Assembly (NCBI GenBank): GCA_044237745.1
Contig: JBIIER010000016.1
Span: 1,053-65,052 of the forward strand
Direction of reading: 5' to 3'
Length of the DNA: 64,000 nucleotides
Source: Pseudobdellovibrionaceae bacterium
GTDB taxonomy: Bacteria > Bdellovibrionota > Bdellovibrionia > Bdellovibrionales > Bdellovibrionaceae
In this document: positions 1 to 64,000 of the stretch, piece after piece
How positions within the stretch are numbered: the stretch's first letter is position 1
Layout: the number at the start of each line of letters is the position of its first letter
Translations under genes and position numbers: made by a program
The notes under the pieces: model-generated
What the model was told of the DNA's origin: nothing
The model's database searches: none
Seen by the model: only the letters and a program-made list of their open reading frames with translations

Positions 1-12
1 AATTTTTTAGTT

Positions 13-261
13 TTAATGAAGTGTGAATAATTTTGGTTTAGAATTCAAATTGCAAAAAGAACATATTGAGACTTCTTGAATTTGTTTTCCGTCAGCAGAA
101 ACATCATGATTAAAATTTAAGTGTGAACCACAGAGAGGGCAATAATTAACTTCTAACAAAAAACTTTCAACTCTTGAGTAATGATCTGATTTTTCAGAGC
201 TAGTTTGCCCTTCTTGATTTTGAGCGTCTTTCAAACGAACTGATATATTAGCAATCTCCAT
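13..261 (-). CDS. small zinc-ribbon protein, function unknown
   Basis: 82-codon ORF with an AGGAGG Shine-Dalgarno a few nt upstream of the ATG at 261. Two Cys pairs (CPLCG ... CSFC) are typical of a Zn-ribbon. No family recognised. Confidence 0.4.
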   Translation of the reverse strand: MEIANISVRLKDAQNQEGQTSSEKSDHYSRVESFLLEVNYCPLCGSHLNFNHDVSADGKQIQEVSICSFCNLNSKPKLFTLH

Positions 262-353
262 AAACCCTCCTAGTTTAGAGTCAAATTTTTCAAATAGAAA
301 TATTTTATGAAAAATTCGTGATTGATTTTTTTTAAATATATCGTCTCAATTTG

Positions 354-392
354 AAAAAACTTGAGGCTAGTTTTCTAAAGACTACCCTCAAG
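354..392 (-). terminator. rho-independent terminator downstream of the CoA-transferase gene
   Basis: On the minus strand there is a CTTGAGG-GTAGT ... ACTAG-CCTCAAG stem-loop (392..360). It is followed immediately by TTTTTT (359..354), about 28 nt after the stop at 421. Confidence 0.6.
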
Positions 393-420
393 TTAAATTT
401 TGTCATGAGTTTTTGGAAAT

Positions 421-1950
421 TTAATACAAAGGTTTGTCTGGACCAAAATTCTTACAGGCCTTATCGTACTCTTCCCACCAGTACTTTAGGCTCTCTAAAT
501 TAGTGATCCTAGGCTCATCTCCAGCTCCCGCTAATTTTAAGTACTCCAAAAGTAGAGGTCTAAAGTAAGGATGCGCACATTTTTCAATCATCTCTTTTGC
601 ACGTTTTTCAGGAGAGCGAATTTCTGTATTCAACACTAATCCCTGCTCTGTTACAATACACTTAATGTCATGCTCAGTGTGATCAATGTGTCGCACATAA
701 GGCATCACACAACTCACCACACTTCCATCTCTCAATCGTCGGATCGAAGGCGTGTGCACCATACTAATGTAAGCATTTCTTAAAAAGTCACCACTTCCAC
801 CAAGTCCATTAATAATTTTTGAACCATCCACGTGAGTAGAATTCGCATGACCATAAATATCCACTTCCACAGGTGTGTTCATGGCAATCACAAAAAGTCT
901 GGAAATAATTTCGGGAGAATTCGACAACCAAGTTGGGCGCAAAATCACACGATCACGGCATTTATCAAAAAGTTCAAAGAATTTTTTCCAAGAGTCTTTT
1001 GAAAACGAAACTGCTGTCGATGAGGCCACTTCAAACTTATCTTCATTCTCAATGTAGCGAAGCATTCCATCTTGAAACACCTCAGTCCAAAAACGAATTC
1101 TTTGAAATGGAGAATCATACAACTCACTCACTACGGCATTAGCAATATTACCCACACCTGATTGGATCGGTGGAATTTTATTTCCCCAGTTGTAACGAGT
1201 TTTACAGTCCCCCAAAAATCCTATCACATTTTCGGCAATTTTTTTATCAATGGCCGAAGTCTCTTTAAAAGCCACTCCATAATCAGGAATTTTAGATTCA
1301 ACAATAGCCACAACTTTACTCATGTCGATCGGCACATGAAAGGAACCTACACGATCTCCCACATTCGTCACAGGCACTGGCCAACCAATGCGCGGATAAA
1401 CACGGGGTTGAGTCATATCATGAAAGCCCGTGTAATCAGGGCCGGCGGTATTGACTTCTAAAATAATTTTTTTAGCTTTAGTGAGAGCCTCACCAGAAAT
1501 TCCCACCGAAGAAGTTAAAATCACTCCACCAGATGGAAGGATTCGAGAGACTTCCACAACTGCAAAATCAATCTCCCCATAAAAACCATACATGAGATTG
1601 CGTGAAAACTGTGAAAGATGAATATCGCTAAAATCCATTGTGCGAGCTAAGATTCTTTTTCTGGATTCAGAAGAAGACATGTAAGGAGCTCTTTTAGCCA
1701 CAAAGGGAGCTAAGGGATTTTCAACATCTTCAGAAAGTGAAGCTCCGCTTAAAAGTGTGATTTTATAATCGGGATGATTGGCAGCAAAATGTCGACCCAA
1801 AGCAGGAATAAAAACCTTAGGCTCTCCTGATTTTGTAAACCCACTGATGGCCAAAGTAGAACCATCATGAATAAATTTGACGGCTTCCTCAACAGGCATA
1901 ACTTTTTTTAATAACTCCGCACATTCTATTCTTTGAGTCAGTTCACTCAT
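421..1950 (-). CDS. acetyl-CoA hydrolase/transferase family protein (succinyl-CoA:acetate CoA-transferase type, AarC/Ach1-like)
   Basis: 509 aa. C-terminal block EVDIYGHANSTHVDGSKIINGLGGSGDFLRNA and N-terminal LAISGFTKSGEPK match my memory of the family signature. Length is typical. Confidence 0.85.
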   Translation of the reverse strand: MSELTQRIECAELLKKVMPVEEAVKFIHDGSTLAISGFTKSGEPKVFIPALGRHFAANHPDYKITLLSGASLSEDVENPLAPFVAKRAPYMSSSESRKRILARTMDFSDIHLSQFSRNLMYGFYGEIDFAVVEVSRILPSGGVILTSSVGISGEALTKAKKIILEVNTAGPDYTGFHDMTQPRVYPRIGWPVPVTNVGDRVGSFHVPIDMSKVVAIVESKIPDYGVAFKETSAIDKKIAENVIGFLGDCKTRYNWGNKIPPIQSGVGNIANAVVSELYDSPFQRIRFWTEVFQDGMLRYIENEDKFEVASSTAVSFSKDSWKKFFELFDKCRDRVILRPTWLSNSPEIISRLFVIAMNTPVEVDIYGHANSTHVDGSKIINGLGGSGDFLRNAYISMVHTPSIRRLRDGSVVSCVMPYVRHIDHTEHDIKCIVTEQGLVLNTEIRSPEKRAKEMIEKCAHPYFRPLLLEYLKLAGAGDEPRITNLESLKYWWEEYDKACKNFGPDKPLY

Positions 1951-2011
1951 TACAATCTCCCCAATAAATCCGTTAAATTTTGATTATGACTCTTCTCTTG
2001 AGATAATCAAC

Positions 2012-2113
2012 TTATGCAAACAGGAGCGAAATTTTTTTAACAACTTCAAAAACTCCCCAAGAAAGAGGAATCACTACAAGCGACCAATATACGAATAATT
2101 GTAATTTTGCCAT
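2012..2113 (-). CDS. 33-aa single-TM protein, likely small subunit/partner of the upstream OFA-type MFS transporter (absent from the supplied ORF track)
   Basis: ATG at 2113 lies 10 nt after the MFS stop, with a GGGG SD-like run between them. Translation is MAKLQLFVYWSLVVIPLSWGVFEVVKKISLLFA. The W..V.IPL.WGV core resembles the tiny ORFs annotated 'MFS transporter small subunit' (recalled, not searched). Confidence 0.5.
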   Translation of the reverse strand: MAKLQLFVYWSLVVIPLSWGVFEVVKKISLLFA

Positions 2114-2123
2114 AAAAATACCC

Positions 2124-3497
2124 CTAACCTTTACTTTCTACTGACGCAAGATTCATAACTTTTCTGTTTGCAATAAAACCCACTAAGAGAACCACTAACA
2201 TGATTTGAAGAGTCAAAGTGTAGCTATCAGCGGCACTCACTCCCCGTTTAATTTGTGCTTCTCTCAAATAGGTAATGAGAGCGGGACCTAAAATACCAGC
2301 AGTTGACCATGCCGTTAATAAACGACCATGGATAGCTCCCACATTGTAGAGACCAAAAATATCTTTTAAATAAGCAGGAATTGTTGCAAAGCCGCCACCA
2401 TACATGCTGATTATTAAACAAGCAGTCCCAATAAAAAGACCCAAGTAATGACCTTTGCCTATTTGTGGAATCAAACTGTATAAAATAATCCCGAGACCAA
2501 AATAAATTGTATAAGTTAATTTTCGACCCAGTTTATCAGAAAAAGAAGACCACAAGAATCTTCCGCCTAAATTAAATAAACTCAAAAGACCTACAAAACC
2601 TGCTGCACCGGCTGCAGTCACATGGTCTGGAAACATTTCTTGAATCATTGGAGACGCTTGAGAAAGAATCGCAATCCCCGCAGTGACATTCGTGCAAAGG
2701 ACTAACCATAAAAGCCAAAATTGTTTTGTTCTCACGGCTTCTTCAACGCTCACATTTCTGACAGGATTTTTTGAATCTTTATTTTTGTTAGCTTCATTAT
2801 TTTGAGATAAGCCCGCTTTTTCTAACAAACTTGGGTGTGGCATTCTGATATTAAAAACCCCAAATAGCATCAGCACTAAATACAAAATGCCCATCACTAA
2901 AAAGGTTTCAAGAACACCATTACCAGTGGCCGATTTAAAATGGTTCATGAGTGAAACCGCCAATGGTGAACCAATAATCGCCCCACCCCCAAAGCCCATA
3001 ATGGCTAAACCTGTGGCCATACCTGGTTTATCTGGAAACCATTTCATCAAAGTAGAGACTGGAGAAATATAGCCCATACCGAGCCCTATCCCTCCAATAA
3101 TACCGTAACCAAAATAAAGTAAAAAGATTTGATGAAAATAAACTCCGAGGGCTGCTAAAAAAAATCCACTCGTAAAACAAACTGTCGAAATAGCCATGGC
3201 CATTCGAGGACCTGCTTTTTCAAGCCACTTTCCAAAAAGAGCTGCTGATAAACCTAGCATCACAAAAGCTAATGAAAATATCCAAGTCACTGTTGAGAGC
3301 TTCCAATCTTCAGGAGCTGATTGAGTCACCCCAAGGACTTGAGTTAAGGGAATATTAAACACACTGAAGGAGTAAGCTTGCCCAATGGCCAAATGAATTG
3401 CTAAAGCGGCAGGAGGGACCAACCAACGATTGTATCCAAGGGGCGCATAGGTGTTTTCTTTTTGTAAAAACCGATGTTGTAAAAGAGATGAGATCAT
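2124..3497 (-). CDS. MFS transporter, oxalate/formate antiporter (OFA) family
   Basis: 457 aa, about 12 hydrophobic segments with a central hydrophilic loop. The N-terminal NRWLVPPAALAIHLAIGQAYSFSVF motif is typical of OFA-family MFS. Adjacent to a CoA-transferase. Confidence 0.8.
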   Translation of the reverse strand: MISSLLQHRFLQKENTYAPLGYNRWLVPPAALAIHLAIGQAYSFSVFNIPLTQVLGVTQSAPEDWKLSTVTWIFSLAFVMLGLSAALFGKWLEKAGPRMAMAISTVCFTSGFFLAALGVYFHQIFLLYFGYGIIGGIGLGMGYISPVSTLMKWFPDKPGMATGLAIMGFGGGAIIGSPLAVSLMNHFKSATGNGVLETFLVMGILYLVLMLFGVFNIRMPHPSLLEKAGLSQNNEANKNKDSKNPVRNVSVEEAVRTKQFWLLWLVLCTNVTAGIAILSQASPMIQEMFPDHVTAAGAAGFVGLLSLFNLGGRFLWSSFSDKLGRKLTYTIYFGLGIILYSLIPQIGKGHYLGLFIGTACLIISMYGGGFATIPAYLKDIFGLYNVGAIHGRLLTAWSTAGILGPALITYLREAQIKRGVSAADSYTLTLQIMLVVLLVGFIANRKVMNLASVESKG

Positions 3498-3617
3498 AAC
3501 TGTTCCTTATTCTTTGAAATCTTTTTTAGTATTTTCTCAAGAGTAAAAGTAATGACATAACAGAGTTCTGGCCATCAAAGATTAGAGCTTGTGCAGAATT
3601 TAAAATAAAATTGGGAT

Positions 3618-3626
3618 ATTATAGCA
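3618..3626 (-). promoter_or_regulatory. candidate extended -10 promoter (TGcTATAAT) for the MFS/CoA-transferase unit
   Basis: The minus strand reads TGCTATAAT, about 120 nt upstream of the MFS ATG (3497). No good -35 was seen, and the AT-rich background makes chance matches likely. Confidence 0.3.
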
Positions 3627-3746
3627 CTCCCCTCTTCACACTTAGTCATGAGCTTTAAAGAAACCTAGTCTAGTTATTGGGTTCTTAAGAGGAGAAAAAC
3701 CCTTTTTGATAGAGTCCCTCATTTTTTTTGGGTAATATCTTCCCAT

Positions 3747-4229
3747 ATGGAAAAATTAAAAAATTGGAAAATTTTCTCAGTGGCCTTCATCATGATGTTT
3801 TCACTTTTACCTCATTCTTCTCTAGGAAAAGTCAAAAAATCAAAAAAATCTCCTCAAAAAAGTGAATCGGAATCTCCAAACATAGTGATCAATGACTTGG
3901 ATTTTGAATTTAAAGATCATCGTGTTTATATCAAAATCAAAAAAGCAAAAGACACTTTTGAAATTACAGATGAACTCGGCACCCGTGCTCTGCAAATAAA
4001 AAACTGCAATAAAAAAATTATTCACGAGTTTTCAGAAGACATCCTCACGCATATTAAAGGCCTTCAAACGTCTCAATCATCCAACAAAAAAAACCCAGAT
4101 CGATGGGTTAAATTTGAGGGCATTCAGTATCCGGTGCTCACTTTTGAACCTGCATTTAAGTTTTTTCATGAAACTTCTCATCGATCTCATGCTTTATTTA
4201 TGGAGAGCCATAGACTGTGCAAAAATTAA
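3747..4229 (+). CDS. secreted hypothetical protein
   Basis: 160 aa with an N-terminal signal-like segment (IFSVAFIMMFSLLPHSSLG) followed by a K/S-rich region. No family recognised. Confidence 0.45.
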   Translation: MEKLKNWKIFSVAFIMMFSLLPHSSLGKVKKSKKSPQKSESESPNIVINDLDFEFKDHRVYIKIKKAKDTFEITDELGTRALQIKNCNKKIIHEFSEDILTHIKGLQTSQSSNKKNPDRWVKFEGIQYPVLTFEPAFKFFHETSHRSHALFMESHRLCKN

Positions 4230-4234
4230 CTTTT

Positions 4235-6214
4235 ATGAATAAAAAATTCTTTATCTTAACAGTTTGTTTAACGTCTTTCTTTTTATTTTTTTCACAAACT
4301 CAATTGGCTCAGGCAGAGATTGGAAAAAAAATAAACAAAGCCATTCATAAACTCAACAAACTCTCTCCTAATACGGATTGTGAGGATTGCAATCTATCCT
4401 CCTCTGGCCAAAACCTCGAAGAATCAGCAGAACAAATAAAAGCAACCAATGCCATCAAAAGTTGTGTAGAAAACATTTGTCCCAATCCAGAGTTCTCCTC
4501 TGCAGCAACTATCGAAAAAATATTTAAACAATCTATGGTGTTACACCCCAATTTGGACAGAGAATTTAACAATCTCTTTAAAGGCCTGCACCAACAAGAT
4601 CTCTTAGTTAAAATTAAAAAGACTCAACTGCTCTTAGATTGGATCAAAACTAAGCCCACAGTAAAAGACCCCGCAGTGATTCGCTTTTACAATCTCACTA
4701 AAAGTATTAAATTATTTTCTAAATTTAAATTTAAAGATGAAGGTCAAAACTTAGTTGTGGATGTTGAGAACACTAAAAAAGAATTTCCAAATCTGACAGA
4801 TGCTCAAATGGATTTACAAATTGAAATTGGCAAGCATGCTTTAAAAGCATTTATGCAACCCGTGTTTCAAGAAACTGATCCCGAACGAATTAAATTTATT
4901 TATCCAGATAATCAATTAAAAGCTCATGTTCAAACTCTGATAAAAAAATATGAAGTCACTCAAAATAAAATACAAAATAATCCTGATTTAGCTTTTGTGA
5001 GATTTATTCCCTCTCTCGCTAAATCTAAAGTCCCGACAATTCTTCAAGATCTTTTAAAAGGAAACGACTTTACTCCTCAAGCCATTGCGGATGTAAACCA
5101 ATACTTTACGACCTTACAAGTTCTAGATGAAGCCACCACCGACGAAGCCTTTAAAAAAATCCTCGACACCCCTCAATCGACAGTTCAAGAAGATATTGAT
5201 AATAATCAAATTGAATCTTACTTACAGGGTTTATTGAAAAAGAGTTATGAACAACTCAATGCGGATCCCAACCCTAAGGAGTTTGAATCCTGCTTAGTGG
5301 CTGTCAATATGGGACAAGAGTTTCTCCCGTCCAATGATGAGCTCCTGCAATACAGAGCTCAAGCCAGCCAAATTAAACCCAATTATTTTAAAAAAATTAA
5401 ACCCCTTCTTTCGGAACATTCTTTTGGAATTCTCCAAAAAGAAAGCGCCAACTGGAAACTTCTACTCCCTCAGAGCAAAGAATATCATCTTTCAAAAATC
5501 AGAAGTTCTCTGACCGACGAACTCAATAGTCTTAAGGAGGATGTCAATCGCTGGAGTGCCATGCCTCAATCTCCAATTAAAGAGATTGCTTATCTGGCGC
5601 AAATTCCTTCAGTAAAAAATTGGGATGAAAAAAATGAGACCTACACTGAACTGTGCAACAAAACGATTCCCAATATTTTTCCGGATGCTTCTTCTTACAA
5701 CTCAGGAAAAGTGTTAATTGGCCCCATGGCTGTTAAATTCCCTCAAGAGGGAGCCGGAATTGTAGAGCATGAACTCAGTCATCTTGTGTACCACACCCTC
5801 TTAGAAAAAGAGATTAGTAAAGAAACTTATAATTGGTTTCAAAAATCAAGAGCCTGTATTTTAGATAACCACACTGAAATGCCTGCTGAAGTTTTTAAAC
5901 AACAAAAAGCCAATCTTTTGACTCAGCCTACAACTTATGAGTCCGAGGATTTTGCTGATTTATTGGCTGCAAAGGCGGTTTATAATAAACAAGATTCTAA
6001 AAACTTTTCTTGTTTATTTGCTCGCAAAATCGATAAAGAACAGTATGCTCCAATGAATTTAAGCAAACCCGATACACAGGAACCTCATTCTAGCGACTTT
6101 TTTAGACTTCTCCATATTGAATTCTTAAAAAATGGAAAAGTCCCAGATGAGTGTCTCTCAGCAGTCAAAAACAGAGGTCAAATTTTGAATTTTAAAGATT
6201 GCTCTCAAAAGTAA
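4235..6214 (+). CDS. secreted putative zinc metallopeptidase (gluzincin; M13-like motif spacing)
   Basis: Start moved to the ATG at 4235, which gives the signal peptide MNKKFFILTVCLTSFFLFFSQTQLAQA. HELSH lies at 5768-5782 and EDFAD lies 59 codons later (5945-5959), like the HExxH ... ExxAD arrangement of neprilysin-type enzymes. Confidence 0.5.
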   Translation: MNKKFFILTVCLTSFFLFFSQTQLAQAEIGKKINKAIHKLNKLSPNTDCEDCNLSSSGQNLEESAEQIKATNAIKSCVENICPNPEFSSAATIEKIFKQSMVLHPNLDREFNNLFKGLHQQDLLVKIKKTQLLLDWIKTKPTVKDPAVIRFYNLTKSIKLFSKFKFKDEGQNLVVDVENTKKEFPNLTDAQMDLQIEIGKHALKAFMQPVFQETDPERIKFIYPDNQLKAHVQTLIKKYEVTQNKIQNNPDLAFVRFIPSLAKSKVPTILQDLLKGNDFTPQAIADVNQYFTTLQVLDEATTDEAFKKILDTPQSTVQEDIDNNQIESYLQGLLKKSYEQLNADPNPKEFESCLVAVNMGQEFLPSNDELLQYRAQASQIKPNYFKKIKPLLSEHSFGILQKESANWKLLLPQSKEYHLSKIRSSLTDELNSLKEDVNRWSAMPQSPIKEIAYLAQIPSVKNWDEKNETYTELCNKTIPNIFPDASSYNSGKVLIGPMAVKFPQEGAGIVEHELSHLVYHTLLEKEISKETYNWFQKSRACILDNHTEMPAEVFKQQKANLLTQPTTYESEDFADLLAAKAVYNKQDSKNFSCLFARKIDKEQYAPMNLSKPDTQEPHSSDFFRLLHIEFLKNGKVPDECLSAVKNRGQILNFKDCSQK

Positions 6215-6236
6215 ACTGGGCAAACCCAGTTTTTTT
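6213..6236 (+). terminator. rho-independent terminator between convergent genes
   Basis: AAACTGGG-caaa-CCCAGTTT hairpin followed by a T-run, directly after the stop at 6214. It overlaps the stop of the convergent VOC gene. Confidence 0.6.
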
Positions 6237-6597
6237 AAAGATTCACAGGAAGATAGAGTTCAACGGCATTGCCATCTGGATCTAAAAAGTTGGCTGATTT
6301 TCTATCCGGAAATTCAGTCAATTCAAGAATTTCAATTCCCAACTCTTGCTCTTTAAGACGCTGACAAACGGCTTCGATATTTTGCACTAAAAATGAAAAC
6401 TGAAAACTCGGCATTTTTGAATCTTGAGCAACAGCACTCGGAATGAGCTTAAACTCCATCTCATTAACCAAGGTTTTTTCAATAAAAGAGCCTTTATTGA
6501 CCTGTGTGGTCTCAAATTTGAGCCCTAAAGCAGAATAAAAATTTTTCATTTTTTCAATTTGTGTCGTTTTTATGCTTAATGAATTAATTTTCATCAT
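6235..6597 (-). CDS. VOC (glyoxalase/bleomycin-resistance/dioxygenase) family protein
   Basis: 120 aa. Size and pattern fit a single VOC module: N-terminal beta-alpha-beta (KNFYSALGLKF) and C-terminal FLDPDGNAVELY. Confidence 0.65.
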   Translation of the reverse strand: MMKINSLSIKTTQIEKMKNFYSALGLKFETTQVNKGSFIEKTLVNEMEFKLIPSAVAQDSKMPSFQFSFLVQNIEAVCQRLKEQELGIEILELTEFPDRKSANFLDPDGNAVELYLPVNL

Positions 6598-6726
6598 TTT
6601 TATGGCCCTACCTATGACTCTATGCCACTCTGATTGACCTCAGATGTCAAGGCCGGATATACCATTTGGTCTTTAACTTAATGAACTTTTTGAGAGCCTC
6701 AGACGCTCCTTCAAAGGACTCCTTTT

Positions 6727-9387
6727 ATGAATCAAAATTCTACGCCGAACCAATTTATTTATTTAAAAGACTATCAAAAGCCTCATTTTGTAGTGGAGTC
6801 CATTGAACTCTTCTTTAATATTGAAAAAGAAGTCACCACCGTCACAGCTTTGCAAAATTTAAAACGCCAAGGAACTGGACCCCTTCTCCTTAATGGTGAA
6901 GAATTGGAATTGGTTTCGATTAAAATCAACGGCCAAGAGTTAGCTAAAAATGAATTTGAAAAAACTGAGGAAACTCTAAAAATCCTCAATCCGCCTGACC
7001 AATTTAAATTAGAAGTTATCACTCTCACTAAACCTCATCTTAACACTTCATTAGATGGACTCTACAAAAGTAAAGATTTTTTAGTCACTCAATGTGAAGC
7101 TGAAGGCTTTAGAAAAATCACGTATTTTATGGACCGCCCTGATGTGATGACAAAGTACACGGTGACTATTGAAGCTGATGCCACTCAATATCCTATTTTA
7201 CTTTCTAATGGAGATCGCCAATGGAAAAAAGATTTAGGAAATGGTCGTCACCAAGTGCAATGGAAAGACCCCTTCAATAAGCCTTGTTATCTCTTTGCTC
7301 TTGTTGCTGGAGATCTTGGCGTGATTAAAGATACATTCAAAACAATGACAGGCAAATCAATCAACTTAGAAATCTATGCTTCTCATGGCAAACAAGATCG
7401 TTGTCATCATGCCATGGTGTCTCTCAAAAAATCGATGGAATGGGATGAACAGGCCTTTGGTAGAGAGTATGATTTAAATGATTACATGATTGTGGCTATT
7501 GATGACTTCAATGCAGGGGCCATGGAAAACAAAGGTCTTAACATTTTTAATGCTAAGTACATTTTAGCTGATTCAAAAACAGCGACTGACCTAGACTTTG
7601 ATCTTGTTGAAAGCGTTGTGGCTCATGAGTACTTCCATAACTGGACTGGAAATAGAATCACTTGCCGTGATTGGTTTCAGCTTTCTCTCAAAGAAGGCTT
7701 AACAGTTTATCGCGATCAAGAGTTTTCTGCAGATATGGGTTCACGCGAAGTGAAGAGAATAGAAGATGTGGTTTCTCTTAGAAACCGTCAGTTTTCAGAA
7801 GACGCAGGACCGAATGCCCATCCTGTTCGCCCTACAAAAGCGATGAGTGTCGATAACTTTTTTACTGCCACTATTTATGAAAAAGGGGCTGAACTCATTC
7901 GCATGATGCAAACCATGACCGGAAAGAAAAACTTTCGCAAAGGTATGGATCGATACTTTGAACTTTATGATGGCCAAGCTGTGACCACAGAAGATTTTGT
8001 ACATGCAATCAGCTCTGCAAATGGACTTGATTGGACTCTTTTTAAAAATTGGTATGATCAAGCGGGAACTCCAGTTGTTGAAGTGACAGAAAAATATTTA
8101 CCTGAACAAAAAGTTTATGAATTGCACTTTAAACAAAGCTGTCCTCCAACTCCTGAACAAGAAACTAAAAAGCCATTTCATATTCCCATAAAATTTGCTT
8201 TATTAGACCCTTCAGGAAAAGAAATTCCAATAAATTCTCCTCAGATTGCCAAAGACTCTGAAGGAAACCCTCTCATCAACCTCACTCAAGCTTCAGAAGT
8301 TTATAAGTTTGAGAACATGGCAGCTCGTCCAGTGCCAAGTCTCTTAAGAGGATTTTCTGCACCTGTTCATTTAAAATGGGATGTTTCAGATGAAACTCTT
8401 TTATTTTTATTAAAGCATGATCAGGATGGCTTTAATCGTTGGGAAGCCCTCCAGACTCTCACTTTAAAATACTTTGAAAAACTGATTTCAAGATCCAATG
8501 AAAGCCGTTTTAAAATTCCTGATTCTTATTTTGAAGCCTTCGATGTGATTTTAAAAGACGAACACATTCCTGCTGGATTTAAAGCTAAGTTATTAGAGCT
8601 TCCTTCGGATGAGTTCTTAATTCAAATGATGCCTGAGTTTTCTTCTGAAGAATTCTTTCAAGCACGCCAAGAGTTAGAAATTGGCATTGCTCAAAAATGC
8701 CATGCTAGTTTGCTAAAAATCTATGAACAGTATCACAATAAAAATTTAGAAACTCTCAATGCCAAAGTTTTTGGCGAGCGCCAGCTTAAAAATATCGCTC
8801 TTATTTACTTAGCCGCTGATGAAGCTGCTTCTGATTTTAAAAAAATCACCACCATGATTTGGGATCAGTTTTCAAAAGCTGCTAACATGACCGATAAAAT
8901 GTGGGCTCTTTCTATGATGAATGATTCTGAGAATGAGGTTCTTAAAGAGATGAGAGAAAAAGCTCTGACTCAGTTTTTTGAAGAATGGAAAGACGATACC
9001 TTAGTTTTGGATAAATGGTTTGGTATTCAAGCTCGAAGCTTGCAAAAAAATACCTTCGAAAGAGTGAAAGCTCTTACAAAACATTCGCATTTTGATTATG
9101 GGAACCCGAATAAGATCTATGCCCTGTTAAGAACATTTTCAGGCGTAAATCTGATTCGTTTTAATGATGAACGCTATGATGCATATGACTTTTTAGCTGA
9201 TGAAATCATTAAAATTGACGAGAAAAACCCGCAAGTGGCTTCTCGTTTGTGTGCTGCTTTTAATCCATGGAAAAAGCTCACTCCAGATCAACAGAAAAAA
9301 GCGAAGGCTTCGTTAGAAAAGATTTTAAAGTTTCCTAAACTTTCTAAAAACTCAAAGGAATTGATTTTAAAATCTTTAGGATCTTAA
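6727..9387 (+). CDS. pepN: aminopeptidase N (M1 family)
   Basis: 886 aa. GAMEN exopeptidase motif and HEYFHNWTGN...WFQLSLKEG zinc site (HExxH-x18-E). Full-length resemblance to PepN. Confidence 0.95.
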   Translation: MNQNSTPNQFIYLKDYQKPHFVVESIELFFNIEKEVTTVTALQNLKRQGTGPLLLNGEELELVSIKINGQELAKNEFEKTEETLKILNPPDQFKLEVITLTKPHLNTSLDGLYKSKDFLVTQCEAEGFRKITYFMDRPDVMTKYTVTIEADATQYPILLSNGDRQWKKDLGNGRHQVQWKDPFNKPCYLFALVAGDLGVIKDTFKTMTGKSINLEIYASHGKQDRCHHAMVSLKKSMEWDEQAFGREYDLNDYMIVAIDDFNAGAMENKGLNIFNAKYILADSKTATDLDFDLVESVVAHEYFHNWTGNRITCRDWFQLSLKEGLTVYRDQEFSADMGSREVKRIEDVVSLRNRQFSEDAGPNAHPVRPTKAMSVDNFFTATIYEKGAELIRMMQTMTGKKNFRKGMDRYFELYDGQAVTTEDFVHAISSANGLDWTLFKNWYDQAGTPVVEVTEKYLPEQKVYELHFKQSCPPTPEQETKKPFHIPIKFALLDPSGKEIPINSPQIAKDSEGNPLINLTQASEVYKFENMAARPVPSLLRGFSAPVHLKWDVSDETLLFLLKHDQDGFNRWEALQTLTLKYFEKLISRSNESRFKIPDSYFEAFDVILKDEHIPAGFKAKLLELPSDEFLIQMMPEFSSEEFFQARQELEIGIAQKCHASLLKIYEQYHNKNLETLNAKVFGERQLKNIALIYLAADEAASDFKKITTMIWDQFSKAANMTDKMWALSMMNDSENEVLKEMREKALTQFFEEWKDDTLVLDKWFGIQARSLQKNTFERVKALTKHSHFDYGNPNKIYALLRTFSGVNLIRFNDERYDAYDFLADEIIKIDEKNPQVASRLCAAFNPWKKLTPDQQKKAKASLEKILKFPKLSKNSKELILKSLGS

Positions 9388-9918
9388 ATGAAAAACTCGT
9401 TTTTTATTAAATTATTTGCGACTTTACTGACTGGAGTGCTTGTCACTTCAGTTTGGTACCTTAAGAAGTCTGAAGATCCTGTTCAGACTTCTGTGATTGA
9501 AGATTTACTAGCTAAACAAAATATTTTTGGATTTAATTATAAAAATCCCAAACCTGAGGTAGAGTATTATATCTTAAATTTTTGGGCTTCATGGTGCCCT
9601 CCGTGTATAGAGGAGACACCCTCACTGATTCGCATGACTCAAAAAAATGCGCCTAAATATCATTTATTTGCCATCTCTCAAAACTCATCTTCTCAAGAAA
9701 TAGACGAGTTTTTAAAAACTTTCCCCACTCTCAGCAATCAAAATACTGAGATCCTTTGGGATGATAATAGAAATCTAGCACGTAAACTCAATGTCGAGAG
9801 ACTTCCAGAAACCTTTATCTATTCTGTGAAAAAGAAAAAGTTTTTAAAAATCAGTGGTTCCACGGATTGGGAGTCTCCTGAAGTTGAAAAATACATTCAA
9901 AATTATTTTAACAACTAA
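9388..9918 (+). CDS. thiol:disulfide oxidoreductase, TlpA/ResA-like thioredoxin-fold protein
   Basis: 176 aa with an N-terminal membrane anchor and a WASWCPPC active-site motif. The start abuts the pepN stop. Confidence 0.8.
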   Translation: MKNSFFIKLFATLLTGVLVTSVWYLKKSEDPVQTSVIEDLLAKQNIFGFNYKNPKPEVEYYILNFWASWCPPCIEETPSLIRMTQKNAPKYHLFAISQNSSSQEIDEFLKTFPTLSNQNTEILWDDNRNLARKLNVERLPETFIYSVKKKKFLKISGSTDWESPEVEKYIQNYFNN

Positions 9919-11651
9919 CCAAGTTTTTTATTGATCACTTGGCACCAGTTAAAAGCTTCACCTAAGCAGGTTTCTATTGCTGGAGTGACCCAATTATCTT
10001 GCTCAACAAAATACACCCGATCAGCAAAAGGTTGGAAGGCCTTATCAACGATTTTTTGAGCAATCATCCCTGGTTTTGCCACAGGCATTGGATGTCCCCA
10101 TCGGGCAATTCTGAGTTCTTCGACATCATTTGAACTCAAGCCTAAAGCTGGAAGAATTTGTTCATTGATTTGTTGTTGGAATTCTTTATTGTAATCTTCC
10201 CAACTTTTATCTGAAAGAATTGTGGCTCTGGCACCTGTAAAAGGAAAGCCTCGATACAGAGTCAAAATCCCCTGATTTTTGGTTTTACAAGCATAGTTAG
10301 CAAACACCACATCTGTGACTTTGTGATTGAGAGTCGATTCAGTAATATCCTCAGTGTTTACTTTTCCGTCTCCTAAAAGATAAAGGTCATAGTAATCTTG
10401 AGAGATTTCTTTATCGAGCAGCACATTAGCCACTAAATAACTATTATAAGAAAATTTTTGAAGAGCTTGTAGACGCTCAGGCTCTAAATCTTGCAATATA
10501 TGTTTCACTACAAATTTTGGACAAGCCATGACCACGTATTCTGCTTCAATGGCCTTAATCTCACCAGCTGTTTCGTAATAAACAGCCACACAATTTTTTT
10601 CGACTTTGACTTTAAAGACTAAAGATTGAGCTCTAAAATTATCAACATGAATTTGATCTAAAGACTTCTCCATGATGTGCTCTGCTATGCGGGCATTTCC
10701 ACCTGCAGCCACATAAACTTTACCGAATTCAGCAGCAAACGCATTGAGTGCCACCGCCGCACTCATTTCAGACGCAGGCGTTGCAAAAGTAGACCAGCAG
10801 TAATGCTCTAGCATAGTCATAATATGCGGATGAATCCTTGGAATTTTAAGAGTCTCCTGAATATGAAAAATAAAATCTGTCGAATCTAACTTATCTACAA
10901 ATTCTCTTTCTTTACCTGGAGCTGGGGGGATTTCAGGATACTGGCGATCGTTTTTGCCTTCATTCACTTCTTTAAAATATTTTGCAAGAAATTGAAACTG
11001 ATCTTTGGCTTCAGGATCCGTTTCTCCTTCCCAAAAATTTTTCAAAATTTGGTTTTTAAATAAAATAGGATCATCTTCGTTTTTAGCTCTCACAATTGAG
11101 TAAATGCCTAAGTCTTTATAAAATTGATCTATTGGAGAGCCATCATCGGCTTCCATAAAATAAGCAGCCCCAATAGAGTAATCTAAGCCTCTCCAAGATT
11201 CTCCCTTAGCATTTCCTCCAAAACGATCGGCTCTCTCTAAAACAATAGGATTGTGTTTTTTAAGTTGATGAGCAGAAATAATTCCACTCATTCCCCCACC
11301 CACAATAACAACTTTGGTTTTTTCACGAGGAATTTGCTCAATGGTCAGATTATTTTTTTTCAAATAGGCTTCAAGACTCCATAAAACCTTGTGAGTTTTG
11401 TCGGGTTGATCTCCCGAGTACACAGCACCTAATTGTTCTCCAAGTGTGCGGTCAATGGGGTTGTAATCATAGCCTTTGGAATTTTTAAGAAGATTTTTTT
11501 TAGTCACTCTGGTGGGATCTGAGGAGGTGCTCGATGTTAAACCGCCATCTGACTTTTTAACAACTGTGGTGCAACTTAAAAGCTCTGGAATAAGAAGCAT
11601 CGATGAACTGTAACTTAACCACTTTAAAAAGACCCTGCGATTTGTAATCAT
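9915..11651 (-). CDS. Tat-exported FAD-dependent oxidoreductase (amine-oxidase/desaturase-like), probable lipoprotein
   Basis: 578 aa. Twin-arginine motif TNRRVFLK followed by LLSC. Dinucleotide-binding VVIVGGGMSGIISA ... ERADRFGGNA. Confidence 0.7.
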   Translation of the reverse strand: MITNRRVFLKWLSYSSSMLLIPELLSCTTVVKKSDGGLTSSTSSDPTRVTKKNLLKNSKGYDYNPIDRTLGEQLGAVYSGDQPDKTHKVLWSLEAYLKKNNLTIEQIPREKTKVVIVGGGMSGIISAHQLKKHNPIVLERADRFGGNAKGESWRGLDYSIGAAYFMEADDGSPIDQFYKDLGIYSIVRAKNEDDPILFKNQILKNFWEGETDPEAKDQFQFLAKYFKEVNEGKNDRQYPEIPPAPGKEREFVDKLDSTDFIFHIQETLKIPRIHPHIMTMLEHYCWSTFATPASEMSAAVALNAFAAEFGKVYVAAGGNARIAEHIMEKSLDQIHVDNFRAQSLVFKVKVEKNCVAVYYETAGEIKAIEAEYVVMACPKFVVKHILQDLEPERLQALQKFSYNSYLVANVLLDKEISQDYYDLYLLGDGKVNTEDITESTLNHKVTDVVFANYACKTKNQGILTLYRGFPFTGARATILSDKSWEDYNKEFQQQINEQILPALGLSSNDVEELRIARWGHPMPVAKPGMIAQKIVDKAFQPFADRVYFVEQDNWVTPAIETCLGEAFNWCQVINKKLG

Positions 11652-11766
11652 TTTGCATCCTTACGCTCAAGATTATTTCTGAAAACTCCTTAAAAATAAT
11701 CTCGTAACTTCAAGAATTTGTCTAGACTCCTGCCTAGCTATTCACAAGACCAAAGTCTACCCAAAG

Positions 11767-11781
11767 TGGCACCAATATTGA
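11767..11781 (+). promoter_or_regulatory. weak sigma-54-like element (TGGCAC-N5-TTGA)
   Basis: TGGCACcaataTTGA lies about 110 nt upstream of the ATG at 11893. The -24 half is perfect, but the -12 GC is replaced by GA. Confidence 0.2.
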
Positions 11782-11892
11782 ATTGTTAAGTAAAAAATCC
11801 TTGTGATTTAAAAGAGAAGACTTAATTAAGAGGCCCTTATCTGACTAAAAATCAGACAGGTGTCTAACAATTTACATTTTAGAGGGCCCACA

Positions 11893-14800
11893 ATGAAGAT
11901 TCTTTTAAATTTAACTCTATCTTTAGTTATTTTTATAAGTATTCAAAATTCTCATGCAAATTCCCATTTGCAATGCCCTCAGGTCTTCAACCGCCCCCTC
12001 AAAAATATCAAAAATCAAAAAACTGAAGTCACGGACCTCTTTACTTTTGGCCAGGCCATGACTGAAGGGATGTTGTTGCATCCCGACCAAGAAGACCTTT
12101 TTGAAATCTACAGAAAGACTTTTTTTGGCGACCCCAAGGTGTCTGTTGACAATAAAACGCTTAATGATGTTTCTGAAATCCTTAGCAAAAACCCAGAACT
12201 TAAAAAAATTCCTTTTAGAGAGTACGAAGTCTCCTCCGTTAAAAAACTCTATTCAGTTCCAGATTCGCTCTCAAAGTATGTCACTTCTCAAATTCAATCT
12301 GCCGGCAATGTGAGAAGCAACCTCCTTCAAATTGAAGCCAATATCGGTTATTGGCGCAAAATTTTAGATTACCAAGAACCGCAAATGCCCGAAGGGCTTG
12401 CAAAAGATCAGCAAAAAGAATGGTCTGCAAAAGCAAAATTTAAATTTGAGAAATATTTAAATAGAATCATTTCTAAAACAAATCGCGGTCTCTTGAGTGA
12501 TTTAAAAAATGAACAGATCGACTATGATAAAAAAGTCATTACACTTTTTAAGACTCTTGATTACCTTTCAAAATGGATGCAAACAAAAAACCGAAATACT
12601 CAACCCATCAGACAAGCCATGGTGGATCTAGTTCATACAGTCGGTTTTGGAAATCAGGCCACTTTGGCTCTTCTTAAAAGTAAAAATGGTCTCGATAAAA
12701 TTGAAGGACTTAAAAAGATTTTGGATGAAAGAGATTCCATCGCTATGGAGCTTGAGTTCCATGGGCACTTTCAAGAATTACAAAAATCTTTAAAGGTAGA
12801 TTTTCCGACGGGTCTTTCAAAAAATGAAAACCCTTCAGTAAATATTCAAAAACTAGAAAAAGAAGTATTGAACAGTCCTTTTACCAGTCTGCCTGTTGAA
12901 ACCTATAGAGTCAGAAGCCTCTCTATTCAAGAAGCCCCTTTTAGATCCTGCTTAGGAGGCTCTGATTGTTCTTCTCGAACTTATTTTAGCAAAGCCTTAG
13001 ATCCAAATTTTAATTATTTTACCATGACTGACAATGCTTCTTATTCAACGGGTCATGTGACTGTAGTTTTAGGAGAGGCCACCAATCCTAAAACCAAACA
13101 TTTAGAACCAGTTGCGTTTGTGGATAAAATTCAAAATATCCCTAATTCACAATTGCCCGTATTTTTTCAGGCCATTGCTTTAAGTCTCAATGAATACGGA
13201 TATAAACTCGGCCTTCCTGAAGATGTAGGAGATCACAATGGACTTTCTAACTTAGAAAACACTCGCGTATTTGTAAAAAATGATGTTCTCCCTCTATTGA
13301 GTCATAAACTCTCTAAGTTTAAACCCCATGCCCATAAATACAATTTTCAGAATAGATACTCTCGAGCCTACAATGACCTCAGCCTTAAAATTTACGAGCC
13401 TGTTTTAATTGATAAAGAAACAGAGATTAAGGTGGGAAGGCATTATAAAACAACTCTTGCTAAAAAAAATCTCGACAAGAATCAATTAATTACTGACTTC
13501 CTCAATCTTAAAGACTCAAAAGAATCTCAAGATGTTTTAAAATATGTTTCTAGCGGCCTGTTTATTGAGTCACTTGAAAAACTCAATTTATACACAACTG
13601 CTGAATACGAAAAAGATTTAGAAAAGATTCTTCAACGCAAAGACATTGATTTTAGCATTAAGAAACAAGCACTTTATGAATCATTTTTTGTAAACCCTTC
13701 GAGCAAAATACTTAAAAAATCTAAAAATATATTCTTAAATAAAATCAGCAGTTTTAATCAGGTTGAAAAACACCAAATAGGCTCTGAAATTAAACAATGG
13801 AGTCAGTCGTCTGATAAAAGAAAACAAATTTTTGCAGATCAGTTGAGAACCTCTTGGAACGTTGCCATTACGAAGGGTGAGCTTGAACAAGTGAAGTCCT
13901 TTATTGATCTTAATTTATTTGATGTGAATTACAAAAATGAAAATGGATTTTCTGGATTTTTAATGGCTGTAGAAGCTGAACAAAAAGCTATTATAGAATT
14001 TTTTATGAACCATCCTCAATTTAACCTCTCTGAAAAAAATGAAAATGGTCATAATCTCATTGAACAAGCTCAACTCATTGGCAAAACAAGTTTAGCAAAT
14101 GAACTTGAAAGCCAACGAAGTGATATCAAAGTTAAAAACTTTAATGTTCAAGATAAAACCACTAAGGGAAGACCCATTTTTAATTTTGTTAAAATCAATC
14201 CTGGACAATATTTTGTAGGCGATCAAAAAAAGGTGGCGGTGACCATTACCAAGCCTTTTGATTTTATGTCGACAATGACATCTCTAAAATTGTGGACAGA
14301 TGTCGTGCAACTGGCAGAACGCCACCTCTCAATTGATTATCAACTTGTTAAAGACCCCTATGCAAACCGTTTTGATGATTTTTGGTTTTCTTCTCACTAT
14401 GATTTAATTGTGTCTCAACATCAAAATAATCAAAAAGGATTGCTCTCCCATATTTTTAATAAATTTTTAAATATTGGAAATAAAACTAATCCAGATATTA
14501 TCAGAAATAACAGTGAAGACTTTGCCGTTGATTGGGTCTCACAAGTAGATATCAGTGATTGGATCAAAGCACTTAACCAGCTTTCTGAACTCAATGACCC
14601 TGTTGTTCAAATTGAGTTAGAAAAACTTTTACCCGGTCATCAGTATGGAGATAAATATGATCTGCCTACAAATGCTCAATGGGAGTATGTTGCTCGCATG
14701 AGAGGTTTAATCGCTGAACATATTTTTAGAGATCATCAAGTCTATCCAATCTATAGTGTGCAAGATCCTAAAAAATACGTTTCTACTATTTTTCCGATGG

Positions 14801-15039
14801 GTACTTTTAAACCTCTATTTATTGAGGGGCAGCCCATCTACGATATGAATTCTGAAGTTTGGGAGTTCATGAAGGACTCTTACAATCAAAACAGACCCCT
14901 TGGTGGAGTGGATCCGGGAATGGCCCATATCATTACTTCAGCCGACTACATTATTCGCAGATCTTCTGAAAGCAGTACAAAGCTTTTCAAAACTCGCGAA
15001 AACAATTTGAGTTTTCGATTGGTACGAAATCCCCGATAA
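11893..15039 (+). CDS. large secreted protein with ankyrin-like repeats and a C-terminal FGE-sulfatase (SUMF1-like, C-type-lectin fold) domain
   Basis: Start moved to the ATG at 11893 (AGAGGG SD; signal peptide MKILLNLTLSLVIFISIQNSHA). ANK-like repeats occur around NENGFSGFLMAVEAEQKAIIEFF / NENGHNLIEQAQLIG. C-terminal blocks FVKINPGQYFVGD, LPTNAQWEYVARM and SFRLVRNP are typical of FGE-sulfatase domains. Confidence 0.6.
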   Translation: MKILLNLTLSLVIFISIQNSHANSHLQCPQVFNRPLKNIKNQKTEVTDLFTFGQAMTEGMLLHPDQEDLFEIYRKTFFGDPKVSVDNKTLNDVSEILSKNPELKKIPFREYEVSSVKKLYSVPDSLSKYVTSQIQSAGNVRSNLLQIEANIGYWRKILDYQEPQMPEGLAKDQQKEWSAKAKFKFEKYLNRIISKTNRGLLSDLKNEQIDYDKKVITLFKTLDYLSKWMQTKNRNTQPIRQAMVDLVHTVGFGNQATLALLKSKNGLDKIEGLKKILDERDSIAMELEFHGHFQELQKSLKVDFPTGLSKNENPSVNIQKLEKEVLNSPFTSLPVETYRVRSLSIQEAPFRSCLGGSDCSSRTYFSKALDPNFNYFTMTDNASYSTGHVTVVLGEATNPKTKHLEPVAFVDKIQNIPNSQLPVFFQAIALSLNEYGYKLGLPEDVGDHNGLSNLENTRVFVKNDVLPLLSHKLSKFKPHAHKYNFQNRYSRAYNDLSLKIYEPVLIDKETEIKVGRHYKTTLAKKNLDKNQLITDFLNLKDSKESQDVLKYVSSGLFIESLEKLNLYTTAEYEKDLEKILQRKDIDFSIKKQALYESFFVNPSSKILKKSKNIFLNKISSFNQVEKHQIGSEIKQWSQSSDKRKQIFADQLRTSWNVAITKGELEQVKSFIDLNLFDVNYKNENGFSGFLMAVEAEQKAIIEFFMNHPQFNLSEKNENGHNLIEQAQLIGKTSLANELESQRSDIKVKNFNVQDKTTKGRPIFNFVKINPGQYFVGDQKKVAVTITKPFDFMSTMTSLKLWTDVVQLAERHLSIDYQLVKDPYANRFDDFWFSSHYDLIVSQHQNNQKGLLSHIFNKFLNIGNKTNPDIIRNNSEDFAVDWVSQVDISDWIKALNQLSELNDPVVQIELEKLLPGHQYGDKYDLPTNAQWEYVARMRGLIAEHIFRDHQVYPIYSVQDPKKYVSTIFPMGTFKPLFIEGQPIYDMNSEVWEFMKDSYNQNRPLGGVDPGMAHIITSADYIIRRSSESSTKLFKTRENNLSFRLVRNPR

Positions 15040-15076
15040 ATTTTTGTAAAATAATTTTATGGAATCCCTCATTCAA

Positions 15077-16052
15077 CTAGAGGAGTCTGAAAATCACTGA
15101 ACCATTTCCAGAATTTCCACCCGTTGTATTTGATTGATTGGTGCCTCCGTTATAGGAGCCACCTCCACCTCCTCTGTAGCCGGTATTGGTCCAAGAAGCT
15201 CCACCACCGCCTGCATAACCGCCGCCGCCGGGTGAGCTATGTCCACTTGACGCGGAACCACCACCGCCACCAAATCCTCCATTGGCTCCATCTCGACCGA
15301 CTCCTCCCGTGCCACCATTTAAAAAACTCATTCCTCCACCACTTGTTGCAGAAACTCCATCATTGGCATTACTTCCATTGGCACCATTTGAATAAAATCC
15401 TCCGCCGCCCCCAGAGGAACCATAGGTTCCACTTCCTCCTCCGGCCCCAGCAGAACCTCCAGCGCCGTTATCGTACCAAGTACCACTTACGGTTCCTAAC
15501 CCCCCGAGCTGTTTTTCCCGGAACTTCCAATATCTCCATGTGCTGCAGTATAAGTAATGGAATTGTAGGCACCGGCACCACCACCCGCAATTATTACTGG
15601 TCCATAAACATCAGTTGAAACAAAAGTGCCACCACCGGCACCATTATTATAAACAGCTGTTGAAATTCCCATTTGACCGACCATAATTCTCAGAATTTGC
15701 GATTTAGTTAAATTAAACGTACCAACCATGACTGCACCTAATCCACCACCTGCAGCACTTGTTCCCGCACCTGAAGCTCCATAAGCAGTAATTTGATAAC
15801 TGCCAGATACAGGAACAGTCCAAAGCTGAATTCCATTAGTGACGCTATAATAAAGTGGATTATTTAACCATGGATAGGGCTAGCATTATATGAGCTGATC
15901 AGCGTTGCTTGAGAAGGCCCCGTACGTCCTGTTGTTCCTGCTGAAGTAAAAGTAAAAGTTGTAAATGGATAAAGTGGGACATTAGCACCATTACCTGCAT
16001 TTCTCCCAAATCCACCAGAAGAAGCTCCACCTCTTGATCCCATTAATGGCAT
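15077..16052 (-). pseudogene. stand-alone ALK/LTK-type TNF-like + glycine-rich domain (GRD) protein, interrupted by two 1-nt frameshifts
   Basis: Three ORF fragments in three frames (16052..15864, 15863..15496, 15495..15077) join into a ~325-aa product. It contains YPFTTFTFTSAGTTGRTGPSQ, GIQLWTVPVSGSYQITAYGASG, ILRIMVGQMG, GGGTFV, VIIAGGGAG, GGFGGGGG and a terminal GSVIFRLL. AGGAG SD precedes the ATG at 16052. The breaks lie at a TT/AAA run (~15862-15869) and at a C6 tract (15500-15505). Confidence 0.7.
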
Positions 16053-16099
16053 AATATTCTCCTACTTTTTTTATATTTCTTATTAAAATATGTAAAAAT

Positions 16100-17287
16100 T
16101 TACATTGTTCCAATCTCTTCTAAAACCTGCTCGCAATCAGTATCTTTTAAGGGAATTTCAGAGTTGATCAAACTCGCAGTTCCTTTAATTTGATTTTGCA
16201 TTTTAATATCACTCACTGGTTTTTGAAGGACTTCATAAATTTTAGTTCTTTCATTGGGAGAATGATTCATTCCTGTTTCAACCACATTTTGCAATCTATG
16301 GACTCTTTGATAGAGTTCAGGATTTTTTACTTTGAGTTCTGCATATTGATCAAAATATTCATTCACCTTACTCGTTACTTGCCCATGAACTTTTTCAGTC
16401 ATGTGGGATTCATAAAATTTTGAATTATGGCGAGCTGATTGAAGTGGGCTCTCTCCTGCCATCATATTGTAAATAGAACTCGAATAAGAGTAGATATCTT
16501 GTTCGTGAGTCGCAATTGAGGACATATTGACTTCAGGTGAAGCAAAATCTTTAGTCATCCCATTAATATGAGAACCTTTTTTTACCATAAAATCATAATC
16601 AGCTAATTCAAATTCTATATCGTTAGCCGTGATCTCACTGATCCCTTTTCCACTCTGGGTAGAGTAGAGAATATTCTCGGGTTTAATGTCAGAGTGAATG
16701 AGATCATGTTTTTTAAGTGCATCAAGGGTTTGCCCACCATTTTGTGCGAATTTTTCAATGATTCCTAATTTACGTTCAAACTCTTTAGGGTTTTTTAAGG
16801 CTTCTTGAGGATCTAATTTTAAATTTGGTATTAATGAATTTGTAGACCCTTGCGCTAAATTTAAAACCACCACTCGCTCAATCTGAATAGACTCCCCTTT
16901 AACTCCGGTATTGACTGTGCACTTGAGATTCGATCCAAAAATCTTGTTAAAATGGCGAGCATCCGCAGATTTTAAGATGGGTTTTAACAACTTCTCATTA
17001 GCTTCCAATTTACCTTGTAGAGCCGCTAAGGTGCTTTTAAATGCTACCTTTTGAATGGTTCCATCGGGCAATCGAACACTGCCTTGATAAATAGAACTTG
17101 TAGCCCCCTTACCAATCGGCTCGGGATTGAATTCATAAATTTTGAGAGAGTCCGCATCTACATGAGGATTCATCGAAGTGCACCAACCAATGGGTTGATT
17201 TCCCCAAGCTATATTATCTTGCAAAAAAGAAATTAAAGACGCGAAGACAAAAAGTACATAGATGAAAGTTTTAAAATTAAGGAGCAT
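16100..17287 (-). CDS. exported/membrane-anchored eukaryotic-like (Hanks-type) Ser/Thr protein kinase
   Basis: 395 aa with N-terminal hydrophobic segment FIYVLFVFASLISFL. Kinase subdomains: IGKGATSSIYQG (Gly loop), KVAFK (Lys), LIHSDIKPENIL (catalytic loop), LADYDF (DFG position), DFASPE (APE), DIYSYSSSIY. Confidence 0.75.
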   Translation of the reverse strand: MLLNFKTFIYVLFVFASLISFLQDNIAWGNQPIGWCTSMNPHVDADSLKIYEFNPEPIGKGATSSIYQGSVRLPDGTIQKVAFKSTLAALQGKLEANEKLLKPILKSADARHFNKIFGSNLKCTVNTGVKGESIQIERVVVLNLAQGSTNSLIPNLKLDPQEALKNPKEFERKLGIIEKFAQNGGQTLDALKKHDLIHSDIKPENILYSTQSGKGISEITANDIEFELADYDFMVKKGSHINGMTKDFASPEVNMSSIATHEQDIYSYSSSIYNMMAGESPLQSARHNSKFYESHMTEKVHGQVTSKVNEYFDQYAELKVKNPELYQRVHRLQNVVETGMNHSPNERTKIYEVLQKPVSDIKMQNQIKGTASLINSEIPLKDTDCEQVLEEIGTM

Positions 17288-18947
17288 GGGAACCTTTTTT
17301 GAGGCTGAGACAAGATTTTACAAATTCGACTTTTTCTTTTTTAAAAATTGAAGACTTATTTTTAAAGCTTTGATTCTGCTCTAGGATCTCTTGAATAGAC
17401 TCATCTACAGCCAATTGGCGTTTTTTTAAATCCGCCCCCGCTCTGAAATTTTTTAATTTTTCTTCAACCCCATTCATTATTTTTTGAACTCCCAAAAGGG
17501 TGCGAGGGGATTTTTGATTCCATTGAGATATTTTTTTTGAAAACTCTTGTGTGTTTTGCCATCCATTTTGTTGAGCTTTTTTAACAAGGGCTTTGAGTCC
17601 ATTAGAGCTCATCGCTTTGCCTAAAGGAAAATCCAAAATTGCGGCTGGGGCCATGATCATTTGATGACTGAGTTCGGTTTGTTGTTTGACCACTTCTGTG
17701 TAAGATTGAATTTGCGCGCTTTGTTCTGCATTCACTTGGTCCACACGATTTTTTTGAGAGATTAAATCTTTGCCAGTTAAGCTCACGCCCACAAGTCCAC
17801 ACACAACGGGAGAGGTAAACACACAAGTCGTTGTGAGCCCAGCTACTGCCACCAGGGCCTTATTCTGCTCCTTTGATTGACATTCTTGTTCGAGGGACTC
17901 TGCAAGTCTGCAATAAGTAAGATTGGCGGGTTTTTGCGATTCCACATTTTGGGTGAGGATTTGATTAAATGCTTGGGTATGATTGTATTCACAAAGATTT
18001 ATTTTTTCGTTTTTTAATTTTTCTAAAGCTGTTTTTTGCTGCTGAGCTAAAGTGGAATAGGCTTTTTTAAGTTGAGAATCTGACAACTCATAATTTTTGG
18101 TGGGATCAGCCTCACTAAGAAGTAATTTAAGGACTGGATTTTGAGAGAGAATGTTTTGACATCTAAGTTCAAAGTTCTCTCCCACTTTTTGAACCAATTG
18201 AGGAACCTGATCATGAAAGGCCAGATTTTTAGCTGACTCAGGGAATTCTTGATAGCTCCCCTCGCTGAGTTTTTGTTCGAGATCTTGGATTTGAGTTTGT
18301 TCTTGAGATTCTAATTTAAGAATTTTTTCTGCAGTTTTTATTTCTTCATTTGTAGCTGCTGGAATATCTAGCTTTATTTTTTGAGGAATCCAAGTCAGAG
18401 GATTTTTATAGGCCCCCGATTTATTTTTAAGTGGCTCAGGGGGTTGAGATAAAATTTTAAAGGCTCTGGCGAGTTTTAAGTTTTCATGGAGAGATTTTAA
18501 TTCTTCATTTTTAAATTTTTGGCAAGCTGGATCTTGAGAGCCTTTGGCTGATTCAAAACAATTTAAATAGGTCTGAGTTTGAGCTTGCGTATAACTCCCC
18601 TGCTCTAAAATCTTTTTTTGAACTTGATCTTGCATTTGCTTAAGAATTACTTGGTCTAGAGAATTTTTAAGAGAGTCTGATACAATTTGGGTTTGAGATT
18701 GAGGATCGCAGGTGAGAACTTTTTGGAGAGGCTTTTTTAAGTTTTTTTGAGAAGACAATTGCTTAAATGTAGACTGATCCATCCATTTAAATTGATGTTT
18801 ATTACAAACGGCGTATTGAGATTCATTGAGGAGATTTGCAACCGCCGGAAGTTTTTTGTTATTCACAGCTAAAACCCTTGAGTTTAAAAACAAACTCAAA
18901 AACAAAATCAAAATGTGCAAAACTTGAAAGACTTCCTTGTATTTCAT
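17277..18947 (-). CDS. secreted Q/K-rich coiled-coil protein with an internal hydrophobic segment, function unknown
   Basis: 556 aa. Signal peptide (ILILFLSLFLNSRVLA), long Q/E/K-rich helical regions and a hydrophobic stretch ALVAVAGLTTTCVFTSPVVCGLVGVSL. Its stop overlaps the kinase start by 11 nt. Confidence 0.5.
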   Translation of the reverse strand: MKYKEVFQVLHILILFLSLFLNSRVLAVNNKKLPAVANLLNESQYAVCNKHQFKWMDQSTFKQLSSQKNLKKPLQKVLTCDPQSQTQIVSDSLKNSLDQVILKQMQDQVQKKILEQGSYTQAQTQTYLNCFESAKGSQDPACQKFKNEELKSLHENLKLARAFKILSQPPEPLKNKSGAYKNPLTWIPQKIKLDIPAATNEEIKTAEKILKLESQEQTQIQDLEQKLSEGSYQEFPESAKNLAFHDQVPQLVQKVGENFELRCQNILSQNPVLKLLLSEADPTKNYELSDSQLKKAYSTLAQQQKTALEKLKNEKINLCEYNHTQAFNQILTQNVESQKPANLTYCRLAESLEQECQSKEQNKALVAVAGLTTTCVFTSPVVCGLVGVSLTGKDLISQKNRVDQVNAEQSAQIQSYTEVVKQQTELSHQMIMAPAAILDFPLGKAMSSNGLKALVKKAQQNGWQNTQEFSKKISQWNQKSPRTLLGVQKIMNGVEEKLKNFRAGADLKKRQLAVDESIQEILEQNQSFKNKSSIFKKEKVEFVKSCLSLKKGSHAP

Positions 18948-19088
18948 AAACTCGATTGTACATTCTCACATCACAAATTAAAATCTAAAACTAGACCTTT
19001 AACCATATGTCTGAATGAAATTCTTTTTTCTAAAGCTTCTTTGCGAAATCAATTTGCGAATTCAAGATCCTCAATTGAAAATAGTCAA

Positions 19089-20384
19089 ATGAAAGCCAAA
19101 ATCTTATTTTTAAAATTCTCTGCTATTGTGTTCTTGGCCATTTTACTTTTACCAAAGGGATCCTCGGCTTCTCTCTTTAATTTTGGTCTTTTTGATCAGC
19201 CTTGTCCTTACGAGGACTTCAAACCATTGAATCAATGTCGTATAGAGGGAGAAGTTCAAACACAAAAAGAACTGAGCCTTCAAGCACGAACGCTCACTTG
19301 CCATGAAACTCAAAAATCAAAGCTTTGTTCAGAGACTCCTAAGAGATATCCCTTTTTAAAAACTCAAATGAGGGAGTGTCATGTCGAAGGACTCTGTAAG
19401 ACTCATCTTCTAGGTTCTAAAAAAGAAGCCATTGAAGGATGCCAAAAAGGTTTGCAAGAGGCCGCTCATCATATTGGAAAGGAACTTCCTAAATCCCTTC
19501 ATGATGCTGAAGAAATGATTTTGCATTTAGGAAAAACTCTTGCACAATTTCTTATAAAGGCCCCTGGGGTCACTTGGAATCAAATCAAACTTTGTTTGTA
19601 TGATTCAGAACACTGTACTTTTGCAGATCTTAAAAAATTTATTGCGAGTCTTCCTGAAAAAACTCAGAACGAAATTCTAGACCTTATGAGCAGTTTGGAC
19701 CGATTTGAGTGTCTTGATAACATCGGACGATTTGAACTTCTTTGCTATCGCAGTGCTTTGATCTCTGCAAATCTTGCAGGTGGTTTCGCGGCTGTGGGTG
19801 TTGGCAAAGTGGTTGTGCGAGAAGCGTTTCTTCCTCTTATTAAAGAGGGGATTCCTAAAAAACCCCTTCCTGAAATAAAAACTGCTGAAACAGTCAAACA
19901 ACCACCTCCTCCACCAATACCTGCCAATGCAGTTGAAAGACTTGAGCAACGTTACGGAAAAAAGGTGAACCTTTTTGTAGATTACCGAGGGGATGAAAAC
20001 TACCCCATGGTGTTTCTAAGAGATTATGACACTAATGCATTCATGGGTACTCTCGATGTTCATTACATTTCAGCAAATAAATCTCTAGAAATGGGCAATC
20101 TTTTTACTTATGAAAATTATCGAAATATGGGTGTGAGTGAAGCCCTTGTTGAAAGCATGCTTAAGGAATTTCCGAAAGTAGAAGTAATTTCCACGGATTC
20201 ACTTACACAAACAAATTTAAAGGTTGTCGAAGATCATATAAAAAAAGGAAAATCAGTCACCGATTCGATTAAAGAATCTCCTGCCTACAAGGTGCGAGCA
20301 AAATTTGGATTTACAGAAATCATTCCCGAATCAATCAATAACAATACTTACGGCTTTAAAGTCCGCCGTCCGACTCAACCTTGA
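19089..20384 (+). CDS. secreted protein with C-terminal GNAT-like acetyltransferase domain
   Basis: Start moved to the ATG at 19089 (signal peptide MKAKILFLKFSAIVFLAILLLPKGSSA). Cys-rich N-terminal half and PPPPPIP linker. The C-terminal part has an R-x-x-G-x-S/A-like motif (YRNMGVSEALVESML) and AYKVRAKFGFTEI, typical of the GNAT fold. Confidence 0.45.
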   Translation: MKAKILFLKFSAIVFLAILLLPKGSSASLFNFGLFDQPCPYEDFKPLNQCRIEGEVQTQKELSLQARTLTCHETQKSKLCSETPKRYPFLKTQMRECHVEGLCKTHLLGSKKEAIEGCQKGLQEAAHHIGKELPKSLHDAEEMILHLGKTLAQFLIKAPGVTWNQIKLCLYDSEHCTFADLKKFIASLPEKTQNEILDLMSSLDRFECLDNIGRFELLCYRSALISANLAGGFAAVGVGKVVVREAFLPLIKEGIPKKPLPEIKTAETVKQPPPPPIPANAVERLEQRYGKKVNLFVDYRGDENYPMVFLRDYDTNAFMGTLDVHYISANKSLEMGNLFTYENYRNMGVSEALVESMLKEFPKVEVISTDSLTQTNLKVVEDHIKKGKSVTDSIKESPAYKVRAKFGFTEIIPESINNNTYGFKVRRPTQP

Positions 20385-20388
20385 GACT

Positions 20389-20601
20389 TTAATTGACTTC
20401 CTCTTTTTCAATATCGATTTGATTTCCTGGCTGAGGGACTTCTGCCAACCATTTCCCATCAGGGCAAGATGTGCCAGAGAGTTTCACTTTGACTTTCATA
20501 AAGCACCCGCAAACAGAACATCGAGCTAGGGTGCTATTAAAAAAAGTGCATTGTTTGCAAATATCAAATCTTGATTGAGCTTTTGCTTGATCGACAAACA
20601 T
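20389..20601 (-). CDS. small Cys-rich (zinc-binding) protein, phage-like
   Basis: 70 aa with pattern C..C-x12-C..CGC-x14-CP.GKW. The start overlaps the upstream stop as TAATG, suggesting translational coupling. The pattern resembles small ORFs common in phage genomes (recalled). Confidence 0.5.
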   Translation of the reverse strand: MFVDQAKAQSRFDICKQCTFFNSTLARCSVCGCFMKVKVKLSGTSCPDGKWLAEVPQPGNQIDIEKEEVN

Positions 20602-21161
20602 TAAGTCACCTCGTAATCAGGCACTTTTTCCCAACTTAAAGTTTGAGAATTCCATGCGAGACCATTTTGTTCATTGGTTGCTAAAGAAGGATTTAAATTC
20701 CAAATTTGCTGAGACTCATCCCAAGTATAAATCTCACCCTCTTTAAAAGCAGGCCTTGCCACAGGAGCGAACCAGGCTTGATCTTTCCATTTCCAAGACG
20801 GGAATGGTTGCTGAGGTTGTGAAGTTTTAAATTTAAAACTCACATCCATTTGAACGCCTTCTTCATGGGACCAAATATTTAAGGTGTAACTATGGAAGGC
20901 TTTCAGATGGAGACTGACCAGCTCAATAAATAATTGATCAGTACTTTCGTAAGTGAGCCCTGGACGAGGAAATTTTTGAAAATCCACCCTTTGATTATTT
21001 TCGTCGAACAATTCATAACCAAAAGATAAATTATTAAAGACCACTGTTTGAGTTTGCTTGGTAAAACGGAATTGCAATTCTGCATATACCGAACCCAGAT
21101 CAACAACACTCATGTTCCATTTTTTATTTATTAAATCGTTTGTAGCTATTATTGAACTCAT
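20601..21161 (-). CDS. Trp-rich hypothetical protein (possible fibre-assembly/chaperone-like)
   Basis: 186 aa. The start is 2 nt after the stop of the glycine-rich gene. The C-terminal half PFPSWKWKDQAWFAPVARP...YTWDESQQIWNL resembles phage tail-fibre-assembly-type W/P motifs (weak, from memory). Confidence 0.45.
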   Translation of the reverse strand: MSSIIATNDLINKKWNMSVVDLGSVYAELQFRFTKQTQTVVFNNLSFGYELFDENNQRVDFQKFPRPGLTYESTDQLFIELVSLHLKAFHSYTLNIWSHEEGVQMDVSFKFKTSQPQQPFPSWKWKDQAWFAPVARPAFKEGEIYTWDESQQIWNLNPSLATNEQNGLAWNSQTLSWEKVPDYEVT

Positions 21162-21163
21162 TT

Positions 21164-22126
21164 TTACACCGCATACTTTATCATAATGATTCCTGATCCA
21201 CCTTTACCGCCACCAGCTGAAGTATAGCCATTTCCATTAGTACCAGAGCCTCCACCACCACCAGTATTAGCTCCACCGGCGCCACCCCAAGTTGGATCTC
21301 CAGATGGCCCTGCAGCACCTGCATTTCTGGCACTTCCACCTCCAGAACTTCCGCCACTCTGGCCAGAACCGCCACCGCCGCCGCCAATTCCACCATTACC
21401 GCCAGCATTACTACAATAACCATCATTACCGCCACCACCAGACCAATAGTAGCCGATACCATCAATACTTAAAGCGATACCTGGGCCGCCATCGCGGCTT
21501 GCATATCCATAACCGTTACCACCGGCACCACCACCGCCACCGCCACGACATGAGCAGCAACCTGCATCATTGGCGCCTCCATTATAACCACCATAGGCGG
21601 TTCCTGTCCAACCTGCTGGCAATGTCATCGATCCCACAGTAGCTCCAGTTCTTGTACTGTAACTATATCCACCAGTATTGGCGACGCCCTGGTTTCGAGA
21701 GGGCACATTTCCAGTGTAACAATGTCCAGCACCACCACCCAAGGCTGTTAAGCCAAAGGCTGTTGTGCTCTCCCCAGGATATCCATCGGCCCAACCAATG
21801 GCTCCAGCACCCCCATTACCCACATAGAGTCCGTATGTTCCAGGCAACATCTGAGCAGAGGCATAGATAATTCCTCCACCGCCGCCGCCACCACCAAGCA
21901 TACCACCGCCACCACCACCGCCAACAAGCATAGCGGTCACAGAACCTTTGCCTGTAAAAGTAATGGAAGCGCTACCCACAGCTAAAAAAGTATGAATTTT
22001 ATAATTGATACCACCAATATTTACAGTTGTGATGGTTCCGCCCGTTCCGACCAATGGGCCCACTCCTGAGTTTCTTTGTCCAAAATTACTTGCAGCAGTC
22101 ACTCCTCGACGACCGACAAATGGCAT
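21164..22126 (-). CDS. glycine-rich domain protein (ALK/LTK-GRD-related, phage-type subfamily)
   Basis: Start moved to the ATG at 22126 (AAGGA SD 7 nt upstream), giving MPFVGRRG.... Motifs: YKIHTFLAVGSASITFTG, AMLVGGGGGGG, many GGxGG runs, CCSCRGGGGGG, terminal GGSGIIMIKYAV. No signal peptide. Confidence 0.7.
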   Translation of the reverse strand: MPFVGRRGVTAASNFGQRNSGVGPLVGTGGTITTVNIGGINYKIHTFLAVGSASITFTGKGSVTAMLVGGGGGGGMLGGGGGGGGIIYASAQMLPGTYGLYVGNGGAGAIGWADGYPGESTTAFGLTALGGGAGHCYTGNVPSRNQGVANTGGYSYSTRTGATVGSMTLPAGWTGTAYGGYNGGANDAGCCSCRGGGGGGAGGNGYGYASRDGGPGIALSIDGIGYYWSGGGGNDGYCSNAGGNGGIGGGGGGSGQSGGSSGGGSARNAGAAGPSGDPTWGGAGGANTGGGGGSGTNGNGYTSAGGGKGGSGIIMIKYAV

Positions 22127-22227
22127 AAGAATTCCTTTCAAGAATTTTAATAGCAATTAAATTTATTTTTAAATTGATTCACAAAAAAGTAAAGCTTCAA
22201 GGATTTTAATATAACAAAGTGGCGGAG

Positions 22228-22278
22228 CCAGCCGAAGTCCGCAGACAGCTCGAAGAGCTGTGGCGAGACGAAGGCTGG
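22228..22278 (-). other. GC-rich extended stem-loop abutting the tRNA 3' end (terminator/processing element?)
   Basis: CCAGCC...GGCTGG outer stem and ACAGCTC-gaa-GAGCTGT inner stem in an otherwise AT-rich region. The outer stem includes the tRNA CCA. It is followed on the minus strand only by a weak T-rich run. Confidence 0.35.
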
Positions 22279-22352
22279 TGATTCCGGCCTGGATTGAACA
22301 GGCGACCCCCAGTTTAGGAAACTAGTGCTCTATCCAACTGAGCTACGGAATC
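22276..22352 (-). tRNA. tRNA-Arg (anticodon CCU)
   Basis: A 77-nt cloverleaf was folded by hand: acceptor GATTCCG/CGGAATC, D-arm GCTC-AGTTGGATA-GAGC, anticodon arm CTAGT-TTCCTAA-ACTGG, variable GGGTC, T-arm GCCTG-TTCAATC-CAGGC, discriminator A, encoded CCA. Confidence 0.92.
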
Positions 22353-22446
22353 ACTCACTTATTTAGTCTCCCAAAAACTGGGAGACGTCAAGAAAGATGA
22401 AAAAGAGAAGGGATGGATTGTGCAATGATTGCGCAATGAGTGAGGT

Positions 22447-23859
22447 TTATTCGTCCTCTAATTCCTCATCACCCACTGAACCCAATGAGTATTTTTCAAT
22501 ACGATAGCGCATAGATCTAAAAGTGATATTTAAAAGCTTAGCCGCTTTCTTTTTCACACCGTTAGCTTGATGAATCGCTTTAATAAGAATTTCTTTTTCG
22601 ATTTGGCCCATGATTTTTTCTAAATCAATGCCGTCTTCTCCCACAATGATTTCGTGAGAAGAAGCCACTTTACGACCAGAAACAGTATTCACAAAAGGAG
22701 GAAGACTCTCTGGCAAAATAGTGGCGCCGCTCTCAAGAGCGACTGTTCTTTCAATAATATTTTCTAACTCTCTCACGTTACCAGGGTAATCATAAGATTT
22801 TAAAGTGGCCAAGGCTTCATCGCTGATGCCACCAATATTTTTAGAAAGCTTATCGTTATATTTTTTAAGAAAGTGATTGGCTAAAAGCTCAATATCATCT
22901 CTTCTCTCTCTTAAAGGAGGAGATTTAATATTGATCACATTAAGACGGTAATAAAGATCTTGTCTAAAAGTTCCTTTTGCCACCATGTCTTCTAAATTTC
23001 TGTTAGTCGCCGCGATGATTCTCACATCCACTTTTGTATCATCTGTGCAACCCACTTTACGAATGATTCTTTCTTGAATCGCTCTTAAGAGTTTTACTTG
23101 GATGTTTAATGGCAACTCACCGATTTCATCTAAAAAGAGAGTCCCACCATTAGCAGCCTCAAAGAGACCTGTTTTGTCCATCATCGCGCCAGTAAAACTG
23201 CCTTTTTTATGACCGAACATTTCTGATTCCATCAGAGCTTCAGGAATAGCTCCGCAGTTAATACTGATAAAAGCTTTATCTTTAAGGGGGCCATTAAAAT
23301 GAATGCTTTTTGCAATCACTTCTTTACCCGTACCACTCTCTCCAGTGATTAATACATTGGTAGGAGACGATGAAACTCTTTTAATCAAATCATAAACTCG
23401 ATGCATGGGTTCTGTATTCCCAATTAGGTTTTGCAAAGAGTATTCTTTTTTAAGAACTTTTTTAAGAACGCGGTTTTCTAATTCTAAATTTTGCGAACGA
23501 AGAGCATTATTAACATTCATTCTCACTTCATCAAGTTTGAATGGTTTTGTTAAATAATCATAAGCACCGAGCTTCATGGCTTCAACGGCAATTTCTGTAG
23601 AGCCAAAAGCAGTGATCATCATAAACACCACTTCAGGATAAATTTCTTTAACGTGTTTTAAGAGTTCCATGCCTGAAACATTCGGCATCTGAAGATCCGA
23701 AATAATCATATCAAAAGTTTTTTTCTTAAGAAGATCAATTGCACGAGAACCGTCTTCGGCTGTCGTAATCTCGAAACCCTCTTTTTTTAACATGATTTCT
23801 AAAAATTCTCGTATTGATTCTTCATCATCTACTATTAATATCCTGGATTTCATTTTCAC
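22447..23859 (-). CDS. pilR: sigma-54-dependent response regulator (NtrC family), PilR-like
   Basis: 470 aa. Receiver domain (ILIVDDE...ISDLQMP), AAA+ sigma-54 interaction domain (GESGTGKE, GAFTGA-type loop KGSFTGA, ESEMFGH) and a C-terminal HTH. Located immediately downstream of the pilS-like kinase and the pilBC genes. Confidence 0.85.
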   Translation of the reverse strand: MKMKSRILIVDDEESIREFLEIMLKKEGFEITTAEDGSRAIDLLKKKTFDMIISDLQMPNVSGMELLKHVKEIYPEVVFMMITAFGSTEIAVEAMKLGAYDYLTKPFKLDEVRMNVNNALRSQNLELENRVLKKVLKKEYSLQNLIGNTEPMHRVYDLIKRVSSSPTNVLITGESGTGKEVIAKSIHFNGPLKDKAFISINCGAIPEALMESEMFGHKKGSFTGAMMDKTGLFEAANGGTLFLDEIGELPLNIQVKLLRAIQERIIRKVGCTDDTKVDVRIIAATNRNLEDMVAKGTFRQDLYYRLNVINIKSPPLRERRDDIELLANHFLKKYNDKLSKNIGGISDEALATLKSYDYPGNVRELENIIERTVALESGATILPESLPPFVNTVSGRKVASSHEIIVGEDGIDLEKIMGQIEKEILIKAIHQANGVKKKAAKLLNITFRSMRYRIEKYSLGSVGDEELEDE

Positions 23860-23901
23860 TCCGTTAAAGTCATTCTCTAGTAACCAAAATTCTTTATCAA
23901 T

Positions 23902-25518
23902 CTAAAACGTATCCCCTGGAAAGCGAATTGTAAAATCAGTGCCTATTCCTAGACCAGAGTCCACATAAATATGGGCCTTGTGATTTTCAAATATTTTATG
24001 AGTCATCGCTAACCCTAAACCTGTGCCTTTAGGCTTGGTTGTATGAAAGGGTTCAAACATTCTTTTTTTAGTTTCCTCAGACATCCCACAACCAGAATCT
24101 TTGATTCTTAAAACCACTTGCGAACCTTGATCCCAAGTTTCTACAAAAAGTTTAGGCTGACTTGTTTTTTCCATCGCTTGAAAGGCATTGATCATAATAT
24201 TTAAAAAGGCTTGTTTCAATTTATCTTTTTCAGCTTTGATCATTTGGGTGCTTTTTAACTGAATCTCCACACTGACATCTTGTCTCAATTGAGCATTGAG
24301 CTTCATGCTTTCTAAAATCTCCGCCACTAATCCATTGATTTGGAGCTTGTCTTGAGGGGGCACAGGTGGTTTTGAGTAGTCTAAAAACTCCGAGATTAAA
24401 TTATTTAAGCGGCTGATTTCTTTAAGAATAATTCGCATGAGCTTTTTGTCGTCTTCATCCGCACTGGTCTCACTGAGCATTTCAATGGAGCCCGAAATGC
24501 TCGCCAGCGGGTTTCTGATTTCATGAGCAATCCCGGCCGCCAACTGCCCTACGGCTGCCATTTTTTCGGATTGTCGGAGCGAAAATTCCATTTTTTTAAA
24601 GTCCGTAATGTCTTCGATAATAAAAAGGTAGCCCTTATGGGTTAAATCCGGAGCCCAAAAAAGCGAGGCATTCACAGCCAAAACCCGCATTTCTTCACCT
24701 TCAAAAAGTGTGATTTCTTTTTTAAGAACAGGTTGATTTTTATGATTCTGCAAGACCTCTCTAGCCATTGTTTTGAGGTCCTCTGAAAAATCAAACAAGC
24801 TGGAGCTTTCAGAAATTTTATGGTTTTTAAAAATGCTTTGAGCTTTTAGATTGGATTGAACTATCTGCCCGTTGATCTCCGTTGTAAAAACTGCCGTCGG
24901 AATATTTTCTAAAACCAGAGTGTTTAGATTTTTAAGTTCCTTTAAACTCTCTGAGCTTTCGAGCCATTTAAGACCCAAAAAATCCAGTTGTTCGCTCAAA
25001 TAACCCGACACCGCAGAGATAGAAAAAAATGAAATGTTATTTAAAAGAATCATAAAGAGATTCGAAAAGTTTTTAATTTCTGGAGCAAAAATCGAGTTGG
25101 CCGTAAAGCCAATACTCGAAATCAAAGCGACTGCCACTCCCGCTTTTGAAGGCAAAATGAGTCCTGCAATCAGAATATTTACAAAGTACATAAACAAAAA
25201 AAGTGTTTGATGAATGCCACTAAAAAATATCAAGAGCGAAATCAAAATCGCGTCTAAAAAAAAGGAACCCATCATCCAAGATGATTTAGCCATAAAGGTT
25301 TCTATTTTTAAAATCATGGCTAAATGAAAGCCAAAACCGGCAATCAAAATCATATAGGTTGGAAAGATAAAATCCCAATTCGTAAATGCATTTTGTGTGA
25401 ATTGAGAAAGCAATACTAATGCTAAGAGCAGAAAATAAATTCCCACTCTTGCTGTTTGTAAAAATAAAAACCTCTTATGAGCTTCTTCTTGATTTTTTAA
25501 CTGCGCTGTTAAAATCAT
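23902..25518 (-). CDS. pilS: sensor histidine kinase, PilS-like
   Basis: 538 aa with a ~6-TM N-terminal domain, a PAS-like region, an H-box AHEIRNPLASISG and HATPase N/G boxes (NAFQAM, DSGCGM, GTGLGLA). Confidence 0.8.
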   Translation of the reverse strand: MILTAQLKNQEEAHKRFLFLQTARVGIYFLLLALVLLSQFTQNAFTNWDFIFPTYMILIAGFGFHLAMILKIETFMAKSSWMMGSFFLDAILISLLIFFSGIHQTLFLFMYFVNILIAGLILPSKAGVAVALISSIGFTANSIFAPEIKNFSNLFMILLNNISFFSISAVSGYLSEQLDFLGLKWLESSESLKELKNLNTLVLENIPTAVFTTEINGQIVQSNLKAQSIFKNHKISESSSLFDFSEDLKTMAREVLQNHKNQPVLKKEITLFEGEEMRVLAVNASLFWAPDLTHKGYLFIIEDITDFKKMEFSLRQSEKMAAVGQLAAGIAHEIRNPLASISGSIEMLSETSADEDDKKLMRIILKEISRLNNLISEFLDYSKPPVPPQDKLQINGLVAEILESMKLNAQLRQDVSVEIQLKSTQMIKAEKDKLKQAFLNIMINAFQAMEKTSQPKLFVETWDQGSQVVLRIKDSGCGMSEETKKRMFEPFHTTKPKGTGLGLAMTHKIFENHKAHIYVDSGLGIGTDFTIRFPGDTF

Positions 25519-25521
25519 GAT

Positions 25522-26742
25522 CTAGCCTCCAGCAACAGAGCCCATCTCAAAGACAGGAAGATACATTGCCAATACAAGAACCGCAATAATGGAGCCCAAG
25601 ACCACCATTAAAATGGGTTCAATCAAGGAGGTTGCCGATTTGATCGCTGTTTCAATATCTTCTTCATAAAAATCAGCCATTTTAGACAAGAGAACATCTA
25701 AATTTCCCGACTGCTCACCGATATTCACCATGTGGCTCACCATATGAGGAATTCTTTTTTGTTGAAACATAGGAACCGCTAAGGGCTTACCACCGATAAC
25801 GGAATCTCGACACTGATTCAGTGATTTTTCGATCACAGAATTACCCGCTGTTTTAGCGGCAATATCGATGGCTTCAACAACTCCCACACCTGAAGAAAGA
25901 AGTGTCGAAAGAGTTCTCGTCATTTTAGCAACAGCTCCTTTTTGGACAACGGTCCCAAAAACTGGAAGTGAAATAAAGAGTTCATCAAAAAACTCTTTTC
26001 CCTGTTCTGTTTTATAAAAAGACATGACCGACAATGGAATGCCTATCATAAATCCTAAAAAGAAATGCCAGTATTCTCTGACAAAATCACTCAAGGCCAT
26101 CACTTGTTGTGTGAGAAACGGTAGCTCCCTTCCTCCTGAGGCATAAAGAGCTGCAAACTTTGGAATTAAGAAATAAAGAATGGCCCAAATAATTAAACCC
26201 GAAACAGCTGTGACAACTCCAGGGTACCAAAGGGCCCCTTTGACTTGCTTTTGAATTTTATCGGCTTTTTCAATGTAAACAGAAAGTCGGCCTAAAATTC
26301 CATCCAAGATCCCGGCTTTTTCTCCGGCACTGACCATGTTCACATAAAATCTATCAAATACATCGCCCCTTTGAGCCATTGATTCTGAAAGCGTTCGACC
26401 AGATTCAATATTAGTTCTGAGTTTATTTAAAACTAATTTAAATTGCTTACTCTGAAATCCTTCTTCAAGAATTTTAAGAGAGTCAGAAATAGGAATCCCT
26501 GCACTGATTAAAGTTGAAAATTGTCTTGTAAAAAGCTTGAGATCTTCGTCTTTAATCCCATTACCAATTCTCAAATACTCTGCCAGACTAAAGCTTTCTG
26601 ACTTTTTAAGAATATAGATTTTTTCGGGAATGAGTTTAATACTGCGAAGTTTTACCCTCACTTCGTTTTCGTTATCAGCGGTGATTTGCCCTCTGACTAA
26701 CTTGCCTTCAAGATCTTTAGCTTGATACAAATAATTTCTCAT
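25522..26742 (-). CDS. pilC: type IV pilus platform protein PilC (GspF family)
   Basis: 406 aa with two GspF-type repeats and 3 TM segments. Sits in the canonical position in the pil cluster. Confidence 0.9.
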   Translation of the reverse strand: MRNYLYQAKDLEGKLVRGQITADNENEVRVKLRSIKLIPEKIYILKKSESFSLAEYLRIGNGIKDEDLKLFTRQFSTLISAGIPISDSLKILEEGFQSKQFKLVLNKLRTNIESGRTLSESMAQRGDVFDRFYVNMVSAGEKAGILDGILGRLSVYIEKADKIQKQVKGALWYPGVVTAVSGLIIWAILYFLIPKFAALYASGGRELPFLTQQVMALSDFVREYWHFFLGFMIGIPLSVMSFYKTEQGKEFFDELFISLPVFGTVVQKGAVAKMTRTLSTLLSSGVGVVEAIDIAAKTAGNSVIEKSLNQCRDSVIGGKPLAVPMFQQKRIPHMVSHMVNIGEQSGNLDVLLSKMADFYEEDIETAIKSATSLIEPILMVVLGSIIAVLVLAMYLPVFEMGSVAGG

Positions 26743-26745
26743 TTT

Positions 26746-27792
26746 TTAGATCCCAACTTTTTTCATCATTTGATCTAAATCATCTAGATCAGGGCTTGTT
26801 AAAAAAGCTGTTTTAATTTCAATTCTTCGTTTCATCACTAAATTTAACAAAGATTGATTCATCGTCGTCATTCCGTATTTTTCTTGTCCTTCACGAATGA
26901 TTTTTTGAAAATCATTCCATTTTTCTTCTTTAATGGCTTGTTGAATCCACTGATTGCCCACAACCACTTCTTGAACAAGTTGCTCGCCTTCTCCCATTGC
27001 AGCCACTAGCCTTTGATTCACTCCACCAATAAAAACTTGTGAGAGTTCATCAGCTCGTTGCGCTCGTTGTGAGTTCTCAAATTGATTTAAAATGTATTTT
27101 AAACTTTGCAAAATAGAAGTCGCAGGAAGCACTAAAAATACCATCTTACCTTGAAGAGCCCAATCTAAAGCTTGCTTGACTCTATGTGAACCTTCATCAA
27201 GAGCAATAATTTGACTATTTGAAATCGAAAATGGAGTCTCAGTGGGCATTTTTTCGATTTCTCTTTTTGAACAAGTTGAGTTTCCGGCTTTAAAATCGAA
27301 TAAATCCCAATCTTGAAAAAGTGTTGCGTGAATATTTTTTTTATTCATTGCTTTTTGAATTAATGAAGCCAGTGTTGAAGACTTACCGGAGCGACTGACT
27401 CCTGAAATCAACATGAGGCCACCTGGTTTAAGAGCCATTTTTTCGCAAGCTTCTAAAATCCCAAGATCTTGAGGGTCCATGTTTTTTTCACTAAAAATTC
27501 TTAATTGTAATTGAATTTCGCCAAAACTTTCAGTGGCATTAAATAAAATTCTTTCGCCACTTTTTAAAAGATTTAAACCTTCGCAAGTGCCTTGATGTTC
27601 CCATCTCTTTTTTTGTTCTTCCGTGAGGAATGAAAACAAAATATTTTTAATTTCAGTAGATGTTAAAATAGAATCATCAAAAGAGGCCCATTCAGCACCC
27701 TTTAAAAAACGCAAGGAGTGACCACTTGCTGCCATCACATCAAATAATTTTTTTTTCTTAGAATAATCTATGATCAAATCCATCATTCTCAT
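26746..27792 (-). CDS. PilT-family ATPase paralog with degenerate catalytic motifs
   Basis: 348 aa, between pilB and pilC as pilT is in Myxococcus/Bdellovibrio-type clusters. Walker A is kept as GVSRSGKSS. The regions corresponding to the Asp box, Walker B (GEMRD) and His box (TLHT) read FQDWDLF, IIALDEGSH and LVLPATS. Confidence 0.6.
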   Translation of the reverse strand: MRMMDLIIDYSKKKKLFDVMAASGHSLRFLKGAEWASFDDSILTSTEIKNILFSFLTEEQKKRWEHQGTCEGLNLLKSGERILFNATESFGEIQLQLRIFSEKNMDPQDLGILEACEKMALKPGGLMLISGVSRSGKSSTLASLIQKAMNKKNIHATLFQDWDLFDFKAGNSTCSKREIEKMPTETPFSISNSQIIALDEGSHRVKQALDWALQGKMVFLVLPATSILQSLKYILNQFENSQRAQRADELSQVFIGGVNQRLVAAMGEGEQLVQEVVVGNQWIQQAIKEEKWNDFQKIIREGQEKYGMTTMNQSLLNLVMKRRIEIKTAFLTSPDLDDLDQMMKKVGI

Positions 27793-27794
27793 GA

Positions 27795-29492
27795 TTACAT
27801 ATCCTTTATGGAGGAATTTACAACCTCCTCAATAGTCGTTTCGCCACGTTTTAATTTCAGCAAAGCACTTCTTCTTAAAGTTCTCATTCCATGAGTTCTG
27901 CAAACTCTTCTGATTTCTGCGGCGGATCCACCTTTAAGCACAAGATCTTTTATCGGTTCAATCATTGGCATCACTTCGTAAATAGCCAATCGACCTTTGA
28001 CGCCCGTGTTGTTACAAATATTGCAACCCTTACCTTTAAAAATTTTGTATTCGGCGACTTCTTTAGGATCGACTCCTAAATTGATTAAAACTTCTGGTGT
28101 TACTTCGATGGGAATTTTACAAGAGTCACAGATTTTTCCGACAAGCCTTTGGGCCACTACAAGACTCAAACTCGAACCAATCACATAACCTGCAATGCCC
28201 ATCTCAATTAATCTCACCACAGTTTGCGGAGCATCGTTTGTATGGAGCGTGCTTAAAACTAAATGGCCTGTTGAGGCCGCTTTAAAAGAAACTTCAGCCG
28301 TTTCTAAATCACGAATCTCCCCCACCATCACGATATCTGGATCTTGACGAAGAAACGATCTCAGTGCCGCTGCAAAATCTAATTCAATATCAGAATGCAT
28401 TTGCACCTGATTAATCCCGTCTAAATTAAACTCCACCGGGTCTTCTGCTGTGCAAATATTGGTGTCTAATTTATTGAGTTCCGCGAGGGCTGAATAAATA
28501 GTGGTGGTTTTTCCAGATCCCGTGGGACCGGTAATAAGAACCATTCCTTGTGGTAAATTAATGGCATGTTTAAAAATTTTAAGATCATCTGGTTCAAATC
28601 CCAACTTAGTCATATCAAGTTGTAAATTAGATTTATCCAAAAGCCTCATCACCACTTTTTCGCCCCAAATAGTTGGAATGATACTCACCCTGAATGCCAT
28701 CTCTTGACCACGAGCTGTGGTGATTTTTATACGACCATCTTGAGGGCGACGTTTTTCTGCAATATCTAATTTAGCCATAATTTTAATACGACTGATAATT
28801 GCGGGAGCGACTTTATAAGGAGGATGAGTGGCTTCGATCAAGATCCCATCAATGCGGTATCTCACACGGAATTTTTTTTCGTATGATTCAAAGTGAATAT
28901 CAGAGGCTTTTCTTTTAATGGCTTCCACTAAAACGGAATTCACAAATTTAATGACGGGCTGCTCATCACTGTCGTCATCGTTCATGAGCTCAGAATTTTT
29001 GAGTGCTTCCTCGCCATCAGAATCTTCGTCTTCTGTTCTGGCCACATCTGAATTTTTAAGATTCACACCACCATAGATTTTTTCAAGAGAACCTAAAATA
29101 GAACTCTCTGGAGCCACTACAGGTTGAATTTTGCATTTAGTAATAAATCTTAAATCTTCTTTGACATAAAGATTCGAGGGATCAGAAAATGCGACCACTA
29201 ATGTTTGTCCCATTTTTTGAACCGGCACAAGAACATGCTTTTCGCAAAAATCACGAGGAATTAAGGGTTGAAGACTGGGATCAAAAGTAAACGCGTTAAG
29301 ATCAATACTTGGAACTTGATAATGTTTTTCAAGAGCCTCACGCATTTGAGGTTCACGCACTTTTCCTTGAGTGAGTAAAACCATACTGATAGGCACACCG
29401 GTACGGCCGTTTTCTTTAATTGCATCATTGAGTACTTCGGGCTTTATGTAGCCTTGAGTGACGAGAATTTCACCCAACTTTAATCCAGACAT
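27795..29492 (-). CDS. pilB: type IV pilus assembly ATPase PilB (GspE family)
   Basis: 565 aa with an N-terminal GSPII domain, Walker A GPTGSGKTT, MVGEIRD, LSTLHTNDA and a tetracysteine motif (CDSC...CNIC). Confidence 0.92.
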   Translation of the reverse strand: MSGLKLGEILVTQGYIKPEVLNDAIKENGRTGVPISMVLLTQGKVREPQMREALEKHYQVPSIDLNAFTFDPSLQPLIPRDFCEKHVLVPVQKMGQTLVVAFSDPSNLYVKEDLRFITKCKIQPVVAPESSILGSLEKIYGGVNLKNSDVARTEDEDSDGEEALKNSELMNDDDSDEQPVIKFVNSVLVEAIKRKASDIHFESYEKKFRVRYRIDGILIEATHPPYKVAPAIISRIKIMAKLDIAEKRRPQDGRIKITTARGQEMAFRVSIIPTIWGEKVVMRLLDKSNLQLDMTKLGFEPDDLKIFKHAINLPQGMVLITGPTGSGKTTTIYSALAELNKLDTNICTAEDPVEFNLDGINQVQMHSDIELDFAAALRSFLRQDPDIVMVGEIRDLETAEVSFKAASTGHLVLSTLHTNDAPQTVVRLIEMGIAGYVIGSSLSLVVAQRLVGKICDSCKIPIEVTPEVLINLGVDPKEVAEYKIFKGKGCNICNNTGVKGRLAIYEVMPMIEPIKDLVLKGGSAAEIRRVCRTHGMRTLRRSALLKLKRGETTIEEVVNSSIKDM

Positions 29493-29567
29493 AAGACCTT
29501 CCCTCCAAGGAAAGCTTTATCTTAACTTGAGTGTCAAATTTTGTAACTGAACTTTGGGCGAGAATTT

Positions 29568-30419
29568 CTAGGATTTTTTGATGAATTCCATCCAAGAATT
29601 AAAATACTCATCAGCAGAAATTTTTTTTTCAAAGAGATCTTCTAAAATTCTGGCATCCATCCAACCATAAATATCAACTGCCGCTAAAGTGGACATCCCC
29701 AAGTGCGCGGCTTCAACTAACAACTGAGGCTCAATCGGAAATAAATTAAAATCAATTATCAGTGCATTCTTTTTTGCAAAATTAAAATAATATAAATCGG
29801 TGAGCAGATCAGAATCCATGGCAGGACTGATGGTATTCACGACACATGAAGAATGAGCTTGTTCTAAAGTGATCTCACTGGGATCCAGAGTAGAAAACTT
29901 CACACTAAAATATTGCCTTTCCAGCTCTTTCACAAGCTTTTGTGCTTTTTCTATATCTCGACTGACAAAGACGATATTTGAAAATCCCAAACTAATCAGC
30001 ACAAAGGCGCTGAGTCTTACTAAAGCTCCATCTCCCACCATAAATGCAGAGGCTCGAGTTTCGAGTTGAGGGGATTTTAAAAAAATAAACTTTTTTAAAA
30101 CTTCTAATAAATAAATTCTGGGCCAAATTTGACCTTTACTTTTAATGATGGTGTCGGCCAAACCAACTCGTCTTACTATTTCAGGAAGTTTAAAATATTC
30201 AGCCGCACAGCTTTCCATGTGTTCTGGGGCTAACCACAGCCAATCAAATTGACTTTGATGTGCCGGAATTAATTCATTCCAATTGAGATCTTTTTCGAGA
30301 GTTGTTTTTTCAACCTTGATGCCTTTTTTTTGAAGAAACTCTTCAACATGTAGACTTCTTAATTTACTTTCGTTTTGTCCTATTTCTAAGAGTTTCAAAC
30401 TTGTCATAAAGAATTCCAT
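29568..30419 (-). CDS. shikimate/quinate dehydrogenase-like protein (divergent)
   Basis: 283 aa. Rossmann region FMVGDGALVRLSAFVLISLGFSNIVFVSRDIEKAQKL resembles the AroE NADP site. The N-terminal substrate-site motifs are not recognisable. Confidence 0.35.
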   Translation of the reverse strand: MEFFMTSLKLLEIGQNESKLRSLHVEEFLQKKGIKVEKTTLEKDLNWNELIPAHQSQFDWLWLAPEHMESCAAEYFKLPEIVRRVGLADTIIKSKGQIWPRIYLLEVLKKFIFLKSPQLETRASAFMVGDGALVRLSAFVLISLGFSNIVFVSRDIEKAQKLVKELERQYFSVKFSTLDPSEITLEQAHSSCVVNTISPAMDSDLLTDLYYFNFAKKNALIIDFNLFPIEPQLLVEAAHLGMSTLAAVDIYGWMDARILEDLFEKKISADEYFNSWMEFIKKS

Positions 30420-30439
30420 TTCCTTAAAGTACGAGTCAG

Positions 30440-31402
30440 TTATTTTAAAATGCTTTTAGCTAATTTTATATCTTCTTGTATCTGATTTTTTAATTCTTCT
30501 ATTCCTGAAAATTTTTTTTCATCTCGCAAAAATTGAATCAATTCCACTTTTAAAGTTTTACCGTAAATATCTTCTTTAAAGTCAAAAAGATGAGTTTCAA
30601 TTTTAGGTTCTGGAAGCTGATTCTCAAACGTTGGATTAAATCCCACACTTGTAACTCCCTTGATCACTTGTAGTTCTTGTTGAGTGACAGGATCTATCAA
30701 AATAGATCTTGTGGCAAACACTCCCGCTTTAGGAACAATTCCCATTTTGATTTTTAAATTAGCCGTTGGCACATTGATTGTGCGCCCTCTTTGCGCTCCC
30801 TTTATAACTTCTCCTTGAAGATAATAAGGTCGCCCCAAAAGTTGATGAGCTTTTTCAACGCTTCCTTGTAAAAGATATTTGCGAATCAATGAAGAAGAAA
30901 CAATCTCTCCCTCTAACTCAATGGCCGCAATCACATCAAAGGCTATATTTTTTTGCAAACACTCTTGATTTAAAACAGAAATATTACCAGCACGGTTTTT
31001 ACCAATCGCAAAATCATGACCCACAATCAAAGCCTGAGCTTTAAGTCCTTGCACAACCCATTGATCTATAAACTCAGCCGGACTTTTTTGTGAAAACTCT
31101 GAAGTAAATTTTTGTATCAGTAAAACATCCACACCCATCGCCTGGAGCTGGGCTATTTGATCTTCTTGATTAAAGAGTTTTTCGATTTTGGTATTTTGCA
31201 TAATCACAGTTCTAGGATGAGGATCAAAGGTCATCACAACAGCAAGCGCTCCTAGCTCCTTGCTTTTACGAACTGTCGCTTCAATCAACTTTTGGTGCCC
31301 CAGATGAAGACCATCAAAATTGCCGATGGTGACCACTGACTTTATGTCTTTACTTCCGTTCATCTGAACCGGAAAATCCCTTAAATTATCAATCACTTTC
31401 AT
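30440..31402 (-). CDS. ribF: bifunctional riboflavin kinase / FMN adenylyltransferase
   Basis: 320 aa. GNFDGLHLGHQKLI nucleotidyltransferase motif, C-terminal riboflavin-kinase block (GRTINVPTANL ... ETHLFDF). Confidence 0.92.
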   Translation of the reverse strand: MKVIDNLRDFPVQMNGSKDIKSVVTIGNFDGLHLGHQKLIEATVRKSKELGALAVVMTFDPHPRTVIMQNTKIEKLFNQEDQIAQLQAMGVDVLLIQKFTSEFSQKSPAEFIDQWVVQGLKAQALIVGHDFAIGKNRAGNISVLNQECLQKNIAFDVIAAIELEGEIVSSSLIRKYLLQGSVEKAHQLLGRPYYLQGEVIKGAQRGRTINVPTANLKIKMGIVPKAGVFATRSILIDPVTQQELQVIKGVTSVGFNPTFENQLPEPKIETHLFDFKEDIYGKTLKVELIQFLRDEKKFSGIEELKNQIQEDIKLAKSILK

Positions 31403-31523
31403 GATATAACCTTTGATTTATTCACTGAATAACTGAGACCACTCTCACAGCTTAATACGGAGACCCACTTTTTTAAATGCTTTTCGTTCAGAAAGAATTG
31501 ATTTTTTTGATTTTTTTGGTATT

Positions 31524-33395
31524 GTGCGATGCGTGAGTCATTCATATTTTTCCAATTTCAAAATTCGTTTTCTTCATAAGTTGCTCAAGCTCCAAAATTT
31601 TTTAGGGGCTTTGTGGGTTTATACTTATCGTCATCGCGGATTTTGGCTCAGATGTCTACTGTGTTGGGGAATTGGATGTTTTGCGCTCAGAAATGATGAA
31701 GTTTCTTCCTATGAGCCGCGCTTTCAACTCCGTGGACTCCAACAATCTTCAAAAGATATTATCCTCATTAATTTAAAACCCAGTGATTTTATCACCAACC
31801 AAAAATTTGATAACTTTGGAATGATGATGAGTCGTGATTTAGGGGAACTCACCGATAGCTTCTATTGGGACCCTAAATTATGGTCTGAATTGCTCATTAA
31901 ACTCCTGGAGAGCAACCCCAAATCCATCGGCATAAGTTTTTATTTTGGAGACTCCATGGGGCAATCAGAAGTTTTTAGAGACCCTCGAGTGGTATGGTCT
32001 GCTTTTTCTAATTACCTTGAAGAACCCCTCTTACAAAATGCGAATAACCCCAACGGCACCACGGTGGCAAATAGCGCCCTTTACAAAGAGGAAGACGGCA
32101 TCATACGTAAATTCCCCTTCTTTTCTACAGAGTTCAAACATTTAACTGAGCAAATCTCTGGCGTGGATTTTCCGAATCTTGATTATTCAATCAGTCGCAC
32201 GATCAACTATCGTGGAGGCCCCGACACTTTTTACTCGATCACTATCCAAGATGTTTTTTCAGACTCCCTCTCTAAAGATTTTTTTAAAGATAAAATCATT
32301 ATCATTGGACCAGAATCACATCCCGGCAACCCCCTTCTCACACCTTATGGATCCATGAATCGTTCAGAAATTTTAGCTAATATTGTCGACAATTTAACTG
32401 AGTCTCGATGGATTCATCGCTTAGATAATTACTGGTATTATGTGATTCTCTTTTTTATCATGCTTTTGGCCGTTTACTTAATCAGCCACTACCCTCAGGC
32501 CATCGCTTTTACGGGTCTGATTCTCCTCTCCACACTTTTGTCGGCCCTCTCAGTTTGGGTCTTTGACACCTATTACTTTTGGTTTCCAATTATTTCGCCC
32601 TTAGTGATGATTTTGTGTATTTGGGTGGTGTTGATTGGTTATCAGGCCACCACCATTGAAAGAAAAAACTGGGTTCTTCATCGCGAAAAAAAATACCTCG
32701 AAGAACTCGAACAGCTTAAAAATAACTTTATCAGCTTGATTTCTCATGACTTAAAAACTCCTATTGCTAAAATTCAAGCCATTGTGGATCGACTGACTAC
32801 GAATCCTAAAAATAATGAAATCATGGGAGACCTTCAGGCACTTCGACTCAGTGGCGAAGAACTGAACAAATACATTCAAAGCATTCTTAAACTTTTGCGC
32901 GTAGAATCTCGAGATTTTAAAATCATTAAAGAGGTTTCTGATATCAATGAAGTCATCGAAGATGTTCTTCAGCAACTGCGCCCACTGGCCGCCGAAAAAC
33001 AAATAGTTTTAGACACCTTTTTAGAACCCATGTTCTCTGTAGAATTTGATGCCACTTTGATTCGTGAGGTGATTTTAAATTTAATCGAAAATGCGATTAA
33101 ATACACTCCCACGACAGGAGTTGTTAAAATTGAGTCACGTGAAGTGGACAACCACATAGAAGTTGACATCACAGACAACGGCGAGGGAATAAAGCCAGAG
33201 GATTTAAAAAACATTTGGGGTAAATTTGTACGTGGCTCCAATCAAGATCTTAAATCTAAGGGTACGGGCCTTGGACTTTATTTAGTTAAATATTTTATCG
33301 AACTGCATGGTGGCCAAGTGAAATTAGAAAGTCAGTATGGAGTGGGAACTAAAGTGGGCTTTAATTTACCAATCGATTCTGAAGAATCCAATTAA
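31524..33395 (+). CDS. CHASE2-domain sensor histidine kinase
   Basis: 623 aa. N-terminal TM, a ~270-aa periplasmic region with CHASE2-like features, 3 TM segments, H-box SHDLKTPIAKI and HATPase (NAIKYT, DNGEGI, GTGLGLY). GTG start assumed. Confidence 0.7.
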   Translation: MRCVSHSYFSNFKIRFLHKLLKLQNFLGALWVYTYRHRGFWLRCLLCWGIGCFALRNDEVSSYEPRFQLRGLQQSSKDIILINLKPSDFITNQKFDNFGMMMSRDLGELTDSFYWDPKLWSELLIKLLESNPKSIGISFYFGDSMGQSEVFRDPRVVWSAFSNYLEEPLLQNANNPNGTTVANSALYKEEDGIIRKFPFFSTEFKHLTEQISGVDFPNLDYSISRTINYRGGPDTFYSITIQDVFSDSLSKDFFKDKIIIIGPESHPGNPLLTPYGSMNRSEILANIVDNLTESRWIHRLDNYWYYVILFFIMLLAVYLISHYPQAIAFTGLILLSTLLSALSVWVFDTYYFWFPIISPLVMILCIWVVLIGYQATTIERKNWVLHREKKYLEELEQLKNNFISLISHDLKTPIAKIQAIVDRLTTNPKNNEIMGDLQALRLSGEELNKYIQSILKLLRVESRDFKIIKEVSDINEVIEDVLQQLRPLAAEKQIVLDTFLEPMFSVEFDATLIREVILNLIENAIKYTPTTGVVKIESREVDNHIEVDITDNGEGIKPEDLKNIWGKFVRGSNQDLKSKGTGLGLYLVKYFIELHGGQVKLESQYGVGTKVGFNLPIDSEESN

Positions 33396-33406
33396 GGGAA
33401 TTGTAT

Positions 33407-34813
33407 ATGATGAATAATTTAAAAGTATTAATTGTGGATGATGAATCTGAACTGCGTAAATCGGTTTCATCCATTTTATTAAGCACCCTTCAGGATGTCG
33501 CATTTGTAATTGAAGAGGCTGAGAACGGCAAAGTGGCTTTTGAAAAAATCCAAGCTCAAGATTTTGATCTTGTCCTGATGGATGTTAAAATGCCTGAGTG
33601 GAATGGCATTGAAACTCTTGTGGCGATTAAAGAATATGATCCACGTATTTTTGTGGTTCTCATGACGGCTCATAGCAATGTTCAAGATGCCATTCTTGCG
33701 ATTAAAGAAGGCGCCTACGATTATTTTGAAAAACCTATTAATCCGCAAAAACTTGTTGAAGTGGTCAGAAAATGTCTTGAGGCCCGAGAAATGGTTTCTA
33801 ACCTCGCCCTCTCAAATCCTATTTTTGATGACGATGTGGAGAGTGAATTTGTAGGTGGCTCTTCTAAAATGAAAGAAGTTTTTAATCTCATCTACAAACT
33901 TTGCAAAGTCGACACCACAGTGATTGTTCGTGGTGAGAACGGAACAGGCAAAGAGCTTGTGGCTAAAGCGATTCACTTTAACTCTCCTCGCAAGAGTGGT
34001 TCTTTTGTGGCCATCAATTGCGGAGCCATCCCTGAAAATTTAATGGAGAGCGAACTCTTTGGTCACGAAAAGGGAGCTTTTACTGGTGCTATTGAACGCA
34101 AAATCGGAAAGTTTCAATTAGCTAATAACGGGACTCTCTTTTTAGATGAAATCGGCGAATTAAAACCCGATATGCAAGTGAAGCTCCTCAGAGTTCTTCA
34201 AGAAAAAAAGTTTGTTCCGGTTGGAAGTAATCGTGAGATTAAAACCAACACTCGCATTATCGCTGCGACTAATCGCAATCTTGAAAAAATGATTGAGGAC
34301 AATCAGTTTAGAGAAGATCTTTTTTATCGCCTCAATGTGATGCCGATTTATCTTCCACCACTCAGAGAAAGAGCCGATGATATTCCGGCTCTTGTTCAAT
34401 ATTTTATTCGCAAGTTTACAAAATTGCATGACAGCCCTATTCAAGGAGCCTCTCAGCAGTTTTTAGACTTGTTAAAAAAATATCGTTGGCCAGGAAACAT
34501 CCGTGAACTTGAAAACATCATTGAGCGAGCTTTTATTTTAGAATCCAACTCCATGATCACAGAAAAAAGTTTGCCCGATCTTATTTTAAATGTGGAACAA
34601 GAAGAGTCTGAAAAATCTGAAGCCGAAAGCAATTTGAGCGCCCTTGATTTTGATGTTTTTAAAGAACAGGCTGAAAAAGAATTTATCATCAGTGCTTTAA
34701 AAGCCAATAAAGGTAAAATCAATCAAACTGTGGCTCAGGCTAATATTCCTAAGAACACACTTTTAAGAAAAATTAAAAAATATAATATCCAAGTTAAAGA
34801 TTACATTTCGTAA
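33407..34813 (+). CDS. sigma-54-dependent response regulator (NtrC/AtoC family)
   Basis: Start set at the ATG at 33407 (AAGGGA SD). Receiver domain (VLIVDDE, MDVKMP), AAA+ domain (GENGTGKE, GAFTGA, ESELFGHEKG) and a C-terminal Fis-type HTH. Paired with the upstream kinase. Confidence 0.88.
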   Translation: MMNNLKVLIVDDESELRKSVSSILLSTLQDVAFVIEEAENGKVAFEKIQAQDFDLVLMDVKMPEWNGIETLVAIKEYDPRIFVVLMTAHSNVQDAILAIKEGAYDYFEKPINPQKLVEVVRKCLEAREMVSNLALSNPIFDDDVESEFVGGSSKMKEVFNLIYKLCKVDTTVIVRGENGTGKELVAKAIHFNSPRKSGSFVAINCGAIPENLMESELFGHEKGAFTGAIERKIGKFQLANNGTLFLDEIGELKPDMQVKLLRVLQEKKFVPVGSNREIKTNTRIIAATNRNLEKMIEDNQFREDLFYRLNVMPIYLPPLRERADDIPALVQYFIRKFTKLHDSPIQGASQQFLDLLKKYRWPGNIRELENIIERAFILESNSMITEKSLPDLILNVEQEESEKSEAESNLSALDFDVFKEQAEKEFIISALKANKGKINQTVAQANIPKNTLLRKIKKYNIQVKDYIS

Positions 34814-34824
34814 AAAAATTGGGA

Positions 34825-35427
34825 TTAGTTCTTAAATTGAGAATTGATAAAAAGAACTGTTTTAAGAACCAGTTGATGTTCAAGCTCATGAACTTTTTGT
34901 TCGGCCTCCTCGAGGCTCAGAGCATGAGCTTGATGATTCGCATTGGCTTGTATACAAGCTTCTTGAAAAAGAATCTCCCCTTCATCGAGCCCTTCTGTGA
35001 CCCAATGAACAGTGGCACCCATAGCGGCTCCATCTTGATAGCTTTTTTCAATGGATTTGAGTCCTGGATAAAGAGGCAAAAGACTCGGATGCAAGTTGAG
35101 CATTTTTTGAGTCCACTTTTGCACAAAACTGGGTGGAATGATTTTTAAAAAACCTAATAAAAAAATAAAATCTATTTTTAAATCTTGAAGCTGTTGAGTG
35201 AGTTGATTCCAATCAGCTTCTAAGATTTTAGGCGGTAACACTAATGTAGGGACACCGGCTTTTTGAGCACGTTCTAAACCAAATGCTTGAGCCTTGCTAG
35301 AAACCACAAGACCCACTTCAAAATCATTGTCTTGATGATCCAATAGAACTTGAAGATTGGAACCATTTCCAGAAATAAAAACAGCCCACTTGATTTTAGT
35401 TTTCAAACTCTTTGTGCTTAAATCCAC
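34825..35427 (-). CDS. purN: phosphoribosylglycinamide formyltransferase
   Basis: 200 aa with ISGNGSNLQ, LNLHPSLLPLYPG and HWVTEGLDEGEIL motifs. Confidence 0.9.
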   Translation of the reverse strand: MDLSTKSLKTKIKWAVFISGNGSNLQVLLDHQDNDFEVGLVVSSKAQAFGLERAQKAGVPTLVLPPKILEADWNQLTQQLQDLKIDFIFLLGFLKIIPPSFVQKWTQKMLNLHPSLLPLYPGLKSIEKSYQDGAAMGATVHWVTEGLDEGEILFQEACIQANANHQAHALSLEEAEQKVHELEHQLVLKTVLFINSQFKN

Positions 35428-35448
35428 TTCCCAACTCCTGAGTTCTGT

Positions 35449-36234
35449 TTAAACAAAAGAGTTGTTCATGATTTCGCCAAAACCACCCGCACCCGGAACA
35501 ATATAGTCTTTAGAGTTCAGACCTTTTTCTTGTTCCCAACGCTCACCTGGTGGAAGCTTTTGAATCTCTGCACTCGACATGCCACGATCCACTCTTAAAG
35601 CATAAATCACCACATCAGGATGATGAGTGATCACATTTTTTAAATACTCTGGAGTCACAATTAAATGCAAAGCGATGTATTTTTTAGCAGAGCCTTTAAG
35701 ATTCTTTTTATAATATTCAATCGTTGAAACTAAAGTATTGCCCGTGGCACCCATAGGGTCTGGAATAAAAACAAAAGACCCTTGCACATCACCACCAATT
35801 TTAGCTCCCCCAATTTGCGTGCCCGTTACTTGCTCTTGCGTATTGGTTAAACGAGAAGCAAAAATATGATCTTGGCGAATTTCAGAATAAGGCAGCACCC
35901 AATGCAATTGCTCATAGCAAATATGGCTCGGAAAAGTTCCCGCTCTTGCAAGGTTAATCACCACCGCTTTTTGATGAGGAGAGATTCTCTCCGTATGCAA
36001 CAGGGCTTCAGGATGTGATTCAGTCATTCGAGTGGGCAAATTGAGAGTTTCAATTTCAAGCTCGCGGCTCATCGCCCAATTCATGAGGTGAGTGTAAAGC
36101 AATTGGGTCATGGAATTGATTTGAGGTTGAAAGGTTTTAGGCGAACACAGTTGCGCTAAAACTCCTCTTAATAAAGGATCTTCAGAAATATGAACATTGT
36201 TACCGTATTTATGTTGGAGCGTTCTCATCATCAC
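35449..36234 (-). CDS. uracil phosphoribosyltransferase family protein (long form)
   Basis: 261 aa. PRPP-binding FIPDPMGATGNTL and C-terminal IVPGAGGFGEIMNN resemble Upp motifs. Longer than the canonical ~208 aa. Confidence 0.65.
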   Translation of the reverse strand: MMMRTLQHKYGNNVHISEDPLLRGVLAQLCSPKTFQPQINSMTQLLYTHLMNWAMSRELEIETLNLPTRMTESHPEALLHTERISPHQKAVVINLARAGTFPSHICYEQLHWVLPYSEIRQDHIFASRLTNTQEQVTGTQIGGAKIGGDVQGSFVFIPDPMGATGNTLVSTIEYYKKNLKGSAKKYIALHLIVTPEYLKNVITHHPDVVIYALRVDRGMSSAEIQKLPPGERWEQEKGLNSKDYIVPGAGGFGEIMNNSFV

Positions 36235-36239
36235 ACCTT

Positions 36240-38024
36240 TTATGTATTTTTAGGGAGTTGTTTTTTAAGTTTTCTTTTTATTTTTGCCAAAAAAGTTTCA
36301 AGAGTTGTGGTGAGCTCTTCACTTTTTAAAATATAACTGACAATAAAATAGCTGATGCCGGCTAAAGCAATGGTAAAAAACAGAGCCATGATTTTAGTCA
36401 ACACACTCTCTCCTAAAAACTCTAAAGTGGGTTGATAAGCCAATAAGGCTACCCAAAGTACAATTCCTGAGAGAATAAATTTGATCACACTTTTTGAAAG
36501 CGTGAGAAGTCCAAAAGGACCAATAAAATAAAAGTAACCCGCCATTAAAAGCACTAAATTAATAAATGAACTTAAAAATGTAGAAGAAGAAAGCCCGACT
36601 AAGCCCCATTGTTTCATCAAGAGCGGAGCAAAAAATAAATGCGAAATTAAAGACACCACTGAAACCGCCGCGGGAAACCAAGTATTTTTAATGGCATAAA
36701 ATGAAGGTACAAATACCCTCACACAGCTCGTAGAAATTAAAATCAATGAGTAGACTTGAACAACTTTTGAAGTTTGCAAAGCGTCTTCCATAGAGAATCG
36801 TCCTCTTAAAAAGAGCACCTCAATAATTGGCAATGCTAAAACATAAAGTCCAATGGCTGCGGGAATAGAAATAAAAAGATTGAGTCTTAAATAGTAATTG
36901 GCTGTTTGTGACATCTTGTCTTTTTCTTGCAAACTCCACATTTTAGAAAGCGTGGGCAAGAGGGCTGTTCCTAAACTCACACTCACTAAAGATAAGGGCA
37001 GCTCTAATAAACGATCGGCCCAATAAATATAAGAGATCGCACCTTCTCCTAATGAAGAGGCAAATTTTAAATTTATGATGGTGGTAATTTGCAATAAACC
37101 CATTCCTAATAATCCAGGCACCATATTTTTTAAAACTCGGCGCACATCTGGATTTTGCCACGCTCTTTTAATATTTAAATCTGCCTTGGGTAAATAATTA
37201 TGGCGAATCAAACTCGGCACTAAGATCAGAGTTTGAAACAAACCCCCAACAACCACACCCCACGCTAAACCATCGCCCGGACTTTTGAGCCAGCTCAAAG
37301 GAATAAAGGTGGAAATAATCATCGCAATATTAAAAAGAGCCGGAGCCATAGCAGCTAGAGCGTATTTACCAAGGGCATTGAGGATTCCCATAAAGTAGGC
37401 GTAAGAACTCATCAGAAAAATAAATGTAAACATGATTTGAGCCATGCGCACAGTGAGTTCAAATTTACCGGGAATCGCTCCGTAGTTTTCATCTAATAAA
37501 AGTTTTAAGATAGGATCTGCCCATACGATTCCGGCCACTGTTAAAGTCGACAATACTAATAAGAGAAGAGTGTAAAAAGAGTTGATAAGATTTTGCACTC
37601 GCGCGCTTGGCAACCCTTCTGCTTGATCTGGATTTTGAACTCGAGCTTCAACAAAGACTGGAATAAAACTGACGGATAAAGAACCTTCACCTAATAGTCT
37701 GCGAAATAAATTGGGCAAACGAAACGCCGTTGTCCAAGCATCTGTAACAGTTCTACTAAAGAGGGCGGCAAAAGCCATATCCCTAAAAAGCCCCAAAACT
37801 CGGCTGGTCAGGGTTCCAAAAGCCATGCTCAAGGCATGAACCACAATGTTTTTTCTCTCATCAGCACCCGTTTGCTGACCGGATTGAGGAGAAAAACCCC
37901 CGTCATTAAGGGTATTTACAGATGAATTTGTGCTCTCATTAGTAGGGTCTGATTTAATTTTATCCATATTTTTCAGATATTTACAGAGTGCAGCGAAAAA
38001 GCCAAGAGATTTCATTGAGTTCAA
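36240..38024 (-). CDS. murJ: lipid II flippase MurJ (MviN family)
   Basis: 594 aa, about 14 TM segments. N-terminal FGTLTSRVLGLFRDMAFAALF motif after a ~60-aa hydrophilic extension, so the true start may be internal. Divergent from rpsT. Confidence 0.85.
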   Translation of the reverse strand: MNSMKSLGFFAALCKYLKNMDKIKSDPTNESTNSSVNTLNDGGFSPQSGQQTGADERKNIVVHALSMAFGTLTSRVLGLFRDMAFAALFSRTVTDAWTTAFRLPNLFRRLLGEGSLSVSFIPVFVEARVQNPDQAEGLPSARVQNLINSFYTLLLLVLSTLTVAGIVWADPILKLLLDENYGAIPGKFELTVRMAQIMFTFIFLMSSYAYFMGILNALGKYALAAMAPALFNIAMIISTFIPLSWLKSPGDGLAWGVVVGGLFQTLILVPSLIRHNYLPKADLNIKRAWQNPDVRRVLKNMVPGLLGMGLLQITTIINLKFASSLGEGAISYIYWADRLLELPLSLVSVSLGTALLPTLSKMWSLQEKDKMSQTANYYLRLNLFISIPAAIGLYVLALPIIEVLFLRGRFSMEDALQTSKVVQVYSLILISTSCVRVFVPSFYAIKNTWFPAAVSVVSLISHLFFAPLLMKQWGLVGLSSSTFLSSFINLVLLMAGYFYFIGPFGLLTLSKSVIKFILSGIVLWVALLAYQPTLEFLGESVLTKIMALFFTIALAGISYFIVSYILKSEELTTTLETFLAKIKRKLKKQLPKNT

Positions 38025-38086
38025 CTTGCATATCGAGAAGCCCTATGTTATCCCCTTAGAGCTTCGATAATACTCAGGAGGAAACT

Positions 38087-38362
38087 TTGGCTAATCATAA
38101 ATCCGCTGCAAAAAGAGCACGTCAAACTATTAAAAAAACAGCTGTTAACACAATGGCTCGTAATTCAGTTAAAACAAGCGAAAAAAACGTTCTTAAAGCT
38201 ATTGATAAAAAAGACAGTCAATCAATCGCTGAACTTTTGAGACTTTTCACAAAAAAAATCTCTTCTGCTGCTTCAAAAGGTATTTTAACTAAATCAGCTG
38301 CTTCTAGAAAAGTAAGCCGTATTTCTAAACGCGTTCATACATTTTTAACTGCTGGTAAGTAG
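38087..38362 (+). CDS. rpsT: 30S ribosomal protein S20
   Basis: 91 aa. ANHKSAAKRARQ N-terminus, TTG start (as known for E. coli rpsT), GGAGG SD upstream. Confidence 0.93.
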   Translation: MANHKSAAKRARQTIKKTAVNTMARNSVKTSEKNVLKAIDKKDSQSIAELLRLFTKKISSAASKGILTKSAASRKVSRISKRVHTFLTAGK

Positions 38363-38388
38363 TATTTATTTTTCCAGAGTCATTAAGA

Positions 38389-38417
38389 ACCCACCCTCTT
38401 CGAACGGTGGGTTTTTT
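38389..38417 (+). terminator. rho-independent terminator of rpsT
   Basis: CCCACC-ctcttcgaac-GGTGGG hairpin followed by TTTTTT (38412-38417). Confidence 0.8.
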
Positions 38418-38458
38418 ATGAACTAATTTGTTTTAAATGAAAGAGATTTTGTTTTTTA

Positions 38459-39313
38459 ATGGCTCACAAAAATAAAACGAACATCAGTCCGTATAAAACC
38501 CGTCAAATAAAACGGGAATCAGAAAAGCATCCCAGTGCACCAAAGCCCGGATCGAACAAAGTTCTTATGGGTCGGCACAAAAAAGCGGATGTTATTTATT
38601 CTGCACAAGAAGCCAACGACAGGCTTTTTGATATCTTTAAAAATCATGAATTTGATCATATCACTCATCAGCAACGAATGAAGCTCGCTGAGTTTTATCA
38701 TTTACTCATGACCACTCAAGAAAACGAAAACTTCACAAGACTTTTAAAATTCAGAGACATTGCGATCAGACATTTTATTGATTGCATGATAGTTGCAAAA
38801 CTTACCAAACTGACTTTTCCATTAATGGATGTTGGAACGGGACCTGGGTTTCCGGGAATGCCTCTTAAAGTTTTGTTTCCTCAAGAAACCATTGTTCTTG
38901 CGGAAGGTGTTCAACGCCGTGTGGAGTTTCTTAAAAAAGTCAGAGATGAATTACAGCTTCCAAATTTAAAAATTCTTGGCCGCAATATTAATCAATCGGT
39001 CACTTATCCAGTGAACGGTGTGATTACTAGAGCCGTTGAAGATGTGGGAAACACACTCGGAAATGTGCTTTACAGCTTACAAACTGGTGGAAAAGTTTTT
39101 TTAATGAAGGGCCCGAATGTGGACCCTGAAATCCCTGACGCTCTTCAAAAATGGGGACAGTACTATGAGCTTGAACAAGACATTGCTTATACACTGCCTC
39201 AAACTCCTCATGAGAGAAGATTGCTTGTCTTTAAAAAAATCAAGGCTCCAGAATTAATTGATCTAGAAACTCTTTTAGATATGGAATACGCTGATTCATC
39301 AGACGACGAATAG
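38459..39313 (+). CDS. rsmG: 16S rRNA (guanine527-N7)-methyltransferase RsmG with basic N-terminal extension
   Basis: 284 aa. MDVGTGPGFPGMPLKV SAM motif and GidB-like core, preceded by a ~70-aa K/R-rich extension and followed by an acidic tail (ADSSDDE). Confidence 0.8.
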   Translation: MAHKNKTNISPYKTRQIKRESEKHPSAPKPGSNKVLMGRHKKADVIYSAQEANDRLFDIFKNHEFDHITHQQRMKLAEFYHLLMTTQENENFTRLLKFRDIAIRHFIDCMIVAKLTKLTFPLMDVGTGPGFPGMPLKVLFPQETIVLAEGVQRRVEFLKKVRDELQLPNLKILGRNINQSVTYPVNGVITRAVEDVGNTLGNVLYSLQTGGKVFLMKGPNVDPEIPDALQKWGQYYELEQDIAYTLPQTPHERRLLVFKKIKAPELIDLETLLDMEYADSSDDE

Positions 39314-39336
39314 TCTTTGATTAAGGACGTAAATTT

Positions 39337-40080
39337 ATGATTCAAATCACCAGCCCTCAAAATGCTTTGTTTAAAATTTGGATGAGCCTGCACTCTTCTA
39401 AAGGAATTAAAAAAGAAAAACAGTTTTTAGTCAGCGGACAAAAACTTGTTGATGAACTTTTAAAAAATAAAAACATTAAAGTTGAGGGTGAAATCATTCA
39501 TGGTGGTCTTGAATCACGCGCCCCCCATGGCACTAAAGTTTATTGTCTCGACAAAACTCTCTTTAACGAAATCGATCTCGTAGGCACTCACTACAATATT
39601 TTTGTGTGTCAGCTCCCTGAGATCTCTCCCTTAAAACCAGATCATCAACCCAATGGACTTGAACTCATCACTCCACTTGGAGACCCTAATAATTTAGGAG
39701 CTCTTGTGAGAAGCGCAGAAGCTTTTGGTGTGCGCACGATGATTTTAACTGAAGATGCCTGCAATCCCTTTCATCCAAAATCAGTGAAGGCAAGCAGTGG
39801 CAGTGTTTTAAGAATGAACTTTTTAAAAGCACCCTCTCTTAAAAATCTTCCTGTGCTTAAAAACATTTGGGCTCTTGATGGACATGGCAAACCCCTTCCA
39901 CAATTTAAATGGCCTAAGGATTTATTTTTATTAGTGGGTGAAGAAGGTCCAGGACTGGCGCAAGCAGATTTAGAATTTAAAATTCCAACTTTGTCGATTC
40001 CCACAGAATCTGTTGAATCGCTCAATGCTGTTGTTGCCACCAGCATTGCTCTTTACAGTTATAAATTACAATCTCACTAA
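39337..40080 (+). CDS. SpoU/TrmH-family RNA 2'-O-methyltransferase
   Basis: 247 aa with GDPNNLGALVRSAEAFGV, LLVGEEGPGL and ESLNAVVATSIALY motifs. Confidence 0.8.
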   Translation: MIQITSPQNALFKIWMSLHSSKGIKKEKQFLVSGQKLVDELLKNKNIKVEGEIIHGGLESRAPHGTKVYCLDKTLFNEIDLVGTHYNIFVCQLPEISPLKPDHQPNGLELITPLGDPNNLGALVRSAEAFGVRTMILTEDACNPFHPKSVKASSGSVLRMNFLKAPSLKNLPVLKNIWALDGHGKPLPQFKWPKDLFLLVGEEGPGLAQADLEFKIPTLSIPTESVESLNAVVATSIALYSYKLQSH

Positions 40081-41255
40081 ATTCGTTTTAAACACCACAA
40101 GCTCACATCGAGTCCGCCATTGTGAGTTTGTGCGATCACTTCTAAATGATAATTTGCAGGAGCTTTTAACTGCGCTCTTTTTGGCAAAAGAATCACAGCC
40201 TTAATCGGACCCCAAGCAGCACAACGATGGATGATTTTTTGAAAATACTCATTCGGTGATTCTGCAATATTTAATCTCTCTCCGTAAGGAGGATTTAGTG
40301 CCATCATAAATGGCGCCGACATCTCAGGCTTTTCACAAGTAAAAAAATCTTGGCCCTTAGAATCCACTTCAATCTCAATATGAGCAAGCTCTGCATTTTT
40401 TTGGGTGAGTTCTAAATTGCCCGCTTCTTTATCTCCGGCAAAAAGTTTGCCGAAACTTTGAGAAGACGATTTAATATTTGATAAAAAGGCTGAAGTTCTT
40501 AAAATCTTTGGGCAGAAATTCCACTTTTGAAAAGCAAAATCTCGCATTTTTTGTGGCGCAAAAATTTGCGAAGCCTCGAGCGCTAATGTGCCAGCTCCCG
40601 ACATAGGATCTATAAAATTCATCTTCTGAAGCTCAACAGTTGAATAACCTTTGATCATTTGACGAATCATCCAAGCGGCTAAGGTTTCACGCAGTGAAGC
40701 CTCTGCTACATAAGTTCTAAAGCCCCTTTTATGAAGATGTTTACCCGAAGTGTTTAAACTTAAAGTGAACTCATCATCAAAAACTCGCACATATAAAAAG
40801 GATTCTTCATCCCCTTTTTGAAATTGATTGCCCCATTGCTTACAAAAAGTTTCTAAAACTCTTTTTTCGTTATTGAGTCTAGACTTTTGCGCAGCCACTT
40901 TAATTCCAGGAGTTTCTTTAAAAGGTATTCCGTCAAAAATGGTTTTATCTTTTTTGAGTTGTTGAAGTCTTCTCTCAAGATCCGGAAAGGATTGGCAATG
41001 AAAGCTTGTCCATCTTAATAAAATTCTTGAGGCCAAGCGCAAATGAAAGTTTAATTGCAAACCGATTTCAAGAGGCAATTTAAGATGCACTCCTCCGAGC
41101 TCTACCTTTAAGTTTTCGCGGCTCAGATCCATGACTCCACTCCATGGGAACCCATCAAGACCCACCAGCCAAGGACGAACCTCTTGAAGCTCTTCTATGA
41201 GAAGGTCTTCCCAACCAGGTTGAGTGGAAATAAAAAAATCTCTGAGTTCGCTCAT
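40077..41255 (-). CDS. THUMP-domain class I SAM-dependent RNA methyltransferase (RlmL/UPF0020-like)
   Basis: 392 aa. DPMSGAGTLALEA SAM motif and NPPYGERL catalytic motif, with an N-terminal THUMP-like region. Confidence 0.78.
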   Translation of the reverse strand: MSELRDFFISTQPGWEDLLIEELQEVRPWLVGLDGFPWSGVMDLSRENLKVELGGVHLKLPLEIGLQLNFHLRLASRILLRWTSFHCQSFPDLERRLQQLKKDKTIFDGIPFKETPGIKVAAQKSRLNNEKRVLETFCKQWGNQFQKGDEESFLYVRVFDDEFTLSLNTSGKHLHKRGFRTYVAEASLRETLAAWMIRQMIKGYSTVELQKMNFIDPMSGAGTLALEASQIFAPQKMRDFAFQKWNFCPKILRTSAFLSNIKSSSQSFGKLFAGDKEAGNLELTQKNAELAHIEIEVDSKGQDFFTCEKPEMSAPFMMALNPPYGERLNIAESPNEYFQKIIHRCAAWGPIKAVILLPKRAQLKAPANYHLEVIAQTHNGGLDVSLWCLKRI

Positions 41256-42274
41256 TCATACCGCCAATACATATCAAAGCCCACAATGAAACCCTTATTA
41301 GGATCCATCTTAAAATAAGTTATATCTGCCGTGGCCGCACTTAAAATCAAATGAAACTCATCCCAGATATAAACATAGTTGAAATACCCACCCACGGACT
41401 TTAAGTCAAAATTATAGCGAGGCCCCAATAAAATACGATCCCATTTATCGGTGATAAATTCATATCCCGTTTGCAGTGAGGTTCCGGTAATAATATTGGC
41501 TTCACGGTCTCTTGTTCTAAAAGGTTCAATATTTAAAGTCAGCATAGTATGGGCAATTTGGTTTCCGGAGTTAATTGAATCCCAAAAAAACTGCACAGTC
41601 CCTTGAGTTTTTAATGCCTCTTGATCATGAAACACGTTTCCGGCCACAGAAAGAATGTGTAAATCAGAAGCAAAAAATTGTTTTTTAATGCCCAGATTGT
41701 AGAACTTAAAAAAGAAACCCGGAATAAAGGCAGTGGCCATCACGTCGTTATCGACACCGTAAGAATAATTCCCCAGAAAATTAATCATGTTCTCATCTTT
41801 TTTTAACACTTCAGCCGTGTATCCCACCGTTAAGCCTTGATAAAGAAGCGGCTTATAACGAGCCGAAACATTGGGTGTTTGAGTGCGCACTAAAAGTTCA
41901 GTTCCACCAAGGTACTCATTGTTTTGTGTGGAGAGATCAATTTTTAAAAGATAATCCCCTGGCTTAATAAAAAAATCACGACTGTGACGGAGTAATAAAC
42001 AGTAGAGCTTACGAGGTGAACCCTCATCAATTTTTAAAATTTGCACGTAGCCCACGGATTTATTTTCCATGGATTCAGAATAAACTGGGAGATAGTCACC
42101 CACTTTAAATAAAAAATTGTCTGTTTCAGCTAAAAGGATTTTTTGATTTTTAAATTCTGTGACCACCGCTTTAGGTGTGGGACCTAATCCCGGACTGATA
42201 AAAACGTCAGAAGCTTGAACTGTCAGACTTCTAAATATTATCAAACACAAGAATATAAAAATCAATCGAACCAT
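41252..42274 (-). CDS. secreted hypothetical protein, possible outer-membrane beta-barrel
   Basis: 340 aa with a signal peptide (IFIFLCLIIFRSLTVQA). The C-terminal half has alternating aromatic/hydrophilic residues. Overlaps both neighbouring genes, so it is probably in an operon with them. Confidence 0.4.
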   Translation of the reverse strand: MVRLIFIFLCLIIFRSLTVQASDVFISPGLGPTPKAVVTEFKNQKILLAETDNFLFKVGDYLPVYSESMENKSVGYVQILKIDEGSPRKLYCLLLRHSRDFFIKPGDYLLKIDLSTQNNEYLGGTELLVRTQTPNVSARYKPLLYQGLTVGYTAEVLKKDENMINFLGNYSYGVDNDVMATAFIPGFFFKFYNLGIKKQFFASDLHILSVAGNVFHDQEALKTQGTVQFFWDSINSGNQIAHTMLTLNIEPFRTRDREANIITGTSLQTGYEFITDKWDRILLGPRYNFDLKSVGGYFNYVYIWDEFHLILSAATADITYFKMDPNKGFIVGFDMYWRYE

Positions 42275-43404
42275 TTTTTAAATCTCACTGGTAAAGAAAA
42301 TAATAAAACAAGACTGATTAAAGCCCCCACGAAGCCCACCCAAAGTGCTTGCTCTATTCCAAAATGATCGGTGACCCACCCTACTGTCAAATTCATAATC
42401 ACAATAAAAAATGAACTGAGCGCTAAGATATAAGAAAGAGCGGAATTCATTTTTGATGCAGGGAATAGTTCTGAGGCATAAGTCAGCGCCAAAGGATAAA
42501 AAGGCGCCATGCATAAACCACACAAAGCAAAAAACTGAGTGCTTTTCCAAAAACCCAATAAAAAACATCCGAGTGTTAAAATCAAAGAAGTCATGAGTTG
42601 AGTTCTGAGTGGAAAACGAAATTTCACAAAACTAAAAAAGATTCTGCCCATTAATAAAAACATAAAAAAGTAAGAAACAAATAAACTCGAATGTGCCAAA
42701 TCGAGCAGTTGAGTTCGACGCACATACAAAGCCAGTCGAGTCGAAATTAAAATTTCTGACATCACATAGGTGGCCATGATAATGCCAAAATAAATTTGAG
42801 CTTTATGATCATTAAGAGTGTTTGGATCTTCGTGGACATGTGCGCTCTGGCGATTTTTACGACTTTTATAAAATAAAGAACTGATTAAAACGAGGGCGGG
42901 CACTAAACTCGCAAATGCAAAATTTGATTTCCAATCATTCGAAACATGGGCCACAGAAGCTACTAGCACTGGAGCTAAATACGAGGCCACTCCATACATA
43001 CTGTGAAGCCCACTCATCATTTGTTGCAATTTATGAGGGGGAGCTCCCACAGAGACCATATAGTTTTGCGAAAGGGCCATCAGACCAAAAGAAACTCCTA
43101 AAAATCCAGAGGCCACAAGCACCAAGGTAAAGGTGGGAGAATAAGCAATCCCTAACATTCCTAAAATCATAAACACTAAACTCAGACGAAGTGTATTCAC
43201 GCTCCCAAGGCGTTTCATCACAAATCGGGCGCCATAGCTGCCTAAAAAACTAAGTGTGGAACAGACAGAAAAAAACCAACTGCCTTGAGAATCAGAAAGA
43301 GAAAAACTTTTAAGGATTTCAGGAAAGAGCGGTCCTCGAATATTATCACTTAATCCAAGGGCCACAAGACTTGCATACGCTAAAAAAATAAACCAAATAT
43401 TCAT
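42262..43404 (-). CDS. MFS transporter
   Basis: 380 aa, about 12 TM segments. MKRLGSVNT loop between TM2 and TM3 is typical of MFS. Confidence 0.72.
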   Translation of the reverse strand: MNIWFIFLAYASLVALGLSDNIRGPLFPEILKSFSLSDSQGSWFFSVCSTLSFLGSYGARFVMKRLGSVNTLRLSLVFMILGMLGIAYSPTFTLVLVASGFLGVSFGLMALSQNYMVSVGAPPHKLQQMMSGLHSMYGVASYLAPVLVASVAHVSNDWKSNFAFASLVPALVLISSLFYKSRKNRQSAHVHEDPNTLNDHKAQIYFGIIMATYVMSEILISTRLALYVRRTQLLDLAHSSLFVSYFFMFLLMGRIFFSFVKFRFPLRTQLMTSLILTLGCFLLGFWKSTQFFALCGLCMAPFYPLALTYASELFPASKMNSALSYILALSSFFIVIMNLTVGWVTDHFGIEQALWVGFVGALISLVLLFSLPVRFKKWFD

Positions 43405-43450
43405 ATCTCCTTAGGCTATCTTGTCTCCCTAAAAGGTGCAATGAGTTCTT

Positions 43451-45715
43451 CTATTTTGGCTTACTCAAGACCCCAAAGACTTTGAGAATTTGAAGAGGGC
43501 CGACTTCGCCCAAACCTTTGGTAGTTTTTTCAACTTCAAAGGCCAAATAACCCGTTAAATCTGGCTGCTTACCTTTGTATAAGAGATATAAAAAGGCATC
43601 TTCTAAAATCACATCTGATGAAAAACTCGAATACTTTTTAAGTAAGGTCGAAAATCTTGGGTAAGCTTTAAGGGCCTCCTGAGAATCTAACACTCCATTA
43701 TGGTTGCTATCAAATTGGGTGATAAGAGATTCCGTATAAACCAACATCATCACCATAGTGTTCACATCTGATGTTTCAATGAGTTTGCCATCAGGATGAG
43801 AGCTGCGAGCCACACTGATGAGAGTCTTCATAAAATCTTGTTTTTGTTTAAGACTTAACTTTTGATAATAGGGTCTAAAATTTTTTAAGTTCCCCATCCA
43901 CTGCGGGAGCTTTAAAATACCTAGGTTTTCAAAGCACTCTTCATGCAAATACTGATTGCCAAAAATATCTCTTTTAAAAACTTGGCAGTTTACAAAATCC
44001 TTTTTCCATTCAGGGGCTTTTTTAAAGGCTCCATAAAATAGAAGTTGAAACCATTCAAAAGTTTCTTCTTTATTTAAAAAAGCATCTCCATCGCCAATGG
44101 ATGTAAACAAATTCCCCTCAATTAAAGATCTCTCTGGAGCGCCTTTAACTCGAGGATCAATAAATCCCATTTCTAGACCAAAATCAGTTAAATCAGAATA
44201 AGCTAAACGCAATGAATTTAAACTCAGCCACGAGAGATTCATAGAAGAAAATTGTTGAGCGTAACCAATAAAAACAAATCTCGTGAGCATTTGATAGCAA
44301 TGAGAGATGGCTAAACCCTCTCTGGTGTAAGTTCGGTTTTGTGATGAATTGTTTTTGGGTTGAATTTTTAAACTGCCATTTGCCCACTGAATTTGTGAGG
44401 TTTTATCAAGGAGATTCCAAAATTCTTTCCAGCTTCGTTTAATCTCATCTTCATCATAACTATTAAGGCCCGACATCAAAGAAATCTTTTTCTCAACAGA
44501 ATAACTTTTAATCAAGTCCTGCAGCCGTTGAGATGTGATTTCACCAGAGGGTAAGTCCTTTAAAAAATCCTGAATCAATGTCCAAACACTGAGTTCTCTT
44601 TTTAATAGAGCTAGATGCCGCTCTTCTAAACCTAAAATATATGTTTGATCATCTCCACGGCGAGTGTCTAAAAGAACACTGATGGCTTTTTTGTAGAGAC
44701 TTTTAAGAATTTTTTGCGAAATCGGTAAATGAAAAAAAGAAACTTTTTGCAATTCATCAATCACATGATCAATTTCTTTAAATGATAATCTTTTAGATTT
44801 ATTCAGTGAGATTGTTTTTTCTACAAGATTAAAACTCCGTAACAAAAACTCATTCCACCCAGTTGTGTATTGAGGTTCATAAAAAGATTTTCCACTCAAG
44901 TTGAGTTCGTAATGCAAAAAAAGCTTGTAGCCTTCTAAGACTGTGTCTTGATTCATACTCCATTGAGTGAGGGAGTTTAAAACAGGAATCCATTTTTCCC
45001 AGATCGAAACCTGGCTCAACAACGGATTGCGATTCATAAAAACATTGAGTTCTCGCAAAAAAATCTGCAGATCTAATAAATTGAGATCCAGTCGAACGCG
45101 ACGATTTTGCGGCCAGAGCGCATTGAGTGACAAACCTAACTGATCCACAGCTGCATCTATTTGATGGAACTCTATGGGATTCAATTGAGAAGGATCTGGG
45201 AGAGTCACAGTAAGAGTTTTTAGATAAGGTTTTAACAGAGCTAATTCAACCTTGAGGGACCCTAAAAGTTTTTGGGTTTCGGCAATTTCCTCTTTAGTGA
45301 TAGCGTCTTCTGTGCCACCAATAAAAGCTTTTTTGAATTTCATCACCACGCGTACAAGATCTTTTGAAAGAATGTTTTCTTTAAAAAAATATCTCGCAAA
45401 AAATAACCTTAAATCCTCTGGAGTGTATGAGTCAGCTGTGACTCCTCGGGTGTATTTAGTAAAATGGCCTAAGGAACTTTTAAGACAGTCGACACCCAGT
45501 TCCCAATCAGAAGAGTCAGATTCAAAATATTTTTTAAGATGAACCGGAATAGCTTGAACGCATTGAAGACTTTGAGTTTCGATTTCAATGACTTCATCTT
45601 GATGTTTTTTATTATCAATAAATTTGGAGAAATAATTTTTACATCCTGTTAAGCTCAGGAGAATTATTATTGTCAATGTGAGTAATTTTTGAAGAGGGTG
45701 AAATTTAAAATTCAT
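43451..45715 (-). CDS. large lipoprotein with a canonical EF-hand Ca-binding loop
   Basis: 754 aa with lipobox LSLTGC. DSNHNGVLDSQE (43711..43676) fits the 12-residue EF-hand loop consensus at positions 1, 3, 5, 6, 8, 9 and 12. A second, looser loop is GDGDAFLNKEE. Confidence 0.5.
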   Translation of the reverse strand: MNFKFHPLQKLLTLTIIILLSLTGCKNYFSKFIDNKKHQDEVIEIETQSLQCVQAIPVHLKKYFESDSSDWELGVDCLKSSLGHFTKYTRGVTADSYTPEDLRLFFARYFFKENILSKDLVRVVMKFKKAFIGGTEDAITKEEIAETQKLLGSLKVELALLKPYLKTLTVTLPDPSQLNPIEFHQIDAAVDQLGLSLNALWPQNRRVRLDLNLLDLQIFLRELNVFMNRNPLLSQVSIWEKWIPVLNSLTQWSMNQDTVLEGYKLFLHYELNLSGKSFYEPQYTTGWNEFLLRSFNLVEKTISLNKSKRLSFKEIDHVIDELQKVSFFHLPISQKILKSLYKKAISVLLDTRRGDDQTYILGLEERHLALLKRELSVWTLIQDFLKDLPSGEITSQRLQDLIKSYSVEKKISLMSGLNSYDEDEIKRSWKEFWNLLDKTSQIQWANGSLKIQPKNNSSQNRTYTREGLAISHCYQMLTRFVFIGYAQQFSSMNLSWLSLNSLRLAYSDLTDFGLEMGFIDPRVKGAPERSLIEGNLFTSIGDGDAFLNKEETFEWFQLLFYGAFKKAPEWKKDFVNCQVFKRDIFGNQYLHEECFENLGILKLPQWMGNLKNFRPYYQKLSLKQKQDFMKTLISVARSSHPDGKLIETSDVNTMVMMLVYTESLITQFDSNHNGVLDSQEALKAYPRFSTLLKKYSSFSSDVILEDAFLYLLYKGKQPDLTGYLAFEVEKTTKGLGEVGPLQILKVFGVLSKPK

Positions 45716-47165
45716 AGCGTATTCCTGCCCCTATACGGTCATTATCAGCAAATTGATTGAGATCCGTAACTAGTAACGAACCCCCTTCAACTTCTTTGGC
45801 TTGGATCAATTGGGCTTCGGTAAAAAATAACCAATTTTTATAGAGATTCATTTCAAAATCTGCAGAAATGAGTTCATTCTCTTCACTCATCAGCCAGCGC
45901 AATTGTGCGCCCCAATTGTTATGATTAATTTTGCTCGGCACTCTAATTTTTGATGCCTTCAGTTGATAGGCCATTTTAAAGGGATATCTAACTAAAGCAA
46001 GCCCACCTGAAGAAGAAGCCAAGTCTCCTTGAAGTTCCGTTTTGCCACCAAAAAATTGCAACTCAGAAAAACTCAATTTGTATTCTTTTTCTCTCACAAA
46101 AGCTCCAACTTGAAGAGCTGAAAGCGAACTCATTTGCGGTGTGGTCCAAGTTTCAAGTGGAACAATGCTATTAGGCTCATCATGCAAGCCCCCCATAAAT
46201 AAACCAAAGTTTTTATTCGACCAGCCTAAATCATAACTTGTTAAACTGTGGTTAAAAACAGCCGGAAAGATATCAACCAAACCCGCATTTTTAGACAGAT
46301 CAAATGCGCCTCTGTATCTCATGGCCATTTGATTCGAGGGTTTATGTGCCCAAGCAAAGCGCATAAAAAAACCAGGGTCCACTTCATTATTAAGTTGGTA
46401 TTTAAAAGCAATTGAAGGCTGTGAAATCACCTCAACAGTAGAGGGCAGAATGATATTGTATTTTACATCCGTATCTTCGCCCCACAAACGCATTTTAGCA
46501 GGAGGCGTTTTAAACCATGGGTTCACTTTTTTAAATTCACCATTATCAATTTCGTATTTTGCCCCCTGATTAGGAATATAAATATTGGATGCAAAAAAAT
46601 CTAAAGTGGAGCGTCCAAAATCTCCATCACCCCACCACTGAGTAAAAAAACCTGTGAGCCCTTGTTCTTCAGGGTTTAAAGGATTCCACTTAAAAAGAGG
46701 CTGCCAAAATCCAAGAGTCCAGTCAGAATCTAAAGCACTCCAACGATGAAGACTGCGGCCCATCTGTAAAGATTGGTGTGGATGGAGCTTCCACTGGATA
46801 AAAATTTCACGAAAATTCACATAATTTAACAAGGGCTGCTGTGGAACCACTAAAAACTCTAATTTGACCTGAAACAAGGAATCGGTCCAAGTCTCTCGCT
46901 CATCAAAATGAGCACCCAAGCCCTTCCAAAAAGGATTCTGATCAGCTGAAAAAGCATTGCTTATAAATTCATCATTTCGATAAAAAATATGACCTTCGGG
47001 TTTAGCTTCTACAACTAAGGTGGTCAGGATGGAGAAAACAAGAATAAGGGGTAAAAACACTTTTGAAGAATTAAAGAACTTGAAAAAAAAACAATGACGA
47101 AGTTTTAGAAATAGCATAAATTTTTTTCTCATCCTCTCCGTCAATATTTGTTTCAGGGGTTTCAT
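45705..47165 (-). CDS. putative outer-membrane beta-barrel protein
   Basis: 486 aa with an N-terminal signal/anchor, abundant aromatic-alternating strands and a C-terminal ...GAGIRYEF ending in Phe, as in many OMPs. Overlaps the downstream lipoprotein gene by 11 nt. Confidence 0.5.
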   Translation of the reverse strand: MKPLKQILTERMRKKFMLFLKLRHCFFFKFFNSSKVFLPLILVFSILTTLVVEAKPEGHIFYRNDEFISNAFSADQNPFWKGLGAHFDERETWTDSLFQVKLEFLVVPQQPLLNYVNFREIFIQWKLHPHQSLQMGRSLHRWSALDSDWTLGFWQPLFKWNPLNPEEQGLTGFFTQWWGDGDFGRSTLDFFASNIYIPNQGAKYEIDNGEFKKVNPWFKTPPAKMRLWGEDTDVKYNIILPSTVEVISQPSIAFKYQLNNEVDPGFFMRFAWAHKPSNQMAMRYRGAFDLSKNAGLVDIFPAVFNHSLTSYDLGWSNKNFGLFMGGLHDEPNSIVPLETWTTPQMSSLSALQVGAFVREKEYKLSFSELQFFGGKTELQGDLASSSGGLALVRYPFKMAYQLKASKIRVPSKINHNNWGAQLRWLMSEENELISADFEMNLYKNWLFFTEAQLIQAKEVEGGSLLVTDLNQFADNDRIGAGIRYEF

Positions 47166-47195
47166 CCTTTAATGAGTTCATCTCCTTAATGTACT

Positions 47196-47211
47196 TGCTA
47201 TCTTTGTGCCA
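47196..47211 (-). promoter_or_regulatory. sigma-54 promoter candidate (TGGCAC-N5-TAGCA)
   Basis: The minus strand reads TGGCACaaagaTAGCA, with GG and GC at the canonical -24/-12 spacing, about 30 nt upstream of the ATG at 47165. An AGGAG SD lies in between. Confidence 0.5.
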
Positions 47212-47313
47212 CCAAAATTCATATTTTGACACTGAGACTCACTGATGGACCTTTGTTTAAAGATAAGAGAACTTAAAGTAAGAGAGCTTGAATAAAAGGA
47301 GTACGTAAATTTT

Positions 47314-48351
47314 ATGTCCTTAAATAATTTGAATGCGCAAAAAATTCTCATTCTTCGTTTTTCAAGCTTTGGTGATGTGACTGAATCTTTAAGCATTCCT
47401 AGTTTTATTCATCAGCACTGGCCGCAGTCAGAAATTCATTGGGCCGTGAGATCTGATTTATCTTCTCTGCTTAAAAATCATCCGCATATTTTTCAGATTC
47501 ACGCTTATGATAAAAAAACAGGCTTGATGGGTCTTATCAAATTAGCTTTTCAATTAAGAAAATTAAATTTTACTCATGTTTATGATGCCCACAATAGCAC
47601 CCGTTCGCGCCTCATTGCTTTGATCACAACTTTTTTAAAGGGCAATGAGCTCTTGAGAAAATCTCAATTTAGATGGAAAAGATTTTTACTTTTTAAATTC
47701 AGAATCAATCACTATGAAATGCCTTTTTCTGGGCAAAGAGATCTGTTAAAACCTCTGCAAAAATGGGAAATGCCTTTTAAGCTTCCTGAAGCTCCTCAGC
47801 TTTTTTTAGACTCTCAATTAAAAACTATTTTTGAAAAATTAAATTTTCCGAAAGGGCGTTGGATTGCTTGCGCTCCTTCTGCGGCTTTTGAACTTAAACG
47901 TTGGCCCCTAGAGTATTGGGAACAACTGGCGAGTTCTATGCTTAAAAAACTTCCAGAAGATTTTCATTTTATTTTTTTGGGCGGACCAGAGGATCACTTC
48001 ATTCAAAAAATCATCGCCCTCAATCCATCACGTTTGCATAATTTTGCCGGCAAGCTTTCTCTCACAGAGAGCGCCAAGGTGATTGAGCAATCTGAACTCA
48101 CGATTTCTAATGATACGGGTCTCTTGCATGTGGCCGAGCAATTGGGCCGCCCGGCCATTGCGTTGATGGGTCCAGCACCTTTTGGCTATCCTTCACGCCA
48201 GAGCACGCAAATTTTAGAACTTCAGTTAGAATGCAAACCATGTAGCAAGCATGGGCAAGGACCTTGTGTGAATGCAAAATATCATGAGTGCCTCAGAGGG
48301 ATTTCTCCACAGCTCGTAGAACAACACGCTCTCAAAAAATTAGCGTTATAA
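47314..48351 (+). CDS. glycosyltransferase family 9 (LPS heptosyltransferase-like)
   Basis: 345 aa with ILILRFSSFGDV at the N-terminus and ISNDTGLLHVAEQLGRP near the C-terminus. Directly upstream of waaA. Confidence 0.85.
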   Translation: MSLNNLNAQKILILRFSSFGDVTESLSIPSFIHQHWPQSEIHWAVRSDLSSLLKNHPHIFQIHAYDKKTGLMGLIKLAFQLRKLNFTHVYDAHNSTRSRLIALITTFLKGNELLRKSQFRWKRFLLFKFRINHYEMPFSGQRDLLKPLQKWEMPFKLPEAPQLFLDSQLKTIFEKLNFPKGRWIACAPSAAFELKRWPLEYWEQLASSMLKKLPEDFHFIFLGGPEDHFIQKIIALNPSRLHNFAGKLSLTESAKVIEQSELTISNDTGLLHVAEQLGRPAIALMGPAPFGYPSRQSTQILELQLECKPCSKHGQGPCVNAKYHECLRGISPQLVEQHALKKLAL

Positions 48352-48361
48352 ATTTAATGAA

Positions 48362-49696
48362 ATGAGATTTGATTTGAAACCCATGATTTATTTTATTCTC
48401 ACTCAATTTGCCAAACTGATCTTAAAAGTTCTTGCGTGGACAGGGAACGAAAAAATTAAAGCTGTGCTCAAGGAGCGTGAGTCTCAAGATAGCTGGATTT
48501 TAAGAAAACCCCCACAATCTTGTATTTGGATTCATGCGGCCAGTGGCGAAGTAGAATATGCCAAACCACTCTTAAGGGAACTTAAAGCAAAATACCCGAA
48601 TCAATATATTTTACTCACCTACACTTCTCCCTCAATCAAGAAATTGATTTTAAACGCCCCAGAATGGGATGCCTTGGTGCCACTCCCATGGGATGAGACC
48701 AATAAGCTTGAAGATTTTTTGAATCGCTTTAAACCCAAGGCATTGCTTTTTGCTCGTACAGACGTTTGGCCAGTACTTTCTCATTTAGCCCAACAAAAAA
48801 ACATTCCGACATTGTTATTTTCGGCTACTTTTAATTCTGAGAGCTCTCGTTTTAAATGGCCTGGGATTATTTGGACTCGTTGGGCTCTTCAATCTTTAAA
48901 AAATATTTTTGTGGTGGAGGCCTCTGATCTTGAGGCACTAAAAAAAGTTTATTGCTCAAACAACTTACCCTCTTCAATCACTGTTGAGGGAGACACTCGC
49001 TACGATCAAGTTCTATGGCGCTTGCAACAAAATCCTCTTGAAGCTTCTTGTTTAAAATTTTCGGGAGCAACTGTTCGTAAAAAGTTTTTGATGGGCTCTA
49101 CTTGGCCAGAGGATTTAAATGTTTTACTCCCTCCACTCTGTCAAAAAGTATTAGGCTCAAAAGTTCAATCGCCAGAATTGGCGCTCACGATTGCTCCTCA
49201 TGAGCTCAAAGAGATCCCTCATTTAGTGATCTCTCTTAAAGATTTAGGTTTAGATCATCAGCTGTGGAGTGAGCTCAATAGAGAAGTTTGGGATCCTTGC
49301 AAAGCTTGGGATCCTTGCAAAGTTTTGATTATTGATAAAATCGGAGTCTTAGCTCCGCTTTATGCTCATTATGATTTTGCTTTTGTGGGTGGAAGCTTTA
49401 AAAAACAAGTTCACTCGGTGATGGAACCTTTGGCCGCAGGACTTTTTGTATTTGTGGGTCCTCATCATATTAACAACCGTGAGGCGGTGGTGTTTCAAAA
49501 TATTTTTGTGAAGGATCATTCTTGCGTGAAGAGCGTGAATAATGAAGCTGAATTTTTGGAAAGTTTAAATGCCCTTTTAAAATTAGACATTGAGACTTTA
49601 AAACATTCATCTTTACAAATTAAGCAAGAGATTCAAAAACGATTGGGTGCCACTCAAAAAACCCTTGAATGGATTGAACAGAATGTTGAACTTTAA
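48362..49696 (+). CDS. waaA: 3-deoxy-D-manno-octulosonic acid (Kdo) transferase
   Basis: 444 aa. IWIHAASGEVEYAKPL motif and C-terminal GGSF...HSVMEP block typical of KdtA/WaaA. Confidence 0.88.
   Translation: MRFDLKPMIYFILTQFAKLILKVLAWTGNEKIKAVLKERESQDSWILRKPPQSCIWIHAASGEVEYAKPLLRELKAKYPNQYILLTYTSPSIKKLILNAPEWDALVPLPWDETNKLEDFLNRFKPKALLFARTDVWPVLSHLAQQKNIPTLLFSATFNSESSRFKWPGIIWTRWALQSLKNIFVVEASDLEALKKVYCSNNLPSSITVEGDTRYDQVLWRLQQNPLEASCLKFSGATVRKKFLMGSTWPEDLNVLLPPLCQKVLGSKVQSPELALTIAPHELKEIPHLVISLKDLGLDHQLWSELNREVWDPCKAWDPCKVLIIDKIGVLAPLYAHYDFAFVGGSFKKQVHSVMEPLAAGLFVFVGPHHINNREAVVFQNIFVKDHSCVKSVNNEAEFLESLNALLKLDIETLKHSSLQIKQEIQKRLGATQKTLEWIEQNVEL
49288..49322 (+). repeat. in-frame 18-bp tandem duplication inside waaA
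   Basis: TTGGGATCCTTGCAAAG at 49288-49304 is repeated exactly at 49306-49322 (period 18), encoding WDPCKA-WDPCKV. Confidence 0.9.
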
Positions 49697-50345
49697 AAAA
49701 ATTAAAATTTTTAATTTTAAGTCTTTGCGTTTAAAAAACTTCCCCTTAGTTTGGGGATTTTTTTTATTAAATCCAAATCTCCTACCAGAAAATCTTAAAT
49801 CTGGTGACGTGCTTTTGCTCTCTTTAAATTGCTACGAGTGCCGCATGATTGAATCAGAAACCAACTCTGCTTATTCGCATTCAGGCGTAGTGATTAGAGA
49901 TGAAAAAAATAATTTACAAATTGCTCAAGCATTGGGCGAGGTTCACCTCACGACTTTGCAAAACTTTGCCCGCAATATCACGGCAGGAACTGAGGTCTCG
50001 GTATTTCGTCCGCAAAAAAATATTTTTCAAGACAACCCTCAAAATATTTTAAGAACATTTAGAACTGATTTTGCGGGTGCCTCCTTTGATCCTGATTTTT
50101 TATGGACCAACAATGACATCTTTGGCAACGAAACCTACTACTGTGCTGAGTTTGTGGCTAAATTTATCAATCGCTTTTTATCTCAACCCATTCTCCCAAG
50201 ACCTATGAGCTTTGCTAAAAATAAAGACTATTGGCAAAAACACTTTGGAGATCACCCCCCTCCTGAGGGAGAGCTGGGTGTATCTCCAGTGGATTTTTCA
50301 ACGACTGAGGTTTTAGAATTTGTAGGGACTGTGAGGGTTCATTAA
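49683..50345 (+). CDS. YiiX-like permuted papain-fold protein (Peptidase_C92/DUF830-like)
   Basis: Start moved to the ATG at 49683. LKSGDVLLLS, SAYSHSGVVI and ETYYCAEFVAKF follow the order seen in YiiX/YaeF-type proteins (recalled). Confidence 0.5.
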   Translation: MLNFKKIKIFNFKSLRLKNFPLVWGFFLLNPNLLPENLKSGDVLLLSLNCYECRMIESETNSAYSHSGVVIRDEKNNLQIAQALGEVHLTTLQNFARNITAGTEVSVFRPQKNIFQDNPQNILRTFRTDFAGASFDPDFLWTNNDIFGNETYYCAEFVAKFINRFLSQPILPRPMSFAKNKDYWQKHFGDHPPPEGELGVSPVDFSTTEVLEFVGTVRVH

Positions 50346-50388
50346 ATCAAAAAAGAGGCTTCAACGTTCATGATTGATTTTATAAAAA

Positions 50389-50760
50389 TCAATCTCCTAA
50401 ATATCGGGCTCTATCTTGAACACAGGTTTTTTCGTACCAAACAGGATCAGCTAATTTTACTGCCTGACTGAAAACCACTTTTTCGCTCTGAGGATCAAAC
50501 ATATAAACATGAAGACAAGGGATACAGTCAGCGTAAAGAACTGCTCTTAAACGTTTTTGATTGGTGGAATTATAAACTTCATCAACCTTTACAACGCTCG
50601 CAGAATGACAACCCAGTGAATAAGAATCTTCATGAGAAGTTGCTAAAGCTAAAGCCATTGAAGAAGCTTCTCCATAGCCCATTTCGGCGCGTGAAATGGA
50701 ACTCAAAACTAAAGATCCAGCCAATGCAGACAAGACTAAAAATGATCTAGATACTTTCAT
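50389..50760 (-). CDS. small secreted hypothetical protein
   Basis: 123 aa with a signal peptide (FLVLSALAGSLVLSSISRA) and four Cys. No family recognised. Confidence 0.45.
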   Translation of the reverse strand: MKVSRSFLVLSALAGSLVLSSISRAEMGYGEASSMALALATSHEDSYSLGCHSASVVKVDEVYNSTNQKRLRAVLYADCIPCLHVYMFDPQSEKVVFSQAVKLADPVWYEKTCVQDRARYLGD

Positions 50761-50817
50761 ATAATTTCTGCTACCTAAAAGACTGATTTCCTTTGAGGTA
50801 GTCAGCTCCTTTAAAGA

Positions 50818-50839
50818 GAGTTCTTAATCTTAAGAACTC
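50818..50839. repeat. perfect palindrome GAGTTCTTAA-tc-TTAAGAACTC
   Basis: 10-bp arms separated by 2 nt, in the 207-bp spacer between the permease stop and the start of the 123-aa gene. Could be an operator or a weak terminator. Confidence 0.5.
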
Positions 50840-50967
50840 AACTCATGCTTTATTTTAATGATCTTAACCAGAAAAGTTTCAAGTAAGAACTTAAGCACAA
50901 ACTCTTTAAAAGTTTTTTTAAAATTCAAAAATTATATTTACTCAACAATTGAGATTTTAAGACTCAT

Positions 50968-52344
50968 TTAATTTTGTTGAGCCTGCTCTCTGGAGTAGTA
51001 ATAATAAACTGGCAAACCCAAACACATAAAAATAAGTCCCTTAAAAAAGTGATTTGGATTCTCGAGGAGAGAGTTAATAATAATAAAAAAGGAACTCAAA
51101 ATAAATACAATCGGCAACACCGGAAACAACGGCGACTTATAAGAAGACTGGTATTTATTTTTTCTGAAATAAAAAATAGTCGAAGCCGTGATCACATAAA
51201 AAATCCAGTTGATCACCACTACATACTCGGTGAGCTGATCAAAAGTTCCGGAGAGAGCTAAAAAGAGAGCAATTGTTCCCTGAATGATTAAACTCCATAC
51301 GGGAGTGTGCATGTTTTGTTCAACATAAGCTAATTTTTTAGGAAGCAATCCATAAGCGGCCATCGCATAAGGCACTCGAGAACCCATGATGATGGAGCCA
51401 TTCATTCCACCTAAGGCAGACACCACAAAAACTAAAGAGATAAAAGGCACTCCCCAACTGCTTAAAAACTTTTGTGCCGCGAGAGTGGCTACGGGCAGAC
51501 TTTCAGGATGCAATTGAGAGTAAGCATTTTGAATTTCTCCCAATGAAAGAATATGAAAATAAGATAAGTTGATTAAAAGATACAAACACATCACTAAAAA
51601 CAATCCCACACCAATGGCTCTTGGAATATTTTTTTGAGGATCTTTAACTTCTCCGGCAATTTTAGGCAAACCGTTCCAACCATCGTAAGCCCAAAGTGCT
51701 GCGATCATCGCAATGCCAAAAGCTTTGATAAATTCCATTGTTGATAAATTCATGGGCGGATTTGTATCTGAAGAAAAAATCTGTGAAAGTGAAAAACTCA
51801 CATTATCTTGTGAGCCCACAAACCAGATGCCTAAGATTAAAAAAACAATGGCAAAAACTTTAAGTGAAGTGATTAAAAGATTAAATCGGGCACCGTACTT
51901 TACTTTTAAACAATTAATACCGGTGAGTAAAATGATGAGAGAAACAGAAACTATTTGAGTGCCATATTGGTATTCTTTGATCGGAAATATCGCACTTAAA
52001 AATTTACTCGAAGCCACCGCAAAAGCCGCAATGGAACCAGGAACCGCAATCGAAAACTTAGACCATCCACAAAAAAAAGCGAGAAATTTGCCGTAGGCTT
52101 CATGAATAATAGCAAACTCTCCACCTGTTTTAGAAACATAAGTCGAAAGCTCAGCATAAGTGAGGGCTCCTGTAAAAGAAAGTATCCCAGCAATCACCCA
52201 AACCGCCATGAGCCATGGAACCGATGGGAGAATCACACTCATTTTTGCCAGTTTTAAAAAAATCCCTGTACCAATAAGGGCACCCACAACAAAAGATGTC
52301 GATTGCCAAAAACCAAGGGAACGTTCGAGTTCAGGTGTTTTCAT
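50968..52344 (-). CDS. APC-family amino acid permease
   Basis: 458 aa, about 12 TM segments. N-terminal GALIGTGIFL motif is typical of the APC superfamily. Confidence 0.85.
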   Translation of the reverse strand: MKTPELERSLGFWQSTSFVVGALIGTGIFLKLAKMSVILPSVPWLMAVWVIAGILSFTGALTYAELSTYVSKTGGEFAIIHEAYGKFLAFFCGWSKFSIAVPGSIAAFAVASSKFLSAIFPIKEYQYGTQIVSVSLIILLTGINCLKVKYGARFNLLITSLKVFAIVFLILGIWFVGSQDNVSFSLSQIFSSDTNPPMNLSTMEFIKAFGIAMIAALWAYDGWNGLPKIAGEVKDPQKNIPRAIGVGLFLVMCLYLLINLSYFHILSLGEIQNAYSQLHPESLPVATLAAQKFLSSWGVPFISLVFVVSALGGMNGSIIMGSRVPYAMAAYGLLPKKLAYVEQNMHTPVWSLIIQGTIALFLALSGTFDQLTEYVVVINWIFYVITASTIFYFRKNKYQSSYKSPLFPVLPIVFILSSFFIIINSLLENPNHFFKGLIFMCLGLPVYYYYSREQAQQN

Positions 52345-52346
52345 TC

Positions 52347-53000
52347 TTAATTTCCTTTAATGAGGATTTGTGGTTTTTTATCGGGATCTAACCATTTAAA
52401 AATCTCTTGAATGGTAGCCTTTGAAACAGCCACACATCCTGATGTCCCATGCTGAGGGGATTGCCAAATATGAAGAAAGATCGCGCTCCCAAATCCCTTG
52501 ATAACTGGGTGGGAGTTATAATCTATGACGAGTCCTAATTCATAGAGATTATCAGACCTTTTCATTTTTTCAAAACTCTTGGCCGTAGTTGGGCCACGAA
52601 CCCAAGTATTGTAATCATCTGAGTCAACATCATCGATGTATTTATCTTCATCGGTCGCCATGATGTAGGGCATTTTGGTCTCTGCCTGAGCGGCGTATCC
52701 CCAACTCGTTGAAAACTCATAAAGACCACTCGGAGTGCGTTTATCGCCCTCGCGTTTTTCTCCTTGGGGAGCAATTCCCTTTAACCCCACAACTGCGGGG
52801 AAGAATTTAATGGGTTGCCATTGGTTTTGGGCGTCTTTTTCATAAAGTGTGAGCGTGGCTTTAATATTTTGCAGGGATTTAACAATGATTAATTGCTGGC
52901 TGGATTCGAAGGAATTTAAATGGGTACTTGCTTGAATCTCAGGGCTTTTAAAAAACACGATCAGCAGGAATAAAAAAATAAATGATTTAATTTTATTCAA
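52347..53000 (-). CDS. L,D-transpeptidase (YkuD) family protein
   Basis: 217 aa with a signal peptide. Catalytic block AIFLHIWQSPQHGTSGCVAV (His ... Gly-Cys). Confidence 0.8.
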   Translation of the reverse strand: MNKIKSFIFLFLLIVFFKSPEIQASTHLNSFESSQQLIIVKSLQNIKATLTLYEKDAQNQWQPIKFFPAVVGLKGIAPQGEKREGDKRTPSGLYEFSTSWGYAAQAETKMPYIMATDEDKYIDDVDSDDYNTWVRGPTTAKSFEKMKRSDNLYELGLVIDYNSHPVIKGFGSAIFLHIWQSPQHGTSGCVAVSKATIQEIFKWLDPDKKPQILIKGN

Positions 53001-53124
53001 AAAAATAAATTGAAAGACATTTTGAAAATTATGTATTTGAGTCTTTGGATTTTTCGTAAGAAGCCTCTTTTAAAATTTCTATTTTAAGTAGAAATTGTAA
53101 AAAAAGCTTTTACCTTTGACCAGT

Positions 53125-53150
53125 CCAGTTCACCCCTTAAGATGAACTGG
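53125..53150 (-). terminator. stem-loop downstream of the fibre/GRD gene (possible terminator)
   Basis: CCAGTTCA (53125-53132) and TGAACTGG (53143-53150) form an 8-bp stem 10 nt after the stop at 53160. On the minus strand a T7 run follows about 18 nt after the stem, which is not ideal. Confidence 0.35.
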
Positions 53151-53159
53151 TCTAGTCAA

Positions 53160-56100
53160 TTATGGATCCACTAAGAATGTGATTGTTACGTATCCGTCAT
53201 TTGGATTTGAACCACCCACATTAGTTTGATTGGATCCGGTATTGTAAGATGAACCTCCACCACCCCATGTGCTGTAAGAACTCCAAGAGCCATTAATAGA
53301 TCCACCAGAATAGCCGCCACCGGCACCAGGATTTCCTAAGGCACCAGGACCGCCACCGCCGAAGCCCCCATTGTGATTTCCACCATAACAACTGGAGATA
53401 TATCCACCATTACCTCCGTTTGAGAATGAAGTTCCTCCTCGAGCCGTATCACAGTGACCTCCACCATTATTACCATTACCAGTTAATCCGCCACCGGCAC
53501 CACCAGTATTACTTCCAATGACATTGCCTCCGGCACCGCCTGAAGCTCCACTCACATTTCCAGCACCGCTGTAATAACCTTGAGAGTTAGTAGTAGTCAC
53601 ACCATCTCCAAATGATGCATCTCTATAGGTCGATGTACCATAAGAAGCAGAAGGAGCTCCTCCTCCTCCACCAGCAACAATAAGTGCATTTGTTCCCGTC
53701 GCGCCGTTGATCACATAGGTTCCTCCACCACCGCCATTTTCATTATAGTGCGGACTCGTATCGGCTTGACCTTTTTGACCCACGAGAATTTGTAAAACAG
53801 TTCCTTGAGTGAGGCTAAAATCACCCGCCATCACGGCACCTGAACCGCCATTGTAATTTAAAGTTCCACCGGCAGCACCTGCTGCAACAATTCGATAGGT
53901 TCCTGTTTTAGGAACGGTCCATTTTTGAATTCCTTGAGAAGACATATTCAGATAGCTCGTATTGGAGGCCCAGGATTGAGAGCTGTAAGCTGATTGGCAA
54001 GTTCCTAAATTTGGCCCTGTATAACCAGTGGCTCCACAAGTTGTAAAAGTAAAAGCATTGAAAGGATAAAGCTGCGGAACAATGCTTCCTGTTTTGGCAA
54101 GAATCATCCAGTTCGCACCATCAGAAACTAAATTTAAATATTGATACTTAGTAGAAAGCACAGCTCCTGTATAATCATCTATTTTTTGCGAACTTGTAGT
54201 AGCAATAGTCACTGTGTTTACGGAGTTATCTATTTTTTTAATACGATACTCACGACCAGAAATCCCCACTGCAGTTGGGAGAGTTAAAGTGATGGAACCA
54301 CTAGATACATTGGCTAATATATTTGTTTGAGAAGCAGTTAATGTTTGCGTGGTTGTCACAGTATTTAATCCCGCTGCAAAGGATCCTGAAACTTGCAAAC
54401 TTGAAGTTGGAGAAGCTGTTCCCACACCCACACTCCCTGCTGTGTAAGAAACATTGCTTCCACTTACAGCCCAAACACCTGTGCTTGGTTGACTCTTCCA
54501 CGTTGTTCCGTCGCTGGTTAACACATTACCAGAGGCGCCAGGAGCTACAGTTTGTACAGCGCTGGTTCCATTACCTAGAATCACACTGTTTGATGCCAAA
54601 CTGGTAGAGCCTGTCCCTCCATTCGCGACTTCAATTTTATTACCATTCCAAGTTCCCGTTGTGATGGTTCCCAATATTGTAAGATTTGTTGATCCCGCTG
54701 TAGGAGAAGCTCCAATATCTGCAGCTGCGGCTCCTGTTTTATTTATTTTAGACCATGATATTGCGGCCGCCGCTGCAATGTCTTCATCGGCCAGAGAAGA
54801 TTTTGCAGCTAGAGTTCCTAAGTTTGGTTTATTAATGAGATCACTATAACTTCCTGAAGTGGCCGCTGTTGATAAACCCGTCACTTGATCAGCTGGTAAA
54901 GAAATATTTTGACAAGAGAACTGATCCGTAATGGAAGACCAAATTAAAGTCTGCGAAGAATTGCAAGTATCCACATTAAATGCTGAAGAGGTCCCTAAAC
55001 TATTTTTAAGATCAGAGAGTTTCATAAACTGAGGCTGCCATCCCATTCCATTTAAAAATCGCAAATACTTTCCATCATCAGTCGCTAATGCCTTACTCAC
55101 ATTCACACCATTGATTTTATCAACAATAGTTTGAGATTGAGTGCCCGAAACATCTCCAACAAGATTTCCGGTAAATGAAGTTGAGGTATTTGCGTTGCCA
55201 GTAATATCTATACCCCACTGGCCACTCGCTGCTGATTGAATTTCTGAAATATTTATTTTTAAAATATTTTCATCTATTTTTAATCCAGATCCAGGCGCGG
55301 CCTTGGCAAATGCCTGAACCGTTCCCGCATCAGGAGTACAAGTCCATACGCCGTTTGTTTTTTTAAGAATTTCACCGTCTGAGCAAGTCGTTGATGCTAT
55401 TTCTCTTAAAGGCTCTGGAACACTTGTTAGTTTTGAATAGTTTAAACTCACAACACTTGAATCAGAAATTGAACTGCTCTTAATATTGGCCCCATTAAAA
55501 TTATTGGCGTCAGACATTTTTAAATATTTATCTGTTGTGCCATTGATGATGGCTAATAAATCAGACAATTTTGTAGCATCCAACTCAGTATTTGTTGAAT
55601 CAACTCCATCAGCTATTCTTAAAAGTCGTTCCTTTGAATAACCACCCACTTGTAAAGATTCAAGTGCCATTGGAACATATTGAATATCTTGCGCTGGCAA
55701 GGGATCGTAATCTGTAAAATTATAATCAGTGTTGTCCTTAAAATAAACATAGAACTTACGTCCCTCTGTTAATGGAGGAGGATTGTTAGTTGATCCATTG
55801 GCACACTCTATTGACTGAGTCGATGTCATAGTTTTGTTCGAAAAAATCTGACCCATGGTTAAACCGGTAGTGTCTGTTCTTGTGAGTGAGTCTTCTTTAA
55901 TTTTAATAGAAAAAACACCGGCTGTATAAGATAAGTCTTTTTCTTGAATGTCTTCAAAAAGTATACAAGAACTTGGCGGCGCACTTTTAATCTGAACCTT
56001 TATGAGCACAGAATTGCTAATTAAAGGTTTACCATCTGGTTTCAGTAATCTTCCGTTATAAGATAAATACTGCATGCTTGGTGGCGCTTCTGCTTGCGCT

Positions 56101-56216
56101 GATAAATTAGAAAAGAAGATGATAGTAAACAAGCAAGTGATCCAAAATAGAATATTGCTTTGTTTTTTTGTTCGAAAATCTTCCACTGATAAATAACCAA
56201 TTGGTCGTTCTCTCAT
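53160..56216 (-). CDS. tail-fibre-like surface protein with C-terminal ALK/LTK-type TNF-like + glycine-rich domain
   Basis: Start set at the ATG at 56216 (AGGAG SD), about 1018 aa, with N-terminal anchor ILFWITCLFTIIFFSNLSAQA. The middle has phage-fibre-type motifs: SGSYSDLINKPNLGTLAA, TGTWNGNKIEVANGGTGSTSL, GNVLTSDGTTWKS, VGVGTASPTSSLQVSG, LTLPTAVGISGREYRIKKIDNS...SDGANWMIL. The last ~304 aa (54074..53160) carry GRD motifs: YPFNAFTFTTCGATGYTGPN, GIQKWTVPKTGTYRIVAAGAAGG, LQILVGQKG, GGGGGTYVI, LIVAGGGGG, GGFGGGGPG, DGYVTITF. Confidence 0.7.
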   Translation of the reverse strand: MRERPIGYLSVEDFRTKKQSNILFWITCLFTIIFFSNLSAQAEAPPSMQYLSYNGRLLKPDGKPLISNSVLIKVQIKSAPPSSCILFEDIQEKDLSYTAGVFSIKIKEDSLTRTDTTGLTMGQIFSNKTMTSTQSIECANGSTNNPPPLTEGRKFYVYFKDNTDYNFTDYDPLPAQDIQYVPMALESLQVGGYSKERLLRIADGVDSTNTELDATKLSDLLAIINGTTDKYLKMSDANNFNGANIKSSSISDSSVVSLNYSKLTSVPEPLREIASTTCSDGEILKKTNGVWTCTPDAGTVQAFAKAAPGSGLKIDENILKINISEIQSAASGQWGIDITGNANTSTSFTGNLVGDVSGTQSQTIVDKINGVNVSKALATDDGKYLRFLNGMGWQPQFMKLSDLKNSLGTSSAFNVDTCNSSQTLIWSSITDQFSCQNISLPADQVTGLSTAATSGSYSDLINKPNLGTLAAKSSLADEDIAAAAAISWSKINKTGAAAADIGASPTAGSTNLTILGTITTGTWNGNKIEVANGGTGSTSLASNSVILGNGTSAVQTVAPGASGNVLTSDGTTWKSQPSTGVWAVSGSNVSYTAGSVGVGTASPTSSLQVSGSFAAGLNTVTTTQTLTASQTNILANVSSGSITLTLPTAVGISGREYRIKKIDNSVNTVTIATTSSQKIDDYTGAVLSTKYQYLNLVSDGANWMILAKTGSIVPQLYPFNAFTFTTCGATGYTGPNLGTCQSAYSSQSWASNTSYLNMSSQGIQKWTVPKTGTYRIVAAGAAGGTLNYNGGSGAVMAGDFSLTQGTVLQILVGQKGQADTSPHYNENGGGGGTYVINGATGTNALIVAGGGGGAPSASYGTSTYRDASFGDGVTTTNSQGYYSGAGNVSGASGGAGGNVIGSNTGGAGGGLTGNGNNGGGHCDTARGGTSFSNGGNGGYISSCYGGNHNGGFGGGGPGALGNPGAGGGYSGGSINGSWSSYSTWGGGGSSYNTGSNQTNVGGSNPNDGYVTITFLVDP

Positions 56217-56606
56217 GGGTTCTCCTAACAAATTACATAAAAATTAATCAACATTAACTCTTCGGAAGATCTAGTTAAAACTTAAACAAAAAATGCTTAA
56301 TTCATGTCTCCTTTTGAGGAAAATAACTTAATTTTTGTTCAATTTGAGACATGCCAAAAAAATTAAAATCTGATGTTTCATATGTAAAAATAAACCCTTT
56401 TTTTCTTGCAAATTGAGGAGCTACTTTAATTGAAAAATGTTTTGTCGAGATTTTTTATAAATAATTTTAAATTCTTAATACTTGAGAATTAATCACCCAG
56501 ATAGACCTCAATCTTTAATCTCAAGAAGATTCCTTCTCACATCTCTCCAAGATACCAACTAGACTTAACAAAGAAAAGAAAAGGGACTTAAAATTGAGGA
56601 GGAGTT

Positions 56607-58418
56607 ATGGCAGATTTTAAATCAGAAAAAATCCTCGTTCATAAAAAAAATAATTTACATAAATTAAATATTCAATCGCATATTGAGTTTAATAAACTCA
56701 GCCAAGAAATCTCTTGGAAAGAAGAATTTAAAAAAAATAAAAACCAGAATTTTAATATCGGATATAGAACCACTAAAAAACATTTGCATTCAGAGATCTC
56801 TCACAAAATCGCACTTAAAATAGTTGGCAAAGAGTGGCCTCAAAAAAAAGAGGCTATAACCAATGTGACTTACCACCAACTGGATCAGCAAAGTGATTTG
56901 GTCTCATGGGGATTGCAAGAATTGGGAGTTCAACCTAAAGAGAGCGTTTTTTTAATTCTTCCAAGAAGAGCGGAATTTTATTCTCTAGCTTTAGGAGTTT
57001 TAAAAAGTGGAGCTCAACTCTCTTGTTTATTTTCTGCATTCGGACCTGAGCCATTGCAAGTTCGTCTTCTAAAAGGTCATGCAAAAATTCTCATCAGCTT
57101 AAAGTCTTATTACCAACGAAAAATTGAACCTATTCTCAAATTTTTACCTGAGTTAAAACACCTCATCCTTATCAATGATTTGCCAGAGTCTCTAGAAATT
57201 CCAAATACCTTAGAATATAAATCTTGGATGCAAAAAACAAAAATTCTCAGTCAAACTGGTTATTTTAACAACAAAGAATCTGTCGTTTTTTGCAAACCAG
57301 AAGACCCTGCATTGATTCATTTTACCAGCGGAACAACTGGACAACCCAAAGGGGCCGTCCATGTTCACGGGGCCGTTTTGTACCATGAGATCTCTGCAAA
57401 GTTATGCTTAGATCTTCAATCGGAAGATCTCTTTTGGTGCACGGCTGATCCTGGTTGGGTCACGGGCATGTCTTACGGAGTGATTGCTCCTCTATTGATT
57501 GGTGCCACATTGCTGATTGATGAGGCCGATTTTGAAGCACAGAGATGGATGCAAATTCTTCAAGAATTTAGAGTGACTAATTGGTACACAGCCCCCACTG
57601 CACTCAGAATGCTCATGAAACAAGGAAATGATTTTTTTAAACCCTTTCACTTTGAAAATTTAAGAATTGCCTCCAGTGTGGGAGAACCTCTGAATCCTGA
57701 AGTGATCTACTGGGCTAAAGAAAACCTCCATCTTTTGATTCATGATAATTGGTGGCAAACAGAAACTGGTGGGATTGCGATTTCAAATTTTGGCTTTATG
57801 AATATTAAACCTGGTTCCATGGGTAAAGCGGTTCCTGGAATGGAAATCCGTTTAGCTCAACAATTGGCAGACGGCACTTTAAAATTTATCACTCAACCCC
57901 ATGAACAAGGTGAAATCATTCTTCACAAAGGATGGCCTTCACAATTTAAAACTTATCTTGAACAAGAAGATCGTTATCAAAAATGCTTTATAGGAGATTG
58001 GTACCTCTCAGGAGATTTAGCCACTCAAGACGAAGAAGGCTACTATTGGTTTGTGGGCAGAAAAGACGATGTCATTAAATCCTCTGGTCATCTTATTGGA
58101 CCTTTTGAAGTTGAGAGTGTGCTCCTCGAACATCCTAAAGTGGCCGAAGCTGGAGTCATTGGCAAACCAGACCCAGTGGCCGGAGAAATCGTAAAAGCAT
58201 TTATCTCTCTCAAAAAAGGTGAGGTTTTTTCTGAAGATTTAAAAATGGAAATCCTCGCACTTGCGAGAAAAAAATTAGGGCCCGCCGTTGCTCCTCGTGA
58301 ACTCGACTTTATAGAAAGCCTCCCTAAAACAAGAAGCGGTAAAATTATGCGTCGTTTGCTAAGGGCCAGAGAGTTGCATTTGCCTGAAGGAGATTTATCA
58401 ACCCTTGAGCCCTCTTAA
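56607..58418 (+). CDS. acetate--CoA ligase-type acyl-AMP-forming synthetase (AcsA-like)
   Basis: 603 aa with FTSGTTGQPKG (AMP motif), WWQTETGG and SGKIMRRLLR, characteristic of acetyl-CoA synthetases. Confidence 0.8.
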   Translation: MADFKSEKILVHKKNNLHKLNIQSHIEFNKLSQEISWKEEFKKNKNQNFNIGYRTTKKHLHSEISHKIALKIVGKEWPQKKEAITNVTYHQLDQQSDLVSWGLQELGVQPKESVFLILPRRAEFYSLALGVLKSGAQLSCLFSAFGPEPLQVRLLKGHAKILISLKSYYQRKIEPILKFLPELKHLILINDLPESLEIPNTLEYKSWMQKTKILSQTGYFNNKESVVFCKPEDPALIHFTSGTTGQPKGAVHVHGAVLYHEISAKLCLDLQSEDLFWCTADPGWVTGMSYGVIAPLLIGATLLIDEADFEAQRWMQILQEFRVTNWYTAPTALRMLMKQGNDFFKPFHFENLRIASSVGEPLNPEVIYWAKENLHLLIHDNWWQTETGGIAISNFGFMNIKPGSMGKAVPGMEIRLAQQLADGTLKFITQPHEQGEIILHKGWPSQFKTYLEQEDRYQKCFIGDWYLSGDLATQDEEGYYWFVGRKDDVIKSSGHLIGPFEVESVLLEHPKVAEAGVIGKPDPVAGEIVKAFISLKKGEVFSEDLKMEILALARKKLGPAVAPRELDFIESLPKTRSGKIMRRLLRARELHLPEGDLSTLEPS

Positions 58419-58443
58419 AAATTTTTTACTTAAGAAGGATGAT

Positions 58444-59394
58444 ATGAAAAACATTTTAAAAAAAATGATCTTAATCCGCAAAATGGAAGAGGCCTGCGCA
58501 GAACTTTACACTCAACAAAAAATACGTGGCTTTTTACATCTCTACATTGGTGAAGAAGCCGTGGCTACGGGAGTTTTTGAAACCATCCGTCCCGAAGATA
58601 ACGTGGTCGCAACCTACAGAGAACACGCCCATGCTCTTCTTAAAGGAATTCCATTAAAATCTATCATGGCAGAAATGTTTGGCAAAGAACAAGGCTGCTG
58701 CAAAGGCCATGGAGGGTCTATGCATTTATTTTCTCGAGAGGTAAATTTTTATGGAGGGCAGGCTATAGTCTCTGCGGGTCTCCCCTTAGCTGTAGGGCTT
58801 GCCTTAGGAAATCAATTGCAAAAAAAAGATCAAACCACTTTTTGTTTTTTTGGAGAAGGGGCCAGTGCCGAGGGGGAATTTCATGAATCTCTTAATTTGG
58901 CTTCACTATGGAATTTACCCATTTTATTTTGCTGTGAAAATAACCTCTATGCCATGGGCACTGCCTGGGACAGATTCTCTGCTCAAACCAATTTAATTAA
59001 AAAAGTTGAGGCCTACAAAATGTATGCACAAACTGTGGATGGAATGAATGTTTTAGAAGTCATTGAAAAAACCAAACAAGCCGTGAACTATATGCAGAGA
59101 GAGCATAAACCGGCATTTTTAGAATTTAAAACATATCGATTTAAGGCTCATTCAATGTTTGATCCTGACCTCTATCGACCTAAAGATGAAATTCTTTTTT
59201 GGAAACAGCATTGCCCGATTGATTCCTTAAAAAAATTTATGCTTGAATCAAAACTCATTTCTGAAAAAGAAATCTTTCAAATGGAGCAATTGATTGATGA
59301 TGAAATTCAAAGTGCTTGTTTATTTGCCGAAGAATCTCCATTTGAATCTGTCGAAAATCTTTTAAATGATGTTTATGCAAAGGGGGGATTATGA
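58444..59394 (+). CDS. 2-oxoacid (pyruvate/acetoin) dehydrogenase E1 alpha subunit, ThDP-dependent
   Basis: Start set at the ATG at 58444 (AAGGA SD). [20 protein letters not shown] and [17 protein letters not shown] (ThDP motif) are typical of PdhA/AcoA. Confidence 0.88.
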
Positions 59395-60356
59395 AACTCA
59401 CCTACCGTGAAGCTTTAAGGGAAGGAATTCGAGAAGCCATTTTAAATGACCCACGAGTTTTTTTAATGGGAGAAGACGTGGGAGCTTATGGAGGAGCCTA
59501 TGCTGTGAGCAAGGGGTTCCTCAAAGAGTTTGGTCCTGAAAAAATTCGTGACACTCCTCTTTCTGAATCCACATTTGTAGGCGCAGGAATTGGCGCGGCC
59601 TTAAGTGGAATGAAACCCATTGTTGAAATCATGACAGTGAACTTTAGTTTGCTCGCTCTAGATCAAATTATTAATTCGGCGGCCTTATTAAGGCATATGT
59701 CTGGCGGTCAATTTAATGTTCCACTTATTATTAGAATGACCACAGGTGGAGGGCGACAGTTAGCGGCTCAGCATTCTCACTCTTTTGAAGGCTGGTTTGC
59801 TCATATTCCTGGTATAAAAATTTTAGCTCCTTCTAACGTCAAAGACGCCCGCTATATGCTCTCTGAAGCCCTGTTAGATTCTAATCCTGTTTTAATTTTT
59901 GAACACGCTCTTTTGTTGAATCAAACAGACGAAGTGGGACCCAAAGAATTTACTTATCAAGCCAACAAAAGTCAGGTTCTTCGAGAGGGAAATCAAATCA
60001 CCCTCATAACCTATGGAGGAATGACATCAAAATGTTTAGAAGCGGCTCAACAATGCTCTCTTTCGGTTGAAGTCATAGATTTAAGAATTTTAAGACCACT
60101 GGATATGGAACCTCTTATAAAATCTGCTCGAAAAACAAAAAATGTTTTGATTGTAGAAGAGGGCTGGAGAAGTGGAAGCCTCTCGGCTGAAATTTCTGAT
60201 CGAATTCACGAAAAGGCTTTTCATAGTCTTCAACAACCTGTGAGAAGACTCTGCAGTCAGGAGGTTCCAACTCCATACGCCAAACATCTTGAAGAGGCGA
60301 CTATACCCCAAACAAAAGATATCTTGTCGGCACTTAATAAAATGTTTGTTTCTTAG
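59391..60356 (+). CDS. 2-oxoacid dehydrogenase E1 beta subunit
   Basis: 321 aa with ATGA start/stop overlap with E1 alpha. [24 protein letters not shown] and VEEGWRSGS are typical of PdhB/AcoB. Confidence 0.9.
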
Positions 60357-60385
60357 AATTTATTTCTGTGATTGAGAGGTTTAAA

Positions 60386-61372
60386 ATGGATTATGAAATA
60401 AAAATGCCCTCACTCGGCGCTGATATGGATCAAGCAAAGCTTTTAAAATGGAAAGTTCACGAAGGCGATCTCGTCACTAAAGGTCAAACCCTGGCAGAAA
60501 TAGAAACCACAAAAGCCGCCGTTGAAATGGAAAGTTATAAAACGGGGGTGATTACAAAACTGATTGCTCACGAAGGTGACATGATTCCTGTGGGCCAGGT
60601 GATGGCTCAATTAGATTTTAGGGATGAAAAAATAGAAAAAACCCCTCTGCAAAAATTGGAGCCTGTTGATGTTCCTGCTCAAGAAGCTTCCATTTCCATT
60701 TTAAAAATCCGCGAAGCAATTGCTTTGGCTATGACAACCTCAAAAAAAGAAATTCCTCATTATTATTTAAAATCAAAAATTTTTGTAGACGATCTCATTC
60801 ATTGGATGGACCTACAAAATAGTCAAAGAAGTGTCGAAAAAAGAATTCTTCTTCCTTCCCTATTTATAAAAGCACTTTCGGTGGCCTTACAAAAAAATCC
60901 TGATCTCAATGGTTTTTTTATAGATAATCATTTTCAAACAAGATCAGAAATACATATCAATATGGCTCTCGCACTCAAAGGAGGAGGAGTGAGTGTTCCG
61001 GCCTTATTAGACACTCATCAAAAAAATCTCGATCAAATCAATGAAGATCTTAAGGATCTCATAGAGAGAGCACGCTCGTTTAAATTAAAACAAAGGGAAC
61101 TCACAGAAGGAACTTTTACTTTGAGTTTTTTAGGAGATCTGGGTGTGGAAGAAGTTTTTGGAATAATTTTTCCTCCACAAGTGGGAATTTTAGGCATTGG
61201 CTCACTCCATGAAGAGGTCGTGGCTAAAAATAAAAATATTAAAGTCGAAAAAGTGATCAATGTGATTTTAAGTGGCGATCATAGAGTGTCTGATGGACTT
61301 TGTGGAGCTAAGTTTTTAAAAGATTTTGAAAAAGAAATAAGAGGATTTTATGAATCAAAAAATAATGTCTAA
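60386..61372 (+). CDS. short dihydrolipoamide acyltransferase (E2): lipoyl domain + catalytic domain, no peripheral subunit-binding domain
   Basis: Start set at the ATG at 60386 (GAGAGG SD). Lipoyl motif EIETTKAAVEME and catalytic SGDHRVSDG. Only about 25 residues of linker separate the two domains. Confidence 0.82.
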   Translation: MDYEIKMPSLGADMDQAKLLKWKVHEGDLVTKGQTLAEIETTKAAVEMESYKTGVITKLIAHEGDMIPVGQVMAQLDFRDEKIEKTPLQKLEPVDVPAQEASISILKIREAIALAMTTSKKEIPHYYLKSKIFVDDLIHWMDLQNSQRSVEKRILLPSLFIKALSVALQKNPDLNGFFIDNHFQTRSEIHINMALALKGGGVSVPALLDTHQKNLDQINEDLKDLIERARSFKLKQRELTEGTFTLSFLGDLGVEEVFGIIFPPQVGILGIGSLHEEVVAKNKNIKVEKVINVILSGDHRVSDGLCGAKFLKDFEKEIRGFYESKNNV

Positions 61373-61649
61373 AACGGAAGTTACAGATCTCTTAAAAAAA
61401 ATTCTTCAAGCAGTGGCTCCAGAAATTAATTTTGCAGACCTTGATCTCTTGAGAACCTTAAAATCACAAGTTGATATTGATTCCTATGATTTTTATCAAA
61501 TACTCTTAAAACTCGAGCAACAAACCGGTGTGAGTGTTCCAGATCCCGTGGTGAGAGAATTAAAAAATCTTAATGAGTTGATTCTTTATGTGGTTAAAAA
61601 AAGTGAGGATCAAGCTTTATTCGCAAACCAAGGAACTACTACTCACTGA
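61350..61649 (+). CDS. acyl-carrier-protein-like protein
   Basis: 99 aa (or 94 aa from the ATG at 61365), overlapping the E2 stop. DIDSYDFYQILLKLEQQTGV resembles the ACP phosphopantetheine-Ser helix II region (DSLD...). Confidence 0.5.
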   Translation: MNQKIMSKTEVTDLLKKILQAVAPEINFADLDLLRTLKSQVDIDSYDFYQILLKLEQQTGVSVPDPVVRELKNLNELILYVVKKSEDQALFANQGTTTH

Positions 61650-62780
61650 AGCATCATGAGCGCCATCAGTCATTGCGGACTCAACAACTTGAGTGCCATC
61701 ATAGACCCATTGGAGGACTTGCTTGACTGTTGTATTTGAGTTTTCTTCTGTTCCATAAATATAGAACTTATTTTGGAAGGTCGAAAGAGTGCTTGCTAAA
61801 GTGTCTTGTGATCCATCACCTAGGGTGATTGGTGTGATATTTGTTCCATCGTAGTTCCAAAGTTTGGCAACTTTGTAATTTCCATTAGATTCTTGACCGA
61901 CTATGTGAATTTTATTTTCGTTAGTCAAAATTCCAAGGGCATCAGAAGCTTTTGTCGCATCTGTAGTGAGAGTGAGATTAGTGACCACACTTCCATCGTA
62001 CTTCCAAAGTTTTGCCACATAAACAGATCCATTATGTTGTTTGCCCGCAATATAAATATCTTGACCTAAAATAGCCAAGGCATTTGGAGAGGCACTCACC
62101 ACTCCTCCAGATAAATCAATTTCTGTGGTCGTTGTTGTGGAGGTCTCAAATTTCCATAATCTGGGACGCGGATAATTCACATAATTAAAACCAGAAATAT
62201 AAAGATCTGTACCTTGAAGAATCATATCAGTAGCTTCATTATCGGTGCTAGAATTTGTTAAGTTATATTCAGTCACGCCACTGCTTGCATTGTATTTCCA
62301 AATTTTTGCCACAGATTTTACTGAGCTGCCATCAACTTGATTTCCAGAAATATAAACATCCTCACCAATAAGAATCATTCCAGTGGCTTTAGCTCCATAA
62401 AAAGTGACCACGACAGAAATCGGAACCGCAGTTGTGGAGGAACCATCGTACTTCCAAAATTTAATAATATCTAAATTAGAGGAACTCTCTTGCCCGACTC
62501 CATATACGAGACTTCCAGAACGAATGATCTTTATGGCTTTGGCGTGTTCGACTCCACTTGTAAAATTAACAGCAGAAATATTTGAACCTTGGGCTTTCCA
62601 AAATTTAGCCACGTTTTTTGTTCCATTAGAGCCAGCTAACTCATAGCCAACAACAGACACTGTCGGCGTTGAACAAACAGGAGTTGAAGAATTTTCTGAA
62701 GATTTTTTTTTGTTATTTTGATCGCATCCTAAATTGAAGAGGATCATAATAAATAACAATGAAAGAGAAAACTGTTTCAT
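61617..62780 (-). CDS. lipoprotein built from ~7 tandem ~48-aa repeats (beta-propeller-like)
   Basis: 387 aa, signal plus LFNLGC. Repeat core (V/I)AK(F/I/L)WKYDG(S/T) occurs 7 times: AKFWKAQG, IKFWKYDG, AKIWKYNA, RLWKFET, AKLWKYDG, AKLWNYDG, LQWVYDG. Each is preceded by D(V/L/I)YI(S/A)G. Confidence 0.55.
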   Translation of the reverse strand: MKQFSLSLLFIMILFNLGCDQNNKKKSSENSSTPVCSTPTVSVVGYELAGSNGTKNVAKFWKAQGSNISAVNFTSGVEHAKAIKIIRSGSLVYGVGQESSSNLDIIKFWKYDGSSTTAVPISVVVTFYGAKATGMILIGEDVYISGNQVDGSSVKSVAKIWKYNASSGVTEYNLTNSSTDNEATDMILQGTDLYISGFNYVNYPRPRLWKFETSTTTTTEIDLSGGVVSASPNALAILGQDIYIAGKQHNGSVYVAKLWKYDGSVVTNLTLTTDATKASDALGILTNENKIHIVGQESNGNYKVAKLWNYDGTNITPITLGDGSQDTLASTLSTFQNKFYIYGTEENSNTTVKQVLQWVYDGTQVVESAMTDGAHDASVSSSSLVCE

Positions 62781-62924
62781 TATGAGAAACTCCTTGAATG
62801 CTAAAACATCATTCTAACAACTCCCTATTCTATCAGGAAGTCCAGTTTCTAGCGAATCAGGAATTCAAAAAATTATAATGATTCTCAATATAGTATATAA
62901 AAATGAATGATTCTCGAATTGAAT

Positions 62925-62949
62925 AAGAACTCTCTAAAAGAGAGTTCTT
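62925..62949 (-). terminator. hairpin terminator candidate after the Cys-rich gene
   Basis: AAGAACTCTC-taaaa-GAGAGTTCTT perfect 10-bp stem, 6 nt after the stop at 62955. On the minus strand it is followed by TATTCAATT (T-poor tail). Confidence 0.5.
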
Positions 62950-62954
62950 ATTTA

Positions 62955-64000
62955 TTACTGACATGAGTATACATGGGCTCCTACGCCTTGATAAGTTGAA
63001 AAACATCCATCATAAACACAACAAGAAGCTTGCGATCCTGAGCAAGAAGCTCCTTTGGAAGGGCTTCCTGAACAAACGGAGGTGCAAGGAGAATTCACTG
63101 GGTCTGCCGGAATACAATTTCCCATAGACCAAGTTTTAGATGTCGTTGTAGTAGTGGTTGTTCCCGTACAAATTTTTCCATCGGTAGATGGTTTTTGACC
63201 TGCAGGACAAGCAGAACATGTTGAATATAAATAGGCTCCTGTAAGTGCTAATTTTTTAGTACTTGCTGCGTAACTACAATCACGTTTTTGAACATTTGCT
63301 GCTAATTCACAATCAGCATCTGTTTTAGCGTAACGAACTCTATAAACCTTGGCTAAGGACTCTCCCATTTTAATTTTTACGGATGTCTTAAGATCTGTAT
63401 AAGTCATACTGCACTCTGCGACTTCACAAATATTTTTTGCATTTAAAAAGAATCCCTCATTACAACTGTATTCACAAGCATTGGCTGTATTACAAGATTT
63501 TTGATGAACTAAAGTCGTTTTAGAAGTTGATTTTACATTTGTATTAAATCCCGGACAAGCTGTTGCGTTCGTGAAAGTTGTCGGTACGGCAGGGCAAACG
63601 TTTGGAACACATTTCTTAGGTATTGATTTATCAAAGGATGCATTGGTTCCACAAGTAGAGCATTTTGCGTCTGTGGCGCCATTGGCACAAACACATTTAT
63701 TTGTAGCTGCATCCATGACAAGTCCAGTAGCGCAAACATTTTGTAGTGGTTTTACACAATACATATGGGATGGATAAACTGGAACACCTTGATAAACATC
63801 GCTTGGCAATTTAAAATCCCAAAAATTTGCACCCTTACTTAATTTCTGTACGTGATCTAAAACAAAAATTCCTTTACCTGTCCATTTAGTTTTGTTGGCT
63901 GTCCATTTTTCGTAGGCACCGACATTTAGGACGACAAAGTTATCAGTCAATTGAGTTCCAACCCACATACCTGTGTAGCCTGCATTATTTTTAAAGATAT
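62955..64000 (-). CDS. Cys-rich secreted protein, 5' end outside the window
   Basis: The reading frame stays open upstream of the listed Met to the window edge. More than 35 Cys in EGF-like spacings and a T7 linker (GTTTTTTTSK). No family recognised. Confidence 0.5.
   Translation of the reverse strand, partial: IFKNNAGYTGMWVGTQLTDNFVVLNVGAYEKWTANKTKWTGKGIFVLDHVQKLSKGANFWDFKLPSDVYQGVPVYPSHMYCVKPLQNVCATGLVMDAATNKCVCANGATDAKCSTCGTNASFDKSIPKKCVPNVCPAVPTTFTNATACPGFNTNVKSTSKTTLVHQKSCNTANACEYSCNEGFFLNAKNICEVAECSMTYTDLKTSVKIKMGESLAKVYRVRYAKTDADCELAANVQKRDCSYAASTKKLALTGAYLYSTCSACPAGQKPSTDGKICTGTTTTTTTSKTWSMGNCIPADPVNSPCTSVCSGSPSKGASCSGSQASCCVYDGCFSTYQGVGAHVYSCQ

Follow-up and report, generated by a model that had tools for sequence, protein, structure and literature searches.

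Three genes on the minus strand lie head to tail between positions 15077 and 18947 of the window, the whole 64-kb stretch of DNA that was analysed. An open reading frame at 17277-18947 encodes a 556-amino-acid (aa) secreted or anchored protein and overlaps by 11 nt the start of an intact gene for a 395-aa Hanks-type Ser/Thr protein kinase (16100-17287). The kinase stop is followed, after a spacer of 47 nt (16053-16099), by a further ATG (16052); an AGGAG Shine-Dalgarno (SD) sequence stands 6 nt upstream of that ATG and no terminator-like hairpin was found within the spacer. The third frame, at 15077-16052, carries a TNF-like plus glycine-rich module of the PF12810, ALK/LTK glycine-rich domain (GRD) type. 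All of this layout had been described in a sequence-only reading, and the list of open reading frames bears it out, as do the Pkinase match (PF00069, E=4.6e-15) and hydrophobic N-terminus of what had been taken for a kinase with a signal or anchor. The observation is nonetheless confirmed only in part: the reading had counted the third frame as a gene of ~325 codons, but no intact one exists at 15077-16052, where the frame lies in three pieces. Neighbouring genes in the window are chromosomal (a pilus operon, two-component systems, aminopeptidase N), and no virion or tail structural module or prophage was found around the GRD copies of the 64-kb window.

Three-frame translation places one piece at 15864-16052, a second at about 15496-15879 and the third from 15077 to about 15610. 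From each piece to the next the frame shifts by the equivalent of a single missing base, and correcting both shifts gives a product of 325 aa that finishes at a terminal beta-strand (..GSVIFRLL*) and has neither a signal peptide nor a hydrophobic N-terminus. The first shift (15867-15879, minus strand) is bounded by a TAG of the downstream frame (15880-15882) and a TAA of the upstream frame (15864-15866); homology to P0001, the nearest intact homologue (331 aa, 59% identity), runs on through the site (...SSYNAS / YPWLNN...). The second (15496-15507, minus strand) comprises a G6 run (15500-15505) and, directly after it, an in-frame TAG (15496-15498). Owing to the two frameshifts, 15077-16052 holds no open frame able to yield the GRD domain, and the copy beside the kinase is a pseudogene.

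Comparison by blastn and MAFFT with two further contigs shows that this copy is not present in every strain. A segment at 15044-16095, which covers the GRD gene in full, SD included, is found in the window and in L007, a second metagenome contig from another sample, and is absent from L006. On either side of the segment stands the 6-bp direct repeat AAATTT (15038-15043 and 16096-16101), the indel amounting to 1,058 bp. L006 represents a sister strain, collinear with the window and 98.5-99.97% identical to it, in which the kinase is kept and 2 nt separate its stop codon from that of a convergent gene. Exactly at the junction, divergence between window and L006 leaps from 0.03% to 1-3.5%, the pattern that an endpoint of recombination would give. 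The dN/dS of the kinase between the two is 0.21: the L006 kinase is intact and under purifying selection without the GRD gene. The GRD gene is dispensable, and L006 either lost it or never gained it, a choice framed by three haplotypes only.

The corrected product has the ALK-type order of motifs that the sequence-only reading had recognised, and PF12810, named there, is indeed the ALK/LTK GRD family. The N-terminal 160 aa, the glycine-poor half of the product, match it at 32.7 bits, above the cut-off of 24.5 (E=9.9e-8); the full-length sequence has no Pfam match because the HMMER bias filter removes it. In a phmmer search of PDB all nine matches are ALK, LTK or SCD-2, and when searched by itself the non-glycine TNF-like core matches SCD-2 with zero bias (E=2e-6). 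The AF2 model (pLDDT 88.3) agrees: its best 21 Foldseek matches in PDB are all ALK/LTK/SCD-2 (E 5e-14 to 1e-6, TM 0.5-0.66), and the next match has an E of about 1. The GRD product is homologous to the ALK/LTK ligand-binding module and shares the fold of the solved ALK/LTK ectodomains, in which a TNF-like beta-sandwich bears a lattice of polyglycine helices.

Set against the TG module of ALK and LTK (PF12810; PDB 7N00, 7NWZ, 7LRZ, 7NX1, 7LIR), the motif order agrees end to end: FTFT..G.TG..GP, GIQ.W.VP..G.Y.I..GA.G, ILVGQ.G, GGGG..YV, I.AGGGG, GGFGGGG and a terminal beta-hairpin, at 23-29% identity over about 340 aligned columns and a TM of 0.5-0.75. Unlike ALK and LTK, the GRD polypeptide has no EGF-like domain, transmembrane helix or tyrosine-kinase domain, and the pseudogene next to the kinase lacks a signal peptide. 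No ALKAL/Augmentor-type ligand is known for the module here, and none would be expected in bacteria.

A second copy of the module lies elsewhere in the window, at 53160-56231 on the minus strand, within an intact gene for a fibre-like protein of 1,023 aa; no kinase adjoins it. The protein has a signal-peptide-like N-terminus, a long Ser/Thr/Gly/Asn-rich shaft that tblastn finds weakly similar to regions of phage tail fibres, and a C-terminal tip (about aa 720-1023) that is a TNF-like plus GRD module, 44.7% identical to the pseudogene product (phmmer E=4.2e-37 between the product and the 1,023-aa protein). It scores 35.2 bits against PF12810 (cut-off 24.5); the tip matches only LTK and ALK in PDB by phmmer (LTK, 5.7e-10), and its AF2 model (pLDDT 89.8) retrieves ALK/LTK/SCD-2 as the best 21 Foldseek matches, with E down to 4e-17. 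The paralogue also retains the ALK-like Cys pair (FTFTTCGATG..GP....C..AY). Of the two, 53160-56231 is the window's functional copy of the module.

The PF00069 score of the kinase is 56.1 bits against a cut-off of 31.7, its N-terminus is signal-peptide-like and its catalytic motifs are complete (G59KGATS, VAFK84, H198SDIKPEN, D230YD, S250PE). Pkinase outscores PK_Tyr_Ser-Thr; the nearest PDB matches are ULK1, DYRK2/3, titin, PKA and PknB (E>=2.8e-7), and ALK and LTK are absent from the 31 matches returned. By the PDB ranking and the Pfam scores it is no tyrosine kinase of the ALK, LTK or insulin-receptor type; it is a generic Hanks kinase of the Ser/Thr kind, without particular affinity to ALK. 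Its family is tiny, 1.84e9 proteins having yielded 13 representatives at E<=1e-10, and it falls far under every NCBIfam equivalog cut-off (LegK1, 21 bits versus 550). With the exported or effector Hanks kinases Legionella LegK and Yersinia YpkA it shares a eukaryote-like fold, full catalytic motifs and an N-terminal export signal; it differs from them in forming its own very small family and in having a conserved 556-aa partner. That partner has no Pfam, NCBIfam or PHROG match. Its homologues adjoin relatives of the kinase in three of six contexts (L120, E=3.8e-25; L122/L123, E=6e-39), which makes it a conserved genomic partner of the kinase.

How these observations should be read depends on several alternatives. 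If the resemblance to ALK and LTK were one of glycine-rich composition only, then there would be no homology to explain, and both the missing Pfam match of the full-length product and the failure of composition-adjusted BLASTP to find anything between the paralogues fit that reading. The sequence matches do not come from glycine, however: SCD-2 is matched at zero bias by the non-glycine core of the product and LTK by the core of the intact paralogue, the glycine-poor half passes the PF12810 gathering score, and the fold searches give ALK/LTK/SCD-2 alone before an E-value gap of ~12 orders of magnitude. On the strength of the core matches, the PF12810 score and the fold searches we reject composition as an explanation, its probability being close to nil. 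Improbable too, if less extremely so, is a GRD gene that functions in vivo independently of the kinase, its shifts being sequencing or assembly errors or else bypassed by programmed -1 recoding. Each shift is a single missing base; site 2 sits in a G6 run beside a stop codon and reads G GGG GGT then stop, formally a slippery heptamer; and the corrected product is modelled at high confidence by AF2 and has every residue that is invariant in a 90-sequence family alignment, of which it is by construction the first sequence. Against this, the independent contig L007 has the same sequence at both sites, while a 21-nt deletion elsewhere sets it apart from the window. Site 1 has neither homopolymer nor slippery motif, the remaining long reading frames of the 64-kb window are all intact, and the gene is missing outright from L006.

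The 1,058-bp segment may be a recent insertion of a phage-derived gene, possibly defective on arrival, rather than an ancestral gene deleted in L006: the family is mostly viral, the segment contains just this one gene and its SD between the copies of a 6-bp direct repeat, divergence jumps exactly at the junction, and identity of the copy to the other sequences found is only 45-59%. Microhomology-mediated deletion is just as typically marked by an AT-rich repeat of 6 bp, however, and integrase, transposase and terminal inverted repeats are all absent; the convergent stops of L006, 2 nt apart with no spacer, look more like a deletion scar, and two frameshifts imply some residence time. We therefore treat insertion as possible but somewhat doubtful. 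Far less credible is the proposal of the sequence-only reading that exported kinase and GRD protein form a functional 'split ALK' in one operon, as a receptor/ligand-like pair or a prey-directed effector pair. The GRD homology that it invoked is real, by profile, sequence and fold alike, and the genes are co-directional, separated by 47 nt that contain an SD and lack a terminator-like site; to that extent the interpretation is partly supported. The pairing itself is another matter. The GRD gene carries two frameshifts; L006 retains the kinase under purifying selection without it; the export signal is on the kinase and none is on the GRD product; and the closest solved relatives of the kinase are ULK1, DYRK and PknB, not ALK. 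A survey of 117 GRD loci (1.13 Mb, 2,811 ORFs), in which the PknB positive control was detected, found a kinase near none of them, and no Pkinase occurs in the Pfam-annotated GRD contexts. Conversely, a GRD gene stands beside none of the distant kinase relatives (0/6 contexts), where the 556-aa partner is what is conserved. The functional link fails because the adjacency is absent in relatives (L006, the 117 GRD loci and the six kinase contexts), the very outcome that the reading had named as telling against it. The position of the GRD gene beside the kinase is strain-specific and coincidental.

The GRD family itself is far from rare. It numbers >2,632 homologues, mostly of 300-350 aa; at least 464 relatives are found in IMG/VR, 72 structure matches are viral, and PHROG 22713 is matched at E=1e-31. 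In one phage locus (L089) the gene lies between a virion/tail-spike protein and genes for the head protease, scaffold and major head proteins; in another (L023) a virion structural protein of 1,232 aa carries the module at its C-terminus. The GRD proteins are a widespread prokaryotic and phage family, stand-alone and of about 320 aa, classed under PF12810 and PHROG 22713. Comparable tips are known: gp24 of cyanophage Pam3 has a TNF-like plus glycine-rich tip resembling 7LIR (PMC9608196), and the Klebsiella phage protein TFP_Y binds LPS, its host-range mutations mapping to the glycine-rich domain (PMC12671077). GRD relatives share with these phage tips (Pam3 gp24, PDB 7YFW; TFP_Y; PHROG 22713/7388) a place in virion or tail-fibre modules or at the C-termini of large virion proteins, whereas the window copies are chromosomal with no surrounding prophage. 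Moreover, no N-terminal helical docking domain is predicted in the GRD monomer model, in which about the first 25 residues are of low confidence, and Foldseek did not return gp24 among the PDB matches of either window copy; on that basis the family is nearer to ALK/LTK than to gp24. Since the window copy and P0001 both lie in chromosomal contexts with no recognisable prophage, it is from the habitat of the family that we infer a phage derivation.

The intact copy suggests a role for the module in this uncultured Bdellovibrionota bacterium, namely adhesion or prey recognition, because it tips a fibre-like protein of 1,023 aa that bears a signal peptide. Bdellovibrio deploys mosaic adhesive trimer (MAT) fibres with swappable C-terminal tips; those reported are S74, novel beta-sandwiches, plain TNF-like and C-type lectin, with no mention of a glycine-rich or ALK-type tip (Caulton et al. 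2024, PMC10769870). The 1,023-aa protein resembles MAT proteins in its length of about 1,000 aa, its Bdellovibrionota genome, its export signal, its long, phage-tail-fibre-like shaft and its discrete adhesive-type C-terminal domain. It differs from the reported fibres in its glycine-rich ALK-type tip, and its shaft has no sequence match to the solved MAT fragments by phmmer against PDB.

The reading we favour, at a probability of about 0.78, is that the copy beside the kinase is a decayed and dispensable member of a widespread prokaryotic and phage family, that the intact tip elsewhere is likely an adhesin, and that kinase and 556-aa protein form a separate unit. The GRD is the same module as the ligand-binding region of metazoan ALK/LTK; in phages it forms the distal, receptor-binding end of tail and virion fibres and here, intact, the C-terminal tip of the exported fibre protein, where its most likely role would be that of an adhesin tip for prey cell-surface glycans. 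The copy beside the kinase is inactivated by two frameshifts, one sister strain being without it through the AAATTT-flanked indel. The kinase is a rare, exported Ser/Thr Hanks enzyme that travels with the overlapping upstream 556-aa secreted protein, and purifying selection maintains it whether or not the GRD gene is present. These comparisons establish the homology, the fold, the broken reading frame, the presence/absence polymorphism, the lack of synteny and the conserved partner of the kinase; what we infer from them is that the module binds glycans or prey, and a cellular role for the kinase pair. The locus thus presents real homology, ordinary gene decay and coincidental adjacency.

Another glycine-rich family, PF21722, occurs some 4 kb away from the kinase pair in the window and again in L122, one of the distant kinase contexts. 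On account of this recurrence, glycine-rich fibre genes may be loosely associated with the kinase family.

Three minus-strand open reading frames lie head to tail in the positions that the sequence-only reading had assigned to them. The frame of a 556-aa protein (17277-18947) and the start of a 395-aa protein kinase (16100-17287) share 11 nt; 47 nt after the kinase stop comes the ATG (16052) of a gene encoding an ALK/LTK-type TNF-like and glycine-rich module (the GRD gene, 15077-16052). An AGGAG ahead of this ATG and the absence of a terminator-like hairpin from the spacer were likewise borne out; promoter and terminator scans gave results no better than chance. The third gene, taken to be an intact frame of some 325 codons, proved to be broken into three pieces by two shifts, each equivalent to a single missing base: one within 15867-15879, the other in a run of six Gs (15500-15505) immediately ahead of a TAG. 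Programmed frameshifting was considered; the first site is without any slippery sequence. The remaining long open reading frames of the 64-kb window are all intact and tightly packed, which means that damage is confined to the GRD gene. A sister-strain contig (L007) carries exactly the window's sequence over the entire gene, both frameshifts included, and the shifts are therefore real in the population.

A second sister-strain contig (L006) runs collinear with the window, at 98.5% identity on one flank and 99.97% on the other, but is missing exactly 15044-16095, leaving the kinase stop 2 nt from the stop of a convergent 1,048-aa gene. The indel measures 1,058 bp. The only sign of mobility is a 6-bp repeat, AAATTT, at the L006 junction; neither terminal inverted repeats nor a recombinase were found at the indel. 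Divergence between the window and L006 is 0.03% over 9000-15043 and 1-3.5% beyond the junction (16096-23859 compared): it is 3.5% in the kinase, 3.1% in a 489-aa gene and 2.1% in a Gly_rich_2 gene, and returns to 0% in pilS and pilC. Because the jump occurs exactly at the junction, it suggests a recombination endpoint there and a variable island with a boundary precisely at the GRD indel. The copy at 15077-16052 is dead and dispensable. Convergent on the GRD pseudogene in the window is the gene of a 1,059-aa protein (11860-15039, plus strand) with a signal-peptide-like N-terminus and a C-terminal FGE-sulfatase-like region that scores just under the Pfam cut-off (21.2 against 23.3 bits); it has no other family match.

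The sequence-only reading had named PF12810 correctly, and the homology to ALK/LTK is real at the level of HMM, sequence and fold. The N-terminal, glycine-poor 160 aa of the frame-corrected 325-aa product match PF12810 (ALK_LTK_GRD) with 32.7 bits (E=9.9e-8; gathering score 24.5 bits); the full-length product returns no Pfam match because the HMMER bias filter discards it. A search of all PDB sequences gave nine matches, exclusively to the ectodomains of ALK, LTK and C. elegans SCD-2 (E about 2e-6), among them one of zero bias covering the TNF-like core and another aligned over residues 25-300. The AlphaFold2 model of the product (90 homologues; pLDDT 88.3, pTM 0.88) was compared to the PDB with Foldseek: the best 21 matches are without exception ALK, LTK or SCD-2 TNF-like/GRD structures (E from 5e-14 to 1e-6, TM 0.5-0.66, identity 23-29%), and the next match has an E of about 1. 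Together the PF12810, PDB sequence and Foldseek results exclude a resemblance due purely to glycine composition. The closest homologue (P0001) is intact, 331 aa long and 59% identical to the corrected product, which shows the frame correction to be right. BLASTP with composition adjustment found zero matches between clearly homologous glycine-rich proteins; since phmmer returns E=4e-37 for such a pair, this is a limit of the tool and not evidence of absence. The module thus has a TNF-like/polyglycine fold homologous to ALK/LTK, and at sequence level this homology can be traced over the domain's full length.

Homologues of the corrected product number more than 2,632; most are stand-alone proteins of 300-350 aa that lack a signal peptide. 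IMG/VR holds at least 464 relatives, and predicted viral structures (BFVD) gave 72 matches, from phages of several morphotypes and from giant viruses; the product corresponds to PHROG 22713 (E=1e-31), of the function-unknown class. On one phage contig (L089) the GRD gene has on one side the gene for a virion or tail-spike-like protein of 1,791 aa and on the other the head protease, scaffold and major head genes; on another (L023) a virion structural protein of 1,232 aa carries the module at its C-terminal end, and on other long contigs the gene lies upstream of holin-like genes. A metagenome scan with the window sequence found relatives of at most 52% identity and no close intact copy. A scan of genome contigs with the full family alignment settled on poly-Gly patterns and confirmed eight loci among the matches listed, a poor sample of cellular genomes. 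A functional precedent comes from published phage fibres. In tail fibre gp24 of cyanophage Pam3 the tip combines TNF-like and glycine-rich parts and can be superposed on the ALK homologue 7LIR (PMC9608196); a Klebsiella phage fibre built on the same plan recognises LPS, and mutations that alter its host range fall in the glycine-rich domain (PMC12671077). The module is common at the tips of phage fibres. The analysis clearly places the ALK/LTK ligand-binding module in a very large family of phage and bacterial fibre tips. The GRD pseudogene may be a relic of the stand-alone, phage-type version.

UniProt gives the name 'receptor protein-tyrosine kinase' to many phage and giant-virus proteins of the GRD fold (for example A0A8S5PNX1, A0A385EC16 and A0A2P0VMX4). 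Some are only 343-437 aa in length, which leaves no room for both a GRD and a kinase domain. The names were probably carried over from ALK via PF12810, and the likely mislabelling touches many phage members of the family.

A working two-gene unit of an ALK-ectodomain-like protein and a kinase would have been striking in a bacterium, and the sequence-only reading proposed just such a functional pair ('split ALK'). It staked the proposal on the adjacency being kept in relatives, where it is missing, and the proposal falls. Four independent grounds – population, GRD side, kinase side and molecular features – show that the GRD gene is not linked to the kinase. The gene is absent from one sister strain. 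No kinase homologue was found at 117 GRD-bearing loci (1.13 Mb, 2,811 ORFs), in which a PknB positive control was detected, nor any kinase in the Pfam-annotated contexts of GRD homologues. Conversely, none of six contexts of kinase relatives contains a GRD. Finally, the kinase is of a generic Ser/Thr type and not ALK-like, and the GRD product lacks an export signal, although the kinase N-terminus is signal-peptide-like. The GRD gene is a new but dead member of a known family, lying beside a rare kinase by accident; adjacency in a single genome, even with operon-like spacing, gives no evidence for functional coupling.

The identification of the 395-aa protein as a protein kinase held (Pkinase E=4.6e-15), as did that of its hydrophobic, signal-peptide-like N-terminus. 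All catalytic motifs are kept and the gene is intact in all three strains; between the pseudogene strain and the strain without the GRD gene it is under purifying selection (dN/dS 0.21). Only two close relatives exist among 5.8 billion proteins, both from the sister strains, and an exhaustive HMMER search defines a very small family (13 representatives at E<=1e-10 in 1.84 billion proteins, the nearest 45% identical). Among solved structures the kinase comes nearest to ULK1, DYRK, titin and PknB, a list from which ALK is missing; it is a generic Ser/Thr Hanks kinase. It scores far under every cut-off of the NCBIfam equivalogs; assignment to a defence system was rejected, PADLOC and NCBIfam having given generic kinase-domain matches far below cut-offs. 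All kinase relatives have signal-peptide-like N-termini, and in three of the six contexts a homologue of the 556-aa protein adjoins the kinase (L120, E=3.8e-25; L122 and L123, E=6e-39). As GRD is never among these contexts, the conserved unit is the 556-aa protein plus exported kinase: the true partner of this rare family is an uncharacterised secreted protein, and the two may act jointly on some target. In L007 a 21-nt in-frame deletion (16166-16186) removes part of the kinase C-terminal tail, inside an imperfect palindrome (16147-16188).

More interesting than the pseudogene, along with the kinase pair, is a fibre protein with an intact module. A search of the window with the GRD product as query uncovered an intact paralogue, a 1,023-aa frame (53160-56231, minus strand) in which a complete TNF-like/GRD module takes up the C-terminal ~300 aa (phmmer E=4.2e-37; 44.7% identity to the pseudogene product over 329 columns). 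The protein scores 35.2 bits against PF12810, and among PDB sequences it matches only LTK (5.7e-10) and ALK. The AlphaFold2 model of the module has a pLDDT of 89.8, and its best 21 Foldseek matches are all ALK, LTK or SCD-2 (E down to 4e-17, TM up to 0.75); the ALK-like cysteine pair is retained (FTFTTCGATGYTGPNLGTCQSAY). A signal-peptide-like N-terminus precedes a long shaft, rich in Ser, Thr, Gly and Asn, with weak similarity to phage tail-fibre regions. No kinase adjoins the gene. The intact copy of the module sits on an exported fibre-like protein.

The window comes from an uncultured member of Bdellovibrionota, as judged from its PilB, which shares 63-66% identity with sequences of Bdellovibrio, Pseudobdellovibrionaceae and Oligoflexia. 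The mosaic adhesive trimer (MAT) fibre proteins of Bdellovibrio are about 1,000 aa long and carry interchangeable C-terminal tips, some of them plain TNF-like domains with which prey glycans are bound (PMC10769870); that account makes no mention of a tip of glycine-rich or ALK type, as borne by the 1,023-aa protein. The protein is thus a plausible new tip variant and a candidate adhesin of MAT type, its class of tip being unreported for Bdellovibrio fibres. The tip would bind receptors, probably glycans, in contact with other bacteria. Our fuller reading is tentative (a probability of roughly 0.3): that the module at 53160-56231 is the working receptor-binding tip of an exported, MAT-like surface fibre of a predatory member of the Bdellovibrionota, exchanged with phage tail fibres and serving prey recognition. 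If true, predator fibres have a new class of tip, the metazoan ALK/LTK ligand-binding module falls within an abundant family of prokaryotic and viral adhesin tips, and the animal domain may derive from that family.

A second, different glycine-rich gene (21164-22156, minus strand; PF21722 Gly_rich_2, phrog_2295) is intact in the window and in L006 alike. Next come a 186-aa Trp-rich frame and a 70-aa Cys-rich frame (phrog_13558), and on a phage contig (L029) phrog_13558 adjoins tandem glycine-rich paralogues sharing the motif TGGTI..I.GY.(I/V)HTF; the cluster (20389-22156, minus strand) has the look of a further chromosomal fibre module of phage type. In the window and in one distant kinase context (L122, 352-2199) alike, a PF21722 protein lies some 4 kb away from the 556-aa/kinase pair; in L122 it is fused to a Fibrinogen_C-like domain; phmmer found no similarity between the two, and with two cases only the proximity could reflect chance or a loose association. 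The two glycine-rich genes at 15077-16052 and 21164-22156 begin with short motifs that resemble each other, MPLMGSRGGASSGGFGRN (16020-16052) and MPFVGRRGVTAASNFGQRN (22095-22126); a looser form, M[PS][FL]..S....G[FY]GRR, recurs at the N-termini of many family members, and the motif might serve as a signal for docking or export.

What the first reader, a model, noticed from the sequence alone, without database searches (positions are those of the whole stretch)
20389..22352. Translationally coupled GRD / Trp-rich / Cys-rich three-gene module next to tRNA-Arg(CCU)
The 320-aa glycine-rich gene, a 186-aa W-rich ORF (2-nt gap) and a 70-aa C..C/C..CGC/CP.GKW ORF (TAATG overlap) form a compact unit. 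It starts about 150 nt downstream of a tRNA-Arg gene. All three resemble ORF types I associate with phage genomes: glycine-rich proteins ending ...GGSGI(V/I)(I/M)I(R/K)Y, fibre-assembly-like W/P motifs, and small zinc-binding ORFs. It may be a domesticated adhesin plus chaperone cassette. Its function in a cellular genome is undescribed as far as I know.
Basis: partly seen in the sequence, partly recalled or inferred. Interest (0 to 1): 0.6.

Follow-up and report, generated by a model that had tools for sequence, protein, structure and literature searches.

The report
Phage fibre-tip cassette in a bacterium
Three tightly packed genes next to a tRNA gene are a copy of a gene trio that many aquatic phages keep in their tail-fibre region (a glycine-rich receptor-binding tip and two small uncharacterised helper proteins); here the trio sits alone in the chromosome of a bacterium with no prophage genes found, so it was probably captured from a phage.

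Summary
On the minus strand lie tRNA-Arg(CCU), a 149-nt spacer, a 320-aa glycine-rich gene, a 186-aa Trp-rich gene after a 2-nt gap, and a 70-aa Cys-rich gene with a TAATG overlap.

Gene 1 is a Pfam Gly_rich_2 protein. Its best solved relatives are the cyanophage Pam3 tail fibre and the ALK/LTK glycine-rich domain.

Gene 2 belongs to a large unnamed family (439 clusters). It models confidently as an Ig-like sandwich followed by three Trp beta-hairpins.

Gene 3 is DUF6171, with six invariant cysteines.

The same ordered trio recurs in at least nine phage lineages, whether loci were picked through gene 3 or through gene 1. It usually lies among fibre, baseplate or neck genes. The gene-2 hairpin module also occurs in a second family (phrog_7759). 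That family sits directly after glycine-rich fibre genes in pelagiphages, roseophage, a Methylophilales phage and T4-like cyanophages.

In this genome I found no capsid, terminase or sheath gene. Genes 2 and 3 are nearly absent from relatives, and gene order ends at the tRNA.

Best reading: a phage-derived fibre-tip adhesin with cognate assembly or partner proteins, possibly in use by the bacterium. The helper roles and any present function are inferred, not shown.

The parts
22276..22352 (-). tRNA-Arg(CCU). It marks the edge of conserved gene order (pilB-pilT-pilC-pilS-pilR-tRNA).
   Evidence: ARAGORN; Rfam RF00005 62.2 bits. The pilR-tRNA-Arg(CCU) junction is conserved in 5 of 8 relatives, but nothing downstream is shared.
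22127..22275 (-). 149-nt AT-rich leader. It holds a weak sigma-70-like match (-35 at 22173, -10 ending at 22144) and AAAGGA at 22138-22133, 6 nt before the ATG.
   Evidence: Sequence read. Promoter scan scored 9 of 12, no better than shuffled sequence. No Rfam element.
21164..22126 (-). Gene 1, 320 aa, a stand-alone glycine-rich-domain (GRD) fibre-tip-type protein. It has a leader MPFVGRRG... (aa 1-25), a beta-sandwich (aa 26-101, closed by strand 313-319), and a polyglycine region with CC.C and YC motifs (aa 102-312). There is no signal peptide.
   Evidence: Pfam PF21722 Gly_rich_2, 27.5 bits against a cut-off of 24.3. phrog_2295 E 1.8e-19. Profile against PDB: Pam3 fibre 7yfw/7ypx E 3.6e-4, ALK GRD E 0.011. 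Foldseek best match 7ypx, prob 0.91, on a poor model of pLDDT 53.6. 46-60% identical to phage-contig homologues L174, L176 and L177.
20601..21161 (-). Gene 2, 186 aa. It has an Ig/FN3-like beta-sandwich (aa 1-112; nt 20826-21161) and three Trp beta-hairpins (aa 115-179; nt 20625-20819). It also has a C-terminal tail, PDYEVT.
   Evidence: No Pfam or NCBIfam family. phmmer found 439 clusters at E<=1e-3. Alignment A1 has invariant P65, W123, W130, P137, W147, W154. AlphaFold pLDDT 93.2. Best BFVD matches are Synechococcus phage S-H38 (5e-14) and S-WAM1. The hairpin module is homologous to phrog_7759-type proteins (hhalign 98.9%, E 2.3e-17).
20389..20601 (-). Gene 3, 70 aa, DUF6171. It has a small cysteine-rich core (aa 11-51; nt 20449-20571) with the pattern RFDIC-x2-C...C-x2-CGCFM...CP-x-GKW. 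It also has a 19-aa acidic tail that the phage copies lack.
   Evidence: Pfam PF19668, 28.6 bits against a cut-off of 27. phrog_13558 E 3.3e-15. Alignment A2 has invariant C15, C18, C28, C31, C33, C46. 81 phage records. 584 viral-contig relatives.

Best explanation
The three genes are a horizontally acquired copy of a conserved phage tail-fibre-tip cassette.

**Gene 1** encodes a stand-alone receptor-binding tip. It has a short N-terminal docking leader (MP-hydrophobic-hydrophobic...RG), a TNF-like beta-sandwich, and a glycine-rich lattice domain of the kind seen in the Pam3 fibre gp24, S16 gp38 and the ALK/LTK receptors. In those proteins, variable loops at the far end of the lattice bind the ligand.

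**Gene 2** is translated in step with gene 1. I infer that it is the cognate partner of gene 1. Most likely it is an assembly or holding factor that grips the nascent glycine-rich domain through its conserved Trp-hairpin module, while the Ig-like domain gives specificity. Alternatively it stays on the tip as a second component.

**Gene 3** is a small cysteine-rich, probably metal-binding accessory protein. It accompanies the cysteine-containing subclass of these tips.

**In phages** the cassette follows the fibre shaft gene. **In this bacterium** it stands alone in a variable region just after tRNA-Arg(CCU). No capsid, terminase or sheath gene was found in the assembly. The genome otherwise holds many glycine-rich-domain surface proteins.

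**Shown:** homology, fold class, conserved gene order, phage context, absence from relatives.

**Inferred:** the binding between the proteins, the helper role, metal binding, and present use as an adhesin.
For: **Family and fold**
- Gly_rich_2, phrog_2295, and PDB profile matches to the Pam3 fibre and ALK.
- Published structures describe glycine-rich fibre tips and their separately encoded chaperone (PMC9608196).

**Conserved gene order**
- Among the 80 best viral DUF6171 loci, those that carry a gene-2 homologue directly upstream all carry a GRD gene directly upstream of that. These are L012/13/14/52, L020, L022, L023 and L038/L040.
- L153, which holds the closest DUF6171 relative, shows the same order.
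- I also picked loci independently, through the nearest GRD homologues. All 3 with usable context carry the same trio: L174/175, L176 and L177/178.

**Phage context**
- The trio lies next to fibre, baseplate or neck genes in annotated or typed contigs. In S-H38 the order is tail fibre, then phrog_5906, then GRD, then gene-2 homologue. In L174 an Mtd_N fibre lies upstream and a Peptidase_S74 fibre downstream. In L153 the trio is followed by T4 gp13.

**Second family with the same hairpin module**
- The gene-2 Trp-hairpin module is shared with phrog_7759-type proteins.
- These proteins directly follow GRD-ended fibre genes in HTVC025P, CRP-207, S-RSM4, HTVC008M and Melnitz (twice). The same holds in two genomes of the phylum, one copy of which lies just before a lysis-type gene.

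**Acquisition**
- Gene 2 is absent from 60 relatives. Only the hairpin type is found, in 2 of 400 other genomes of the phylum. DUF6171 is found in 4 of 151 family genomes, counting this one.
- Gene order ends at the tRNA in every relative examined.

**No prophage genes found**
- No sheath, HK97 capsid or Terminase_6N gene in the assembly.

**Signs of retention**
- All three ORFs are intact and the coupling is preserved.
- GC3 is host-like: 0.31-0.32 against 0.28 for the genome.
- The locus is identical in five metagenome contigs.
- A second GRD / 2OG-oxygenase / DUF6171 cassette and 16 Gly_rich_2 matches occur in the same genome.
Against: - No direct evidence shows that the three proteins interact. 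No evidence shows that any of them is expressed or exported in the bacterium. None has a signal peptide.
- The model of gene 1 is poor (pLDDT 53.6), so its fold assignment rests mainly on profile matches of modest E-value.
- Gene 2 is not a member of any known fibre-chaperone family. There was no Caudo_TAP match, and Foldseek gave only generic Ig/FN3 hits in the PDB.
- Gene-2 family members also occur away from GRD genes: L015-L019, next to glycosyltransferase or 2OG-oxygenase genes.
- Most DUF6171 genes, about 70 of the 80 viral loci, have neither partner. Neither helper is therefore strictly tied to the tip.
- In phages the tip follows a fibre shaft gene, and that gene is missing here.
- Identical sequence in all samples gave no polymorphism, so purifying selection could not be tested.
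Confidence: 0.6

Rival explanations
1. Inert remnant. The trio is cargo left behind by a decayed or abortive phage integration, or by a recombination event, at a variable spot next to tRNA-Arg(CCU). It has no role in the bacterium and is simply too young to have decayed.
For: - It lies at a break in gene order directly after a tRNA.
- No fibre shaft gene lies upstream and none of the three proteins has a signal peptide.
- A sister GRD gene 5 kb away is already broken into three frames (earlier finding e1-3014701).
- No polymorphism was available to show selection.
Against: - No integrase, att repeat or other phage gene lies nearby.
- All three ORFs and both coupled junctions are intact.
- GC3 is host-like.
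- The genome keeps other phage-like GRD cassettes and 16 GRD proteins. This argues that the gene type is in use in this lineage.
Confidence: 0.2
2. Gene 2 is not a chaperone but a structural partner. In this reading it is an Ig-like decoration or adaptor whose Trp hairpins bind a carbohydrate or the fibre. It would stay on the mature tip and contribute to receptor binding.
For: - The confident model shows an Ig/FN3-like sandwich plus aromatic hairpins.
- The nearest non-family Foldseek hits are phage baseplate, tailspike, BppU and neck-passage proteins.
- The family also occurs without an adjacent GRD gene.
Against: - Its position directly after the fibre-tip gene, often as the last tail gene before lysis genes, is the classic place of fibre assembly factors.
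- There are no virion proteomics data either way.
Confidence: 0.2
3. The helpers belong to a maturation system that chemically modifies the glycine- and cysteine-rich tip, for example by hydroxylation, metal insertion or disulfide chemistry. In this reading DUF6171 is the redox or metal component.
For: - DUF6171 sits between two 2OG-Fe(II) oxygenase genes, right after a GRD-like gene, in the second cassette of this genome.
- 2OG oxygenases, a thioredoxin, a DUF6445 protein and a sulfotransferase flank the trio or the hairpin proteins in several phage loci.
- The GRDs that pair with DUF6171 contain conserved cysteines.
Against: - The window's own cassette holds no enzyme gene.
- DUF6171 is only about 45 residues of conserved core with no catalytic signature.
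- 2OG-oxygenase genes are plentiful throughout these phage genomes, so adjacency may be incidental.
Confidence: 0.1
4. Assembly or binning artefact. In this reading the cassette belongs to a phage contig wrongly joined to the bacterial chromosome.
For: All three families are mainly viral.
Against: The same junctions (pilS-pilR-tRNA-GRD-gene 2-gene 3-convergent gene-kinase) are assembled independently, with 97.8-100% nucleotide identity across the locus, in five metagenome contigs from JGI and Logan samples.
Confidence: 0.01

Closest known systems
Cyanophage Pam3 tail fibre gp24 with its chaperone gp25 (PDB 7YPX/7YFW; PMC9608196)
   Same: - A receptor-binding protein built of a TNF-like sandwich plus a glycine-rich lattice domain. 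It is the best PDB match of gene 1 by profile (E 3.6e-4) and by Foldseek.
- The next gene encodes a separate helper with an N-terminal beta-sandwich.
   Different: - gp24 carries its own alpha-helical shaft, which gene 1 lacks.
- gp25 has a C-terminal alpha-helical trimerisation domain, whereas gene 2 has Trp beta-hairpins. No sequence or Foldseek match links gene 2 to a Pam3 chaperone chain.
- Pam3 has no third, DUF6171-type gene in that description.
gp38 adhesins of T2/S16/PP01-type Straboviridae (PDB 6F45)
   Same: - A small stand-alone tip protein with a polyglycine lattice and variable distal loops.
- It is encoded directly after the fibre gene and docks onto the fibre end through its N-terminal part.
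   Different: - No detectable sequence match here; 6F45 is not among the profile hits.
- The gp38 middle domain differs.
- gp38 assembly depends on gp57A, not on an adjacent Ig-like or Cys-rich gene.
ALK/LTK extracellular TNF-like + glycine-rich (TG) module (Pfam PF12810; PDB 7LRZ, 7N00, 7NX1)
   Same: Same domain class. ALK chains are profile hits (E about 0.01), and LTK/ALK chains appear among the Foldseek hits.
   Different: - It is the ligand-binding part of an animal receptor kinase.
- Gene 1 matches the sister Pfam family PF21722, not PF12810. No PF12810 match was reported at E<=1.
Phage tail fibre assembly proteins (Caudo_TAP PF02413; lambda Tfa, Mu TFA)
   Same: - The gene lies immediately after the fibre or adhesin gene.
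- Two-module build with one conserved and one variable half.
- Trp/Pro-rich motifs.
   Different: - No HMM match at E<=1.
- The predicted fold is an Ig-like sandwich plus beta-hairpins, and no solved TFA appears among the top 50 Foldseek hits.
Mosaic adhesive trimer (MAT) fibres of Bdellovibrio bacteriovorus (PMC10769870)
   Same: - Phage-tail-fibre-like adhesins used by a predatory bacterium, with swappable tips.
- This genome carries large GRD-tipped proteins of that general kind (earlier finding e1-3014704).
   Different: - MAT proteins are long, carry a signal peptide and a conserved N-terminal beta-rich domain, and fold with an internal S74 chaperone or none.
- Gene 1 is 320 aa with no signal peptide and has separate helper genes.
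- That paper does not mention glycine-rich tips; the word 'glycine' does not occur in it.

Membership tests
Pfam PF21722 Gly_rich_2 (gene 1) | HMM score above the curated gathering cut-off over most of the model | tested here: met
   27.5 bits against 24.3; model positions 7-225 of 226. Precomputed PF21722 on the identical protein and on nearly all homologues.
TNF-like + polyglycine-lattice fibre tips (Pam3 gp24 / ALK TG class) (gene 1) | Sequence-profile relation to solved members | tested here: met
   A3 profile against PDB: 7yfw/7ypx E 3.6e-4; ALK chains E 0.011-0.025.
TNF-like + polyglycine-lattice fibre tips (Pam3 gp24 / ALK TG class) (gene 1) | Three-dimensional lattice of extended glycine strands packed on a beta-sandwich | tested here: inconclusive
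   In the AlphaFold model only the sandwich is confident (pLDDT 76-85). The glycine region is below 50. Foldseek best hit is 7ypx, prob 0.91, but E 0.056 and TM 0.34-0.42.
gp38-type stand-alone adhesin (gene 1) | Docks on the distal end of a separately encoded fibre | not testable with these tools
   In phages a fibre gene with a phrog_5906-type C-terminal domain precedes the GRD gene. In the window no such gene is adjacent. One exists elsewhere in the genome, at C74.
Pfam PF19668 DUF6171 / phrog_13558 (gene 3) | HMM score above cut-off; conserved cysteine pattern | tested here: met
   28.6 bits against 27. phrog_13558 E 3.3e-15. Six invariant Cys in A2.
Zinc-ribbon proteins (gene 3) | Bound metal; knuckle geometry | not testable with these tools
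   Only weak, non-significant profile matches to the ribosomal zinc-ribbon proteins eL40 and bL31 (E 0.3-0.6).
Caudo_TAP tail fibre assembly proteins, PF02413 (gene 2) | HMM match | tested here: not met
   No Pfam family at E<=1. None for the phrog_7759-type relative either.
Pam3 gp25-type fibre chaperone (gene 2) | N-terminal beta-sandwich plus C-terminal alpha-helical trimerisation domain | tested here: not met
   The model has the sandwich but no helix at all; the C-terminal part is three beta-hairpins. No Pam3 chaperone chain appears among the top 50 PDB matches.
phrog_7759 (gene 2) | Full-length HMM match | tested here: inconclusive
   Whole-protein E 0.028, covering the hairpin region only. 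The profile-profile comparison shows that only the 44-residue hairpin module is shared (98.9%). The N-terminal domains differ.
tRNA-linked integrative island or prophage | Integrase, direct repeat of the tRNA 3' end, other phage genes | tested here: not met
   - No repeat of the tRNA end within 10 kb.
- Neighbours are a kinase, an FGE-sulfatase-like protein, an amine oxidase and proteins of no known family.
- No capsid, terminase or sheath gene in the genome.
- The break in gene order at the tRNA is real.
Bdellovibrio MAT fibres (gene 1) | Signal peptide, conserved ~130-aa N-terminal beta-rich domain, long trimeric fibre | tested here: not met
   By inspection only: 320 aa, N-terminus MPFVGRRGVTAASNFGQRNSG with no hydrophobic signal. 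No MAT profile was available for a formal test.

The most novel reading that the evidence does not exclude
Proteins that carry the Trp-hairpin module (the gene-2 family and phrog_7759) are a so far unrecognised, widespread class of dedicated folding or holding factors for polyglycine-lattice domains.

It would use it to make stand-alone, exchangeable recognition tips. These would dock in trans, through the shared MP-x-x...RG leader, onto exported phage-fibre-like stubs.

One candidate stub is the C74 protein. It joins a twin-arginine-like signal to a phrog_5906 fibre-end domain and is followed by another stand-alone GRD gene. Folded tips could then leave the cell by riding on the partner's signal.
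Probability: 0.12. Interest if true: 0.8.

Novelty: new variant of a known kind. Interest (0 to 1): 0.5.

Why it matters
Glycine-rich lattice domains are the receptor-binding tips of well-studied phage adhesins and the ligand-binding part of the human ALK/LTK receptors. How they fold is barely known.

This work defines a conserved gene trio, and a broader gene pair, that links such tips to two uncharacterised protein families. The trio or pair occurs in abundant aquatic phages: pelagiphages, roseophage, a Methylophilales phage and T4-like cyanophages. This gives concrete candidates for their assembly factors.

That adds to the picture of predatory bacteria borrowing phage fibre parts for surface recognition.

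If the helper role holds, the small proteins would be useful for producing glycine-rich binding domains in the laboratory.

Tried and rejected
- **tblastn of gene 1 and gene 2 against 50,697 phage records:** no match. Low-complexity filtering and divergence explain this; relatives were reached through HMMs and other family members.
- **BLASTP between GRD proteins with composition adjustment:** gives nothing useful.
- **Sf-FP1 190-aa protein upstream of its DUF6171 gene:** unrelated to gene 2.
- **att-type direct repeats of the tRNA end:** none; all repeats found are glycine-codon repeats.
- **Intrinsic terminator after gene 3:** none. Gene 3 ends 4 nt from the end of a convergent gene.
- **Special link to tRNA-Arg(CCU):** rejected. 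There are only 2 AGG codons in the trio.
- **PDB fold search for gene 2:** generic Ig/FN3 hits only.
- **Selection test across five metagenome copies:** impossible, because there are 0 differences in the trio.
- **Literature:** no paper mentions DUF6171, PF21722, phrog_2295 or phrog_13558.
- **Organism name:** could not be checked with the tools left.
Full report
**1. What is in the sequence**

All features lie on the minus strand. tRNA-Arg(CCU) is at 22276-22352 (Rfam tRNA). A 149-nt AT-rich spacer follows. It carries a Shine-Dalgarno-like AAAGGA 6 nt before the ATG at 22126.

- Gene 1 is 21164-22126 and encodes 320 aa.
- Gene 2 is 20601-21161 and encodes 186 aa. It starts 2 nt after the gene 1 stop (TAA-aa-ATG).
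- Gene 3 is 20389-20601 and encodes 70 aa. It starts inside the gene 2 stop (TAATG).
- Gene 3 ends 4 nt from the end of a convergent 489-aa gene.

No intrinsic terminator was found, and only a weak promoter-like match. Upstream of the tRNA lie pilB, pilT, pilC, pilS and pilR.

**2. What the three proteins are**

*Gene 1* passes the Pfam threshold for Gly_rich_2 (PF21722) and matches phrog_2295 at E 1.8e-19. I built a profile from it and nine phage homologues (A3). Its best solved relatives are the cyanophage Pam3 tail fibre (7yfw/7ypx, E 3.6e-4), followed by the ALK glycine-rich domain (E about 0.01).

The AlphaFold model is poor overall (pLDDT 53.6). It does give a confident beta-sandwich for residues 26-101, closed by the C-terminal strand IIMIKY. 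Foldseek again ranks the Pam3 fibre first, with the Bxb1 tail tip and the LTK/ALK TG domains below it.

The Pam3 paper describes this architecture: a TNF-like sandwich plus a glycine-rich lattice that binds the receptor. It also describes a separately encoded chaperone, gp25, that grips the glycine-rich part (PMC9608196).

*Gene 2* has no Pfam or NCBIfam family. An exhaustive phmmer search nevertheless finds 439 representative clusters at E<=1e-3 and 188 at E<=1e-10, mostly 155-170 aa long. The alignment shows invariant P65, W123, W130, P137, W147 and W154. It also shows the motif PxPxxPYxSWxW...WxAPxPxP..DGxxYxWNExxxxW.

With that alignment the model is confident (pLDDT 93.2). It shows an Ig/FN3-like sandwich (residues 1-112) followed by three Trp beta-hairpins. 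The PDB offers only generic Ig/FN3 matches. Among predicted viral structures, the best matches are uncharacterised proteins of Synechococcus phages S-H38 (E 5e-14) and S-WAM1.

*Gene 3* passes the threshold for DUF6171 and matches phrog_13558 at E 3.3e-15. Six cysteines are invariant (C-x2-C, C-x2-C-G-C, C-P-x-G-K-W). It has relatives in 81 phage records and in at least 584 viral contigs. No paper in the library mentions the family.

**3. The trio is a recurrent phage module**

I called ORFs in the 80 best viral DUF6171 loci and scanned them with my own HMMs. A gene-2 homologue lies directly upstream of DUF6171 in L012/13/14/52, L020, L022, L023 and L038/L040. In every one of these, a glycine-rich gene ending ...GGSG(I/V/F)(I/V)(I/M)I(R/K)Y, or a close variant, lies directly upstream of that.

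The closest DUF6171 relative (68% identity, L153) shows the same order. There the trio is followed by ferritin and T4 gp13-like genes.

As an independent test I picked loci through gene 1 instead. All three nearest GRD homologues with usable context carry the same GRD, gene 2, DUF6171 order:

| Homologue | Identity to gene 1 | Locus |
|---|---|---|
| P0166 | 60% | L176 |
| P0170 | 56% | L177/178 |
| P0172 | 46% | L174/175 |

L174 is part of a 165-kb contig. There the trio lies between an Mtd_N-type fibre gene and a Peptidase_S74 fibre gene.

The module therefore exists in at least nine phage lineages.

The longer gene-2 proteins, which have the third hairpin and the C-terminal tail (P)DY(E/D)(V/I/L)(S/T) as in the window, are the ones found in trios.

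**4. A broader pair: glycine-rich tip plus Trp-hairpin protein**

The cultured cyanophage S-H38 has this order: tail fibre, two small fibre-like genes (one of them phrog_5906), a 296-aa GRD gene (MPIIASF...), then a gene-2 homologue. It has no adjacent DUF6171.

A second family, phrog_7759, has a different N-terminal domain. It shares the 44-residue hairpin module with gene 2 (hhalign 98.9%, E 2.3e-17).

I sampled eight cultured phages across its 38 phage records. The gene lies directly after a GRD-ended protein in these cases:
- pelagiphages HTVC025P and HTVC008M;
- roseophage CRP-207;
- cyanophage S-RSM4;
- Methylophilales phage Melnitz, at both of its copies.

It probably does so in phiPsal1 too, where the upstream ORFs look mis-framed. 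It does not in S-SSM5 or DSL-LC04.

A sample of 401 genomes (this one plus 400 others of the phylum) gave hits in only two other genomes, both of the hairpin type. Each hit lies directly after a GRD gene, and one lies just before a CHAP-type lysis gene.

A position straight after the adhesin gene, often last in the tail module, is the classic place of fibre assembly factors. That is the basis, and the only basis, for the helper assignment.

**5. The situation in this genome**

- Gene 2 is unique in the genome and absent from 60 relatives.
- DUF6171 occurs in 4 of 151 family genomes, counting this one.
- The pilR-tRNA-Arg(CCU) junction is conserved in 5 of 8 relatives. None of the genes downstream of the tRNA is shared in either direction. 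The cassette therefore sits in a variable region that starts at the tRNA.
- There is no integrase, att repeat or other phage gene nearby.
- The assembly has no sheath, HK97 capsid or Terminase_6N match.
- The locus is not an assembly artefact. The same junctions are assembled in five metagenome contigs.
- The trio has zero nucleotide differences among those contigs, so selection could not be measured.
- GC3 is host-like.

The genome is rich in this domain:
- It has 16 Gly_rich_2 matches, many inside proteins of 900-2800 aa.
- A 1023-aa protein with an ALK_LTK_GRD domain lies in the window.
- A broken GRD gene lies beside a kinase at 15077-16052.
- A second cassette at C51 has the order GRD-like, 2OG-Fe(II) oxygenase, DUF6171, 2OG-Fe(II) oxygenase.
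- At C74 a protein with a twin-arginine-like signal and a phrog_5906 fibre-end domain is followed by another stand-alone GRD gene.

I read the MAT paper (PMC10769870). Gene 1 does not have the defining MAT features.

**6. Explanation and limits**

The best-supported reading is a phage fibre-tip cassette taken up by the bacterium.
- Gene 1 is the binding tip.
- Gene 2 is its cognate assembly factor or partner, acting through the Trp-hairpin module.
- Gene 3 is a cysteine-rich accessory protein that goes with the cysteine-bearing tips.

Homology, fold class for genes 1 and 2, gene order, phage context and acquisition are shown. Protein contacts, the helper role, metal binding, export and present use are inferred.

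Several points count against the helper reading:
- Many gene-2 relatives and most DUF6171 genes occur without a GRD neighbour.
- Gene 2 fits no known chaperone family.
- No fibre shaft gene is adjacent here.
- None of the three proteins has a signal peptide.

I put about 0.6 on the overall reading, about 0.2 on an inert remnant, and less on the other rivals.

**7. Novelty**

Glycine-rich fibre tips and fibre chaperones are known kinds. To my knowledge, and in the searched library, three things are undescribed:
- the conserved trio;
- the Trp-hairpin module shared by two families that follow such tips;
- a free-standing copy in a bacterial chromosome.

I rate it a new variant of a known kind, of moderate interest.

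Noticed in passing
window 15077-16052 (-): A second stand-alone glycine-rich gene, starting MPLMGSRGG..., is split over three reading frames (62, 77 and 84 aa pieces) beside a Hanks-type kinase gene. One metagenome variant (L129) lacks this stretch altogether.
   Followed up: partly
window 53160-56231 (-): A 1023-aa protein carries a Pfam ALK_LTK_GRD domain (PF12810, E 1.7e-8) near its C-terminus. It looks like a long fibre-like protein with a glycine-rich tip.
   Followed up: partly
own genome C51:119248-123469: A second phage-like cassette. A 254-aa protein with a twin-arginine-like signal (PRRKFLK) matches a phage virion protein family (phrog_19943). It is followed by a 290-aa GRD-like gene (MPLLGKTG...), a 2OG-Fe(II) oxygenase (phrog_81), a 47-aa DUF6171 gene and another 2OG-Fe(II) oxygenase. 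A 551-aa Gly_rich_2 paralogue lies 3.5 kb further on.
   Followed up: partly
own genome C74:42032-43552: A 208-aa protein joins a twin-arginine-like signal (SRRQFF) to a phrog_5906 domain (E 2e-21). In phages that domain ends the fibre gene just before the GRD tip gene. Here it is followed after 9 nt by a 294-aa stand-alone GRD gene starting MPFINSRG.
   Followed up: partly
own genome, 16 places: The genome has 16 Gly_rich_2 matches, 14 above the Pfam cut-off. Many lie at the ends of open frames of 900-2800 aa.
   Followed up: no
phage and bacterial GRD proteins (window 22052-22126; L130:5095; L176:151; L023:3367; C74; C51): Stand-alone GRD proteins of phages and of this bacterium share an N-terminal leader of the form MP-(F/L/I)-(V/I/L/M)-x-(S/K/R)-(R/T)-G...FG. 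It may be the part that docks on the fibre end.
   Followed up: partly
L142 (Pontimonas phage phiPsal1) 2792-3487: The two annotated ORFs upstream of the hairpin protein are Val/Leu-rich in the way glycine-codon repeats read out of frame. A glycine-rich gene is probably mis-called there.
   Followed up: no
L006 (Synechococcus phage Sf-FP1) 4980-5144; L004 (Xanthomonas phage X1) 4953-5153; L174 7538-7738: DUF6171 genes are left unannotated or uncalled in several records. In Sf-FP1 the gene overlaps the start of a 1240-aa virion structural protein that contains a glycine-rich stretch.
   Followed up: partly
L020 4971-5328: Two DUF6171 genes in tandem follow the GRD / gene-2 pair. The first has lost the C-x2-CGC motif (it reads CSETGSF).
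   Followed up: no
L167, L169, L170, L172, L173 against window 22276: In five related genera tRNA-Arg(CCU) also follows pilR. In each genus the genes after the tRNA are different and have no homologue in this genome. This looks like a family-wide variable spot.
   Followed up: partly
L007/L010 4797-5984 and 3-872: In P22-portal-type phage contigs, DUF6171 follows a Gly/Asp/Cys-rich protein with repeated YNILGQCI(A/S)CCDG units and precedes the terminase gene.
   Followed up: no

What the first reader, a model, noticed from the sequence alone, without database searches (positions are those of the whole stretch)
53160..56216. Tail-fibre-like surface protein tipped with an ALK/LTK-type polyglycine domain
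The ~1018-aa protein combines an N-terminal anchor, about 700 aa rich in motifs common in phage tail fibres (YSDLINKPNLG, ANGGTGSTSL, GNVLTSDGTTWKS, VGVGTASPTSSLQVSG), and a C-terminal ~304-aa GRD (54074-53160). Polyglycine-II sandwich domains are known receptor-binding tips, as in phage S16 gp38, and they form the ligand-binding core of ALK/LTK. Bdellovibrio has recently been reported to use chimeric fibre adhesins with swappable tips for prey recognition. This protein may be such a fibre with a GRD tip.
Basis: partly seen in the sequence, partly recalled or inferred. Interest (0 to 1): 0.7.

Follow-up and report, generated by a model that had tools for sequence, protein, structure and literature searches.

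The report
Predator surface fibre with ALK-type tip
An uncultured Bdellovibrio-like bacterium encodes a phage-tail-fibre-like surface fibre of the known "MAT" family, thought to help predators recognise prey, and its far end carries a glycine-rich domain homologous to the ligand-binding domain of the human ALK/LTK receptors, a tip type not yet reported for these fibres.

Summary
Residues 39-198 match NCBIfam NF053851 "Bdello_MAT_N" above its cut-off (70 vs 60 bits). Residues 716-1018 are an ALK/LTK glycine-rich (TG) domain: Pfam PF12810 scores above its gathering threshold, a family profile hits ALK/LTK structures at E 1e-33, and an AlphaFold model (pLDDT 87) matches only ALK/LTK/SCD-2 among significant PDB hits (E 2e-15, TM up to 0.74). 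It is not detectably related to phage S16 gp38, which is an analogy only. Between shaft and tip lies a T4 gp9/gp10-like β-sandwich that is the terminal domain in phage fibres and other MAT relatives. This distal module (knob plus GRD) is 49% identical to that of another MAT fibre, P0027, whose anchor is only ~21% identical, which indicates module swapping. The host is Bdellovibrio-like (PepN 53-57% identical to named relatives). The published MAT tip lists I could read contain no GRD. Trimer state, surface display and prey binding are inferred, not shown. I rate it a new variant of a known kind, of moderate interest.

The parts
56222..56226 (-). Ribosome-binding site AGGAG, 5 nt upstream of the ATG at 56216
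   Evidence: Read directly from the sequence. It supports the 1018-aa start, which is also the form called in public assemblies.
56091..56216 (-). Sec-type signal peptide, aa 1-42: a basic n-region ending in KK, the hydrophobic stretch ILFWITCLFTIIFF, and a likely cleavage at AQA|EA
   Evidence: Inspection of the translation. No signal-peptide predictor was available, so the cleavage site is inferred.
55623..56102 (-). MAT-family N-terminal β-rich anchor domain (aa 39-198)
   Evidence: NCBIfam NF053851 Bdello_MAT_N, 70 bits against a cut-off of 60, E 2e-19. A local profile built from relatives gives E 1e-69.
54372..55622 (-). Fibre shaft (aa 199-615). It contains two conserved Cys-pair modules (C278/C293 and C418/C435) shared with other MAT fibres, and the phage-like block at aa 528-590.
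   Evidence: 37-45% identity to shaft segments of MAT relatives P0001-P0008. No Pfam, PHROG or PDB sequence match.
54447..54635 (-). Phage-tail-fibre-like block 'ANGGTGSTSL...GNVLTSDGTTWKS' (aa 528-590)
   Evidence: tblastn gives 67% identity to an uncultured Caudoviricetes protein (E 2e-12) and 55% to a protein annotated 'chaperone of endosialidase'.
54087..54371 (-). T4 gp9/gp10-like β-sandwich 'knob' (aa ~616-710). It is the terminal domain in phage fibres and some MAT relatives but is internal here.
   Evidence: 44% identity to the C-terminus of the Thermocrinis virus 'T7 tail fiber protein' and a match to the C-terminus of the Gordonia phage Petra minor tail protein. The domain is C-terminal in 7 of 10 carriers. 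The AF2 core has pLDDT 85-89. Foldseek matches: Solidus gp83 tailspike 3.9e-6, CBA120 TSP4 4e-5, T4 gp10 9e-3, T4 gp9 1e-2.
53163..54071 (-). ALK/LTK-type TG (TNF-like plus glycine-rich) domain, the distal tip (aa 716-1018). The stop codon is at 53160-53162.
   Evidence: PF12810 at 35.2 bits against 24.5. A family profile hits ALK/LTK at E 1e-33 over the full length. AF2 gives pLDDT 87.1 and pTM 0.89. Foldseek against PDB: all 21 significant hits are ALK/LTK/SCD-2, E 2e-15, TM 0.65-0.74.
53550..53639 (-). Most variable, indel-rich segment of the GRD (aa 860-889). It is a candidate specificity loop region.
   Evidence: Column entropy is 2.5-2.9 bits here against 0.8-1.3 in the glycine scaffold blocks. 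The same blocks have the lowest model confidence, pLDDT about 65. A role in binding is inferred.

Best explanation
This gene encodes an NS74-class member of the mosaic adhesive trimer (MAT) fibre family in an uncultured Bdellovibrio-like bacterium.

Shown:
- The protein has a signal peptide followed directly by the family's conserved N-terminal domain.
- A ~400-aa shaft is built from modules shared with other MAT fibres and with phage tail fibres.
- A T4 gp9/gp10-like β-sandwich follows the shaft.
- After a linker of about 5 residues comes an ALK/LTK-type TNF-like plus glycine-rich (TG/GRD) domain at the extreme C-terminus.
- The distal module (knob plus GRD) is shared at 49% identity with a second MAT fibre (P0027) whose anchor is only ~21% identical. 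Each sub-module also occurs on its own in phage proteins.

Inferred:
- The protein is exported and held on the cell surface by the MAT_N domain.
- It trimerises along the shaft and the gp9/gp10-like knob, and so presents three GRD heads about 1000 residues away from the cell.
- Each GRD binds a prey-surface epitope. A rigid polyglycine-II/TNF-like scaffold would display variable segments (aa ~860-889, 920-929, 940-949) that set specificity.
- The tip was acquired by module exchange, as proposed for MAT tip swapping.
For: MAT membership: NF053851 scores 70 bits against 60, the signal peptide is followed directly by the domain, and the nearest relatives are MAT_N proteins from Bdellovibrio spp. 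with other tips.

Host: the named PepN relatives are all Bdellovibrio, Pseudobdellovibrionaceae or Bdellovibrionaceae at 53-57% identity.

Tip: PF12810, profile E 1e-33 against ALK/LTK, a confident model and an exclusive ALK/LTK fold match.

Knob. To my knowledge all of the matched phage domains sit in trimeric tail proteins.

Mosaicism: P0027 is 49% identical over aa 582-1015 but ~21% identical over the anchor. P0027 lies next to a second MAT gene with a different tip.

Extracellular use of GRDs: partner domains are T9SS sorting tails, Ig, PKD, TIG, fn3 and EGF, and 70 of 149 relatives carry the GRD at the C-terminus. Viral hits include virion structural, tail-collar and minor-tail proteins.

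Other: all ten mature-chain cysteines fall into five closely spaced pairs, consistent with an extracytoplasmic protein. The family shows a conserved glycine scaffold with variable inter-run segments. No phage genes flank the gene.
Against: - No multimer model could be run, so trimerisation is inferred from family membership and from the knob's structural relatives.
- No experiment shows surface display or prey binding, and the organism is uncultured, so its predatory lifestyle is itself inferred from relatedness.
- Only the best of five AF2 models of the knob is confident (71.8 against 48-59), and Pfam PF07880 does not hit the target itself.
- The ALK GRD is not known to act as a trimer.
- No function is established for any bacterial or phage GRD.
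Confidence: 0.62

Rival explanations
1. It is a MAT-like surface fibre but is not used for prey recognition. Instead it is a general adhesin for surfaces, biofilm, self-recognition or attachment to particles.
For: Caulton et al. list MAT-like proteins in non-predators (Table S3). GRDs occur in thousands of proteins from many bacteria, together with generic adhesin modules. The host's lifestyle is unknown, and its PepN is only 53-57% identical to that of named predators.
Against: The curated Bdello_MAT_N model is matched above its cut-off, and every named relative comes from Bdellovibrio. In B. bacteriovorus these fibres are surface displayed, and one binds prey glycans (PMC10769870).
Confidence: 0.2
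2. The receptor-binding element is the gp9/gp10-like knob, which is the terminal domain elsewhere. The GRD would then be an accessory: a cap, a stabiliser, a second low-affinity binder, or a module with a non-adhesive activity.
For: The knob is the C-terminal domain in phage tail fibre and minor tail proteins and in MAT relative P0004. In P0042 and P0102 the order is reversed, with the GRD upstream and the knob last. No ligand is known for any prokaryotic GRD.
Against: The GRD is C-terminal in 70 of 149 relatives. In ALK/LTK it is the ligand-binding unit. In the matched CBA120 TSP4 and T4 gp9/gp10 structures the homologous domains serve, to my knowledge, as connectors or docking modules and not as receptor binders. 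The knob-plus-GRD arrangement is conserved in P0027.
Confidence: 0.13
3. It is a remnant of a prophage tail-fibre gene and not a cellular fibre.
For: Shaft blocks, knob and GRD all have phage counterparts.
Against: The gene has a signal peptide and a cellular MAT_N anchor, which is absent from all viral loci examined. Its neighbours are housekeeping genes: acetyl-CoA synthetase, PDH E1/E2, a YkuD transpeptidase and an amino-acid permease, with no phage genes. The ORF is intact and identical in four assemblies.
Confidence: 0.03
4. The C-terminus is only low-complexity glycine-rich sequence, comparable to PE-PGRS proteins or a collagen-like spacer, and the ALK match is compositional.
For: Glycine is 27% of aa 716-1018. 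HMMER reports high bias in the glycine-rich half.
Against: The strongest alignment covers the non-glycine TNF-like part, aa 721-819, with low bias and the conserved C-x12-C pair. The profile match is E 1e-33 over the whole domain. The model has pLDDT 87 and pTM 0.89, and its significant fold matches are exclusively ALK/LTK with TM 0.65-0.74.
Confidence: 0.02

Closest known systems
Mosaic adhesive trimer (MAT) fibres of Bdellovibrio bacteriovorus HD100, NS74 subgroup (e.g. Bd2133, Bd1334, Bd2439, Bd2734, Bd2740; Caulton et al. 2024, PMC10769870)
   Same: A signal peptide followed directly by the conserved N-terminal β-rich domain (NF053851 above cut-off). About 1000 aa long. Phage-fibre-like shaft. 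A variable C-terminal tip with no S74 chaperone. Mosaic relationships between paralogues and orthologues. A Bdellovibrio-like host.
   Different: The tip fold (ALK/LTK TG/GRD) is not among the tips reported: S74, novel β-sandwiches, TNF-like, C-type lectin, FGE, β-helix, collagen-like, invasin/intimin. It has a two-tier distal end, a gp9/gp10-like knob followed by the GRD. Sequence identity to named Bdellovibrio MATs is only 30-45% over parts of the protein. The host lies outside the cultured genera.
Ligand-binding TG (TNF-like plus glycine-rich) domain of metazoan ALK/LTK receptor tyrosine kinases (PDB 7NX1, 7N00, 7LS0, 7MZY; Pfam PF12810)
   Same: Homologous domain: profile E 1e-33, 25-30% identity, TM 0.65-0.74, the conserved N-terminal 'FTTCGxxGxxGPxxxxC' disulphide motif and matching glycine runs. 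Extracellular in both cases.
   Different: No EGF-like domain, transmembrane helix or kinase follows it. It sits at the end of a fibre and not next to a membrane. The ALKAL cytokine ligands do not exist in bacteria, so the ligand must differ. It would be presented in three copies if the fibre is trimeric.
Phage S16/T2-type gp38 adhesin (polyglycine-II sandwich, PDB 6F45)
   Same: Functional analogy. Both are glycine-rich PGII-type domains at the distal end of a fibre, with a conserved glycine scaffold and variable segments between the runs (gp38 description in PMC6851490).
   Different: No detectable sequence, profile or listed fold similarity. gp38 is a separate protein, one monomer capping a gp37 trimer, with a 73-residue PGII sandwich emerging from a β-helix. 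This tip is about 300 aa, has a TNF-like core and is fused in cis to each chain.
T4 gp9/gp10-like domains (Pfam PF07880; XD domains of CBA120 TSP4, PDB 7REJ; T4 gp10 2FL8, gp9 1QEX)
   Same: The knob at aa ~616-710 has the same β-sandwich fold (Foldseek E 4e-6 to 1e-2, rmsd 2.2-3 Å over ~100 residues). Relative P0004 carries a precomputed PF07880 hit.
   Different: In T4 and CBA120 these domains are, to my knowledge, connectors near the baseplate or at branch points. Here, and in several phage and Elusimicrobia proteins, the domain lies at or near the distal end. Pfam does not hit the target itself.
P0007, a Bdellovibrio sp. MAT fibre with a Gly_rich_2 (PF21722) tip
   Same: A MAT_N anchor (105 bits) plus a glycine-rich C-terminal domain. 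The shaft is 45% identical over 29% of the target's aa 1-715.
   Different: Its tip belongs to a different Pfam glycine-rich family and not to the ALK/LTK type. UniRef names it 'glycine-rich domain-containing protein', but no paper I found describes it.

Membership tests
MAT (mosaic adhesive trimer) fibre family | Conserved ~130-aa β-rich N-terminal domain immediately after the signal peptide | tested here: met
   NF053851 Bdello_MAT_N matches aa 39-198 at 70 bits against a cut-off of 60. The signal peptide at aa ~1-42 was identified by inspection.
MAT (mosaic adhesive trimer) fibre family | Long fibre protein with a conserved proximal end and a diversified, exchangeable distal tip (mosaicism) | tested here: met
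   P0001 shares the proximal 61% of aa 1-715 at 42% identity but has another tip. P0027 shares the distal 440 aa at 49% identity but has a divergent anchor.
MAT (mosaic adhesive trimer) fibre family | Homotrimeric, intertwined fibre | not testable with these tools
   Only monomer prediction was available. Support is indirect: the knob's structural relatives are, to my knowledge, all trimeric phage tail proteins.
MAT (mosaic adhesive trimer) fibre family | Displayed on the predator surface or relocated during prey invasion | not testable with these tools
   Requires microscopy, and the organism is uncultured.
MAT (mosaic adhesive trimer) fibre family | S74 intramolecular chaperone/peptidase at the C-terminus (defines the S74 subgroup only) | tested here: not met
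   No Peptidase_S74 hit at E<=1. The protein therefore belongs to the NS74 subgroup. This does not exclude family membership, since 8 of 21 HD100 MATs lack S74.
ALK/LTK glycine-rich (TG) domain, Pfam PF12810 | Score above the Pfam gathering threshold | tested here: met
   35.2 bits against 24.5. Also precomputed for the identical database protein.
ALK/LTK glycine-rich (TG) domain, Pfam PF12810 | TNF-like β-sandwich plus glycine-rich subdomain fold | tested here: met
   AF2 pLDDT 87.1 and pTM 0.89. Foldseek: 21 of 21 significant PDB hits are ALK/LTK/SCD-2, aligned over 336-366 columns, with TM up to 0.74.
ALK/LTK glycine-rich (TG) domain, Pfam PF12810 | Lattice of polyglycine-II helices formed by the glycine runs | tested here: inconclusive
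Model residues 190-295 are confident (pLDDT 83-97) yet almost free of α or β assignments, and they align with the ALK glycine-rich part. Both observations are compatible with PGII helices.
ALK-family receptor tyrosine kinases | GRD followed by an EGF-like domain, a transmembrane helix and a tyrosine kinase | tested here: not met
   The protein ends with the GRD. It is not a receptor kinase; only the domain is shared.
gp38-type phage adhesins (S16/T2) | Sequence or fold similarity to the gp38 PGII sandwich (PDB 6F45) | tested here: not met
   Absent from phmmer at E<=1, from the profile search at E<=10, and from the 21 significant and 50 listed Foldseek hits.
gp38-type phage adhesins (S16/T2) | A separate monomeric protein that caps a trimeric fibre through an N-terminal helical attachment domain | tested here: not met
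   The GRD is fused in cis after a ~5-residue linker. gp38 architecture is taken from PMC6851490.
T4 gp9/gp10-like domain (PF07880) | Pfam match, or the same β-sandwich fold | tested here: inconclusive
   No Pfam hit on the target at E<=1. The fold match has E 4e-6 to 1e-2, but it rests on one confident model out of five. Relative P0004 has a precomputed PF07880 hit.

The most novel reading that the evidence does not exclude
The ALK/LTK ligand-binding GRD may be, in origin, a prokaryotic and phage receptor-binding head that is used widely at the ends of fibres and giant adhesins. This search found 5194 clusters at E<=1e-3. The metazoan ALK/LTK ectodomain would then descend from such a module by horizontal transfer. 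On this reading, predator MAT fibres like this one are the first setting in which the ancestral, non-cytokine binding mode of the domain could be worked out, and they define a new class of swappable prey-recognition tip. A second glycine-rich class, Gly_rich_2, is used in the same way in P0007.
Probability: 0.2. Interest if true: 0.75.

Novelty: new variant of a known kind. Interest (0 to 1): 0.48.

Why it matters
MAT fibres are the current best candidates for how Bdellovibrio-like predators recognise very diverse prey, and their tip repertoire sets what can be recognised. This protein adds a tip class that is absent from the published catalogue. It also shows a composite distal end (phage gp9/gp10-like knob plus GRD) moving as one unit between fibres with very different anchors.

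Separately, it gives a concrete biological setting, the end of an adhesive fibre, for the large and uncharacterised bacterial and phage branch of the ALK/LTK GRD family. The structure of that domain was solved only in 2021, and its non-metazoan relatives have no known function. A recombinant tip would be a tractable way to learn what a prokaryotic GRD binds.

Tried and rejected
1. The full-length and aa 1-715 homologue searches were swamped: only 8000 word-sharing candidates were scored, giving 11 and 10 hits. The exhaustive HMMER search with the tip alone was far more informative.
2. The genome-contig scan did not find the source genome. It returned only Elusimicrobia proteins that share the knob. 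The organism was therefore placed by PepN instead.
3. phmmer of the shaft (aa 43-715) against PDB found nothing. PHROGs and Pfam found nothing for the shaft either.
It was rerun with six rows only, which probably explains the modest confidence.
6. tblastn of the tip against cultured phage genomes gave only four partial hits, because the low-complexity filter truncates the glycine-rich half.
7. The De Munck et al. ALK paper was not held. ALK domain facts come from PMC10605310 and PMC13243192.
8. Rejected readings: prophage remnant (no phage neighbours, cellular anchor), compositional artefact and gp38 homology.
9. No other MAT_N gene exists in the window.
Full report
**Observation.** The window holds an ORF at 53160..56231 on the minus strand. 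The ATG at 56216 is preceded by AGGAG with a 5-nt spacer and gives 1018 aa. Gene callers chose this form for the identical protein on at least 16 metagenome contigs from JGI, ENA, NCBI and Logan, where it is named only "hypothetical protein". The gene is nucleotide-identical in four of those assemblies (0 of 3057 mismatches). The stated GRD span 54074-53160 corresponds to aa 715-1018, and the domain begins at LYPF, aa 716. The local rise in G+C and the negative GC skew over 53000-54500 are what a run of GGN codons on the minus strand would produce.

**Domain anatomy.**
- aa 1-42 look like a Sec signal peptide: a KK n-region, a hydrophobic core and a likely AQA|EA cleavage site. This is by inspection only.
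- aa 39-198 match NCBIfam NF053851 [quoted passage not shown] at 70 bits against a cut-off of 60.
- aa ~199-615 have no Pfam, PHROG or PDB sequence match. They are 37-45% identical to shaft segments of other MAT_N-bearing proteins, several from Bdellovibrio spp.. They include two conserved Cys-pair modules.
- Part of this shaft, aa 528-590, is 55-67% identical to uncultured phage proteins, one of them annotated "chaperone of endosialidase".
- aa 716-1018 are the GRD.

**The small β-domain.** It is 44% identical to the last ~100 residues of a Thermocrinis virus "T7 tail fiber protein". It also matches the C-terminal end of the Gordonia phage Petra minor tail protein. Among the sequences in hand it is C-terminal in seven carriers and internal only in the target, P0027 and P0288. 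The best AF2 model has a core at pLDDT 85-89, although the other four models are weaker. Foldseek matches it to phage tail modules: Acinetobacter phage Solidus gp83 (3.9e-6), CBA120 TSP4 residues 1-335 (4e-5, rmsd 2.6 Å), a Klebsiella phage baseplate protein, and T4 gp10 and gp9 (about 1e-2). This agrees with the precomputed PF07880 label on relative P0004. To my knowledge all of these are trimeric tail proteins, which is indirect support for a trimeric fibre.

**The tip.**
- Pfam PF12810 (ALK_LTK_GRD) scores 35.2 bits against a gathering threshold of 24.5.
- phmmer finds LTK and ALK chains at E 6e-10 to 3e-8. The best segment lies in the non-glycine TNF-like part and includes the conserved C-x12-C motif.
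- A profile of 25 bacterial relatives hits ALK/LTK at E ~1e-33 across the whole domain.
- An AF2 model built on that alignment has pLDDT 87.1 and pTM 0.89.
- All 21 significant PDB fold matches are ALK, LTK or C. elegans SCD-2 (E down to 2e-15, TM 0.65-0.74, about 340-360 aligned columns). TNF-α appears only as a weak echo of the TNF-like core.
- Phage S16 gp38 does not appear in the sequence search, in the profile search at E<=10, or in the listed fold matches.

The tip is therefore homologous to the ALK/LTK TG domain and only analogous to gp38. gp38 is a separate monomer that caps a gp37 trimer and carries a 73-residue PGII sandwich (PMC6851490). I could not measure PGII geometry directly. 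The glycine-rich half of the model is confident yet nearly free of α or β assignments, which is compatible with PGII helices.

**How common the domain is, and in what company.** An exhaustive HMMER search with the tip found 5194 50%-identity clusters at E<=1e-3 and 337 at E<=1e-30. Many are giant multi-GRD proteins. In 70 of the 149 best hits the GRD is C-terminal. Partner domains are extracellular modules: T9SS sorting tails, Ig-like, PKD, TIG, fn3, Big_2 and EGF. The viral structure library gives 56 matches at E<=1e-3, including cyanophage virion structural, tail-collar and minor-tail proteins. Among the 150 best relatives only P0027 clearly combines MAT_N (109 bits) with a GRD. P0057 and P0035 do so weakly, at 28 and 19 bits. 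A different glycine-rich family, PF21722, forms the tip of Bdellovibrio MAT P0007.

**Mosaicism.** P0001 shares the proximal part (42% identity over 61% of aa 1-715) but ends in a different tip. P0027 shares the distal 440 aa colinearly at 49% identity (collar, knob, GRD), while its anchor is ~21% identical. On P0027's contig a second MAT gene with a Phage_phiTE_241_C tip lies 500 bp downstream, in ordinary chromosomal context. In viral contigs the knob and the GRD occur separately and never with MAT_N. This is the conserved-anchor, swapped-tip pattern described for MATs (PMC10769870).

**Host and context.** The named PepN relatives from the same window are all Bdellovibrio, Pseudobdellovibrionaceae or Bdellovibrionaceae, at a uniform 53-57% identity; the closest hit is unnamed at 60%. 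The window G+C is 37.9%. The host is therefore a Bdellovibrio-like lineage outside the cultured genera. Its predatory habit is inferred. The neighbouring genes are housekeeping (acetyl-CoA synthetase, PDH E1/E2, amino-acid permease, a secreted YkuD L,D-transpeptidase), with no phage genes, so a prophage origin is unlikely.

**Comparison with what is known.** Caulton et al. (2024) defined MATs in B. bacteriovorus HD100: 21 members, 13 with S74 and 8 without. The tips they describe or list are S74, two new β-sandwiches, TNF-like, C-type lectin, FGE, β-helix, collagen-like and invasin/intimin. Neither the main text nor the held supplements mention glycine-rich, ALK or gp38. Later MAT-citing papers in the library do not contain "glycine-rich", and the 2026 Peredibacter survey does not classify tips. 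I found no paper on ALK-type GRDs in bacteria or phages. Both halves of this protein are recognised by curated models, so automated annotation could label them. The combination and the two-tier tip are, as far as I could find, undescribed.

**Mechanism.**
- *Shown:* the domain order, the homologies and the mosaic relationships.
- *Inferred:* export; anchoring by MAT_N; trimerisation along the shaft and knob; presentation of three GRD heads; and binding of a prey-surface epitope through variable segments set in a conserved glycine scaffold. Entropy is 2.5-2.9 bits at aa 860-889, 920-929 and 940-949, against 0.8-1.3 bits in the scaffold blocks.
- *Main rivals:* a non-predatory adhesive role, and a model in which the knob is the real binder and the GRD is an accessory.

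**Verdict.** This is a new variant of a known kind. It is of moderate interest for predator biology, because it adds a tip class and gives direct evidence of distal-module exchange. It is also of interest for the unexplored prokaryotic branch of the ALK/LTK GRD family.

Noticed in passing
window 15077-16052 (-) and 16100-17287 (-): A second ALK/LTK-type GRD coding region of about 325 aa is split over three reading frames (pieces at 15864-16052, 15496-15729 and 15077-15331). The same fragmentation appears in four independent Logan assemblies, so it is a genuinely decayed gene and not an assembly error. It lies directly downstream of a 395-aa protein with an N-terminal hydrophobic segment and a Ser/Thr/Tyr-kinase domain (Pfam Pkinase). 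The kinase-next-to-GRD arrangement echoes ALK..
   Followed up: partly
window 21164-22156 (-): A 330-aa protein matches the other glycine-rich family, PF21722 Gly_rich_2, at 27.5 bits against 24.3. This is the same family that forms the tip of Bdellovibrio MAT fibre P0007. The window therefore holds three glycine-rich-domain genes.
   Followed up: no
window 52347-53000 (-): A 217-aa YkuD-type L,D-transpeptidase with a signal-peptide-like N-terminus lies 160 bp downstream of the fibre gene on the same strand, in all assemblies seen. To my knowledge B. bacteriovorus uses L,D-transpeptidases to remodel prey cell walls. Co-transcription was not tested.
   Followed up: no
window 62955-64000 (-); L003 1-3262: The ORF at the right edge of the window is the C-terminal end of a 5102-aa gene product on the longer JGI contig. 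That product has no Pfam hit on record.
   Followed up: no
window 11860-15039 (+): A 1059-aa protein with a signal-peptide-like N-terminus has a sub-threshold FGE-sulfatase-like C-terminal domain (21.2 bits against 23.3) and no MAT_N. FGE is one of the tip folds listed for MAT fibres in another Bdellovibrio.
   Followed up: no
L013 8001-15173: The contig of relative P0027 (G+C 44%) carries two MAT_N genes separated by a 143-aa ORF. One is GRD-tipped (1069 aa) and the other has a Phage_phiTE_241_C tip (1158 aa). This is a small fibre-gene cluster in chromosomal context.
   Followed up: partly
L014 1-7736: Next to P0001, the closest relative of the target's proximal half (contig G+C 39%, from the same SRR274xxxxx run series as assemblies of the window organism), lie 657-aa and 1965-aa proteins with weak Fibrinogen_C hits. 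The local MAT_N profile did not match them, so they are not detectable MAT fibres.
   Followed up: no
L018 1591-12006; P0042; P0102: A jumbo-phage-sized viral contig (182 kb) encodes a 3472-aa protein with at least four GRD copies. In cellular proteins P0042 and P0102 the domain order is reversed, with GRDs upstream and the gp9/gp10-like knob at the C-terminus.
   Followed up: no
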